DNA of 64,000 nucleotides from Macrostomum lignano (GCA_002269645.1 NIVC01000151.1:310001-374000), one strand, 5' to 3'; positions 1 to 64,000 are shown, numbered from the stretch's first letter. Made by a program: numbers and translations. Notes: a model not told the origin generated them from the sequence alone.

Positions 1-320
1 GTGAATGTGAGTGAGTGACAGTGAATGTGAGTGAGTGACAGTGAATGTGAGTGAGTGACAGTGAATGTGAGTGAGTGACAGTGAATGTGAGTGAGTGACA
101 GTGAATGTGAGTGAGTGACAGTAAATGTGAGTGAGTGACAGTGAATGTGAGTGAGTGACAGTGAATGTGAGTGAGTGACAGTGAATGTGAGTGAGTGACA
201 GTAAATGTGAGTGAGTGACAGTGAATGTGAGTGAGTGACAGTGAATGTGAGTGAGTGACAGTGAATGTGAGTGAGTGACAGTAAATGTGAGTGAGTGACA
301 GTGAATGGGAGTAAGTGACA
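1..320. repeat. 20-bp minisatellite (GTGAATGTGAGTGAGTGACA)n, running off the window start
   Basis: About 15 near-perfect copies seen directly. Confidence 0.97.
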
Positions 321-659
321 GAGTGACCTGGCAAATCAGCTGGCAATGTGTGTCACCTGGCAGATCAGCTGACAATGTGGGTCAGTGCCAAACTGATTGA
401 CAAACTGGCTGGGGGGGGGGGCATCTGCGATGTTGATGCGATGAGGCGCGCGGGAGGCCAATGGGATCTGAGACGGGCCAATGGGATCTGAGACTGGCTG
501 GGGCCATCCGAAGTCCCAAAATAAAAGCTGGTGCAGAGGCTCCCACCATGGAGCTCTCACTGACTCCGCCGGGCCGCTCAGCGAACTCAAAAAGCCAAGT
601 TCTCAGCTCGCATTATTTACTGTACTGCATTTCCATACAAGCAGAAGCAGCCCGGTTCG

Positions 660-1620
660 ATGGCTCGGTCTCTCTGTGAGTTTCCATGAGTTATCCTGCA
701 GTGAAGAAGCGCAGATAAAGTTAATAAAGTTTAGGATTTGGCATTTCGGCATTTCAGTTTGGCAGCTGCTGTTCTTGGCCGCCGCCTTCGCCCTCGCCTC
801 CGCGGGTCGCCTCCACGAGGAGTTTCCTGGTGAGCCTTCTGTTTAAACAAATCATAAGAGACAAATACATGTACGAACAAATTAACATTGGAACATTGGG
901 ACATCATCCCACACCAGCGCTGCGGCTCTTCTGCCCATCCCGCTGGCTCCTGAGCGCATGCAAGCGCGCCAATACTGTATGCAGACACGCCCTGAGGCAA
1001 ACTCTCACACTGGGTGAACTGCTCACCTAAACTGCTCACCTAAACTGCTCACCTAAACTGCTCACCTAAACTGCTCACCTAAACTGCTCACCTAAACTGC
1101 TCACCTAAACTGCTCACTTAAACTGATAACCTAAACTGCTCACCTAAACTGATAACCTAAACTGCTCACCTAAACTGATAACCTAAACTGCTCACCTAAA
1201 CTGCTCACCTAAACTGATAACCTAAACTGCTCACCTAAACTGATAACCTAAACTGCTCACCTAAACTGATAACCTAAACTGATAGCCACTCACCTAAACT
1301 GATAACCTCAGCTGCTCACCTAAACTGCTCATTAAAGCTGCTCTTCCTAAACTAACTTGTCAGATACCGACGCTCTGGACGGCCCTGGTGCCGAGGAAGA
1401 CGATCTAGCGAGGCTGCTGCCGCTGCGCCAGCTGGCTCGCGACTACAAGAGCAAGAGAATGTCGGAATTTGTCGGCAAACGGATGTCGGAATTTGTCGGC
1501 AAACGGATGTCGGAATTTGTCGGCAAACGGATGTCGGAATTTGTTGGCAAACGCCCAATGAGTCGAAAGCGAATGTCGGAATTTGTCGGCAAGAGAATGT
1601 CGGAATTCGTCGGAAAATAG
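660..1620 (+). CDS. Neuropeptide precursor, 114 aa, with six MSEFV-amide copies (EFLamide/TRH-like)
   Basis: Exons 660-675, 758-829 and 1364-1620 are joined by GT-AG introns with matching phase 1/1; branch point ACTAAC at 1351. Protein MARSLFWQLLFLAAAFALASAG-RLHEEFPDTDALDGPGAEEDDLARLLPLRQLARDYKS-KR-(MSEFVG-KR)x4-PMSR-KR-MSEFVG-KR-MSEFVG-K*. It has a signal peptide, acidic spacer, dibasic sites and Gly amide donors. Confidence 0.9.
1010..1350. repeat. 13-bp minisatellite (CTGCTCACCTAAA)n in neuropeptide intron 2
   Basis: Direct observation; variant unit CTGATAACCTAAA is interspersed. Confidence 0.95.
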
Positions 1621-1842
1621 TAAGCCGCTGAGCGGAGCCACCCAGGAGAAGAGTGAAGCAGCTGAAAGCACATTTGCTGGACATTTCCCTTGTCGCGATG
1701 GCGAACGCAGATCTGAAAATTCAATAAAGCAGCCCCGATGCGCCCTCTTGGATGTCGCAGTTAAAAAGTTATGTTTACAATTTTGAATTCCGTTGATTTA
1801 AAAAAATCGATGTCTCTCAATAAGAGTTCGAGTTGGGACCGG

Positions 1843-3119
1843 TGTTAGAGTTTAGGATCTCCGCGTTTTAGGGTCTCCGCGGTTTTTCTATATGAAAATT
1901 ATAGCTACTTCTATGTACATCGAGATTGGCACCCCAAAGTGTGAGCAGTCTTGCGTAACTTTCAATAGGCTTTGCACATTTTGGAGATCAGCTTTGTACT
2001 CATATTTTATGGGTGGCGGGAAGCGCTGTAAACATTTACATTGGGCAGATGATAAGAAAGGTTTGTGCTGTGTGATTTTCGTCGATTTCTGCATTTCAAA
2101 GCTTGATGGCTTCGCTCAATCAAATATTTTTCTACGTCCTAAACAATGAATATACGCAGGTACCAGCCAGATTGGACGCCAAAGATAAGGCCAACTTAAA
2201 AAGACGCATTAGAGAAAAGAGCAAGCGTTTCTCCATCCATGACGGAGCGCTTTACTACAGGGTGACTAATAAGGACGACAGTCAGCGAATGCGGCCTGAA
2301 GACCATCGCAGAGTACTTTTCACAGAGGAAGAGGTACGGGATAAGATCCGCAGCCTTCACTCGCAAGGAAGTCACGTGGGTGTCAACAGCACAGTGAGCC
2401 TTTTTACTGCACGATACGACTGCGGAGGGGACAGAGTTAGGCTTCGCAATCTTCGCAGGGACGATCGGAAGGGTGGTAAGATGCGATACACTTGGAGTCA
2501 GCAAGTCTACATCGTGACCAGGTGTCTTGGTCAAAACGTGTACAGGCTAGGAGGACTAACCATGTGTGTCAATGGGAAACACCTCAAGAGATGCTTCCTC
2601 CAAGCACCGGCTGAAAGTGCATCACCGGTTTTTCACTAAGCGGACATTTACTTCATTACTTTAACAGTAAACAGTTTTCCATTTAAATACACAGTTGTGC
2701 GAGCATATACATATAAAACTAATGCTACGTTGATGATAAAAATGCCTTTCCACTTCTTATACATGTACGCGTTCAATACCATGACCATTGGTTTTACACA
2801 AATGGGGGGAGATCGGAAACCGGAGATCCTAAACCAGGACTTTGTTTTTGCGGCCCTGACGGAGAGCTGAAACTGGTTTAGAGTCTCCTATGGGGAGATC
2901 TGAAACTGGTTTAAGATCTCCGGGTGCGGAGACCTGAAAATGCCCCGGAGACCCTTAAACGGTTTCAGATCTCCTACCCCGGAGACCCATAACCGTTAGA
3001 AGTCTCCAGGGGAGATCCTAAACGGTTTAGGGTCTCCGGGCGGAGATCCTAAACCGTTTAGGGTCTCCGCCCCGGACACCCTAAACTGACCGGACCCCCG
3101 GAGATCCTAAACCATAACA
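1843..3119 (+). mobile_element. Non-autonomous Ginger-type DNA transposon (Gypsy-like integrase), internally deleted
   Basis: TIRs TGTTAGAGTTTAGGATCTCCG (1843) and CGGAGATCCTAAACCATAACA (ends 3119). 4-bp TSD CCGG at 1839-1842 and 3120-3123. Subterminal GGAGATCCTAAAC repeats. ORF 2103-2639 carries the integrase N-terminal His pair (LHSQGSHVG) joined to the C-terminal GDRVRLRN..RKGGKM..W domain, with no DDE core. Confidence 0.85.
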
Positions 3120-3939
3120 CCGGGACCGCCCCCTCCTGCAGAGGGGAGAAGAGCTCAGCCTGCAGGATCAGCTGAACTGATTGCGCAATCGGAGGGCGGC
3201 AATTAGAGGGTTGGGGGTGACCGGCGGCAAAGGTCGGGGCCGCCACTCGAGCAGGGGAGCCACTGGATGCGCCGAGCCTCGGGACGATGCAAGGCAGCGG
3301 CAGGCTGAGAGCAGGTGACGGCCCGGCCGAGAGAGATGAGGCCGACTGAGGGATGCTGGGAAGCTGGGCAGAATGCAGGATGGGGCAGTGAGAGCGAAGA
3401 TGAATCGATGCGACACCCCGGCAGCTGCCGCTTTTCCTGACTTGGCAGCGCGGGCGCCGTGCCGCTGCTCTCAGCAGCTTCCCAGCCTCCCAGCTAATCG
3501 TCTCAGTTTCGCCTATTCACTCCCGCCCTCCTCTTATCCCCATTTCCTTGCGCCATCGATTCTCCCACAGCTGCTGAAAATTGGGACTTTGGGATGCCTG
3601 CCCGGTGACAGCTGTAGGAGTCCTGGAGCAGCAGCACTTAATGAGACCAAGCGCTCAAGGGCTGGTTGAGGAAGGAACTGTTTGAGAGGCTCTCACAGTT
3701 CCTGCATCATCTGTGCAGCTGCCAGAGTCCGTGGGAGCTGCCGGAGCGAAGTGGCAACGCAGTCAGGTGCAGAGTAGCAGGATTTGGGAGCACTTCTGCC
3801 AGAACATCTTATAAGTCTGGTTGATAGTGCGCTGCACAAACTGCACACCTGCTACACGGATCAGACTGCATACCTGCTAGAACAGGGACTACTTAAAATT
3901 GTTTGAGTTTAAGTTTAAGTTTAAGTAGTCCCTGTGCTA

Positions 3940-4405
3940 GAGACCAGACTACATACCTGTTACACACCAGACTGCATACCTGGTACACACCAGACTGCAT
4001 TCCTGTTACACACCAGACTACAGACCTATTACACACCAGACTACATACCTGTTACACACCAGACTACATACCTGTTACACACCAGACTACATCCCTGTTA
4101 CACACCAGACTACATACCTGTTACACACCAGACTACATACCTGTTACACACCAGACTACATACCTGTTACACACCAGACTACATACCTGTTACACACCAG
4201 ACTACATACCTGTTACACACCAGACTACATCCCTGTTACACACCAGACTGCATACCTGTTACACACCAGACTACATACCTGTTACACACCAGACTGCATA
4301 CCTGTTACACACCAGACTACATCCCTGTTACACACCAGACTGCATACCTGTTACACACCAGACTGCATACCTGTTACACACCAGACTGCATACCTGTTAC
4401 ACACC
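3940..4405. repeat. 23-bp minisatellite (CAGACTACATACCTGTTACACAC)n
   Basis: Direct observation; explains ORFs 3903-4580 and 3934-4455. Confidence 0.95.
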
Positions 4406-4782
4406 AGGCTGGAGACCTGCTAGACGCAGTTATCAATTTTCCAATTCGAAACTGACTGTCATTCAGTTCGAGCTCAGAGGCTCGTTAACTCGCGACAATA
4501 AACAGGACTGCGAGGCATCCATCGATCAGGCCGGGCCGTCACTCAGCAGCCGCTCTTTGATTTCGCCAACTCTTGTCTAAAAGCCAGACAAAAATCTTTG
4601 TTTTAATGAGGGGCATCTAGCCAGCCAATTAATGAGGCCACATGACCCGGACCTCTGCAGTGATGGGCAGAACGACCTGGATTATCCGCGCTCACCTTCT
4701 CGCTCGGATTCGGTCAGGAGAGCAGAAAACTGAAAACTTTTTTGAAATCTAAAGCTGCTCTCACGAACTGGACATATCTGAC

Positions 4783-4801
4783 AAGACAGACAGGCAGACA
4801 C

Positions 4802-4888
<87 letters not shown>

Positions 4889-4923
4889 CACAGACAGACA
4901 GACAGACAGGCAGACACACAGAC
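4783..4923. repeat. (CAGA)n microsatellite
   Basis: Direct observation. Confidence 0.97.
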
Positions 4924-5687
4924 AAAGTTCGTGCCGCCTTCACTCAGGCCAGCTCTCCCATTCTCCATCAGCTTTCAGGCCTCAGAATCGCCCACTAATC
5001 TCCTTTAACTCGAATCTCCAAGACTTATCCACACTACTTCCCCCACCCCTTAATTTCCCTTAGCCGCTCCCCAGGGAGCGCAGCAGCAGAAGCTGCTAAG
5101 CCGCTCATCCGTCGTGCTCAGACTCGGCCGCTTATCCATCAGCTCAGCAGGTGCGCTGCGGACTCCAGTACCGGGTCACGCCCACAGGTACTCAGGGCAA
5201 GTTTGCCTAAAATAAGAAATGAAAGCAAGAATCCGTCTCAACTCACAGCTCCGGAGCGTCTTATCAGTTTGATGAGAAGGCGAGGGGAGTTGAGTTTTCC
5301 CACAGAGGCTTGCTGATGGGATCGTAGGGAACAATTGCGGCGGGGCCATCGAGGAAAAGTCGCAGCAGCACAATAAAGGCGGCAAGTGTTTGCTCAGGTC
5401 GATCCACAGCCTGCCGAGCCTTATTTGCCCGCCCAGGCAACAGTCAGCAGCTCAAGTGCCAAGCATGTAGGCTGCTACAGGAGCTGGATTGGGTCTGATG
5501 ACACAGGTGGCTCCTCTTTAACCTGCATGTTGCCTGCTGAGGGCGGCAAAGACGCTTGTCAGGATCGGCGTGGACTTTTCTTTATTCAGCTCATTTTGAA
5601 TAGTGAGAGCATCGGCTGCTGCTCAAGGTGCGGCTTCTTGGCCTGCTTTGTCAAACCCTATTCAGCTTGCTGTGTCAGCAACTTCAA

Positions 5688-7218
5688 AGAATTCAGTCAG
5701 CTGTGTCAGTTCCTATTCAGTCAGCTGTGTCAGCTACTATTCAGTCAGCTGTGTCAGCTCTTATTCAGTCAGCTGTTTCAGCTCCTATTCAGTCAGCTGT
5801 GTCAGCTCTTATTCAGTCAGCTGTTTCAGCTCCTATTCAGTCAGCTGTGTCAGCTCCTATTCAGTCAGCTGTGTCAGCTCCTATTCAGTCAGCTGTGTCA
5901 GCTCCTATTCAGTCAGCTGTGTCAGCTCTTATTCAGTCAGCTGTGTCAGCTCCTATTCAGTCAGCTGTGTCAGCTCCTATTCAGTCAGCTGTTTCAGCTC
6001 CTATTCAGTCAGCTGTGTCAGCTCCTATTCAGTCAGCTGTGTCAGCTCCTATTCAGTCAGCTGTCAGCTCTTATTCAGTCAGCTGTGTCAGCTCCTATTC
6101 AGTCAGCTGTGTCAGCTCTTATTCAGTCAGCTGTTTCAGCTCCTATTCAGTCAGCTGTGTCAGCTCCTATTCAGTCAGCTGTGTCAGCTCCTATTCAGTC
6201 AGCTGTGTCAGCTCCTATTCAGTCAGCTGTTTCAGCTCCTATTCAGTCAGCTGTGTCAGCTCCTATTCAGTCAGCTGTGTCAGCTCCTATTCAGTCAGCT
6301 GTGTCAGCTCCTATTCAGTCAGCTGTGTCAGCTCCTATTCAGTCAGCTGTGTCAGCTCCTATTCAGTCAGCTGTGTCAGCTCTTATTCAGTCAGCTGTCA
6401 GCTCCTATTCAGTCAGCTGTGTCAGCTCTTATTCAGTCAGCTGTTTCAGCTCCTATTCAGTCAGCTGTGTCAGCTCCTATTCAGTCAGCTGTGTCAGCTC
6501 CTATTCAGTCAGCTGTGTCAGCTCCTATTCAGTCAGCTGTGTCAGCTCTTATTCAGTCAGCTGTCAGCTCCTATTCAGTCAGCTGTGTCAGCTCTTATTC
6601 AGTCAGCTGTTTCAGCTCCTATTCAGTCAGCTGTGTCAGCTCCTATTCAGTCAGCTGTGTCAGCTCCTATTCAGTCAGCTGTGTCAGCTCCTATTCAGTC
6701 AGCTGTGTCAGCTCCTATTCAGTCAGCTGTGTCAGCTCCTATTCAGTCAGCTGTTTCAGCTCCTATTCAGTCAGCTGTGTCAGCTCCTATTCAGTCAGCT
6801 GTGTCAGCTCCTATTCAGTCAGCTGTCAGCTCTTATTCAGTCAGCTGTGTCAGCTCCTATTCAGTCAGCTGTGTCAGCTCTTATTCAGTCAGCTGTTTCA
6901 GCTCCTATTCAGTCAGCTGTGTCAGCTCCTATTCAGTCAGCTGTGTCAGCTCCTATTCAGTCAGCTGTGTCAGCTCTTATTCAGTCAGCTGTTTCAGCTC
7001 CTATTCAGTCAGCTGTGTCAGCTCCTATTCAGTCAGCTGTGTCAGCTCTTATTCAGTCAGCTGTGTCAGCTCCTATTCAGTCAACCGTCAGCTCCTATTC
7101 AGTCAGCTGTCAGCTCCTATTCAGTCAGCTGTGTCAGCTCCTATTCAGTCAGCTGTCAGCTTCTATTCAGTCAGCTGTCAGCTCCTATTCAGTCAGCTGT
7201 CAGCTCTTATTCAGCTGT
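5688..7218. repeat. 24-bp (with 22-bp variant) minisatellite (CAGCTCCTATTCAGTCAGCTGTGT)n
   Basis: About 1.5-kb array; explains three overlapping 500-640 aa pseudo-ORFs. Confidence 0.97.
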
Positions 7219-7644
7219 GCTGAATCACGTGGGCAGAAAAGAAGTGGAACACGCTTGAAGATTAGAACCTGTCATTCATTCCTATTTGAATTAAAAAATC
7301 AACGCTCTATCAATTAACGCGAGAAGATATCAAAACATGCTTGTATTTCTACTGAGAGTAGGAAAGACAGAATCTTTAGACAAAAATTGAAGTCGATAAA
7401 AAGGTAGGCAGCAGCGAACAGGCGCAAAATTGTAAACAGAGCCGTCTCCGTGACGACCTCTGTAACACGGAGTAAAATATTCGCTGTGATAAACAGATAA
7501 TGGGACTCGAGCTTGCTGCTGGACAAGGCCGATAAAATATCCGAGTCCGCGAAACATGAATTATGTCTAAATCGGTGCTAAAAAATTCATATTGTGGACA
7601 AAAATTCACAACACCTACCTTCCTTACATTTTATATGCTGCACA

Positions 7645-8106
7645 GATTCCACTGTCAGACTGTACAGATCCCACTGTCAGACTGCACAAATCCCACTGTC
7701 AGACTGCACAAATCCCACTGTCAGACTGCACAAATCCCACTGTCAGACTGCACAAATCCCACTGTCAGACTGCACAAATCCCACTGTCAGACTGTACAAA
7801 TCCCACTGTCAGACTGTACAGATCCCACTGTCAGACTGTGCAAATCCCACTGTCAAACTGTACAGATCCCACTGTTAGCTCGTAGACTGTACAGATCCCA
7901 CTGTCAGACTGTGCAAATCCCACTGTCAGACTGTACAGATCCCACTGTCAGACTGTGCAAATCCCACTGTCAAACTGTACAAATCCCACTGTTAGACTGT
8001 GCAAATCCCACTGTCAGACTGTGCAAATCCCACTGTCAGACTGTACAAATCCCACTGTCAGACTGTGCAAATCCCACTGTCAGACTGTACAAATCCCACT
8101 GTCAGA
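7645..8106. repeat. 22-bp minisatellite (CCCACTGTCAGACTGTACAAAT)n abutting the transporter stop codon
   Basis: Direct observation; the last unit contains TCA 8102-8104, which is the TGA stop on the minus strand. Confidence 0.95.
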
Positions 8107-10010
8107 CGTGCACATCCGCAGCCACCTGCAGGTGCACCGCGCCAGCCGACTGTCTACTCAACCTTGAGGCGTCCTCCGAGCCGGAAGCCGTGGCAGTGGC
8201 GGCAGTCTCCAAGCCCGGCCGCCAGTCCCCCTCGCTGCTGCTCAGCTCGCTGTCGGAGTCGTCGTACGAGGAGGCCACGGAGGCGGTGGCTGCAGCGGCG
8301 CCAACTGCGCTAGCAATTTCGCGCCCGGCGCCGGAGAGTCGTCGCGCGGCGTCGGAGGGGCGCCTCCGGCCCAGCAGGGAGTCGCTGAGGAGGTGCAGCG
8401 GCGCGGTAAGGGAGGATCGGAGGCGCAGCCAGAGGAGGCAGTAGAGCAGCAGGGCGAGCAGCTGGAGGCCGCACAGCAGCAGGAAGCCGAGCTGCAGGTG
8501 GTCGGCTGAGGCGCTGGCCGGGGCGATCCAGCGGCCTACGGGCGGGCGGAGGCGGGGAGAGTCAGCTGGGAGCCTCTGAGTCCTGCGCCAACTGGGTAGC
8601 CTTCAAGAAACACCAGTCTAGAAAGCTAGAGACCATTGGGCAAAGCTTCACCCCTACTCAGCTGCTCTGCCTCTACTCAGCTACTCTGCCTCTACTCAGC
8701 TACTCTGCCCCTACTCAGCTCCTCTGCCCCTACTCAGCTGCTCTGCACCTACTCAGCTACTCTACCCCTACTCAGCTGCTCTGCTCCTACTCACGGGCAA
8801 CGAACACCGCTGTGAGCCCTAGCGAGAGCGCCCGGCCGATGGCGAAGAACAGAATGAAAAGCCCGATGGTGCTGCCGAGGCGGCTGGGCCGGGTGAGCAG
8901 CACCAGGATCTCGTAGCCTGTGGAATTGATGGAGAACAGAGGATACTGGGATTGTGATCATATAGAATTAGTAGAATCCTATCTCATTAGGAGTCATGAT
9001 TGGGATCAAGGTGGGATTAGAACTACAGACAGACAGTATTTAAACTATAAGGGATTTAGGTAGAAATCACAGAACTGGGATCCGGGAGAAGGGATCTGGG
9101 AAAAACAAGTGTGATTATGGAACAATCAGGATTGAGGATTTGGGGCTGGGGATCAAGCTGGAACAATCAGGATTGAGGATTTGGGGGCTAGGGATCAAGC
9201 TGGAACAATCAGGATTGAAGATTTGGGGGCTAGGGATCAAGCTGGAACAATCAGGATTGAGGATTTGGGGGCTGGGGATCAAGCTGGAACAATCAGGATT
9301 GAAGATTTGGGGGCTGGGGATCAAGCTGGAACAATCAGGATTGAGGATTTGGGGGCTGGGGATCAAGCTGGAACAATCAGGATTGAGGATTTGGGGCTGG
9401 GGATCAAGCTGGAACAATCAGGATTCAGAATGAGGCTGGGGATCAAGCTGGAACAATCAGATGCAGAGTCAGAATCAGAGGTCCGGTTTTTGGGGGAATC
9501 CCAAAAGCGCACCGGACACAATGACGAGGATCTCGGACAGGGCCATCAGCAGGTAGGCAGGCAGGACGATGGGCGGCTGATAGGCCGAGCGGTCGCGAGC
9601 GAATTCGGTCACCGCCGCCACCAGAGCGCTGGCCGCCAGCACCAGCTGGCCGATGCCTGAGGAAGTTGCGGGGCGGATTGCAGAGCTGACAGACAGACAG
9701 ACAGACAGACACTAATACGGACAGACGGACAGAGAGACAAATACTAAGACAGACACTAAGACAGACAGACGGACAGACAGACAGACACTAAGACGGACAG
9801 ACGGACAGAGAGACAAATACTAAGACAGACACTAAGACAGACAGACGGACAGAGAGACAAATACTAAGACAGACACTAAGACAGACAGACGGACAGACAG
9901 ACAAACACTAAGACAGACACTAAGACAGACAGACAGACAGACAGACACACAGACACACAGACACACAGACAGACAGACAGACAGACAGACACACAGACAG
10001 ACAGACATTA

Positions 10011-10071
<61 letters not shown>

Positions 10072-10158
10072 CCAAGACAGACAGACAGACAGACACTAAG
10101 ACAGACAGACAGACACTAAGACAGACAGACACTAAGACAGACAGACACTAAGACAGAA

Positions 10159-10191
<33 letters not shown>

Positions 10192-10192
10192 C

Positions 10193-10246
<54 letters not shown>

Positions 10247-13200
10247 TCACTCACCGAAGCGCCAGGCCATGTGGTGCAGCTTGAAGAAGCGGCTGCTGGC
10301 CCAGCACAGCAGGGGCGCCAGCAGGAACACGAAGCCGGGGTCGAACAGGCTGTAGAGATGGTGCTGCTGCTGCTGCCAGCCGCCAGGCATGGAGCGCAGC
10401 TGCAGATCGAGGCAGCTGGTCATCTGGCGATGAGCGGGGCGAAGGAGCGGGTAAGTCAGAGAGCTGTGAGGCAGTCAGCCTCAGCCAGTGAGGGGGCAGA
10501 CCTGAGTGAAGATGGCCACCCAGCAGGCCAGGATGGCCAGCAGGCCCCAGCGGAACAGGCAGGCGCTGGGGTCCTCTTCCACCGAGGCTGCCGCAGGCGG
10601 CTCCGCGGCTGCAACGGCCGGATGATGCTTGGAGCGAAGGCGGCGACGTCCCAATAGGTCGTTCGGAGCCGAAGACCACGGCGCTGAGGGATGGGAGGCG
10701 GCGGGAGAGGATTGAATGAGGACTACTTGAGGACCAGTTGAGTACTACTTGAGGACCAGTTGAGGACTACTTGAGGACCAGTTGAGTACTACTTGAGGAC
10801 TAGTGGAGGACCAGTGAAGGACTACTTGAGGACAAGTTGAGTACTACTTGAGGACCTGTGGAGGACCAGTGGAGGACTACTTGAGGACCAGTTGAGTACT
10901 AGTGAAGGACCAGTTGAGGATTACTTAAGGACCAGTTGAGTACTACTTGAGGACTAGTGGAGGACTATCTATGTAAGGATCAGCTGGGGCGTGGCGGCGG
11001 GAACCAGCAGATGAAGACAGAATGAGGACAGGAGAGTCAGCTGAGGACCAGTGGAGGACTACCTATGTAAGGATCAGCTGGGGCGTGGCGGCGGGAACCA
11101 GCAGATAAAAACAGAATGAGGACAAAAGAGTCAGCTGAGGACCGGTTTAAAAGCATCACGAACGCAGCAGAAATCAAACAGCAGCAGCGGCAGCTCACAG
11201 TCACTGGGCGGCAACTCCCGAATCCAGGGCAAGCCGCAGGCGAGGCCGGCGAAGGCAGCAGCAGCCGCGGCGAAGATCAGCGGGCCGAGCTTCCGGGAGT
11301 CCACATAGGGAGTTGAGCCATAGACTATTGCGTCTGAGACCAGCGCGCCGAGGTTCAAGCAGCAGTAGTACCTGCGCGGGGGTTCGAGTTAGCGATGGAG
11401 GCTTTGGAAGCTGGGCAGGTGATCAAAACTCGAAGCAAATCAACCACTCACCAGGTGACGCAGTTGAAGATGCTGGAGCAGAAGTGCCGCTTCAGCTGCT
11501 GCAGCAGCAGGGCGGGTGCCACGGCTCGGCTGCAGAGGGCGGCCACGGCGAACGGCGGCAGACCGAGGATCAGCAGGAACTGCCGAACCTGCGGGGGCAT
11601 CTTGTATTCAATGTGAGATCTCATCCTGACCGAAATCTCACTCTCATGGAGAGCTCACTCTGATGGAGATCTCACTCTCATGGAGATTTCACTTGGAAAG
11701 AGTGAAAGTATAGGATACCTCAACGATAAGGTACGATATCCCAGCGAGAAAGTGGGAAATCTCAGCGGGTGGGAAATCTCAGTGGGAGGGTATGAGATCT
11801 CAGTGGAAGGGTGGGAGATCTCAGTGGGAAGGTGGGAAATCTTAGCGGGAGGGTGGGAAATCTCAGTGGGAGGGTATGAGATCTCAGTGGGAGGTTGGGA
11901 GATCTCAGTGGGAAGGTGGGAAATCTTAGCGGAAGGGTAGGAAATCGCAGTGGGAGGGTGGGAGATCTCAGTGGGAGGGTGGGAGATCTCAGTGGGAGGG
12001 TGGGAAATCTTAGTGGGTGGGTGGGAGATCTCAGTGGAAGGGTGGGAAATCTCAGTGGGAAGGTGGGAAATCTCAGTGGGAAGGTGGGAGATCTCAGTGG
12101 GAAGATGGGAAATCTCAGTGGGAAGGTGGGAAATCTCATTGGGAAGGTGGGAAATCTCAGTGGGAGAGTGGGAGATCTCAGTGGGAAGGTGGGAGATCTC
12201 AGTGGGAAGGTGGGAAATCTCAGTGGGAGGGTGGGAGATCTCAGCGGGTGGTTGTGTCGGACTGCCGGATATCTGGGAAGAGTTTGGCACACAAAACTCA
12301 CAGCAGATTCTTCGGCAGGGCCAAAGCGGAGAGTGGACAGCAGTATAAAAGTGCAGCCTGGAATATGATAAATTAATTTTTCTTAGTGAAATCCGATATT
12401 TAGCATTTAGTAGCTCGTAAAACGTAATTGTTAAGAGTGCGAGACAGTACAAAATGTACTCACCAATAACGTACAGCACGGTGCCCACAGCCAGCAGCTT
12501 GAACTTGGACACGCGCTCGTCGCCCAGCCAGCCGCCAGCCAGTGGCAGGGCGTCAATCAGCACTGAAGAAAAGTGCAGACAAAATGATTCCGGAAAATAG
12601 CTTGTATTTAAAACTAAATATTTCCGCAATTTCGGGGAAATTATATCTAGCCTCAATAAGAGATCTAAGGCTGCCATTGTTGAACTGTGAGACGCCATTA
12701 TGGATTGGAGAGGCGCCATTATGAATTGGAGAGGCGCCATTATGGATTGGAGAGGCGCCATTATGAATTGGAGAGGCGCCATTATGGATTGGAGAGGCGC
12801 CATTATGGATTGGAGAGGCGCCATTATGAATTGGAGAGGCGCCATTATGGATTGGAGAGGCGCCATTATGGATTGGAGAGGCGCCATTATGAATTGGAGA
12901 GGCGCCATTTTGGATTGGAGAGGCGCCATTATGGATTGGAGAGGCGCCATTATGAATTGGAGAGGCGCCATTTTGGATTGGAGAGGCGCCATTATGAAGC
13001 TGAGGATTCTGAGAGGTGCCATTATGGAGCTGAGGATTCTGAGAGGTGCCATTATGAAGCTGAGGATTCTGAGAGGTGCCATTATGGAGCTGAGGATTCT
13101 GAGAGACGCCATTATGGAGCTGAGAGACGCCATTATGGATCTGAGAAACGCCATTATGGATCTGAGAGACGCCATTTTGGAGCTGAGAGACGCCATTATG

Positions 13201-13579
13201 GATCTGAGAGACGCCATTATGGATCTGAGAGCCGCCATTATGGATCTGAGAGACGCCATTATGGAGCTGAGAGACGCCACTATGCATTGAGAATGAATCC
13301 CGGCCACAGATCTGAGACGCCAATCAATGGCATGAGGTGCCGCATCAGGTATTCAAGTTCAGTTGGCGCAAACTCACCGCTGATAACCAGAGCATAGCTG
13401 AGTCCCTGAGCAGCCCCGCCAGCCCACTGGAAGCTGGCATCCCACTGCATCACATTGAGAGCAGTGTAGTGCATGCAGCTGCCACCTGCAATCTGCATGC
13501 CCAGCCATACGGTGGCCTGCAGCAGGCGGCGTCGCTTTTTCCATTTGCCACTAAGCAGGGCCTGGCAGCTGCTTATCAT
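8102..13579 (-). CDS. POT/PTR2 (SLC15-like) oligopeptide transporter, MFS fold, about 572 aa
   Basis: Exons 13378-13579, 12464-12562, 12302-12357, 11452-11588, 11199-11371, 10502-10683, 10255-10423, 9513-9656, 8795-8917 and 8102-8535; all GT-AG, phases consistent, total 1719 nt. Motifs [55 protein letters not shown] and [20 protein letters not shown] match POT family signatures. Start codon uncertain. Confidence 0.82.
8650..8794. repeat. About 19-bp intronic minisatellite (CTACTCAGCTACTCTGCCC)n ending at a splice donor
   Basis: Direct observation. Confidence 0.9.
9117..9462. repeat. 42-bp intronic minisatellite (GCTGGAACAATCAGGATTGAGGATTTGGGGGCTGGGGATCAA)n
   Basis: Direct observation. Confidence 0.95.
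9688..10250. repeat. Degenerate (CAGA)n / AGACAGACACTA intronic microsatellite
   Basis: Direct observation. Confidence 0.95.
10718..11140. repeat. About 22-bp GAGGACTACTTGAGGACCAGTT repeats plus a roughly 95-bp direct duplication
   Basis: Direct observation within a transporter intron. Confidence 0.85.
11740..12248. repeat. 21-bp intronic minisatellite (GGGAAATCTCAGTGGGAAGGT)n
   Basis: Direct observation. Confidence 0.95.
12690..13282. repeat. 21-bp intronic minisatellite (GCCATTATGGATTGGAGAGGC)n with graded unit variants
   Basis: Direct observation. Confidence 0.95.
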
Positions 13580-13774
13580 GGGGCCTGGCTTGATGGCGAA
13601 TGCAGCACTGCTGGGGATAAAAATCATTAATAACAAATAAGACAAAATCAATTTAATAGAAGCATTGGCTTCATGATTTCTCTTTTCAACAACACTAAAT
13701 TAGCCAGTCAAGAAATAAATTATTTTAGAAGTTCTAGTAGACTTGAACAAAGGCTCACAAGTTAGCATATAAAT

Positions 13775-14115
13775 GGCCTATCAATTTAAGCTCATAAAGT
13801 GGAGCCCAAGTAACCTATGCGCACAAATGATATGTCATTCTGCTCATAGTGACACTAGGAAGCTGGATTTGGCAAAAAATTACAAAACTTATACCTGGGA
13901 TAGAAGAGAACAAGCAAGGGGACAAGGACAATTGGGGATTCCATCTTAAATAAAAGTCCTTAATTATCCCCTTGCTTGTTCTCTTCTATCCCAAATCCAT
14001 TTTTGTAACTTTTTTTGTCAAATCTAACTTCCTAGTATCATTGTAAGCATAATGACATATCATTTGTGTATATAGGTTACTTGGGTTTCACTTTATAAGC
14101 TTAAGTTGATAGGCC
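13775..14115. repeat. Long imperfect inverted repeat (MITE-like hairpin, arms about 150 bp)
   Basis: 13775-13925 is the reverse complement of about 13965-14115, with mostly transition mismatches. Confidence 0.85.
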
Positions 14116-16529
14116 CTTTATATATTTGGCACAACATAAATAGTATTAAACAAAAAATAAATAGTTATATGCTAGTAAATAACATACAAATATTTATTAA
14201 ATATGATAGAAACATATTTTAGATAAAAGTTTATAAAATTCTTATTAGGCCTACTTTAGTATTTAATACAACAAACTAAATGATTATCAAATATTATTTT
14301 CGATTTATGGCCTATTTAGAAATTTAACATTGATTATAAAAAGGAATCTTTAAAAAATATATAATAGATATAATAGTGTGTTACAGTGTTATATATATTA
14401 GCAATTAAGAACTGAGCTGTTTTATAATAAATAGATGTCAGACTTAAGATTTCTATTAGATAAATTGGTATATGACTTTTACTCTACTATTAATTTGCAA
14501 CTTGTAGCTATTGAGTCTATATAAACTCTATGACTATGTTGTCTATGACATAATACTAATAGATTCGAAACCAATTATTCATAATATAAAAACAATTGAC
14601 TCTGTGCTAACTGCTTCAGCAGGTAATAGTATCTGCAGTTAAGGGAAGTGTTTTTCATTTGAATAATCTAATTTTGTAATTTAATTATGAAATCTATCTC
14701 CTTGACCTAAATATCCTAGTGACCCTTGGCCTTATTAACGACTAAATCATATTTTAAAAAATTAAGCTTAGGCCATTATTAAAGGTCTAAAACAAATTAA
14801 CTGCTGCAATTTGAGTGAAAAACATTAACTGCTGAGAAATTGACTGCCAGCCAAACAAATGCTAATCTATCTAATTAACTGGCAATGCCAACAAATCCAA
14901 CAATGACTGCAACATATGAACTGCCGAAGATAGGCCTACCCTTATGGTCTAATTTATACCTAACTTATGTCCTATCCTACACCCTAATTCCATAACACTA
15001 ACAAAATCCTATTCTAAATCGTCCGCAGATAATTGCCGTGGTGCTCCTTCCTCCTTGAGGCTTCAGGCTTGAGTTTACGACTTTCAATGAGCGGCCCCCA
15101 TATTGCACAAAAATAACAATCAGTGACAAGTTAAAATGCTGCACTAACTCTTTCTAAGAAAGTATATCTAATGTTAACGATTCCTTTTAAAAACAGTATG
15201 TCCAGGTCCAATTTTTTGTCTGTATTAGAAAAAATAAAAAGCAAGACTGATTTTTGTTACTGACAATTTATTTGGCTTGACAAGTTGTATATATCACAGC
15301 ACATTGTGCATACAGCTAGCATACATGTAACATGTAGCTCGAAAAGTTCACGAAGCACGGCCTGGGTGTGTACATGCACTTAGGTCTGGATGACAGCGTC
15401 AGCCAGCAGGCGATAGGCAAAATTTACAACTATTTGTTTTTAGTTTTCCAGTGCATCGATCGCGCAGCTGTCCTCCATGCAGACACTGGCTGTGTGAGCA
15501 ATGCATGTAATGGCATGTAACTATACTGGGTGCGGATGATATGGTCTGCTAGCTCGGTGATGCTGAAGCAGGATTAAATTGAACATGTAATTTTATGGTG
15601 CAAGCCGTGCAGCTACAGACACTGATCATTTTAGCGCTACTCTAGACATTAATTTTACCGCTACAGGCACGATGTGACCATCCCCCGGTTCGCCTGTATA
15701 CAAGGGTGTACATTTCTTGTAAGCACACTGTACATGTGTATCTGTGTACAAATACATGTCGTCAACAGTCGTGTAAACAAGAGTCTCGTCGGATCAGCTC
15801 TTCGAGCAACTAACGCATAGCTGGTGAAGCGCGGTAGAATTTTCAAGCCATTCTAAAACTAAGGGACCCTTGACCCTGTTCCATGCCAGGCGCCTTCCGA
15901 GTACTTTACTAAGCAATAATAATTAGTTAATACTCAATAATAAAAATCTTGCATCCTCCCTTTCCATCCCGTAGATTGGAGTAGGTTTCAGGGGCTTCGT
16001 GGATTGGATATGGACTGCGGGGCTGAATAGAAGTTGGTCGACGCCACAGGCCCGTGGTCACAGATCACACCCGCCTGAGGGCAAGGCTCTGTAAGGACCC
16101 CTCCGGCTGCTAAAGTGCCTTTGCTGTTCTCCGGGCCTCTGAAGGGGACTGCGGAGGCCATGCCAACAACCCTAAAGAGCAGGCACACCGTCATTTCCCA
16201 TTCTAACGAGGCGAGGGGCCCCGCTCTGAATAATTTCACAGTGGCATGATAATCCGACAAAAACCAGGGCTCAGTTCAAGCTGACACAACAGAGTAAAAA
16301 AATATAATTATAAATAACAATAATAACTAGCGGCATAGCAACTAATCATTCGCTACGCAATAAATTTCAGACACAAGTCTGCTTAAAAACTCGGGCTCAA
16401 AAGGCCTCGGATGTTGCAAGGCCTCTTGGGATTCGTTTGCGCACAATGAAAAAGAAATCAACAAATTTTCGCGGGAGGGCTGCCGGCATATTTTAATCTC
16501 AGGCGTGCGCACTCTCGGTGCCTTGGGGG

Positions 16530-18065
16530 GGGTTTCACTAGGCCGAAATTTCACTTTGCCGAAAGCATCTTCCTTCACAAGGCCGAAACTTCATTAGGCC
16601 GAAACTTCACTTTGCCGAAAAATCATTTTAGCAGGCTCTTTCACTAGGCCGAAAATTCACTAGGCCGAAACTTCACTTTGCCGAAATGACTAGCATGCTC
16701 TTTCATATGGCCGAAACTTCACTAGGCCGAAACTTCACTTCGCCGAAAAATCATTTTAGCAGCCTCTTTCACTAGGCCGAAACTTCATTAGGCCGAAACT
16801 TCATTAGGCCGAAACTTCACTTTGCCAAAATGACTAGCATGCTCTTTCATAAGGCCAAAAATTCACTAGGCCGAAACTTCACTTTGCCGAAAAATCATTT
16901 TAGCAGCCTCTTTCACTAGGCCGAAACTTCACAATGCCGAAAAATCATTTTAGCAGCCTCTTTCACTAGGCCGAAACTTCACTTTGCCGAAATGACTAGC
17001 ATGCTCTTTCATAAGGACGAAACTTCACTAGGCCGAAACTTCACAATGCCGAAAAATCATTTTAGCAGCCTCTTTCACTAGGCCGAAACTTCACTTCGCC
17101 GAAATGACTAGCATGCTCTTTCATAAGGCGAAACTTCACTAGGCCGATACTTCACAATGCCGAAAAATCATTTTAGCAGCCTCTTTCACTAGGCCGAAAC
17201 TTCACTTTGCCGAAATGACTAGCATGCTCTTTCATAAGGCCGAAACTTCACTAGGCCGATACTTCACAATGCCGAAAAATCATTTTAGCAGCCTCTTTCA
17301 CTAGGCCGAAACTTCACTTTGCCGAAATGACTAGCATGCTCTTTCATAAGGCCGAAACTTCACTAGGCCGATACTTCACAATGCCGAAAAATCATTTTAG
17401 CAGCCTCTTTCACTAGGCCGAAACTTCACTTTGCCGAAAAATCATTTTAGCAGCATCCTTCTTACTAATGGTCGAAAGGGTATGTGCACTTTAAGACTGC
17501 TAAGGCTGCTAAAATGATTTTTCGGCAAAGTGAAGTTTCGGCCTAGTGAAAGAGGCTGCTAAAATGATTGTTCGGCAAAGTGAAGTTTCGGCCTAGTGAA
17601 AGAGGCTTCTAAGATGATTTTTCGGCCTAATGAAGTTTCGGCCTTATGAAAGAGCATGCTAGTCATTTCGGCAAAGTGAAGTTTCGGTCTAGTGAAAGAG
17701 GCTGCTAAAATGATTTTTCGGCAAAGTGAAGCCTCGGCCCAGTGAAAGAGGCTGCTAAGATGATTTTTCGGCCTAATGAAGCTTCGGCCATATGAAAGAG
17801 CATGCTTGTCATTTCGGCAAAGTGAAGTTTCGGCCTTATGAAAGAGCGTGCTAGTCATTTCGGCAAAGTGAAGTTTCGGCCTAGTGAAAGAGGCTGCTAA
17901 AATGATTTTTCGGCAAAGTGAAGTTTCGGCCTAGTGAAGTTTCGGCCATATGAAAGAGCATGCTAGTCATTTCGGCAAAGTGAAGTTTCGGCCTAATGAA
18001 GTTTCGGCCTAGTGAAAGAGGCTGCTTTTCGGCGAAGTGAAATTTCGGCCTAATGAAAGCGCCCC
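16530..18065. mobile_element. Foldback-type (MULE/FB-like) non-coding element with TIRs built from tandem GGCCGAAACTTCAC modules
   Basis: Array 16530-17450 is inverted at 17505-18065 around a spacer of about 55 bp. Candidate 9-bp TSD CCTTGGGGG at 16521-16529 and 18066-18074. Termini are G-run and C-run. Confidence 0.75.
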
Positions 18066-18237
18066 CCTTGGGGGATTGGCCCAATTTTCATGTCCAAGCA
18101 ACCAGGGGTCGTGGCGTGAGAGTCAGACGCGTTCACCGTCTTCTGAACAAAGGCCTGGTCTGCTTGAAAGTTCAGTGGCTCCAAGCCTATCTCGAACTCT
18201 ATCCCGACTCTAAAAAACGAGTAAATTGTCAGAGCCG

Positions 18238-20583
18238 TCAGGCTTCAGTGGTGTCATTCTTGGCGTCCGGCTGGCTGTCTCCCTGCGGCGCCTCAGGCTC
18301 TGCCGGGCGGGCGCCGCCCCGATGCTTCAGCAGCGCCCCCGACAACAGTCGGTAGAACAGCTCAAAGAACTCACACAGGGTGAGCAGGCTGCAGCCGACG
18401 TACAGTCCCAGCAGGCCGCCAGTGTCTGCCAGGAAGGCCGTGACCGAGTACGCTGGCGAGATCACCACCTGCGGCGAGGTGGTGCTTCGGGCCACGATGC
18501 GAACGTTGATCAGCGACTCGGACAGGTAGGCGCGAAACTGGGCCTCCGTGTGGGCGGAGTGGTTCCCTGCGGGTCAGGGGCGACCGAGTTGGTTTTATGT
18601 TGATAGTTGATGAGGCCATCAATGACCTGCAACTCTGACTTTGAAACAAGGGAGAGTCCGTATTGGCTTCTGGTGTGCTCGGGACCAGTTTTCTCTGAGT
18701 TCGGTTTTTCTCAACAGCTGGTCCAAACCGCTGAGCATGGACTCACCTATGGATTGGCTTGCGTACCAGCTAAAAAAATGTTCCACTCGCAGTGTGAGAT
18801 GTGGCAGGGTAAAATTTACAAATGCAAATATCTATACTAACTCGTATATATACCTCGATTTTATTCTCCATCTTCTAAAAGTTTTTTTTGATACCACCAA
18901 CGGTAGAAATATAGAGAAAATACGTTTGCAATAGAAACCATGAAAATATGTGCTATACTTTCCTGGTAAATATATTAGTTCTTAGTTAGTCACGACACAA
19001 AAACTTCCTGGATGTCAAACATGGGTCAGGGTGCCTCGCGGTAATGTAATTTTAGGGGAAACGGACTCATGGAAGTACACAGAGCACTTCAAATTTAAGA
19101 CAATTTATTCGAAGGCATCATTAGCGGATACCTATCCGTAAAAACTGGTTTGAGTCTGCTTCAAAGGTTACTCACTCGCCCGGAGCGACCTGGCCATGTC
19201 GATGAGGCGTCTGGTGGCTGGCGTGCTGTATGACGAGCTGCCCATCTCGGCGAAGTGGGCCACCACGGAGCTGCCGATGCTGGGCCAGCGGCTGAAAGAG
19301 AACTCGGCCGAGTAGCGCTGGTAGCGGCACGGCTGCCGGGAGCGGCAGGCCTCCTGCACCTGCCTGTCCAAGTCCGACCAGTTCGTCTTTGTTGTCTGAA
19401 CTACGTTGAACTGGTCGCGGCCGGTCTCGCTCATGTTGAAGCACCTGCTCCGATGAGCAATGCGGTTCAAGTCAGTTGCTGTCACTCACAGTTTATTGTA
19501 CAGACAGAACCCCTACCTGGTTGTGTTCTTCAGGCTCCACGTGAGCGGGAAGCTGAATACCATGCAGCCGTAGGCCTGAGTCACCAGTCGCACCAGGTTT
19601 TCATAGTAGCAGGCGGCTGGGCTGTAAGCAAAGGTCAGCTTTCTGCCCGTGAGGTGATCGCTGAAGTCCACCGCCTCACTGTCGCCCTGGCACTGCTGGC
19701 CGCGCAGCTCCTCGCTGAACTCAGTCTCCTCCATGCTCAGCGCCACCGAGTACGAGTTACTGGGCGCCAGCTGAAACTTGGCCTCGTGCGCGAACGACGG
19801 GTAGCTGCCGACCGGCACGATCAGCATGGTGAAGCCCGCCTCCTGCAGCCGCTCCCGGCCGACGCTTATGCTCCAGTCCTGCAGCGGCACCTCCTCTCCG
19901 GTTGCCGGGCTGCGAATCGGATCCACGCTCCGGCCCGAATAGTTGAACTCGGCAAAGTAGGGGTCGGTGGACAGGCGGAGGTTCACCTGCCAGTTCTCCG
20001 CCACAATTTTCCGCCGGTCATTGTCGGTGAGTCTCAGCTGGAAGCAGACCAGACTCACCGGGTGGCTGAACGGCAGCACCCTGGGAAAGATGGGGAAGCT
20101 GGACTGCGGCCCCATGGTGGGCGTCGCCGTCGTCTGCAGCACAGACTGGGCTCTGCGCTGAGCCAAGAGCCGGTAGGACAGGTGCACCGGCAGCGAGCTC
20201 TGCACCAGACGGGCTCGCAGTTCAATCGACCTCGTCGGTCCGAGACGGGAATCGAACTCGGCGCTGAGATTCGCGATTGCGGTGTTGATCAGCTCCGCGT
20301 CCGCCTGGCTCAGGTCGTGCGGGTAGCTGCCAGAGTACGGATTGTTGGGGCAGAAGTACAGGTCCGGGAACACGAAGGGCACTTTGTCCAGCTCGAACGA
20401 CTTGGTCAGGCCGCCTCCCCTCAGACGGATCACCAGCGTCACGGCGCTGCGCACAAACAGTGCCAAGAAGAGCAGGAACAGCAGAAACCACATCACCTTC
20501 ATCACCCGGCTGCGGGAGGTGGCCACTCGACTGATGCCGTGGGCCGAGCTCTCGGCCAGGGTGTCCATGACAGCACTTGGCAT
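18238..20583 (-). CDS. DEG/ENaC (ASIC-like) ion channel subunit, 554 aa
   Basis: Exons 19517-20583, 19176-19444 and 18238-18566 (1665 nt, phases 2 and 1 match). N-terminal SSAHG motif before TM1 (VMWFLLFLLFL), Cys-rich thumb, and TM2 ADTGGLLGLYVGCSLLTLCE. Confidence 0.92.
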
Positions 20584-21271
20584 CTTGGCGGGAGTTGCGG
20601 CTCTGGAAACTCCAAGTGACGCCTCAGCGAGTTCTCAGCGACGCTTCACAGAGAGGCATTTTATAGCATTGTGCAAAGCATTCCAGCTATCTCATTTGGC
20701 AGTTCATCACCATTGGCCACCAGCTGCGCCCCTCTTCGACCTCGACCAGCGCATAGGCTGGCATGCGGGCATCCGGCCTGGGCGGGTGATGCAGGCTGCC
20801 CTTTCCCACCAAGCCCTGAGGTAATCAAAAATCCAGTCCAAACCAGTCAGAAAAAGTACTGCATGCCTGTTGGGTTACACAAACTGCCGCTGTTTGGCTC
20901 GCAGCTCGCAAGCTCTGCTGCATCCCCTGGCTTAGCGAATTCCCCACATCCAACTGATTGATGCTTCCGCATCTGCGGCTTTTAAACGCCATCATCAGAA
21001 CGCGTCAGAGATGGCACAAATGCTCAATGCTCAATATAATTTGGCAAGCACTGACACAACTTAGAAGCCGTCGAAACTTTGCGAGCCTACATTTTCGGCT
21101 CAATTAGATGGCTAGTCGGTCCCATGTCAACAACGAGGACCGACTTCCGCCAGATACGAGCTGATTGCTCTGTCAACAGGCGCAACAGAGAACTCATGGC
21201 ACCCCAATCGGCAGTTTATCGCCATTGACCCTGCAAACCATGCACCAAGTTTGGGTACTTTAAGCGTTTAA

Positions 21272-22880
21272 CAGTAGAAAGACCATGGGGTGTATTTCAA
21301 ATACACACATTTTCCCTTTGTCTGGATCTCCAAAAAGATTCAACCGATTGCCATGAAAATCCAGAAGACGGGCTAAAATTTTCCGCTCTATTCGATGAAG
21401 CAACTTTGAGAATCACGAAAAATCGGCATCGTCGAGATATTCAACGATTCTCCTCGGGGTGTCTGGTGGCAAAAACCACCAACATTGGCAGATTTTTTCT
21501 GCTCACAAAATCTCATCATGAAACCACGTCGGCTCAACAAACTATGCATATGAGTCGTAGAGGCCTTTGTTCTCAGCATACCAGGCAACAGGGTCCCCTT
21601 CATCACCGTCTGGAGCATCGGCGGCGACCGTCGGGACCTTCAACAAAAGCACCCGATCGGTATCTCAGAGGCGGCTGCGTTCCCGAAACTGAAGTGGAAG
21701 AATCCTCTTCTGCATGCAGCATTCAGTCAGTAGACATAATCGGTGAATGAAATAGACGAAGGCGACCCTCTAGGCTGACCTGTAGACATACAGGCGACCT
21801 TCGGCAGCTTCAACGGAGTGCCACCACGCGGCCCTGACGAGCTGGCACAGCCAACATCGTGATTTTTCTATCAAGGCATCAAACCAGGCATGTCTGCATA
21901 TTATACACATTTTGCACCATGTTAAATTCGAAACTGCCGAACATCGTCAGCGGACTGCCGCAACGGACAAGCTCTACGGCATTCGATGCCTATAGGTCAG
22001 CTGCACCATCCTGATCTTTCCGGGCCGTACTTCTGCGTCGACGAAACTCTGGTTGTCTACTGGCGTGTGGACTGTGACTTCACGGTCTTTCTGAAGGAGA
22101 AGCCCGATCGCAATGGTGCCAAGCTGTTCCTGCTGACATCGCAGGTCCACTACTTTTGCATCACAGGAATCCGATGCTCGGCTGGCCAAGGGCTCAGAGG
22201 TGTGGAGTGGTGAGCAAGTTGTTTGCCGCTTGGCTGATCCATTCAGATGACACTGGTACAGGAAATGGGATTCACGTTTCTTGGAACAGTTATGCGCACT
22301 CGTGGTGGCCTGCAGCCGATCTCAAAAATTCAACTCAAACCATGGCTCCACACAGGAGCGAATTCCGGTTTTCTGAGGAGCTCACGTGTGTGTCTTACTT
22401 CCCCAAGGCAATCTTCTCCGGCGGCATACTCAACATAACAGCTGTGAATGCCGCTGCTACCTGGAGACTGGCGCACCCGGAGCTCTGCGCCTCGCCGAAC
22501 TATCGCAACGAGTTCCAGCGCAAGGCAGCTGCGCAACTTCTGCAACCTCTGATCGAGGAGCGCTCGTAATCGGCCGCTCTTCTTCAGAATCTGTCCAATC
22601 ATCACCGGCTGATGTTCCAGCTCGCAGGTTGCCAAATCAACGACGAGCAAATGAAGGAACAGGCACGCGAAGCGGCGGCTGTGGTGTCAGTTGGTGGCAG
22701 AAAGCGCTGTGCAGCATGCGCGAGACAAAAGTCAAAGGACGAGAAGCGTGCCTTGAGTGCGACAACAAGGAAGAGTTGCATGTGTGACGAAGGAATTTGC
22801 CGAAGACACTGCCATGGAAGAGACAGTGAGTCACCATTACTGCGCACGTTGTGCATCAATTTAAATAGTGACAATTGACT
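21272..22880 (+). mobile_element. Degenerate piggyBac transposon
   Basis: TTAA followed by CAGTAGAAAGACC at 21268. Fragments VDETLV..CDFTVFLKEKPDRNGAK (first catalytic D region), MGFTFLGTVMRTR and a C-terminal Cys-rich RKRCAAC..CMCDEGICRRH. Frameshifted and deleted; 3' TIR not found. Confidence 0.8.
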
Positions 22881-23339
22881 CCACTTTTGTGTCTATGTGT
22901 CGATGTTCAGATCCTTCTGCTCTGAATTTGCTGTAATATCATTTTTGACATGCTTATTTACAATATACTTATTTGCCGCATCCGAGTGGGGAATAGCGAA
23001 CAATTACCATAGAAACCGTTAGATGAAGGTTATTTCCGTTTATTTATTTATTTGGTCTGAAGTAAAAGCAGAGGACTCGCTTCTAGGCCGAGAATTCGGA
23101 CCATAGACTAAAATAAACGGAAATAATATATTTATACCCCGTTTGGACATATTAACATTGTAAATATTAACCATAGAGAAATGTTGATTTGATGCCGTTC
23201 ACAAAAACGACTGTGTTGTGTATTTAAGAGTAAGTACTCGTAGTTGCCTCTATCTCTACTAAACTTTTTTGTGACATTTTCAAGTTATTTGCTGCATGAG
23301 TGATGTTGATAGCGTCAGCTTTGAATCACCTTGTCTTGC

Positions 23340-23670
23340 TGAAGTCAAAGCTGTCCTAAGTGACTTGCCATTGGCACCCGCAACCGACTATCCGAGTTTG
23401 AGCAAGCGCGATCTCAACTACGTTCTTAAGTGTTTTATCTTAGAGATCCGAAATTAACGTTGTGATTGCTATGGCGCTTTTTGAAGAATTACTTTCAGCA
23501 TGCTGCAACTTGTTCAACCAATGCGGAAAGCCATGGGCCTCTGGAGGACGGGGAATTCAATGAGAGCCGACGTCCGAAGCGAAACTCCTGTCTGAAGGTG
23601 TGATTGGTAGTGATGTCCACGACAACTGGTGAGTTCTGTGATTTGAGGGGGGGTCAATGTGGTGTTTGCG
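23340..23670 (+). mobile_element. Crypton-like (DUF3504-type tyrosine recombinase) remnant
   Basis: Broken frames give LSKRDLNYVLKCFILEIR, EDGEFNESRR, KLLSEGVIG and FCDLRGG, resembling animal Crypton/ZMYM-QRICH1 domain motifs by recall. Confidence 0.45.
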
Positions 23671-24014
23671 GGCTGATTGTCTACTTTGATTGAGTTTATA
23701 TGTTACGCCCCATTGACTCACTTTTACCTGTCAAGCCAAGAAAACTGGTTAACAACCGCTCGCTTTTCTAAAATATTATAATCTGTTGCTTTTCCATGTA
23801 TTTCTTTGAGTACTTTCTTGTGACTCATTCGTTAGCCTTATTTATTTGGATCGTGTATTTGGCTAGGACAAATAAAATACGATTGCTTATTTAATCGTTA
23901 AAGAATTGTACTATTCTGAGCCGGAAATGTGTTGTCTGTGGTAATTTTTAACAAAAACTAGGATATTATATCATATAATCTCCTCGAAATCAGGAGCAAT
24001 CGAATTTAATATAT

Positions 24015-24170
24015 GATAAACGCCGTTTAATTCATCATAGTCTATGGTTAGAATATCCTCGGCTGCAATCAATGGTCCTCGGCTCGCTACGCTCGCCTCG
24101 AGATCATTAAACGCAGCCTCGGACATTCTAACCACAGAATGTGAATTAAACGGCGTTTATTATTTACATA
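24015..24170. repeat. Small palindromic MITE-like element with central CTCGGCTCGCTACGCTCGCCTCGAG
   Basis: ATAAACGCCGTTTAATTCA...TGAATTAAACGGCGTTTAT arms seen directly. Confidence 0.7.
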
Positions 24171-24510
24171 AACGACTTTTACGAGCGTACATTGCACCAT
24201 AGACTCCTCGCGCTAAAATATATACCATATAAGACCACTTGTTTGACGAATTTATTGAATTTATTGACAGCCAATCGCCCTGAGCTTACTAATGTAGTGG
24301 GAGCGCGTTGGAAATGAATAATCGTTGTCACTATAATTCATATAATAATGTCTATTGTGTTATCATAATTCTGTAATGATTTTTTATTGTTGTTGGCATT
24401 TTCAAAAGCCACTTAAAAATTTTTGTGCTTATTTAGAAGCATACTACTTAAAGTAAAGCTAATTTAGAAAATGAAAAACCAACACCAACTGTCCGCCAAA
24501 GCCCACAAAT

Positions 24511-26948
24511 TTAGAAGCCAAGGAGGAAGCTCTTCATCAGCACGGAGCTGGCGCGGAGCTGCTGCTGGGACAGCTGGCTGACCGCCAGGCCGGACCGCGA
24601 GCACTCCGGTGGCACGCGGAACACGGCGGGGTCCCGGACTCCGAGGGTCACGTTCAGGTAGCTCTCGACCTCGTGAAAGCCTGTGGATGGACACCGGTGG
24701 CTTACTGTCTGCATCCCTGACTGACTGTCTGCACTGACAGACTGACTGTTGCACTGACAGACTGACTGTCTGCACTGACAGACTGACTGTCTGCACCCTA
24801 TATATAATCTACTGACAGACTAAATACACTGCTGACAGACTCCCCTACACTGCTGACAGACTCAACACACTGCTGACAGACTCAACACACTGCTGACAGA
24901 CTCAACACACTGCTGACAGACTCCACACACTGCTGACAGACTCAACACACTGCTGACAGACTTAACACACTGCTGACAGACTCCCCTACCCTGCTGACAG
25001 ACTCAACACACTGCTGACAGACTCAACACACTGCTGACAGACTTAACACACTGCTGACAGACTTAACACACTGCTGACAGACTCCCCTACCCTGCTGACA
25101 GACTCAACACACTGCTGACAGACTCAACACACTGCTGACAGACTCAACACACTGCTGACAGACTTAACACACTGCTGACAGACTTAACACACTGCTGACA
25201 GACTCCCCTACCCTGCTGACAGACTCAACACACTGCTGACAGACTCAACACACTGCTGACAGACTCAACACACTGCTGACAGACTCAACACACTGCTGAC
25301 AGACTCAACACACTGCTGACAGACTTAACACACTGCTGACAGACTCAACACACTGCTGACAGACTCAACACACTGCTGACAGACTCCACACACTGCTGAC
25401 AGACTCCACACACTGCTGACAGACTCAACACACTGCTGACAGACTCAACACACTGCTGACAGACTCAACACACTGCTGACAGACTCAACACACTGCTGAC
25501 AGACTCCACACACTGCTGACAGACTCAACACACTGCTGACAGACTCCCCTACCCTGCTGACAGACTCCACACACTGCTGACAGACTCCACACACTGCTGA
25601 CAGACTTCCCACACTGCTGACAGACTCAACACACTGCTGACAGACTCAACACACTGCTGACAGACTCAACACACTGCTGACAGACTCAACACACTGCTGA
25701 CAGACTCACGGTGGTTGAAGACTGACTGTGAGATGGGCACGCAAGAGGCCTTGGTGACGGACACTTGAGCCTCGAACTCGCCCACTCGGCCGCGGAAGCT
25801 GTTGAAGCTGAGGAGGTCCCTGCCGGCCCCGAAGTGAAGGGTGCCCTCGCCGCGGAAATTGTCTGAAAAAGGCGAATCGGCGAGGCAAATTGGGATTCTT
25901 TCTTGGAATCAAAAGGGCCAAATAGCTCGAAGCTACTAATAGTAGTCTGAAATCAGCAGTGCATTCGATTTCCAAGTCTCACTGGGCACGCAGGGCGCCT
26001 CAACTCCGCGCGTCAGGGCGACGATGCGGCATTCGCGGCTGCGGTGGTCCACGATGTACATCGTACGCCTGTGGCCGTCAACCAGCACGCGCTGGTGAGT
26101 CACCAGGCGGCCGCCAATCAGCGTCTCGTTGCTGGCCACCATCTGGCGGGTGAAGTCGAACGCCAGGTTGGAGAAGGCCTGAGGAATGAGCAGCAGAGCA
26201 GCCGTGAGATGAGTAGTAGCGTGCGTAGCAATGGTGAGTTGGTTTACTGGTAAGAACTGTATGTGTAAACTAGGGGTCCCTGGACTCTTAGAGGTCCATG
26301 AAATACTAGCAGTCACTAGCGGCACTAGTGAAATAGCAGTACTAGCGGTCCCTGTACTCGCTCGTACTAGGAGTCCCTGCACCACTATAGCATTTCATGG
26401 ACAACAAGGGCCGGCTGATTAGACTAAAAGGATCCATGCACTACTAGCGGTCCATGCACTACCAGCGGTGCATGCACTACCAGCGGTGCATGCACTACCA
26501 GCGGTCCATGCACTACCAGCGGTCCATGCACTACCAGCGGTCCATGCACTACCAGCGGTCCATGCACTACCAGCGGTCCATGCACTACTAGCGGTCCATG
26601 CACTACCAGCGGTGCATGCACTACCAGCGGTCCATGCACTACCAGCGGTCCATGCACTACCAGCGGTCCATGCACTACCAGCGGTCCATGCAGTACTAGC
26701 GGTCCATGCACTACCAGCGGTCCATGCACTACCAGCGGTCCATGCACTACCAGCGGTCCATGCACTACCAGCGGTCCATGCACTACCAGCGGTCCCCGGC
26801 CGCTCACTTCTCTGTAGGTGCTATTCGGGCTGAATCGGATGGCCAGCAGCGCCTGGAACTGGCGCGGTCCGCAGCAGGGATTCTGGGATGCGGCGCCGGC
26901 GGCGAGACAGCCGAGGAGGGCGATGGCGAGGCTCAGCAGCGTCTGCAT
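24511..26948 (-). CDS. Ependymin-related protein (EPDR family), secreted, 219 aa
   Basis: Exons 26808-26948, 25983-26178, 25710-25862 and 24511-24680 (660 nt, phases consistent). Signal peptide, NPCCGPRQF, APCVP, VTKASCVPI and YLNVTLGVRDPAVFRVPPEC are ependymin hallmarks. Confidence 0.9.
24830..25709. repeat. 20-bp intronic minisatellite (ACTGCTGACAGACTCAACAC)n ending exactly at the splice donor
   Basis: Direct observation. Confidence 0.97.
26430..26795. repeat. 18-bp intronic minisatellite (GGTCCATGCACTACCAGC)n
   Basis: Direct observation; lies in EPDR intron 1. Confidence 0.97.
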
Positions 26949-27634
26949 GGCGGATTAGCAGCGGATTAGCCAGGGAATCGAAGACAATGTCTGGCGCAGA
27001 GGGTCTTGCCGGTTGCCGAGCGGTCGGGGCGCGGGGCTGAAATAGGCAGCGGGCTGGCGGCCAGGCCGGCCCGATAAGCGGCCTGGAGCCGGGGAGCCCG
27101 GCAGGTGGCGGCCCGCCCGGGACGCGTGCGAAAACGGCCGGCCCGCAGCGGCCCCGGGGTGGGCAGCCCCGAGCTTCGAGTGCAAAATAACAAAGGACAA
27201 AATCAGCAAATTTTGCTTGCGAATTGGGACAGGGAATAATAAAGTAGCGAGTGCAGAGTTGAGCTGGTGCTCAGCCTCAAACAGCAGCTCAGCCATCCAT
27301 GCAAAAAACAGCGGTTGCCGCGCAATGGCGCAGCAGCCGGCCGAGACGAAGAGCTGCATTGTCCGGCTTTCTTGCAGTTTTGCTTGCGGAAGCCGATCCG
27401 GTCTCTGCGTGCTGTGTCGTAAAAGCAGAAAAAAGCAAGCCAGCAAATGAACAAAGCAGGAGCTGTCAGTCAAATTCGCTGGATCAGCCATCCGTTTCTA
27501 TGGCAACGGATGCGCGGGTTCGCTTCCCGATTCAACTGCATGGCAAGGCAGCCGCGCGTTGCCTACGCAAGTCAGCCAGCCCGAGGGCCGCGCAGGGCCC
27601 CTCTGTCTTCCCACTGCTTTCCCTGTCTCCCAGA

Positions 27635-28850
27635 CTTTCCCTGTCACTCCCAGACTGCCCTGTCACTCCCGGACTGCCTTGTCACTCCCGGACTGCCCTG
27701 TCACTCCCGACTGCCTTGTCACTCCCGACTGCCCTGTCACTCCAGATTCCCCTGTCACTCCCAGATTCCCCTGTCACTCCCAGATTCCCCTGTCACTCCC
27801 AGATTCCCCTGTCACTCCCAGATTCCCCTGTCACTCCCAGATTCCCCTGTCACTCCCAGATTCCCTGTCACTTCCAGATTCCCCTGTCACTCCCAGATTC
27901 CCCTGTCACTCCCAGATTCCCCTGTCACTCCCAGATTCCCCTGTCACTCCCAGATTCCCCTGTCACTCCCAGATTCCCCTGTCACTCCCAGATTCCCCTG
28001 TCACTCCCAGATTCCCCTGTCACTCCCAGATTCCCCTGTCACTCCCAGATTCCCCTGTCACTCCCAGATTCCCCTGTCACTCCCAGATTCCCCTGTCACT
28101 CCCAGATTCCCCTGTCACTCCCAGATTCCCCTGTCACTCCCAGATTCCCCTGTCACTCCCAGATTCCCCTGTCACTCCCAGATTCCCCTGTCACTCCCAG
28201 ATTCCCCTGTCACTCCCAGATTCCCCTGTCACTCCCAGATTCCCCTGTCACTCCCCAGTTCCCCTGTCACTCCCAGATTCCCCTGTCACTCCCAGATTCC
28301 CCTGTCACTCCCAGATTCCCCTGTCACTCCCAGATTCCCCTGTCACTCCCAGATTCCCCTGTCACTCCCAGATTCCCTGTCACTCCCAGATTCCCCTGTC
28401 ACTCCCAGATTCTCCTGTCACTCCCAGATTCCCCTGTCACTCCCAGATTCCCCTGTCACTCCCAGATTCCCCTGTCACTCCCAGATTCCCCTGTCACTCC
28501 CAGATTCTCCTGTCACTCCCAGATTCTCCTGTCACTCCCAGATTCCCCTGTCACTCCCCAGTTCCCCTGTCACTCCCAGTTCCCCTGTCACTCCCAGTTC
28601 CCCTGTCACTCCCAGATTCCCCTGTCACTCCCAGATTCTCCTGTCACTCCCAGATTCCCCTGTCACTCCCAGATTCCCCTGTCACTCCCCAGTTCCCCTG
28701 TCACTCCCAGTTCCCCTGTCACTCCCAGTTCCCCTGTCACTCCCAGATTCCCCTGTCACTCCCAGATTCTCCTGTCACTCCCAGATTCCCCTGTCACTCC
28801 CAGATTCTCCTGTCACTCCCAGATTCCCCTGTCACTCCCAGATTCCCTCC
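27635..28850. repeat. 19-bp minisatellite (CCCAGATTCCCCTGTCACT)n
   Basis: About 1.2-kb array; explains ORFs 27299-29275, 27447-28991 and 27559-28884. Confidence 0.97.
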
Positions 28851-29354
28851 CACTCCCACAAAAGTCACTCCCGGCTTCACGTAGGCACCCAGCGGGAGCC
28901 ACTAGCTGGCTCTGTGCCCGGAGTCGCTGCCTTCACCCGGGCCACACAGCTCGCGGCCTCCAAGGTGGTCGCGTCAAGCAGCATCACTTAGCAGCTTTTC
29001 TGTACTCAAAAACACAAGTAATCTTCATCTTTAAGCAGAAACTTTCGCCTCATAATTGTTGCAGCAGCGATAATTGCGGCCAGGCAGACAAGGCGGGCCA
29101 AGAAAACATGCAGATGACGCGCCGAGGCGAGTCACTTAACAGCCTCTACAGCTGCCACTGCGGTGGGGTTGGCTGCGACTCGGAGATCAAGTTGGAAACC
29201 CTTCGGGGGGTGAAGCCAGGGACTGCTAGAATAAGCGATCTGGAGTGGAGAGCCACCAGCCGCAAAGCATGCTAATAGTTCGCTTTATGCTTAAAATATG
29301 AGAGGATTAAATCTCCTAAACAGGGTTCACATACCTCTGTGCTCTGCAGTGTCT

Positions 29355-30781
29355 GCTGGCGCCCCCTCTGTAGCTGGCGTCCCACTGTAGCTGGCGCCCC
29401 TTCTGTACCTGGCGCCTCTTCTGTAGCTGGCGCCCCTTCTGTAGCTGGCGCCTCTTCTGTAGCTGGCGCCCCTTCTGTAGCTGGCGCCCCACTGTATCTG
29501 GCGCCCCTTCTGTAGCTGGCGCCTCTTCTGTAGCTGGCGTCCTTCTGTAGCTGGCGCCTCTTCTGTAGCTGGCGTCCTTCTGTAGCTGGCGCCTCTTCTG
29601 TAGCTGGCGTCCTTCTGTAGCTGGCGCCTCTTCTGTAGCTGACGCCTCTTCTGTAGCTGGCGCCTCTTCTGTAGCTGACGCCTCTTCTGTAGCTGGCGCC
29701 CCTTCTGTAGCTGACGTCCTCCTCTGTAGCTGGCGTCCCACTGTAGCTGGCGCCCCTTCTGTAGCTGACGTCCTCCTCTGTAGCTGGCGTCCCACTGTAG
29801 CTGGCGCCCCTTCTGTAGCTGACGCCTCACTGTACCTGGCGCCCCTTCTGTAGCTTGCCTCTTCTGTAGCTGGCGTCCTTCTGTAGCTGACGCCTCCTCT
29901 GTTGCTGGCGCCCACACTGTACCTGGCGCCCCTTCTGTAGCTGGCGCCTCCTCTGTTGCTGGCGTTCTTCTGTAGCTGGCGCCCCTTCTGTAGCTGACGT
30001 CCTCCTCTGTAGCTGGCGTCCCACTGTAGCTGGCGCCCCTTCTGTAGCTGCGTCCTCCTCTGTAGCTGGCGTCCCACTGTAGCTGGCGCCCCTTCTGTAG
30101 CTGACGCCTCACTGTAGCTGGCGCCCCACTGTATCTGGCGCCCCTTCTGTAGCTGGCGCCTCTTCTGTAGCTGGCGTCCTTCTGTAGCTGGCGCCTCTTC
30201 TGTAGCTGGCGTCCTTCTGTAGCTGGCGCCTCTTCTGTAGCTGGCGTCCTTCTGTAGCTGGCGCCTCTTCTGTAGCTGACGCCTCTTCTGTAGCTGACGC
30301 CTCTTCTGTAGCTGGCGCCTCTTCTGTAGCTGACGCCTCACTGTACCTGGCGCCCCTTCTGTAGCTGACGTCCTCCTCTGTAGCTGGCGTCCCACTGTAG
30401 CTGGCGCCCCTTCTGTAGCTGACGTCCTCCTCTGTAGCTGGCGTCCCACTGTAGCTGGCGCCCCTTCTGTAGCTGACGCCTCACTGTACCTGGCGCCCCT
30501 TCTGTAGCTTGCCTCTTCTGTAGCTGGCGTCCTTCTGTAGCTGACGCCTCCTCTGTTGCTGGCGCCCACACTGTACCTGGCGCCCCTTCTGTAACTGGCG
30601 CCTCCTCTGTTGCTGGCGTTCTTCTGTAGCTGGCGCCCCTTCTGTAGCTGGCGCCCCTTCTGTAGCTGGCGCCCCTTCTGTAGCTGGCGCCCCTTCTGTA
30701 GCTGGCGCCCCTTCTGTAGCTGGCGCCCCTTCTGTAGCTGGCGCCCCTTCTGTAGCTGGCGCCCCTTCTGTAGCTGGCGCC
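29355..30781. repeat. 18-bp minisatellite (TGTAGCTGGCGCCCCTTC)n with higher-order duplication
   Basis: Direct observation; a rare variant unit recurs 654 bp apart. Confidence 0.95.
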
Positions 30782-31370
30782 AACCATGTCTTCTCACAGT
30801 TGCGGTCAAGCTCTCCAGGCAGCGCCATCAAAGATCATTTTGTCATCGACTTTTTAAATTTATCCGACAGCTTCAAGTTCCGCTGACGAAAAAAGTCTTC
30901 AAAGGGTTTCTGTCAGTCCAGACGCTGCATGTGGAAGTCCCTGGCGGGAGCTAATTGAGACCCGGGCGCACTGACTCAGCTGCCTGTGTGTGGTCGGACA
31001 GGGCCGCTCGGCAGCCAATGAGAGCTCGGCCCGCTGCCCCAGCCGCTGCGGGCTGCCCCGGCCTGTCAATCACCTGGCCGAAGCTGCTCGAGTATTTCAG
31101 CTGCCGCCGCCGAGAGCCCGGAGGCGGAGAAAATTAAAGTCGGAAATTTTCTCATTTTCTGACTCTAACTTTGACTCGGCTTGCTTGGCAGACTCGTAGC
31201 AGGTAAGACTTGTCTCTAACTGTTCCATTTGGCTTTTGAAGACCGGATTCACCGGGGAGAAACCAGGGTTCCCGACTAAAGTTTTAGTCCTACGCTTAAT
31301 ACCCAATTCTCTGGCCAGCGCTTCCATAGGAAGTCCATCCATTCATCCGCATCTTCCTTTCCAGCGCGAA

Positions 31371-34899
<3,529 letters not shown>

Positions 34900-36573
34900 G
34901 AACTGACTTCGGCACCCGGAAGCTCCACGGCCTCTCTACATTCAGATCGGTTGCGCCACCATCCCATGAGCTCCACCACTTCTCGACATTCACAGCTCCG
35001 CCATCGCCACCACCCCATGAGCTCCACCACTTCCCGACATTCACAACTCCGTCATCAACTCCGAAAAAGTGAAATGCAATGCTATTCGTAATTGACATAC
35101 TGTAACTTGCACTTTCTGTATGCTTCTCGGACCAATTTACATGTTTTTACTTTCTGGCTATAGAGAACTTACATACATGCATAAATCACAGTTTCCGTAA
35201 TCCAACTTTGTCAGTGCACTGCAGCTGGTTATTGACGCACTTGCCCGTAGGCAAAACTTATGAATTCGGCTTAGTGCAAAACTTTATTCTCAACCGTGCA
35301 ATCCTCTCTGATTCCGCTTGTGATTTTCCTGAACTTCTCACCGAGTCACTGCCGCCACTGCTCCGCACCTGCAACTACTGTGTAAGTCACCGATGCCTAA
35401 TTAAACTTTGAACGCTGTCATTTATCATTGGCCTATCAATATCGATTTTAAACTGCACTGCCTGAATTGAATTTCTCTCCGAAATCTCCGAGTCGCCTCG
35501 GAGCGGAAGTTAAAAATGTCTTGAGGCCGTCCAGCACTCGAGAGGCGACTCCGCCAATGCAGGCCAGAAAGCGAAGAGAACAATGGCTGGCTGGCTGGCT
35601 GGCATGGTGAGCCGGAGATGTGAGCAGTGAGCGGGCCTGAGATCAAATCGATACTCTGAGAGGTGCTCAAGAGCCCCCCAGCTCAGCTGAGCAGTGAACT
35701 GATAGGCAAACCAAAGTGCTCAAGAAATGAGAAGCCACTCAACAGGAGGGACTCAACAATGGCAGGAGGCGCCGATGCGCCACTCGGCTGTTTGGCGCGC
35801 GGCCACTTGAAGTTGCCGAGTCCGTGGCGCGTCTGTTTGACCCCCCCTCCCCCGGTTCCCCGGCGACTCTCGGGCGCAGCTGCTGTTTGCAGGACTCACC
35901 GAGCCCCTCCGCTGAGGCAGATCTGTTTGAAGTTCCCGAAACTGGCCTGCTTAAAACTTGAAGAAAATTTCACAAAAAGGATCAACATGCATGGAAGTAG
36001 TATGCGCTGCGCGTGTGCCGTCGCGATTTTGGGTTTTCACTTGAAAAATCTTTATTTTCACCATTTTAACGGACACAACTGGACATCGCCGGACAGTCTG
36101 CGAACACGGGACTACGAGCACCAGATAATTTACAGCATAGAATCCCTGAACCCTAAGCAGATAGTTTCGGACACTCTATGTAAATAGAAAGTCACACAGG
36201 GTGTACACTCTGTGTGATGCCTTGGAGTTGGTCCTCACGGTTGAGAATTGCACAACCAGCCTCAGGACAAACGCTGAGCTGCTCCCAGTGTTCTCAATGA
36301 AATGTTGCAGCATGTCGATGGACCAAAGCATAGCAACAGGGATGAGATAAAAAATACATGTACATGTACAGGCACAGCAGCAGCTGTTACCAGGTGACAC
36401 ATGCGGTGAATGCACACCGTCTATGGTCACATGTACGCAGGCTATTTTTGTTATTTTGGTTGCATAGGAAATTAGGTTGTAGAGACAGAAGCGATAGTCA
36501 CATTGAAAGGTGCGTCTGTCACAGTGGGGCAAAAAGGGCTACATGTACTTTAGGTGTCACTACAAAAGTGCAC

Positions 36574-37900
36574 TCAGGCCGGCTGGAACTGCGTGCTGGA
36601 CACGTAGTCCTTGGCTGGGCCTCGGACTGTGTAGGCTATGGAAAATTCGGTCAGCCGGTCACCATGGAAACGGAAGCGGTAGTCGGCCAGGTAGAGATCC
36701 GCCGAGCACAGGTGCCGCCCGCCGGCAGTCAGCTCGACCGGACTGCCAGCAGCTGCCGCCGCCGCCGCCGCCTCATCGCTGAACTCCACCCGGTGGAAAA
36801 GCCGCCAGGTGTCCGGCGGGTCCGCGTCGCTCGAGTCCGGGTCGGCAAAGTGCACCGACAGGCCGCCGCCTGCGCCGCCGTCCAGCACGTAGCGGTACCT
36901 GCAGGGACAGAGCGCTGACTGAGCCTCACCTCCTGACCTCACCGCTGACTGACCTCACCTCCTGACCTCACCGCTGACTGAGCCTCACCTCCTGACCTCA
37001 CCGCTGACTGAGCCTCACCTCCTGACCTCACCGCTGACCTCTGACTGAGCCTCACCTCCTGACCTCACTGCTGACTGAGCCTCACCTCCTGACCTCACCG
37101 CTGACTGAGCCTCACCTCCTGACCTCACTGCTGACTGAGCCTTACCTCCTGACCTCACTGCTGACTGAGCCTCACCTCCTGACCTCACTGCTGACTGATC
37201 GTCAGTAGGACCCTAATGACCCGCAGTATGACTCTCAATGACTTCCAGTACAGTATGACCCCCAAAGACCCTTAATGACCATCAGCATGACTCTCAGAGA
37301 CCCACAATACGACAAGATGGCCCTGTTTGACCCATGTGATGACTAAGTGACCACAAGATGACTCACTGACCTAAGAGATTACTCAGGGACAAACAAGATG
37401 ACTCACTGACCTAAGAGATTACTCAGGGACAAACAAGATGACTCACTGACCTAAGAGATTACTCAGGGACAAACAAGATGACTACCTGACCTAAGAGATG
37501 ACTTAGGGACAAACAAGATGACTCACTGACCCAAGAGATTACTCAGGGACACACAAGATGACTACCTGACCTAAGAGAACCACAGGACTCATTAAGCCAC
37601 ACGAGTCAGATAAACTTGGATTACCAGCCCTCACCCACCTGGCGCTCACGGGCAGCCAGTCAGCAGCGGCATCCCCAGCAGTCAGCGACCGCATCCACCC
37701 GGACTCCCGATAGGCCAGGCAGCTCCACCGACTGGCGGAAGCTTCGAAGCTCTCAAAGGCGGCCTCGCCTTCGGCCTCCACCGACTGCGGCCGGCCGCTG
37801 ACTCGCCGAACAAAGCGCCAGCGAGAGTCGCGGAGGCCGCGGAACACAGCGGCAGCCGCCGCTGCTGGCGCTGATGCGGCAGGCGAGGCCAGCTTACGGG
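36574..37900 (-). CDS. DUF6314-like protein (two visible exons; start not located)
   Basis: Exon ending at 37639 (VFRGLRDSRWRFVRRVSG..AEGEAAF..LAYRESGWM..SAR) splices in phase 2 to 36574-36898 (YRYV..LFHRVEF..HLCSADLYLADYRF..YTVRGPAKDYVSSTQF*). This matches my recollection of the DUF6314 pattern H-x-C-x2-D-x-Y...V-x-GP-x-KDY. Confidence 0.72.
36915..37580. repeat. Two intronic minisatellites: 30-bp (GAGCCTCACCTCCTGACCTCACCGCTGACT)n and 40-bp (CAAGATGACTCACTGACCTAAGAGATTACTCAGGGACAAA)n
   Basis: Arrays at about 36915-37200 and 37340-37580. Confidence 0.93.
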
Positions 37901-37984
37901 CTGAGGGCCGGGTGGCGATTAAACCAACAATAAAAATTCCTGTGCCTAACAAACTACTTGCAGTAAAAAATGGGAAAATTTATT

Positions 37985-38620
37985 ATTACAATAAAGTCAC
38001 GTGACTACTAGCAGCCAAATCTAGTCAACTTTCAATAAAGTCACGTGACTTCTAACATTTAATCTTAGTCGACTTATTATAATAAAGTCACGTGACTACT
38101 ATCACTCGGTTTAGAGTCCAATCAGACTCACGTGACTCCTAGAAGCCAGTCCACAGTTAAATCGGGATCACGCAACTGCTAGCAGCCAAAACTGGAATTG
38201 GAAATTTTTAAGTTGACTAAGATTGGCTGCTAGAAGTCACGTGACTCTATTGCAAGTTGACTAAGATTGGCTGCTAGTAGTCACGTGACTTCATTGTAAT
38301 AAGTTGACTAAGATTTGCTGCTAGCAGTCACGTGACTTTATTGTAATAAGTTGACTAAGATTTGCTGCTAGCAGTCACGTGACTTTATTGTAATAAGTTG
38401 ACTAAGATTGGCTGCTAGCAGTCACGTGACTCTATTGCAAGTTGACTAAGATTGGCTGCTAGCAGTCACGTGACTCTATTGTAATAAGTTGACTAAGATT
38501 GGCTGCTAGCAGTCACGTGACTCTATTGCAAGTTGACTAAGATTGGCTGCTAGCAGTCACGTGACTTTATTGTAATAAGTTGACTAAGATTGGCTGCTAG
38601 CAGTCACGTGACTCTATTAT
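37985..38620. repeat. Inverted plus tandem 44/47-bp array, each unit with the AGTCACGTGACT palindrome and most with ATTGGCT (CCAAT box)
   Basis: Nine direct units at 38205-38620 and three to four inverted, degenerate units at 37985-38140. Confidence 0.9.
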
Positions 38621-39184
38621 TAAGCTCATGGTTTGTTGAGCGATGCAAAGAGGTGCCAAAAACGCTGCAATTTCAATAAATGTTTACGATTTGAGCAGTG
38701 AAAACACTCAGAGTGTATAGAATAGCAAATATATTTTCCAGTTCAAAATTCATAAAAGTTGGAATTTGTGCCAAGCAGGGTTAAAATTTGTCGCGAGTGC
38801 CATGGCCTCCGGATGCGCAGGCGGGGGCTGCGGTTTCCAGGTGAGCTTCGCCAATTAGGAAGACACACGGAACCGGCGGGGTGGGAAGTGCATACAAAAC
38901 CGCAGGCGGCATAAAAAATAAAACAAATAATGAGGGAATTACAGCTTGTGTACAGCAAGGCATGCGGTGGCCAAAAGTGTAAGCAGAGCGAGCAGGCGAG
39001 CGAGTAAAGCAGCACAATGGGATTAATAAAAACTAGACAGCGCGGAGTTCAACTCTCATTTATTAATTTTTTGACATCGCGGGATCTCAACTATTTGCCT
39101 GTGCTATGGACAAGTTTTGCCAGCAATTCATAAAATTTAAAATTGATTTGATTCACATCAATTTTTATATAATTCACTCAATAC

Positions 39185-39842
39185 GGTGAGTCTATTCACT
39201 TGTTCACAAGAGCAGCCCAAACTCATTCACAAGGACTATTCACTTGTTCACAAGAGCAGCTCAAACTCATTCACAAGGACTATTCACTTGTTCACAAGAG
39301 CAGCTCAAACTCATTCACAAGGTTTATTCACTTGTTCACAAGAGCAGCTCAAACCCATTCACAAGGTCTATTCACTTGTTCACAAGAGCAGCTCAAACCC
39401 ATTCACAAGGACCCACTTGTTCACAAGAGCAGCCCAAACCCATTCACAAGGTCTATTCACTTGTTCACAAGAGCAGCTCAAACTCATTCACAAGGACTAT
39501 TCACTTGTTCACAAGAGCAGCCCAAACCCATTCACAAGGACTATTCACTTGTTCACAAAATCAGCCCAAACCCATTCACAAGGTCTATTCACTTGTTCAC
39601 AAGAACAGCTCAAACCCATTTACAAGGTCTATTCACTTGTTCACAAGATCAGCCCAAACCCATTCACAAGGTCTATTCACTTGTTCACAAGAGCAGCCCA
39701 AACCCATTTACAAGGTCTATTCACTTGTTCACAAGATCAGCCCAAACTCATTCACAAGGTCTATTCACTTGTTCACAAGAGCAGCCCAAACCCATTCACA
39801 AGGTCTATTCACTTGTTCACAAGAGCAGCCCAAACTCATTCA
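39185..39842. repeat. 44-bp minisatellite (CTATTCACTTGTTCACAAGAGCAGCCCAAACCCATTCACAAGGT)n abutting the Crk stop codon
   Basis: Direct observation. Confidence 0.96.
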
Positions 39843-42800
39843 ATGCTGCGAGACGAATTTGTCGATGAGGTCGCCGCTGCTGTTGGCGGTCTGTGTGACC
39901 ATCGTTGACATGGACGAGAAGCTGTGGCTGGTCAGGCGCTTCGATGACGCGGAGAGCGGGCAGACATAGTTGAAGGGAAAATATCCCTGCCGCTTCGATC
40001 TCTGATTGAAGCCGAACCAGATCTCCGGCTGCTGCTCATCAGGCTGCTGGACCTCCACGATGTCGCCGATCTCCAGGCGCAGCTGGTTGGGGTCAAATAT
40101 GTTGGGATTTCGCTCGTGAGCCACCCGCACCTCGAATGGGAAAGTTAGCTGGCGGAGGGCCTGGAATGAGTTGGGACAAATATCCTCAATTTAGGGAGCT
40201 TAATAATACTCGCAAGAGCGCTGTGAGCACCCTGGCGTAATGTTTTAGGCCCGGGGTCCCACACCCAGCACTGAGGCTACTCTGCCCATTCCACGCACTC
40301 CTGAGACTTGCGGCTCACCTGAAACTTGCTCTCGTCCGACTCGCTGACGGTCACCAGCGACAGGTAGATGGCCGGTACGAGTCCCGACTCGCCGCCGCGC
40401 CGCTTCACCACGTGCCACCAGTCGGGCTCCTCGGTGCCGTCAGCATAACGCAGAGTTCTTAGAAAATAGACGCAGTCACCGCGCCTCAGCGGCAGACTCT
40501 CTTTGGCGTCCTGGCGATTGGGCGGGGGGGGCGAGGCAGCTGGGAGAGCAGTCTAAACATGCATTCACGCATTTTACATTGCTATTCACACATTCTAAAC
40601 ATGCATTCACACATTTTACACTGCTCTTCAGACATTCTAAACATGCATTCACACATTTTACACTGCTATTCACGCATTCTAAACACGCATTCACACATTT
40701 TACACTGCTATTCACGCATTCTAAACAGGCATTCACACATTTTACACTACTATTCACACATTCTAAACATGCATTCACGCATTTTTTACTGCTATTCACG
40801 CATTCTAAACATGCATTCACATATTTTACACTGCTATTCACGCATTCTAACACGCATTCACGCATTTTACACTGCTATTCACGCATTCTAAACATACATT
40901 CACGCATTTTACACTGCTATTCACACATTCTAAACATGCATTCACGCATTTTACACTGATATTCACACATTCTAATAGCTATCGTGATTCACACATTCAA
41001 AGCAGTCCATTCACATATAATAATAGTGAGTCACAAAGCTCATTGCACTTCGCACACTTCGCGCGTTTTCACTTCTGAAAGCGTCATTTATAACAAATTC
41101 TGAATTCATATTTACTGCATTTTCGTAGCAACTTGCAAACGCGTAACTAATCACAAACATTATAAAAAAACTACTCACAAATTGGCCCACCTCACAGTGC
41201 CCTTATTCACACAGAATTCACCAGTTCAAACAGACACCCCATTCAAACAGAATTTATCTCATTCACAGAGAATTTACCCCATTCACAAAGAACTCACCCC
41301 ATTTGTTGTGTGTGGCTTGTGTGCACTAATATTTACTCTGGTAATTTCGTGTACATCTGTGTACTCTGGCCCCCACCCCTTCTATGTACAGTGAAGTTCT
41401 CAACAATATATATCGGTGTTTACCCAGTGTCTGGGTCTAAGAGTTTTCTCGCTCGCTCGCAAACATGACTTGGCATTTATCATAACATGGCGTCGCAAGT
41501 CTAAACTACCTATCCAGTCTGGCAAGCATGGAAGGATTGAGGCCGCCAGAGCCTATGGTTTTTGACACCAATAGGGCGGACAACTGGAGAAAGTGGATCA
41601 AATCGTTCGATTTCTATATGAAAGCTACGAAGAGAACTGAAGAAAACAACGATGTGAAGGTGGCCATTCTGCTAACCGCCCTCGGATCCGACGGTCAAGA
41701 TATCTACTCTACATTTCCTGCAGACAAAGTAGCTACGTACGACGAAGTAGTCGAGGCATTCAAAGACTACTGCGAGCCTCTGTCAAACGAAACATTTGAG
41801 CGCTACCAGCTCCGAACAAAAGTGAAGGAGAAGCTGAGGACTTTGATCAGTTTGTCAGCTCCCTCCGTCAGATCATCAAACGCTGCAATTACAGCAAGCC
41901 AGCTAACGAGGAGACCATCGAGAACAGTGTCCTTCGAGACCAGATCGTCATCGGAGTCAACGACCCAGCTCTGAGGTACCCTGGTGTAGGGAGTTGCAAA
42001 CCATTTGCCAAGTGCACCCAAGGGCACAACATGGTCGCTCCCACTTGCCGGCAAGCCGGACGAAAGCGGTTTGCATTGGAAGCTATCAAGCGGTCCAAAC
42101 CCTCCAAGGCCATCGGCCCTGATGGAATCTGCCCGCTCGTCATTAGGCACTTTGGTCCGAAGGCGAAGGCTGTGCTCCGTAACCTCTTCAATCGCTCAAT
42201 CGCTTACAATGAGATCCCGGCGGTCTGGAAGAAGTCCTTAATCTGTCCCCTTCTGAAGGATGGTAAACCGCAGGACGATGGTGCGTCGTATCGCCCTATC
42301 TCCTTTCTCTCGCCGCTCGTCAAAATTCTGGAGAAGATCCTGCTTCCGCTACTGACTGACCACCTTCAGCTCCCGGCCTGGCAACATGGCTTTCGCCCGC
42401 ACCACTCCACCGTGACCGCCCTCTGCCAACTGGTTGAGCAGATCTGCTCAGGTTTTTGTTTGCCAAAACCTCCGGCCAGGACCGGCGTTAGCGCGATCGA
42501 CCTTCGGATGGCATTCGACTGCGTTGACCACTACGAATTACTCTCTGATCTCGCCGAGTCTGATCTTCCTAACACTGTTAAGGCCTGGCTTGCCAACTAT
42601 ATTCTTGGACGTCAAGCACGGACCGTCATGCGAGACTTTAAGTCGAAGTGGCGGCAGGTTCGCATGGGAGTTCCACAGGGCAGCGCCATCAGCCCGCTTC
42701 TTTTTGCCTTTTACTTGGCTAAAGCTCCTGTGCCATCCAATCCGGCCACTAAACTAATTGGTTACGCTGACGATCTTACCGTTGCCGCTTCATCCCCAAA

Positions 42801-45800
42801 CTGTAATTCTATTGAACAACAACTGAACAGCTATCTCGCTGACCTTGCTCCGTTCCTTGAGTCGCGCAAGCTCCAAATTTCTACATCAAAGTGCTCCTCC
42901 ACTCTGTTCAGTCCGGATCAGCGCGAGTACTCTCGCCAACTGAACGTGTCCATCAACGGCTTACTACTACCGCAAGCCCTCTATCCGAAAATTCTTGGTG
43001 TGACTTTCGACCCTAAGCTCTCCTTCGCTAGACACGTTACCATTCTTGCGGAAAAAACCCGGAAAAGGAACTGCCTGCTACGTTGTCTCGCCGGCTCCTC
43101 CTGGGGCTGCTGCAAGGAACTTTTGCTGACCACCTTCAAAGCGTTAGGCAGAAGCCTGCTCGACTATGCTGCTCCGGTCTGGGGCCCTATCATCTCCAAC
43201 TCGTCCTGGACGCGGCTGCAATCGGTCCAGAATGCAGCGATTCGCGGCATCACCGGCTGCACTGCCCTTACCTCTGAAGCGGATCTTCATAGTGAAGTCC
43301 AGCTGCTTACCGTCCGCCAGCACAACCGACTTCTTTCGCTCCAGTTCAAGCTCCGCGCTAGACGCCCTGAACTCCCTTGTCACCACCTTTCTGGCCTTCC
43401 GCCGCCGCGCAGACTCATGAAAGCCTCCATCTTCACGGCTGAACACTTCAATGCTGATTGGACGCCGGTTCCGGTCCCGGACGTCCTTGACGCTGCTGCC
43501 TGGGATCGCGCCAGGCGGGCCCAGCACACGCAGGCAGTACAGGCCATGCTGGACAGCCTGCCACAGAACCGTGTTATTCAAACACAACGGCCAGCGATCC
43601 ATCGCTCCGAAACTTGCCTCCCCCGCCGCATGCGGTGCATACTGGCGCAGCTCCGCTCCGGTTTCTGCCCGCTTCTCCGGGATTTTCAGTCGAGAATCAA
43701 ACCAGGCGTCGCCGCGGTCTGTCTTGATTGCGGTCTGGAGCCCCAAACGGTGGTCCATCTCTTCGACTGCCCTGCCTATCCGACGCCGCTCTGCCCTAGT
43801 GACCTTTGGAACAACCCGATTGAGACGTCTACCTTCCTGGAGTCGACCTTCCTCGGCGGACTGGGACCCGAGCCGTAGGTTAATACACACACACACTCAG
43901 CTCTGAGGGAAAGATTTCTGCGAGAGACGAAGCTGACTTTGGATCGCGCCATCCAGATGGGTCGAGCATCCGAGACTTCGAAGCGGCAGGCTCGGACCCT
44001 GGCCACTGCGCAGATCAGCCGAGCAGCGCCTGCAGCCGTGCCAGCGTCTGTCGATGCAGTGCAAAACCGAGCCAAAGCGACAGTCAGCCACGCCAGATCG
44101 GCTCGGAGCTGCGGATTCTGCGGACAGCAACATGAGCGGCGCAAGTGCCCGGCCTACGGTAAGACCTGCAATAATTGTGGTCGCACAAATCATTTTTCGT
44201 CCGTGTGCCGCTCAGCGAAGGTCAACGAGCTGGTGGAGGACTCCAAGGCTGACTGTGCCAGCGATGCTCCGGCAGCAGCTATCATGACGGTTGAGAAGCC
44301 GAGTGCTCGCCAGCCCAAGTTGCAAACAGATGTCTCGTCAATGATGGTCTGCCTGTCAGTCACGGACTCCGGAAGAAAGCTGCACTTCAAGGTAGACACT
44401 GGGGCGGATGTTAATGTGATTCGTCTGAGACAGCTGATCCAGCTCGCCCCAGCAGCAGCAATTGAGCCTACGTCCTGGACACTGACCACCTACAATAAGC
44501 AGCTGTTGGACGTGGTCGGCACCACGTACTTGACAGTGTCATCGCCCTGCCGTAAGAATGTCAGACTTCAGTTTGTAGTCATTGGCGAGAGCTCTACACC
44601 GATTATCGGCTGGAAATCAGCAATTGAGGAGCTTCAATTAGTCAAGAAACTATTTGCTGTGCAGAGCCAGAACAGCAGCATTAGCAAAGTGCAAAAACAG
44701 CAGGTGTCAGAACTCACAGCCTCTAAGGTGAAAGCCGCATACACTGAAGTACTCAACGGTGTTGGCTGCATGAAGCAACCGTACACCATCCGGCTTGCTG
44801 ACAACGCCGCGCCAAAAGTGCAGCCTCCTCGCAAGGTGCCGTTCGCTGCGTATCAACCACTCAAATGTGAGCTCGAAAGACTGGAGAAAGAAGGCACCAT
44901 TTTGCGAGTTGATGAGCCGACACAATGGGTCTCTAATGTGGCCTCGTCTGGAAGAAGGACGGATCCATGCGGCTGTGCCTGGATCCGACATACCTGAATA
45001 GGTTCATAGTTCGTGAGTACCATCCCATTCCGACTGCCGAGGAGGTGCGAGCTGCGACTGCTGGAGCCATCCTGTACAGCTCATTCGACGCGAACGAGAG
45101 CTTTCATCAGCTGAAACTCGACGACGAAAGTTCTTACCTGACGACATTCCACACTCCGTTTGGCCGGTATCGCTGGAAGCGCGTGCCGTACGGTCTCTCG
45201 TCTATCCCGGAGGTCTTCCAGAAAAGAATGGAAGAGAACGTCACCAACCACGTGAAGAACACCAAAAATTTCTTTGACGACATCATCGTTTGGGGCAAGA
45301 CTATCGAGGAGCATGATCAGGCAGTGCGAGAGCTCCTGGAGCAGTGCAAGCGAGCCAAGGTGACGCTGAATCTACAGAAGATGCGAGTTGGCGTCCAAGA
45401 ACTCAACTACCTGGGAGATGTGCTGAGCTCTGAAGGATTGCGTGCAGACCCGATGAAAGTCAAAGCTATCAAGGAGATGATGAGGGCAAATGACATCGAA
45501 GGAGCAGCTTCGCAGATTTCTCGGCTGCGTCACGTATCTGGCTAAGTTTTGTCCACATCTGTCCTCCACTGCAGAGCCCCTTAGACATCTGCTAAAGAAG
45601 GAAGTTATCTGAAGTTGGACGCATCAGCATGATGAGGCGTACGATGCAATCATCAATGAGCTCTGCTCAGACAGAGTGTTGGTCACATTCGATGTCACCA
45701 AGCCAGTCACTGTGTCTGTAGATGCCAGTAAGAGCGGCATTGGGGCTGTGCTGCTCCAAGAGGATCGTCCGGTTGAGTTTGCATCGTCGGCCATGACAAG

Positions 45801-48800
45801 TGCTCAACAGTCTTATGCCCAAATTGAGAAGGAGCTCCTAGCAATTGTCTACGGCTGTAAGAAATTTCACCGCTTCCTCTGGGGCCGCACTTTCCATGTT
45901 CAGAGCGACCACAAGCCGCTAGAGGCCATCTTTAAGAAGCAGCTCTGTGACACCACGCCGCGGATCCAGCGTCTATTGCTTCAGCTGCAGCCGTACGACA
46001 TCTGGGTGAGGTACACCCCAGGAAAGGAGTTGTACGTTGCCGACACGCTGAGCCGAGCTCATGGACGGACAGACAGCTTGACACTTTTGCTGGAGGAAGC
46101 TTTAGACGGACAAGTGTTGGCTGTAGAGCGGTGCTTCAGTGGTGACCGTGAGATCCTGGACATGATCAAGAAGGCTACGACAGCAGATCAGACAAGTCAG
46201 CGTCTACAGAGCGTCATTCTAGCCGGCTGGCCAGAGCAAAGAGCGCGGTTGCCTGAAGATTTGAAGGCCTTTTGGGACCTTCGGCACGATCTGACTCTCG
46301 TATCAGGTCTGCTGTGTTTGAAAGACCGCATCTACGTTCCAGCTGGCAGTGCCAGAAGCTCCATCCTCAGCATCCTGCACGCCGGACACCCTGGTATCAT
46401 CAAGATGGACCTTAAAGCCAAAGACTACTTCTACTGGCCAGGAATGCGCAACTGCATCGAGCGGACTGTCAGCCAGTGCGAGGCATGTCAGCGGAACATG
46501 AAGGCGCAGTCGAAGGAGACTCTGATGACCGTTGAAATGCCTGAGTTCCCGTTTCAAGTTTGCTCTACCGACCTGTTCGAGTACCGCGGTGCAACCTATC
46601 TGGTGTACGTAGACGCCTACAGCCACTGGATGAGCGTCACCCGACTGCGCTCGACGACCAGCAACGCCGTGGTGCAGGTGCTCCAAGACCATTTCCAGAA
46701 CTTTGGTGTGCCTGAGAAGCTCATCAGTGATAACGGTCCGCAGTTCTCGGCCGGGGAATTCCGCCAGTTCATCAAAAGATTTCAAGTGGAGCACCGCACT
46801 TCGAGTCCAACCTACCCGCAGTCGAACGGCAGAGCAGAGCGATATGTGCAGACAGCCAAGAATATGATGAAGAAGTGTCAGGAGACGGGTCAGAGCCTGG
46901 CCATGGACCTTCTGCACTATCGAAACACGCCAGTCGGTAGCGGCTTTCCAAGTCCCGCAGAGATGGCGTTCGGCCGCAAACCCCGGTGCAATTTGCCTAC
47001 AGCGGTGCAGGATCTGCGGCCTCGGGAGACCCACGTGCACGCCAGCATTGAAGCCTTTGAGAAGCAACGGACCCAAGCAGCTCAACTCTACAATCGCGGT
47101 GCCCGCCCACTGCAACGCTTAAAGATCGGCGAACCGGTCTGGCTTCAATGCGGTCGTCGAGATTGGGCGGCTGTCGAGGTAGACAACGAAGTTGACGGCA
47201 GTCCAAGGTCCTACTGGCTTCGCACCAAGTCGGGACAGCTGCTCCGGCGCAATCGGCGGTTCATCCGGTCTCGTCAGATTGGCGTTCCGTTCCATGAGAG
47301 CTACCCGGAGGTCGGCGAGGATGGCGAGATGGAAGCGAGCACCTGAAGATGGAAGGCACCTGAGCAGCCGGAACCTGAGCAGCCGGCACCTGTGCAGCCG
47401 GCACCTGAGCAGCCGGCACCTGAGCAGCCGGCACCTGTGCAGCCGGCACCTGTGCAGCCGGCACCTGAGCAGCCGGTACCTGTGCAGCCGGCACCTGTGC
47501 AGCCGGCACCTGTGCAGCCTGACCAGACAGAGAGCTCCGGTTCGGAACAGCCTGGATGCCGCACCAGACGAGGTCGACTCGTACAACAGCCAAAGCGGTA
47601 CCAGGCCTCGTGGTGAACCAACAAAGTGAACTGATAATTGATTGCGATTGACTGTAGTGACTGTAATGGCGTATTGGCCCCTATACTATAAATGCGAGAA
47701 AATTTATTGTTGGTATATTCCTTGTTTTATTCCTTGCTTTGCTACAAATATTTAAATGTTATCTCGTGCGACTTTGCAATGCAAGAACGAATATTTTGTT
47801 TTTATTTCCGTTACATTTACTCTCCGAACTCGTGGGATTATCGTTAACTAATGTTGGGAGGTGTTGTGTGTGGCTTGTGTGCACTAATATTTACTCTGGT
47901 AATTTCGTGTACATCTTTGTACTCTGGCCCCCACCCCTTCTATGTACAGTGAAGTTCTCAACAATATATATCGGTGTTTACCCAGTGTCTGGGTCTAAGA
48001 GTTTTCTCGCTCGCTCGCAAACATGACTTGGCATTTATCATAACACCATTCACACAGAACTCACCACATTCACACAGAACTCAACTCATTCACACAGAAC
48101 TCACCCCATTCACACAGAGCTCACCCCATTTACACAGAACTCAACCCATTCACACAGAACTCACCCCATTCACACAGAACTCACCCCATTCATACAGAAC
48201 TCAACCAATTCACACAGAACTCACCCCATTCACACAGAACTCAATCATTCACACAGAACTCAGCCCGCCCTGCACAGTATAGCTTCAACTCACGGGATCG
48301 CTCGGGTCCACTTTAAAGTCGAACTTGGCTCGGTACATGGGCTTGGCAGCCTGAGAGGTGCAAAATTATCAGAAACCGTAAGAGAAACAGGCAGGTGGCT
48401 GGTTGCATTTGGCTACTGCAATTTGGCCTGAATAGCGCGGACAAAACACACAAGCCGCCAATTCTGTGAATTTGTTCTCAGGCATTTGCCCTTCGACTGG
48501 CCTTGGCAGTGAAGCTGGCCACTGAATTCAAACCGGCTATTATATACTATCTCCCCCTCTACTATATACTATCTCCCCCTCTACTATATACTATCTCCCC
48601 CTCTACTATATACTATCTCCCCATCTACTATATACTATCTCCCCCTCTACTATATACTATCTCCACCTCTACTATATACTATCTCCCCCTCTACTATATA
48701 CTATCTCCCCCTCTACTATATACTATCTCCCCATCTACTATATACTATCTCCCCCTCTACTATATACTATCTCCACCTCTACTATATACTATCTCCCCCT

Positions 48801-50539
48801 CTACTATATACTATCTCCCCTCTACTATATACTATCTCCCCCTCTACTATATACTATCTCCCCCTCTACTATATACTATCTCCCCATCTACTATATACTA
48901 TCTCCCCATCTACTATATACTATCTCCCCCTCTACTATATACTATATCCCCCTCTACTATATACTATCTCCCCCTCTACTATATACTATCTCCCCCTCTA
49001 CTATATACTATCTCCCCCCGACCCCCCTACTATAATATATACTATCTCCCCCTCTACTATATACTATCTCCCCCTCTATTATATACTATCTCCCCCTCTA
49101 CTATATACTATCTCCCCCTCTACTATATACTATCTCCCCCCGACCCCCCTACTATAATATATACTATCTCCCCCTCTACTATATACTATCTCCCCCTCTA
49201 TTATATACTATCTCCACCTCTACTATATACTATCTCCCCCTCTATTATATACTATCTCCCCCCTACTATAATATATACTATCTCCCCTCTAAAATATACT
49301 ATCCCCCCTCTACTATACTATCCCACTATCCCGCTCCCCCCTCTACTATCTCACTATTCCCCTCTACTATACCACTATCCCTTTCTTCTACTATCTCCCC
49401 TCCCTCTACTATCCCCCTCTGCTTTTCCCTCTACTATCCCCATCTTACTATCTCCCCTCTGCTATATCCTCTACTATCCCCCTCTTACTATCTCCCCTAT
49501 CTCTACTATCTGCAGACAGGCCAAGTTGATACAAATAGATAACAGCCGACTTCTAAATGTTTCCAAAAAATGATTATGCGCGCTATGCCAGCCCTCGCCC
49601 AGAGTCAGGATGATGAGCTGAAGTACTATGAAGTACGAGCGTACACTGTACTGTAAATGAGCAGACAGAGCAGAACTCACGGGCACGGTGAGCACTGAGT
49701 CGGCCAGCTTGGTGTTTTTATAGAAATCGATTAGCTGAGTCATTGAGTAGAACTCGTTGATGCCGATCTTGAGCTTGTAGCCGTCGTGGGCCACCCGCTT
49801 TGAGGCCACGATTTTGTAGTGGTTGGCCTTGTCCTTGTCGCTGCGGGGCGGTTGGGCTGCCAGTGAGCTGGGGTCTGGCATCACAGGGCCTCCTGCTTGG
49901 AACACTGTGAGCTGGGGTCTGGCATCACAGGGTCTCCTGCTTGGAACACTGTGAGCTGGGGTCTGGCATCACAGGGTCTCCTGCTTGGAACACTGATCGC
50001 TCCTGATGACAGACAAATAGCAGTACTAAGACCCAGGACTGAGTTTATCAGATATTCACCTTGTAGTACCATGACCCATCCATGACCCACTTGACTGGGA
50101 GTCTGGCCCACTAGACCTATGCGTACCATGACCCACTTGACCGCGAGTCTCTGACCCATTAAACAGCGAGTCTCTGACCCACTAAACAGCGAGTCCCTGA
50201 CCCACTAAACAGCGAGTCCCTGACCCACTAAACAGTGAGTCTCTGACCCACTAAACAGTGATTCTCTGACCCACTAGACGGTGAGGCTCTGACCCACTAA
50301 ACAGTGATTCTCTGACCCACTAGACGGTGAGGCTCTGACCCACTAGACAGTGAGTCTCTGACTCACAAAAGCGTAAGTGTTTGACCCACCCTGACCCATG
50401 CAGTCCCTGAGCAGCTCACCGAACGCTGAGAGCGAATCCGCCAGGCTGAGACAGGCTGGCCCGGATGAGGAAGACACCGACAGACTCCTTGAGGAGGATT
50501 TCATTTGCCCGGTCGCGAGACATGGAGCCAAAAAACCAG
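39840..50539 (-). CDS. crk: Crk/CrkL-like adaptor (SH2-SH3-SH3); first coding exon not located
   Basis: Exons 50420-50539 (WFFGSMSRDRANEILLKESVGVFLIRAS..FALSVR), 49681-49840 (NHYKI..IGINEFYSMTQLIDFYK), 48294-48350 (YRAKFDF), 40319-40510 (LPLRRGD..PDWW..GLVPAIY) and 39840-40160 (RNPNIFDPNQLRLEIGDIV..GYFPFNYV). Phases are consistent. The C-terminal SH3 matches the Crk RVPNAYDKTALALEVG..FPF pattern. Confidence 0.87.
40552..40975. repeat. 42-bp intronic minisatellite (CATTCTAAACATGCATTCACACATTTTACACTGCTATTCACG)n
   Basis: Direct observation. Confidence 0.95.
41304..48045 (+). mobile_element. Full-length Ty3/Gypsy LTR retrotransposon in a Crk intron (antisense)
   Basis: 184-bp LTRs at 41304-41487 and 47862-48045 (TGT..ACA; one mismatch seen). 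5-bp TSD CCATT. PBS TGGCGTCGCAAG at 41488; PPT TTGGGAGG. Gag from 41528 with a CCHC knuckle, protease DTGAD, RT FFDD, RNase H DAS..GAVLLQ, then integrase with H2C2 and DDE. Several frameshifts. Confidence 0.97.
41977..43897 (+). mobile_element. 5'-truncated non-LTR retrotransposon (RT plus C-terminal CCHC) inserted in Gypsy gag
   Basis: ORF 42031-43878 has PSKAIGPDG, QHGFRP, GVPQGS, YADD and a C-terminal CLDC..HLFDC. (CA)n tail. 11-bp TSD CAGCTCTGAGG at 41966-41976 and 43898-43908. Removing it restores gag ..IGVNDPALRERFLRETKLTLDRAI.. Confidence 0.95.
48046..48262. repeat. 20-bp minisatellite (CACAGAACTCACCCCATTCA)n, split by the Gypsy insertion (other part about 41205-41303)
   Basis: The same unit lies on both sides of the LTR element. 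Confidence 0.92.
48540..49510. repeat. 22-bp minisatellite (CTATATACTATCTCCCCCTCTA)n
   Basis: Direct observation; Crk intron. Confidence 0.95.
49865..50360. repeat. Two short intronic tandem arrays (44-bp x3 and about 24-bp TCTCTGACCCACTAAACAGCGAG-type)
   Basis: Arrays at about 49865-49995 and 50150-50360. Confidence 0.85.
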
Positions 50540-50984
50540 CTGGTTTTTCAAAAGAGAAATGCAGGTTTTACAGTTAGAAAATACTACTAATACTTACTAA
50601 TAATACTACTAATTTAAGCTAGCCATGAAATTATGAAGAATTTTGTATAGAATTATACGCGTAATTAAGTCCAGAGATGAACCCGTTTAGAATTTAAAAT
50701 ATACTGCGGATTAAACTTTATGTACCTTAGTACCTAGGTATTATTATTTATAGTTTTGGAAAAAAAGTTTAAGAAATCTTTTAAGTTCAAATTCATAGTG
50801 AAGTGAATACCAGCCATCAGGGAGCAACAAAGAAAGAATTTTTTAAATAAACTATGTAGGTTTTGACCTTGAACAGACGCTGATGTTAATAATTTCCTAA
50901 GGCTTGTTAATGCCACAGGATTTCGGAAATTCCCCTTTTCTATAACGCTTGACACCAGACTGATTTTTTCTCCATGAGGTGCAA

Positions 50985-51330
50985 CATTTCAGCAATGCAC
51001 ACGAGTCCCTACATCTCAGCAACTTATCCATGTACCAAAGCATTTCAGCAATGCACGCGAGTCCCTACATCTCAGCAACTTATCCATGTACCAAAGCATT
51101 TCAGCAATGCACGCAAGTCCCTACATCTCAGCAACTCATCCATGTACCAAAGCATTTCAGCAATGCACACGAGTCCCTACATCTCAGCAACTCATCCATG
51201 TACCAAAGCATTTCAGCAATGCACGCAAGTCCCTACATCTCAGCAACTCATCCATGTACCAAAGCATTTCAGCAATGCACACGAGTCCCTACATCTCAGC
51301 AACTCATCCATGTACCAAAGCATTTCAGTA
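50985..51330. repeat. 56-bp minisatellite, about 6 copies
   Basis: Unit TTTCAGCAATGCACACGAGTCCCTACATCTCAGCAACTCATCCATGTACCAAAGCA. Confidence 0.95.
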
Positions 51331-54300
51331 ATTCCTCCCATGAACCATAACATCTCAGGGATTCCCCATGAGTCTTATGGTTGACAGGGCTATTCTTTTT
51401 ATGGTTAAACCCTAACCCAAACCCTACTGAAAGCCACAACAATCCCTAACAATCCCCCCCAATGAGCCTTGACATCTCAGCCATTCCCCCATGAGCCAAA
51501 GTACTTCAGCAATGACTGTTCGCATCTCAATAATTCCCTGAGCCTTGAGCCACAGAACTTCAACAATGCCTGCCTTGACATTGTGATAATCCCCCATAAG
51601 CCTTGATATTTTAGCAATCCCCCATGGGCCCTTTTATAGTTGATTGACATGACAATTATTTAATGCTTAACATAGCACTTCATTTGTGGTGAACATTGTG
51701 CTTCTTTTATAATTAACATGATAGTTATTATATTGTTGAGGCAATTCTTTTATTTTTGAATTCGAACTACTACTCAATACTCATATCAAGCCAGTTATAT
51801 CCAGTTATTTCTTGAGAGTCAATTAGTATCAGTCTGTATTATGAACAGTCTACATTGCAATCTAAGCTGCAATGAAGTCCTGTGCAATGCTAATATAGTT
51901 TATTTTATAGTGAATGCAATTCATGTCAAAGTCATAATTCAGCCAATCAATTAATAATAAAAAGTCTATTATGATACAATCTAAGAATTGAGATTTATTT
52001 ATGATTGTACATGTACTTAGTCAATTTTTGCATTACAATGATCACAATGCATCTATAATAAAAAAATTCAAATTGACCTTTGTAAAGATATGTTTTTTAA
52101 TATGAAATTCCTTTTGCATTGAGCAATATATGCACAATTTTCATGAAAGGTTCAAATGTTTCTTCAATAAGTTATAAACCTACATACCTGATTAATAGAA
52201 AACTCATTTTTAGTATAATTGATTTATAGTGCATTACAACATTAAAAATATTGTAGAATTTTATATATAGTGTATAAATATATACAGGTATAGTAGAATA
52301 TAGTAAAATATGTATATCATAACTAGTTATGACTAAAAAACTATATATATATAATTATTTGCAAAAAAATCATGCAAAATTCTATTATATCTTATGGGTA
52401 TTTATACTAAGTATGAAGGGTACCTTTAGGGCTATAAGTTCAGGAATTCTTTAAAATTTGTTCTTTTCTTTGTTGTATCTATAACTATTGAATGTTATTC
52501 TTACTTGATTAAATAGTTAGAATTTTTAACTATCAAAGGTAACTTAAAAAAACTTTTTCAATAAAATATGAAGAACAAATCATTTTTGCATTTTTATAAG
52601 TTACATTTTAGCTTATTTTTCTATACATTGCCTTTTTAAATTTTTATAAATACAAAACATGCAAGAATTTTAATAGAGTAAATATAGATACCAATATGGT
52701 TATGGAAACATATATATATATTTTTCATGTTCCTATATCTAGGCTACTCAATAACTTCAAATACTTAAGACTTAAAAGACCATTGGAATGATTGCTTTAA
52801 TGTATAAGGGTAAAGCATTAAAAAACTTTCAATATGAAGGGAGCTCTTAAGTCCCTGGGATTAGGGGCTCAAACAATAGATGTTTGATTCCATATGCATA
52901 TTGTGGTAAAGATAGTAAGGGTTAAAGTTTTTTTTTATTTTCAATGCAAGGAGAGTTTTAAGTATCTAGGGGTAAAGACTTACACAAAAAAGATATATAA
53001 AGCCTATGAAAGCTAGAATGAAAACAATTTGAGACTTGCTGCCCAATTATCTTGCAAACCAACTGACAAATAAGTCATTGCTCTCATAGATCTTAGCAAG
53101 CACTGGATATTTTGTTACTTTATAGTTACCTAAACATTGCAAGAAAATATGTCAAAAAGAAGAAAGGAGAAAAGGGAGAGAAGAAAAGGTAAAAAGAAAG
53201 AAAAGAGAGGGAGGAAAAGGAAGGAAAAAGAAGAAGAAAGAAAAGAGAAGAGAAGGAAGATAAGGCAGGGGACAGAGAAAAGAAAAGGGAAAGGAAAAAG
53301 AGAGGAGAGAGAAGAGAGAAAAAAGAAAGGAAAAGAAGAAAAAGAAAGGGGAAAGGGGAGAGAATAGGGAAGAAATGAAAGAAAACAATCAAAAAGGCAA
53401 TCAAGCTGATAGGTACTAAGTGCCACAAATGCATTCTATACTATTTGCAAAATATTCATTATAGTATTCTTATAACCATAATAGCTAGTAAGGCCTAGCA
53501 AAAGTCCCAATGCCTTATCTATGATATTTTTACTAAGTTTCATTGACTGGTGGCACATTGCAACCATAGCAAGAAAGTTAGACTTAAAAAGTCTTAATAC
53601 TTATGTTCTAACACTTAGTAGAATATAATAATCTGCTAGCTGATAGACTAACTTGCTAATCAAGGGTGCAGGCTATTTTGGTGATAGAAGTTTTAATGAC
53701 AATAGTTATTTCAGTGATAAGTTGTTTCTCTGCTAGACATACTTTGCCTTTGGTAAAAATGAGAAATTTGGTAAGTGATTATTTTAGTAATAGGACAAAA
53801 GGATATTTATAATACAAATTTGTAGTTGTTTTGTTAATATTTATGTCCCCAACATTTAAACTAATTTATTGAAGTTTTAATGTACTATTTAAGAAAAATG
53901 GAACCAAAAATTGTTTTATTTTTGCGTAGATTATTTTGCATTTATCCTAGAATATAGAAATTTTCAAAAGACAAGGAAAATAATATGCATAGATAAAAAA
54001 TTGCTATCCTGAAATAATATATAAACAAAATTAAATGAAACAATACATAACCATTTTAGCAAACCACTAAAATTTTAGGTTTCATTACTAAGATTTGCAA
54101 GCTAATTTTCTAATTGCAACCACAATGGCTATTACCAAAAAGGTTATTTTTGTTACCAAAATGACTATAATCTCTAATTAATAAGCTAGGCTCATATATA
54201 TAAAATAAAATAATAATAAGTATTTAAAAACACTAAACTAAAGTCAAGGAAAAGTCAAAACTAGAATATAAATAATATATGTTGTCTTTTGTTGGAGGTT

Positions 54301-54613
54301 TAAATAAAAAACAAACAAGATATTTATATTTTGGCTTGCTGCAGTACAAATTGATGCATAGCATAGGCCTAATCCTTTGCTAAGTAATGATTGACTTACT
54401 TGAATTAGCAATATAGCATGGACAAGGTTTCAAGTATTCAGCAGGAGGCATGGCACCTATTCTGCTAGCTTACCTTAATTTTATATAATTACATTACGTT
54501 CACAAAACTTAAAGCAAAATAAAATATCTTTAAACATGTAGGCCTAACCATATGCCCAATAATACTATCTATGTCGAAATAACTATGCTGTATAAATATG
54601 AGTATATGACAAA

Positions 54614-54772
54614 CAGGGGCGTAGCCAAGGAGGAGCACACTGGGGACATGTCCCCCCTGGATGGGCAAAATTTTTTTTGCCCTTGTATTCTGCTTCCATC
54701 GCTAACATCGGAGATGGATTTATGGCTCTGCCCCCCTCTCCCTGACGTGAATCCTGGCTAGCTACGCGCCTG
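54614..54772. mobile_element. Possible small MITE (CAGGGGCGTAGC...GCTACGCGCCTG)
   Basis: Imperfect 12-bp TIRs; no clean TSD seen. Confidence 0.4.
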
Positions 54773-57700
54773 AATTGACAAATGACTAAGTTCAAAAAGT
54801 AAATAATTACTCACTCTTCTGTGCCCTGTATTCCAAGTTGTTGCAAGCTGATATTCATTATGATAAAATATAACGCTATGAGTTGAATAAGTCGGACTGT
54901 TTCGGACTCGAGACAGAGAACATTACGGATGATGATGATTTTTTCTGTTTGTGTTCGAAGAAACTGCATTAGTTAAAAATGCGGAAAAAAATAACGACTG
55001 AAGGGTAACGATACTGTTGCCAATGCTATAGTTAAAAGCAGGGAGCTTTGTGCCTCGACTTGAACGATTCCTATTTACTGGTGTTTGAAAAACTTTTAGG
55101 TAAAATAAAGCCATAGCAATCGTAGTACTAATGTACTCGAAAATTTGCCTAATAACCTGTAGGTTGCACCAGAATTTGTGTGGCCAAGTACCATCTACAT
55201 ATGAGTATGAATCATGACCTGGCGTCTGCACACAGAGAGTGCTGAGGTAGCGTACGGAGTTAAATAAGTTTGCGGCACCGCTTCAGCATATTTCTCTCAT
55301 TAAATTACAACATGTTCTGGATTCAGACACAAATTAAAGCAAGGACCCCTATGAACACTTGGATAGTCTATAACCTGATTAATTCGATATATTCTAGTCT
55401 AGTAGTCCTTGAAATTAACTTGTGGCTCGATCGTTTACACAAAAAATCCCAATTGGGCTTGTCGTGAAATGTACAACCAAAGGGCCAACCCCAATAGGCA
55501 CAAAGTACTGTACATGTTCACTTGTGAGTGCGCGAGGATTTGTACGTACATGTATGCATGCATTCGTGCGCGAGCTCGGAGACAGCGGCCATGAAGCTAA
55601 CTGCTTTGCCTCGTCCATTTTTGGCTACCAGGCCACTTCGACGTCCCCTGCGATGCGAATTATCCATGCATAAACAGCTGAAGCAACTAACGTTCTAATT
55701 CTCTTCTACCCAATTTGCATACAGTTTTTTTCGTAAATTTAGACATCTTGCATCAACAGTAAAACCGCATATAATCACAAACGGACCAAATTTAAAGATA
55801 CCAACCACTTTCGGGGATATATTGATCCTGTTCAACACAAAGGAGCTTATTTATTTAGTATGAAACAATTGATATTGATGAGGACGCACTTTTTCTCAAA
55901 TCCCGCGCTAGCACATGGGCTCTAAACTTACTAGCCTACAACAGTGGGCGATGGGCATTTTTATCCTTTTTCTGCAAATTTTCATAGAATCTATACTAGA
56001 TATAATGTCTGGTCATACTAGTAGTCATAATAACATAGGCATTGCTTTTTGGGTCATAAATCATCGCTTTCGAAGCTGGTCTGACAGCCACCTGCGCCTC
56101 ACTCAGTGTTGAGACGGGCGCCAGATGGTCTGAGAGGATGCGGGCGGTAGCTTTTTTCTCATCATTTTGACAGGCCATCAAGATTTATGAGGTCAGAGCC
56201 TATTGTTCGGATTCACTCAAGCGTGTGACAGCTTTGACAGCTATGCGTTTTACCCCTAAAAGTACTTTGGGATTAGCGATTAGCAATTTCTCTTCATTAT
56301 CTTCACTTTCTATTTAACAAGAGCTTTCTAATGTATATTTTTTCATTAATTTCTGTCAATCCTACGCGAAAGGCCATAGATCATTTTGTTGCGATTTTGA
56401 GTGATTTATGGCCGCACCTGTCATCTTTTTACGACCCTGTGGGAACTGATAGGATCTCTCGGTCACGTGATTCTGAGTAGCAACAAGCTTGGCCAATCAG
56501 AAAATTCGGCGCTCATTTTAACAAAACGGCTCAGCCAATCAGAATCGACGTGTTCCGTTATAACAAACTGCGGTCCAGTTGGCGGCTATTTAAACCGGAG
56601 TTTTTGGCCCGCTCGGACTCTACTCTTGCTCGGGTCCAGCACGCAACTTCTGGTTCCCGGAGCGCGACCGTCGTTTCTTGATCCCCGGATTGCGACTTCC
56701 CCCCATCATCATCAAGGACGAGTCCCCCGGTCATCAGCAGCGAACATCAAGTGAAGAGCATCACCTGCTAGCTAACAGCGAAGATCGTGACAGCATCATC
56801 CCGAGTCTACAGCTGCAGAGCATCAAACTGATTCGGTCACTGTGGATTACCTGGTCTCCGGCTGTTGAGTTTCTGATTGGTTGGGTGAGAGGCTACCTAG
56901 ACTTGCTTGATTGGGTGATCCCCTATCTGTCCCCTGTTTCAGTAGCTGAATTAGGCGCACACTTTTGCTCATTTTGTTCAGTAGTGCTGTTACTGAGGCA
57001 GAAATCACTTAATAATACTGCTATAGTAGTCTAAACTCCAATTCAATCTAAAGTGTGAAGTGATCTTAGGAGAAGGTTAAATCTAACAGTTATTTTTATC
57101 GGTTTTGTTTCTTTGTTCGCCGATGGCTCAGATGAGTAGCTAAGCTAGTAGGCGCCGGTCACAGTGGACCAATGGCCAGGCAGTCCCCAGTCGATCAATC
57201 AACCAAATCAGTGAGCAAAACTGCCAGAAGTGCAGAATCGGCGCCAGAGATGTACTTTGTGCACTCTAGGTTAGCCAAGCGGCTCGGGTAATGAATCATG
57301 CGGTCTCTGAAGTTCGAGTTAGTCTATCATCAGCGCTATGAGAGGCTAGTTGGCGCGTTGAAGGCCAAAAGTACATATCTTTGTATTTAGCAATGTAATA
57401 GTACATGTAGCTACCCCATAGACTCGCCACTGCAAGAATCCACTGCACAAGTCCCCTCTGTACCTGCATGGCCAATGCGATCTAGTCCCAGCAGTGTCCC
57501 TTATCATCGGCTATGACTTCGAGATTGACAGCAAAAAGACACTAGTTGGCAGGTAAGCTCAAAGCCCCTTCTAGTCGGAAGCCCGATTTCGAGAGTCCCG
57601 GTGTGGTGAGCCAGGACGCACGGGCTGGTGGCAGCGAGTTAGCTTAGTCTGCGGATGAGCTAATTTCTACCTTCAGAATTCTCCCTGCTTGTCTCTCGCT

Positions 57701-59634
57701 GTCCCTCTCTTAGCTATAGGACCTAGACTGCTCGCCACACGATCAAGCTACCATGGGGCTGACCATCTGACAGGAGTGGGGGGGCCAGGACTCTAATTGA
57801 TTTATTTCTGAGGCCTGAGGCCCGAAGGCTTCCTCACAAGGGGCCTGAAAGGTCGAAACCCATCAATATAGTGATATAGTAATAATTGCTTACGTTATGT
57901 ATACTACTCGTTAAATGCGTCATGAAAAATATATATTCTTTTGTTAGCAAATTATTCCTACCTATTGATCATTAAAAGTAGCCTAAATATCGTTTTCTGA
58001 CTCAAATATGCTTATAGTGCTTACTATCTTTAAAAGTTATTGTTAAGAATTGTCCGCCATTTTTGCCAAAATTATTATAAATACACGCACATGAATCGGT
58101 AGAGAGCCCAACTTCTGTGGCCGCCTCTTAGTACTTACTTCTGTGGCTTTGCCTTTCGGCCAAAATGAACAGTTGTTCTAAAAATAGATCAGTCTATGAG
58201 TTATTCCTTTGAAGGCGCCCGCCTTTACCCTTCCCCGAGAGGTCTTGTTCAGCTTTAAGCGTACAGTCACCTCTCCTCTCTTCCCTAGAAGGCATTTGTT
58301 CAGCTATAAGCGTACAGCCTTTTCTCCCTTCCCCCCAGAGAACGTACAGTCCCTTCCTGAGTAATAATTCTAACCCCCTTTCCTTTATCAGTTGGACAGG
58401 TGTGTTGCCTCCCTCCCCCAGATCTCTGATTAACCTGGCGATCTGCCAACTTCTCATCCAGACGCACTGTCTGCTTAGGCGCCCTGCCCTTGTCTAATTC
58501 CCTATTAAGGCACATCCCCTCCATGTCAGCATTCCCTATTAGCTATTAAATTTCCCTTTAGTGCGCCCCGTTTCCCAGGCAACTCCGATCTATCGCGTAG
58601 CCCTCCCTCGGACTAGTTAAGTTAATATAGATTGTGTCTTGCCGCTCGGACACACCACGCCACCAGGAGCAACCTACGGCTTACTCCTGTTAGTAGTATA
58701 AATTGCGCAGTCCGCCCCGAATTCTAAGAAAATCCCGAAAATTCCCAATAAACCCCGACCCCTCTTACAACAGTTTTGGTAGCTGCGTTGTAATAAAACC
58801 ACAGGCAAAAGTTAACCCTATCACAAATTTGGTATCAGCATTAGAATAAAACTTCCCCCCCCACACCCCTACAACACAATGGATTAAAAGCGTATAACTA
58901 AAGGAAACCAGACCAGAAATTAAGCAAAAATGGACGTACATGAGGACGTACATGCACTCTCTGAGAAATAAAGTTTACAGGTTGGGATAAAAAAGAATGC
59001 TGCGGCTGATTTTTATTAGAGCTAATAATAGCAATTCGGTTTAATCATAGGAGTTCTAGGAAAATCTAAAAATGTTTAAACCATTTGTTTTTTTATTTAA
59101 TTACATTTTCGAATATTGGGTATAAGCCACTGCTATTTTTAAACTTAGGAATAAGAGAAAATCCTATATTATTTGTGCACAGTATGACAGTAATAATGTA
59201 GCATGTAGTTGACATGCAGTTCAGTAATTAAAAAGATGCTTAAGCAGAAGTGCAGAATTAAAGTACAAATACGGATGGGTTCATTCGGTAAAATTTGACT
59301 CTATAAGTAAGAATTATAAGCGAATATAGAGCCTGAATAAGAAAGTCTGAGTTTAATTATTATTATCGAATATATAAATTGCACTTAATATTGCAGTGCT
59401 GAGTATGTGGACGGTTTATAGAGACTCGTGGATGATTACGGGCGGGTGCTTAAATGTAAAATATGCAGGAGAGTTAAAACATATACACTAAGGTGCGATG
59501 TTTGTAATCGCGCTTTTAGGTGTTGGTAAGCTGTTGTTATGGTGTTGTTAGGCTGTTGCGATGGTGTTGCGTTTGGCTGTCAAAAATAAGGGTACTTTAA
59601 CTACTGGCTGGTGTTTTTTCTGCGTTTTTGTTCT

Positions 59635-61040
59635 GTTGCTGTGCTCATGGTGCTCTGGTGTTGCTGTGCTCATGGTGCTCTTGTGTTGCTGTGCTCATGG
59701 TGCTCTGGTGTTGCTGTGCTCATGGTGCACTGGTGTTGCTGGGCTCATGGTGCTCTGGTGTTGCTGTGCTCATGGTGCTCTGGTGTTGCTGTGCTCATGG
59801 TGCTCTGGTGTTGCTGTGGTCATGGTGCTCTTGTGTTGCTGTGGTCATGGTGCTCTTGTGTTGCTGTGCTCATGGTGCTCTTGTATTGCTGTGCTCATGG
59901 TGCTCTTGTGTTGCTGTGCTCATGGTGCTCTTGTGTTGCTGTGCTCATGGTGCTCTTGTGTTGCTGTGCTCATGGTGCTCTGGTGTTGCTGTGGTCATGG
60001 TGCTCTTGTGTTGCTGTGCTCATGGTGCTCTGGTGTTGCTGTGCTCATGGTGCTCTTGTGTTGCTGTGCTCATGGTGCTCTGGTGTTGCTGTGCTCATGG
60101 TGCTCTGGTGTTGCTGTGCTCATGGTGCTCTGGTGTTGCTGTGCTCATGGTGCTCTGGTGTTGCTGTGCTCATGGTGCTCTGGTGTTGCTGTGCTCATGG
60201 TGCTCTTGTGTTGCTGTGCTCATGGTGCTCTTGTGTTGCTGTGCTCATGGTGCTCTGGTGTTGCTGTGCTCATGGTGCTCTGGTGTTGCTGTGCTCATGG
60301 TGCTCTGGTGTTGCTGTGCTCATGGTGCTCTGGTGTTGCTGTGGTCATGGTGCTCTTGTGTTGCTGTGCTCATGGTGCTCTTGTGTTGCTGTGCTCATGG
60401 TGCTCTTGTATTGCTGTGCTCATGGTGCTCTTGTGTTGCTGTGCTCATGGTGCTCTTGTGTTGCTGTGCTCATGGTGCTCTGGTGTTGCTGTGCTCATGG
60501 TGCTCTGGTGTTGCTGTGCTCATGGTGCTCTGGTGTTGCTGTGCTCATGGTGCTCTGGTGTTGCTGTGCTCATGGTGCTCTTGTGTTGCTGTGCTCATGG
60601 TGCTCTGGTGTTGCTGTGCTCATGGTGCTCTGGTGTTGCTGTGCTCATGGTGCTCTGGTGTTGCTGTGCTCATGGTGCTCTTATGTTGCTGTGCTCATGG
60701 TGCTCTGGTGTTGCTGTGGTCATGGTGCTCTGGTGTTGCTGTGCTCATGGTGCTCTTGTGTTGCTGTGCTCATGGTGCTCTTGTATTGCTGTGCTCATGG
60801 TGCTCTTGTGTTGCTGTGCTCATGGTGCTCTTGTGTTGCTGTGCTCATGGTGCTCTGGTGTTGCTGTGCTCATGGTGCTCTGGTGTTGCTGTGCTCATGG
60901 TGCTCTGGTGTTGCTGTGCTCATGGTGCTCTTGTATTGCTGTGCTCATGGTGCTCTTGTGTTGCTGTGCTCATGCATGGTGTTCTGGTGTTGCAGTACTC
61001 ATGGTGCTCTGATGTTGCTGTGCTCATTCGTGCTCTGGTG
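59635..61040. repeat. 25-bp minisatellite (GTGTTGCTGTGCTCATGGTGCTCTG)n
   Basis: About 1.4-kb array; explains three Cys/Val/Leu-rich pseudo-ORFs. Confidence 0.97.
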
Positions 61041-61264
61041 TTGCTAGGCTGTTGCTATGGTGCTAGCAAAGTTAAACCAGAGGTTTGGACTCCGGCTCCG
61101 GCTGCTTCTCCTCCGATCCGGCTGTGGCAGCGGCACCGGCGTCTTCGCCTGGCTTATCCTGGGCAGCGGCAGCGGCGGCGGCCGGCTGCTCGGCCTGCGG
61201 GCATTTGGAGTGGCGGAGAAAACTTGAAATCGAATGCGAGAGACAGAATTGCCAAGCAAAGCTC

Positions 61265-62905
61265 TCAGACCTGCTGGCCTCGCCCGCAGGAGGGCAGTCC
61301 GGCAGCCTTCAGCATGAATTCCAAGGGCAGGGCGACGAAGGCGGCGAGGCAGCCGAGCAACAGCACCAGGTAGAGGCCGAGCAGGTCGCCGGGGGCCAGC
61401 GGGCTGGGCCAGTCGGAGGCCTTGGCGGCGCACTGGTCGTCGTTTTTCCGCCACCAGCGGCTCTTCATGCTGTCCAGCTCGCCGTTGGCCTTGACCTTCA
61501 GGATGGCCGCGTCGAATGCCTGCTTCAGGTTGGAGCCTGCGGGATCGCATCAGGGAGGATGTCTGTCAGGGTGCCTGCTAGGGTATTTGCGAAGGTGTTT
61601 TAGGGTGTCTGCAGGTGTCTGAGGGTGTCTGAGGATGTCTGAGGGTGTCTGAGGGTGTCTGCAGGTGTCTGAGGGTGTCTGAGGATGTCTGAGGGTGCCT
61701 GAGGGTGTCTGCAGGTGTCTGAGGTTGTCTGCAGGTGTCTAAGCTCCCGCTGACGTACCCTTGGCAATGGCCAGGCCGATGTCCACGGTGGCGAGGCCGG
61801 TGGGCGAGGACACCAGCTCACACTCGGTCATGCCGTGGTGGTCGGCGGTGATGCCCTCGGCAATCCAGACGTAGCCGCCCTTCCTCACGCGCTGCAGCCC
61901 GTCCTCAGTGCTCTTGACGTTCCAGCTCGGATTGCGGCTCAGGAAGGCGTTGACGGCCAGGAACTCAGGAATGTTGGAGTTCTGAAATTTTCCGGGCAGG
62001 ACGTCCGTGCTTAATAGTTTTAGAGCACTATCGAGGGTGTCAGATCCAGGGTGTCAGATCCAGGGTGTCAGATCCAGGGTGTCAGATCTAGGGTGTGAAA
62101 TCTAGGGCGTGAAATCCACGGTGTCAGATCCAGGGTGTCAGATCCAGGATGTCGGGTCCAGGGCCCGTCAGGTTACTCACAGCCAGCATGGTGGCGGTGG
62201 AGCCGCCGGCCAGCACTCCGTAAGGCACTTTCGACTGCGCCATCAGCTCCTGCAGGCTGCCGAACTTGGCGGAAGCCGTCGGGCGGCCAGCCATCAGGCG
62301 GGTCGCCAGGCCAGCCGTGTAGCAGCAGGCGGTGGCCAGGGCAAACAGCCACCAGGCGAAGGCCAAGGCGCGGGCCGAGGGGGCCTTCGGGGTGCGCGCG
62401 AAGCCTGAGGGTTTCAGGAATTCGCAGAACACGGATTAAACATCACAGATTAAACATCACAGATTAAACATCACAGATTAAACATCACAGATTAAACATC
62501 ACAGATTAAACATCACAGATTAAACATCACAGATTAAACATCACAGATTAAACATCACAGATTAAACATCACAGATTAAACATCACAGATTAAACATCAC
62601 AGATTAAACATCACAGATTAAACATCACAGATTAAACATCACAGATTAAACATCACAGATTAAACATTACAGATTAAACATCACAAATTTAGCATCACAG
62701 GTTAAAAATCCACGACTGCATCCTCACCCTGGATGAAGAGGCCGCCAGTGATGAACGCGAAGGCTCCGCAGCCGGCTTTCCTCGCTTTGGCGACGGTCGA
62801 GGAGGCGCTGCCGGCGCTGCCGCCCAGTTCGTAGGGGGACAGCAGGAAGAGGACGAAGGCCAGGCCGAGGTAGATGATGTAAACCAGCAGTAGCAGCACC
62901 CAGGT
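61265..62905 (-). CDS. Ionotropic glutamate receptor family subunit (M1-M2-M3-S2-M4 part; 5' exons not located)
   Basis: Exons 62728-62905 (TWVLLLLVY..SPYE..GGLFIQG), 62181-62404 (SARALAFAWWLF..CYTAGLATRL..YGVLAGGST), 61759-61981 (GLQRVRKGGYVWIAE..C..IGLAIAKG) and about 61265-61536 (FDAAILKVKANGELDSMKSRWW..C..GLYLVL). Phases are consistent. The C-terminal end is uncertain. Confidence 0.9.
62432..62695. repeat. 14-bp minisatellite (GATTAAACATCACA)n; 10-bp and 15-bp arrays lie in neighbouring iGluR introns (about 61600-61740 and 62035-62155)
   Basis: Direct observation. Confidence 0.95.
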
Positions 62906-62949
62906 CTATTGGGAGAGTAAAACAATATGATTTTGCACAATTTTGAATG

Positions 62950-64000
62950 TTGAAACTTAGAGAGCAAGCAAACCAGGCCTTAATGGACCCAATCACCTGG
63001 AAGGAATTCGAAAGAGAACTTGTGGTGCCGGAGCGCTGAGCTCTAGGCACTGACTAACTAACTATCTTATGCTATGTACGTACGTGCACACCATTCTTTC
63101 CTCTCCCTTCACTCTGACTGGCCATACCCCTAAGCTTCCATGTACTTGTACGTAGTTGATTGTCATCACGTGACTCTATTTTGGTGTTCTATCAGCCACT
63201 GCTCGAGTCATTATTATATAGGCTACTTGCTAGTTCAAATAAACCTTGAGTTTCTTTATGCCAACTACACGGCACGACAGAACTGAACAAAATGAAAAAC
63301 GGCGCACCAGGAGAAGACGAATTAAGACTGATCTACATCAAGACAGCGTGTGAAACAGTAAGAAAAGAATGTTCATTGAAATAACCAGACTGTGGACGGA
63401 ATCGGCGACGAAATGGGGAGAAGGACAAAAGCTAGGACTCATCATCCCGTTACACAAAAAAGGAGACAAAAAATACCTAAACAATTATCGGGGTGCCTGC
63501 CTACTACCGATGACAAGTAGGATCTTGGCAAGAATTATCGCAACCCGAATCAACAGGTGGGCGGAAGAGACCAACTGCCTGGACGAGAATCAAGCGGGTT
63601 TCAGGCGGGACAGGTCGACGATGGACGCCACTCAGACATCCTCAGACTACAGGAAGACGCGAAACTGATCAAAAGATCAGCGGAAATGCAGAGAATGGGA
63701 ACGAAGATGAAGTTAGCGGAGACAGCGATACCGTGGTTAAATTTCTGGATCTAAAAAAAGCATATCCGAGAGTAAACAAGCCAGCACTCTGGCGACTACT
63801 CGCACACCACGAGATGCCAGACAAAATGATCGAGAAACTAAAGGGCCTACATGAGCACACCGCATACAAAGTACACACGGAGAATGGGGATAGTCACATA
63901 TTTTTCCCACACCGGATTACATGAAGGATGCGCGAACTCACCCGTACTTTTTAACATCTACCATCAGGCGGTCATGAGAGCGGCAGAAACAGAAAGAAAG
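62950..64000 (+). mobile_element. Degenerate RTE-like LINE reverse transcriptase fragment
   Basis: DPITWKEFERE|LNKMKNGAPGEDE across the solo LTR, then IIPLHKKGDK..NYRG, ENQAGFR..ST.D and FLDLKKAYPRV..LW. Frameshifted; continues past the window end. Confidence 0.88.
63021..63279. mobile_element. Solo LTR (259 bp) inserted in the LINE
   Basis: Termini TGTGGTGCC...GGCACGACA; 5-bp TSD GAACT at 63016-63020 and 63280-63284; internal AATAAA. Removing it restores the LINE reading frame. Confidence 0.88.

Follow-up and report, generated by a model that had tools for sequence, protein, structure and literature searches.

A probable fulicin/EFLamide-family neuropeptide precursor gene with six predicted MSEFV-amide cassettes in Macrostomum lignano

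Within a 64-kb stretch of the Macrostomum lignano genome (64,000 nt, hereafter the window) we identified what appears to be a genuine and probably functional neuropeptide precursor gene, predicted to give rise to six copies of the amidated pentapeptide MSEFV-NH2 and likely to belong to the fulicin/EFLGamide/EFLamide family. That the locus specifies a real secreted, multi-copy precursor of amidated peptides is very probable on the basis of its sequence. Transcription, cleavage, amidation, neuronal expression and the identity of the receptor are what we infer from this gene structure, and the chances that the peptide would act as ligand of a GPCR of the TRH-receptor clade seem about even.

Gene structure and predicted processing

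Conceptual splicing of the window joined three plus-strand exons (660-675, 758-829 and 1364-1620) across two GT..AG introns into a 345-nt in-frame CDS. The resulting 114-aa precursor reads MARSLFWQLLFLAAAFALASAGRLHEEFPDTDALDGPGAEEDDLARLLPLRQLARDYKSKR-(MSEFVGKR)x4-PMSRKR-MSEFVGKR-MSEFVGK-stop, and the following features were assigned to the locus.

518..527, + strand: possible TATA-like element (AAAATAAAAG), about 135 nt 5' of the ATG, suggested by sequence inspection
660..675, + strand: coding part of exon 1, 16 coding nt starting with the ATG and comprising 5 1/3 codons in all (MARSL and the first base of F6), donor CTCT/GTGAGT
676..757, + strand: intron 1, 82 nt, GT..AG, phase 1, GTGAGT donor
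758..829, + strand: exon 2, acceptor tttcag/, donor CCTG/GTGAGC, remaining signal peptide and start of the propeptide (GRLHEEFP)
830..1363, + strand: intron 2, 534 nt, GT..AG, phase 1, mostly a 13-bp minisatellite (1017-1353)
1364..1620, + strand: exon 3, acceptor ttgtcag/, stop codon TAG at 1618-1620
1364..1458, + strand: acidic spacer of exon 3 (DTDALDGPGAEEDDLARLLPLRQLARDYKS), ending with the first KR site (1453-1458)
1459..1554, + strand: four MSEFVGKR cassettes of 24 bp each
1555..1572, + strand: PMSRKR spacer, 18 bp, in frame, a truncated and diverged cassette with RKR at its end
1573..1620, + strand: cassette 5 (MSEFVGKR), cassette 6 (MSEFVGK) and the TAG at 1618-1620
1723..1728, + strand: AATAAA polyadenylation signal, 103 nt 3' of the stop codon, found by sequence inspection

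The original prediction had proposed a 16-bp first exon that supplies the ATG, a second exon that completes the signal peptide, and a third that holds an acidic spacer and six MSEFV-G-K(R) cassettes. The coordinates of the first two exons matched ours, splicing restores a single reading frame, and the content of the third was found exactly where it had been placed; the remaining sequence statements of the prediction also held at their coordinates. Reading the genomic DNA through intron 2 would terminate the protein at ...EEFPGEPSV-stop. Both introns have GTGAG donors and acceptors rich in pyrimidine. Since an annotated neighbouring M. lignano gene has similar introns of about 66 and 616 nt, the longer one with a GTGAGT donor, the predicted sizes of 82 and 534 nt appear ordinary for this species. 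If used, the TATA-like element would leave the out-of-frame ATGs at 461 and 481, and probably the one at 548, outside the mRNA. The Kozak -3 base of ATG660 is a T.

The predicted signal peptide consists of an n-region (MAR), a hydrophobic core at residues 4-17 (Kyte-Doolittle 9-mer mean 1.7-2.7) and a putative cleavage site ASA/G following A21 (nt 804), which lies inside exon 2; this call is heuristic (hydropathy, -3/-1 rule) and depends on the inferred exon 1. The propeptide contains 10 acidic and 5 basic residues. Five of the six MSEFVG cassettes are followed by KR and the last one by K and the stop codon, with the Gly residues as predicted amide donors.

The 21-residue signal peptide would direct the 114-aa preproprotein into the secretory pathway, where prohormone convertases would cleave after KR and RKR, a carboxypeptidase would remove the basic residues, and peptidylglycine alpha-amidating monooxygenase (PAM) would convert each exposed Gly into a C-terminal amide. 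The convertase, carboxypeptidase and PAM steps are the established processing of amidated-neuropeptide precursors. Per precursor this would yield six identical MSEFV-NH2 peptides (calculated [M+H]+ 611.286) and a spacer fragment. MSEFV-NH2 would then most likely serve as a neuronal or neuroendocrine signal via a rhodopsin-type GPCR of the TRH/EFLamide-receptor clade.

Family evidence

Peptides of the fulicin/EFLGamide type have E-[L/F]-[L/F/V]-amide in common as their core, with (F/Y)S(E/D)FL(M)-amide as the signature in oyster, and annelid EFLGamide is regarded as having its mollusc counterpart in fulicin (PMC8398477). The TRH-type receptor of Platynereis has FSEFLGamide as its ligand (PMC5818035), and the arthropod EFLamides are TRH orthologues (PMC7294237). 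MSEFV fits the core, which is here preceded by Ser (S-E-F-V). The Pro or Arg located two or three positions ahead of Phe that marks FVamide, Mytilus inhibitory peptide (MIP) and PRQFVamide sequences does not occur, as all six copies read M-S-E-F-V, and MSEFV-NH2 has neither the N-terminal Gln/pGlu nor the C-terminal Pro-amide that mark deuterostome TRH. A six-frame scan of the 64 kb, covering the 659 nt upstream of the ATG, detected no second regular Gly-dibasic or F[VLI]G[KR] array and no other such coding stretch, and hence no co-encoding with a second peptide gene. Two stretches of low complexity and an irregular one without repeats were flagged as well, but none of them is an array. A stand-alone gene is compatible with the family, because co-encoding, though common, does not occur throughout and is also absent in crustaceans, chelicerates and apterygotes (PMC7294237).

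Concerning flatworms, the peptides listed as expressed in a polyclad, Prostheceraeus crozieri, include one of TRH type, and many planarians and parasitic flatworms have been reported to have lost such conserved peptides (PMC13551398). Monogenean flatworm GPCRs group with TRH-EFLG receptors (PMC9645230). The planarian prohormone supplement contained no multi-copy EFVG/EFLG precursor.

The exon-3 translation was searched exhaustively with HMMER against 1.84 billion representative proteins, which gave 192 matches at E<=1e-3. The best 150 of these 192 were classified by their dominant cassette. The motif x-S-E-F-[LVIM]-Gly dominated in 35, among them arthropod GSEFL precursors (P0038, P0040, P0075, P0097), precursors with seven FSEFV copies (P0015, P0036) and one with MSEFI/MSEFL (P0017), and 13 were of the gastropod fulicin type x-[YFW]-[ED]-F-[LVIM]-Gly (e.g. 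P0006). A further 47 were dominated by xRxF[LVIM] (37) or xPxF[LVIM] (10), among them P0004, P0005 and precursors of the Mytilus inhibitory peptide type. P0004 (E = 3.7e-28) and P0005 (E = 2.7e-27), both PRQFVamide precursors, are the top matches outside Macrostomum, and the fulicin-type P0006, which carries FNEFVGKR, was matched with E = 3e-26. These E-values, including those of 1e-12 to 1e-26 against fulicin-type and GSEFL precursors, are inflated because short motifs are tandemly repeated, so that scores add up over 8-residue units and are higher still for PRQFVamide/MIP precursors; the rank of a match follows copy number more than motif identity. Similarity is confined to the cassettes, and in the matched stretches no likeness of the pro-region to any non-Macrostomum precursor was found.

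The literature signature and the 35 of the best 150 matches agree with the earlier statement that protostome TRH orthologues share an S-E-F-(L/V)-G core. The TRH-type reading that had been built on it is upheld as a family assignment by the HMMER matches and the published core, but the closest named peptide is fulicin, which had gone unmentioned. We regard homology of the M. lignano precursor to the fulicin/EFLamide family as likely.

The family signal consists essentially of a core of 3-4 residues (S-E-F and an aliphatic amide), which could also have arisen by convergence, and the FV-amide end is common to a second family, since the best non-Macrostomum matches are PRQFVamide/MIP precursors. 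The locus might thus encode a real amidated precursor that is not a TRH-type/EFLamide orthologue, either of the FVamide/MIP (PxFV/PRQFVamide) group or a convergent, lineage-specific flatworm peptide, and signal through another receptor. The high scores of the PRQFVamide precursors, the 47 matches of the xRxF or xPxF types, the confinement of similarity to the cassettes and the little phylogenetic signal that five residues ending in FV-amide carry all speak for this reading, which we nevertheless consider unlikely. MIP and PRQFVamide peptides have P or R at -4 or -5 where MSEFV has S, the sequence S-E-F is identical to that in FSEFLGamide, oyster (F/Y)S(E/D)FL and arthropod GSEFL, fulicin itself ends in EFV-amide, and the HMMER rank reflects copy number over motif identity. 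In part the two readings merge, because in annelids and molluscs the two peptide types are described as related and are encoded by one gene (PMC3890597; PMC8398477).

Macrostomum copies, the 5' end and coding constraint

The best HMMER match, P0003, is the M. lignano entry A0A1I8IB55 of UniProt (E = 1.8e-49), named "Conserved plasma membrane protein", and a second M. lignano entry, A0A1I8FF87 (P0081), is named "Anoctamin". Both read ...AFALAS..HEEFP/DTDALDGPGAEEDDLARLLPLRQLARDYKSK..., which corresponds to the predicted exon 2/exon 3 junction (EEFP/DTDALDG). As this sequence differs from the read-through product EEFPGEPSV-stop, both models splice out intron 2. Exon 2 is 100% identical to residues 144-167 of A0A1I8IB55, and the acidic spacer at 1364..1458 is 100% identical to residues 511-541 of A0A1I8FF87. 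A0A1I8IB55 also contains the PMSRKR spacer and has 3+2 intact cassettes where the window has one more, which represents an in-frame copy-number difference. In its upstream part a degenerate second copy is fused to a transposon-like ORF that is seen in the window at 2103-2639. A0A1I8FF87 enters the +2 frame of the repeat (VGICRQTD), either as a frame-shifted paralogue or through an assembly indel, and the UniProt-model copies that are frame-shifted in the repeat represent either pseudogenes or assembly indels. Judged from their sequences, the two entries, which are independent models from automatic annotation, are evident chimeras derived from paralogous or allelic copies that share the exon 2-3 junction.

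Other database searches gave few further records. A word-indexed protein search with the 114-aa precursor returned nothing at E<=0.01; this negative result is weak because the same search missed A0A1I8IB55, which the exhaustive search later recovered. Word-indexed searches identified no annotated NCBI model of the precursor, and P0003 used as query matched only itself. Neither the exact 114-aa precursor nor five copy-number and four ORF variants of it occurred in a collection of 15 billion proteins, and Pfam reported nothing meaningful on the precursor. The expectation that ORF callers would miss this gene was therefore only partly borne out: predictors did catch paralogous or allelic copies, but as misnamed chimeras, and no NCBI model was found.

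Exon 1 is deduced from sequence logic, and the UniProt models lend it no independent support because they attach other upstream sequence to exon 2. The coding exon might accordingly be real but have a different 5' end that lacks the 16-nt coding exon 1. The main version of this reading has intron 1 retained in a transcript read from an upstream ATG (ORF 481-846); in others exon 2 is joined to an exon beyond the window or, in the manner of the UniProt chimeras, to the upstream gene. ORF 481-846 is indeed open across intron 1 in the frame of exon 2, A0A1I8IB55 has the differing sequence ...RSEGV-WQLLF ahead of exon 2, and the window begins 659 nt upstream of the ATG. However, in the three-exon model alone does the protein begin with a basic n-region and the hydrophobic segment and have the ASA/G site in place, whereas with a start in ORF 481-846 some 95 residues would precede that segment. 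Moreover, the donor CTCT/GTGAGT is strong, the intron size is typical of the species, ATG660 is the earliest ATG/GTG/TTG downstream of the in-frame TGA at 561, and the UniProt models are plainly chimeric, combining a degenerate copy, a transposon-like ORF and the precursor gene. A different 5' end is thus quite improbable. Spliced-leader trans-splicing onto exon 2 was also considered as a source of the start codon and discarded, as the leader sequence would be out of frame.

The cassettes of the three-exon gene form a tandem repeat in a repeat-rich environment. The 102 TRF rows of the window merge to 55 tandem arrays, which make up 31.9% of the 64 kb, and many of these arrays are stop-free in several frames. 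In exon 3, TRF reported repeats with a period of 24 bp at 1459-1553 (4.0 copies, 98% matches) and at 1570-1617. The 20-mer ATGTCGGAATTTGTCGGCAA has six matches with <=3 mismatches, all inside 1459-1616, compared to 0.01 expected by chance. The original prediction of a lone coding array among dozens of minisatellites held, with one of the 55 arrays providing such a frame.

The repeat exon is under coding constraint. The cassettes differ by 7 nucleotides at 6 sites, each change being restricted to one copy, and all seven changes are synonymous (GTC/GTT, TTT/TTC, GGC/GGA, AAA/AAG and CGG/CGC/AGA). Under a null in which 22% of the single-base changes in the unit are synonymous, this outcome has a probability of 2.7e-5 analytically and of 1e-5 by simulation, which bears out the synonymous copy variation noted before. 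Control minisatellite arrays had only 1-2 variants, which were propagated and were missense or nonsense in all frames. Third-position (codon-phase) bias was rejected as coding evidence in its own right, since two control minisatellites were equally biased; one variant propagated through an array yields the same bias. Although nearly a third of the window is tandem repeat with many stop-free arrays and the paralogous copies appear frame-shifted, it is extremely improbable that the frame is open by chance within a non-coding minisatellite or that the locus is a dead pseudogene, given that 7/7 copy differences are silent, that a signal peptide, spacer, dibasic/Gly grammar, splice sites, stop codon and AATAAA come together once in 64 kb, and that a second locus or allele preserves the frame in a variant with another copy number.

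The genome of M. lignano is polyploid. The window is collinear with contig NIVC01000514.1 (GCA_002269645.1) at an identity of just 88-97%, and represents another haplotype, homeologue or assembly; the stretch of this contig that was compared stops about 6 kb short of the homeologous copy and contains no further called gene. Elsewhere in the window, a minus-strand ORF at 19513-20583 encodes 356 aa of a DEG/ENaC channel (Pfam ASC) that is 99% identical to M. lignano BOX15_Mlig031004g1, so the flatworm origin given in the original prediction was right. A functional tie of the precursor to this gene 18 kb away was dropped, as proximity was its sole basis.

Significance and comparison with named systems

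Neither MSEFV-amide or SEFVamide as a peptide nor the M. lignano precursor gene was mentioned in the literature searched. M. lignano neuropeptides have reportedly been surveyed in ESTs (McVeigh et al. 2009) and platyhelminth FVamides have been aligned before, with Schmidtea and Macrostomum named among the species of the figure (Conzelmann and Jekely 2012), and the M. lignano precursor may have been described previously. Since the fulicin/EFLamide family is already familiar and the phylum has a reported TRH-type peptide, the gene represents a solid gain in annotation and not a new kind of system, and no new kind of molecule or mechanism is revealed.

The precursor provides a concrete, testable candidate for TRH-type (fulicin/EFLamide) signalling in the model flatworm M. 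lignano, for which RNAi and transgenesis are established. In other protostomes the TRH-type system has been tied to growth and reproduction (C. elegans, snails). We tentatively propose that MSEFV-NH2 might be the endogenous ligand of a Macrostomum TRH/EFLamide-receptor orthologue, possibly carrying a D-Ser2 in analogy to the D-Asn2 of fulicin. If this were true, TRH-type signalling would have been retained in an early-branching rhabditophoran flatworm, although many planarians and parasitic flatworms have reportedly lost it. The stand-alone gene unites the S-E-F core of EFLGamide and the FV-amide end of the co-encoded trochozoan FVamides, and it could bear on the question whether these two groups arose from one ancestral cassette. 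For annotation, the locus illustrates how a neuropeptide exon can pass for any other tandem repeat in a genome made up of minisatellites to about one third; here it sits in misnamed chimeric models.

With vertebrate and echinoderm TRH (pGlu-His-Pro-NH2 and relatives) the predicted precursor shares the precursor logic of several very short copies, dibasic flanks and Gly as amide donor. It has no sequence similarity to TRH, no pyroglutamate and no Pro-amide, and the link is provided only by the receptor orthology reported for other protostomes.

The FVamide/MIP/PRQFVamide peptides have in common with MSEFV-NH2 the FV-amide C-terminus, the GKR spacing and the many tandem copies. They carry Pro or Arg at -4 or -5 (PRQFV, SREFV, LRDFV, SPMFV), whereas the M. 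lignano peptide has Ser-Glu. These peptides are considered a separate group, though they are co-encoded and possibly related.

Annelids are spiralians like flatworms. Their EFLGamide (Platynereis FSEFLGamide) shares the x-S-E-F-aliphatic core and is, among the systems compared, the only one with a published receptor pairing (PMC8398477, PMC5818035). It keeps an additional Gly (..FLG-NH2, from GG), whereas the M. lignano peptide ends in FV-NH2. Annelid EFLGamide is encoded downstream of the FVamide coding region and requires read-through or alternative splicing (PMC3890597), in contrast to the conventional ORF of M. lignano.

Arthropod EFLamides (x-G-S-E-F-L-NH2; Tetranychus, crustaceans, apterygotes, Locusta, Pyrrhocoris) resemble the M. 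lignano peptide in the S-E-F core, the KR-separated paracopies and the amidation from Gly. Paracopies number 4-18 in the arthropod precursors (PMC7294237), compared to six in M. lignano, where the C-terminal residue is Val instead of Leu and the Gly ahead of Ser is absent; the arthropod-type precursor P0103 carries GSEFV. Splicing joins the EFLa exon of Heteroptera and Locusta to exons of Prohormone-4 (PMC7294237), and nothing like that is seen at the M. lignano locus.

The closest named peptide is fulicin of gastropods and bivalves (Phe-D-Asn-Glu-Phe-Val-NH2, FNEFV-amide), and the unnamed FSEFV, MSEFI and MSEFL precursors are also near. In the oyster, fulicin arises from the MIP gene by alternative splicing (PMC8398477), whereas the M. 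lignano precursor has its own predicted signal peptide and the window contains no exon of MIP type. Mollusc fulicin precursors contain many differing peptides (PYEFV, PYEFL and others) and the M. lignano precursor six identical copies. Residues 1-2 are Met-Ser here and Phe-D-Asn in fulicin. Common to both are the amidated pentapeptide x-[N/S]-E-F-V-NH2, the multi-copy precursor and the GKR sites.

Upstream reading frames of the peptide gene

Three ATGs lie 5' of the proposed start codon of the peptide gene (ATG660), at positions 461, 481 and 548 on the forward strand, and all are out of frame with it. The ORF from ATG 481 passes through both exon 1 and the first intron before reaching exon 2, whose frame it shares (461-846 region). 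Depending on the transcription start, these ATGs either open upstream ORFs or belong to an alternative reading without splicing.

Neighbouring ORF in a possible mobile element, and retrotransposon fragments

Downstream of the peptide gene, an ORF without a Pfam match is bracketed on both sides by arrays of a palindromic motif (GGAGATCCTAAACC / GGTTTAGGGTCTCC), located at ~1840-1885 and ~2810-3110:

2103-2639, +, ORF of 177 aa from ATG 2106, within the bracketed region 1840-3110

This region (+) looks like a mobile element. In the automatic UniProt model A0A1I8IB55, a chimera, 81 residues of the ORF are joined to neuropeptide sequence, the order being a degenerate copy of the peptide gene, the ORF residues and then an intact copy.

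Further along the window lie pol fragments of the Ty3/gypsy type:

42031-47346, +, Ty3/gypsy-type retrotransposon pol fragments
42031-43878 and 44967-45545, +, RVT_1
45676-47346, +, RNase H, integrase zinc-binding and integrase core domains

Since the reverse-transcriptase domain is present twice, each time in its own ORF, these are probably nested or broken copies.

Tandem arrays and the second contig

Tandem repeats make up 31.9% of the 64 kb, in 55 separate arrays with units mostly of 12-56 bp. Several arrays whose period is a multiple of three contain no stop codon in as many as three frames of one strand, among them:

5691-7214, tandem array of 64 copies of a 24-bp unit

Coding-type variation is absent from these stop-free arrays. 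Window positions 7638-21271 are collinear with NIVC01000514.1:233178-255564, a Mlig_3_7 contig, at an identity of only 88-97% and with differing minisatellite array lengths, consistent with another haplotype or a homeologue in this polyploid genome, or with a different assembly.

Channel neighbour and similar peptides

Pfam (ASC, amiloride-sensitive sodium channel) and 99% identity across the ORF to M. lignano BOX15_Mlig031004g1 identified a channel gene, of which a paralogue elsewhere, BOX15_Mlig032051g2, is 45% identical:

18241-20619, -, DEG/ENaC gene, main ORF 19513-20583

Peptide gating is known for some members of this channel family. A distance of 18 kb separates this gene from the peptide gene; proximity alone, with no further link, connects the two.

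The closest peptides to the predicted MSEFV-amide are cassettes of unnamed animal precursors: FSEFVGKR, in seven copies, in P0036 and P0015 (among loci L002/L003, Logan ERR6349664 and ERR6349663), and MSEFLGKR/MSEFIGKR in P0017 (locus L004, JGI 3300005037).
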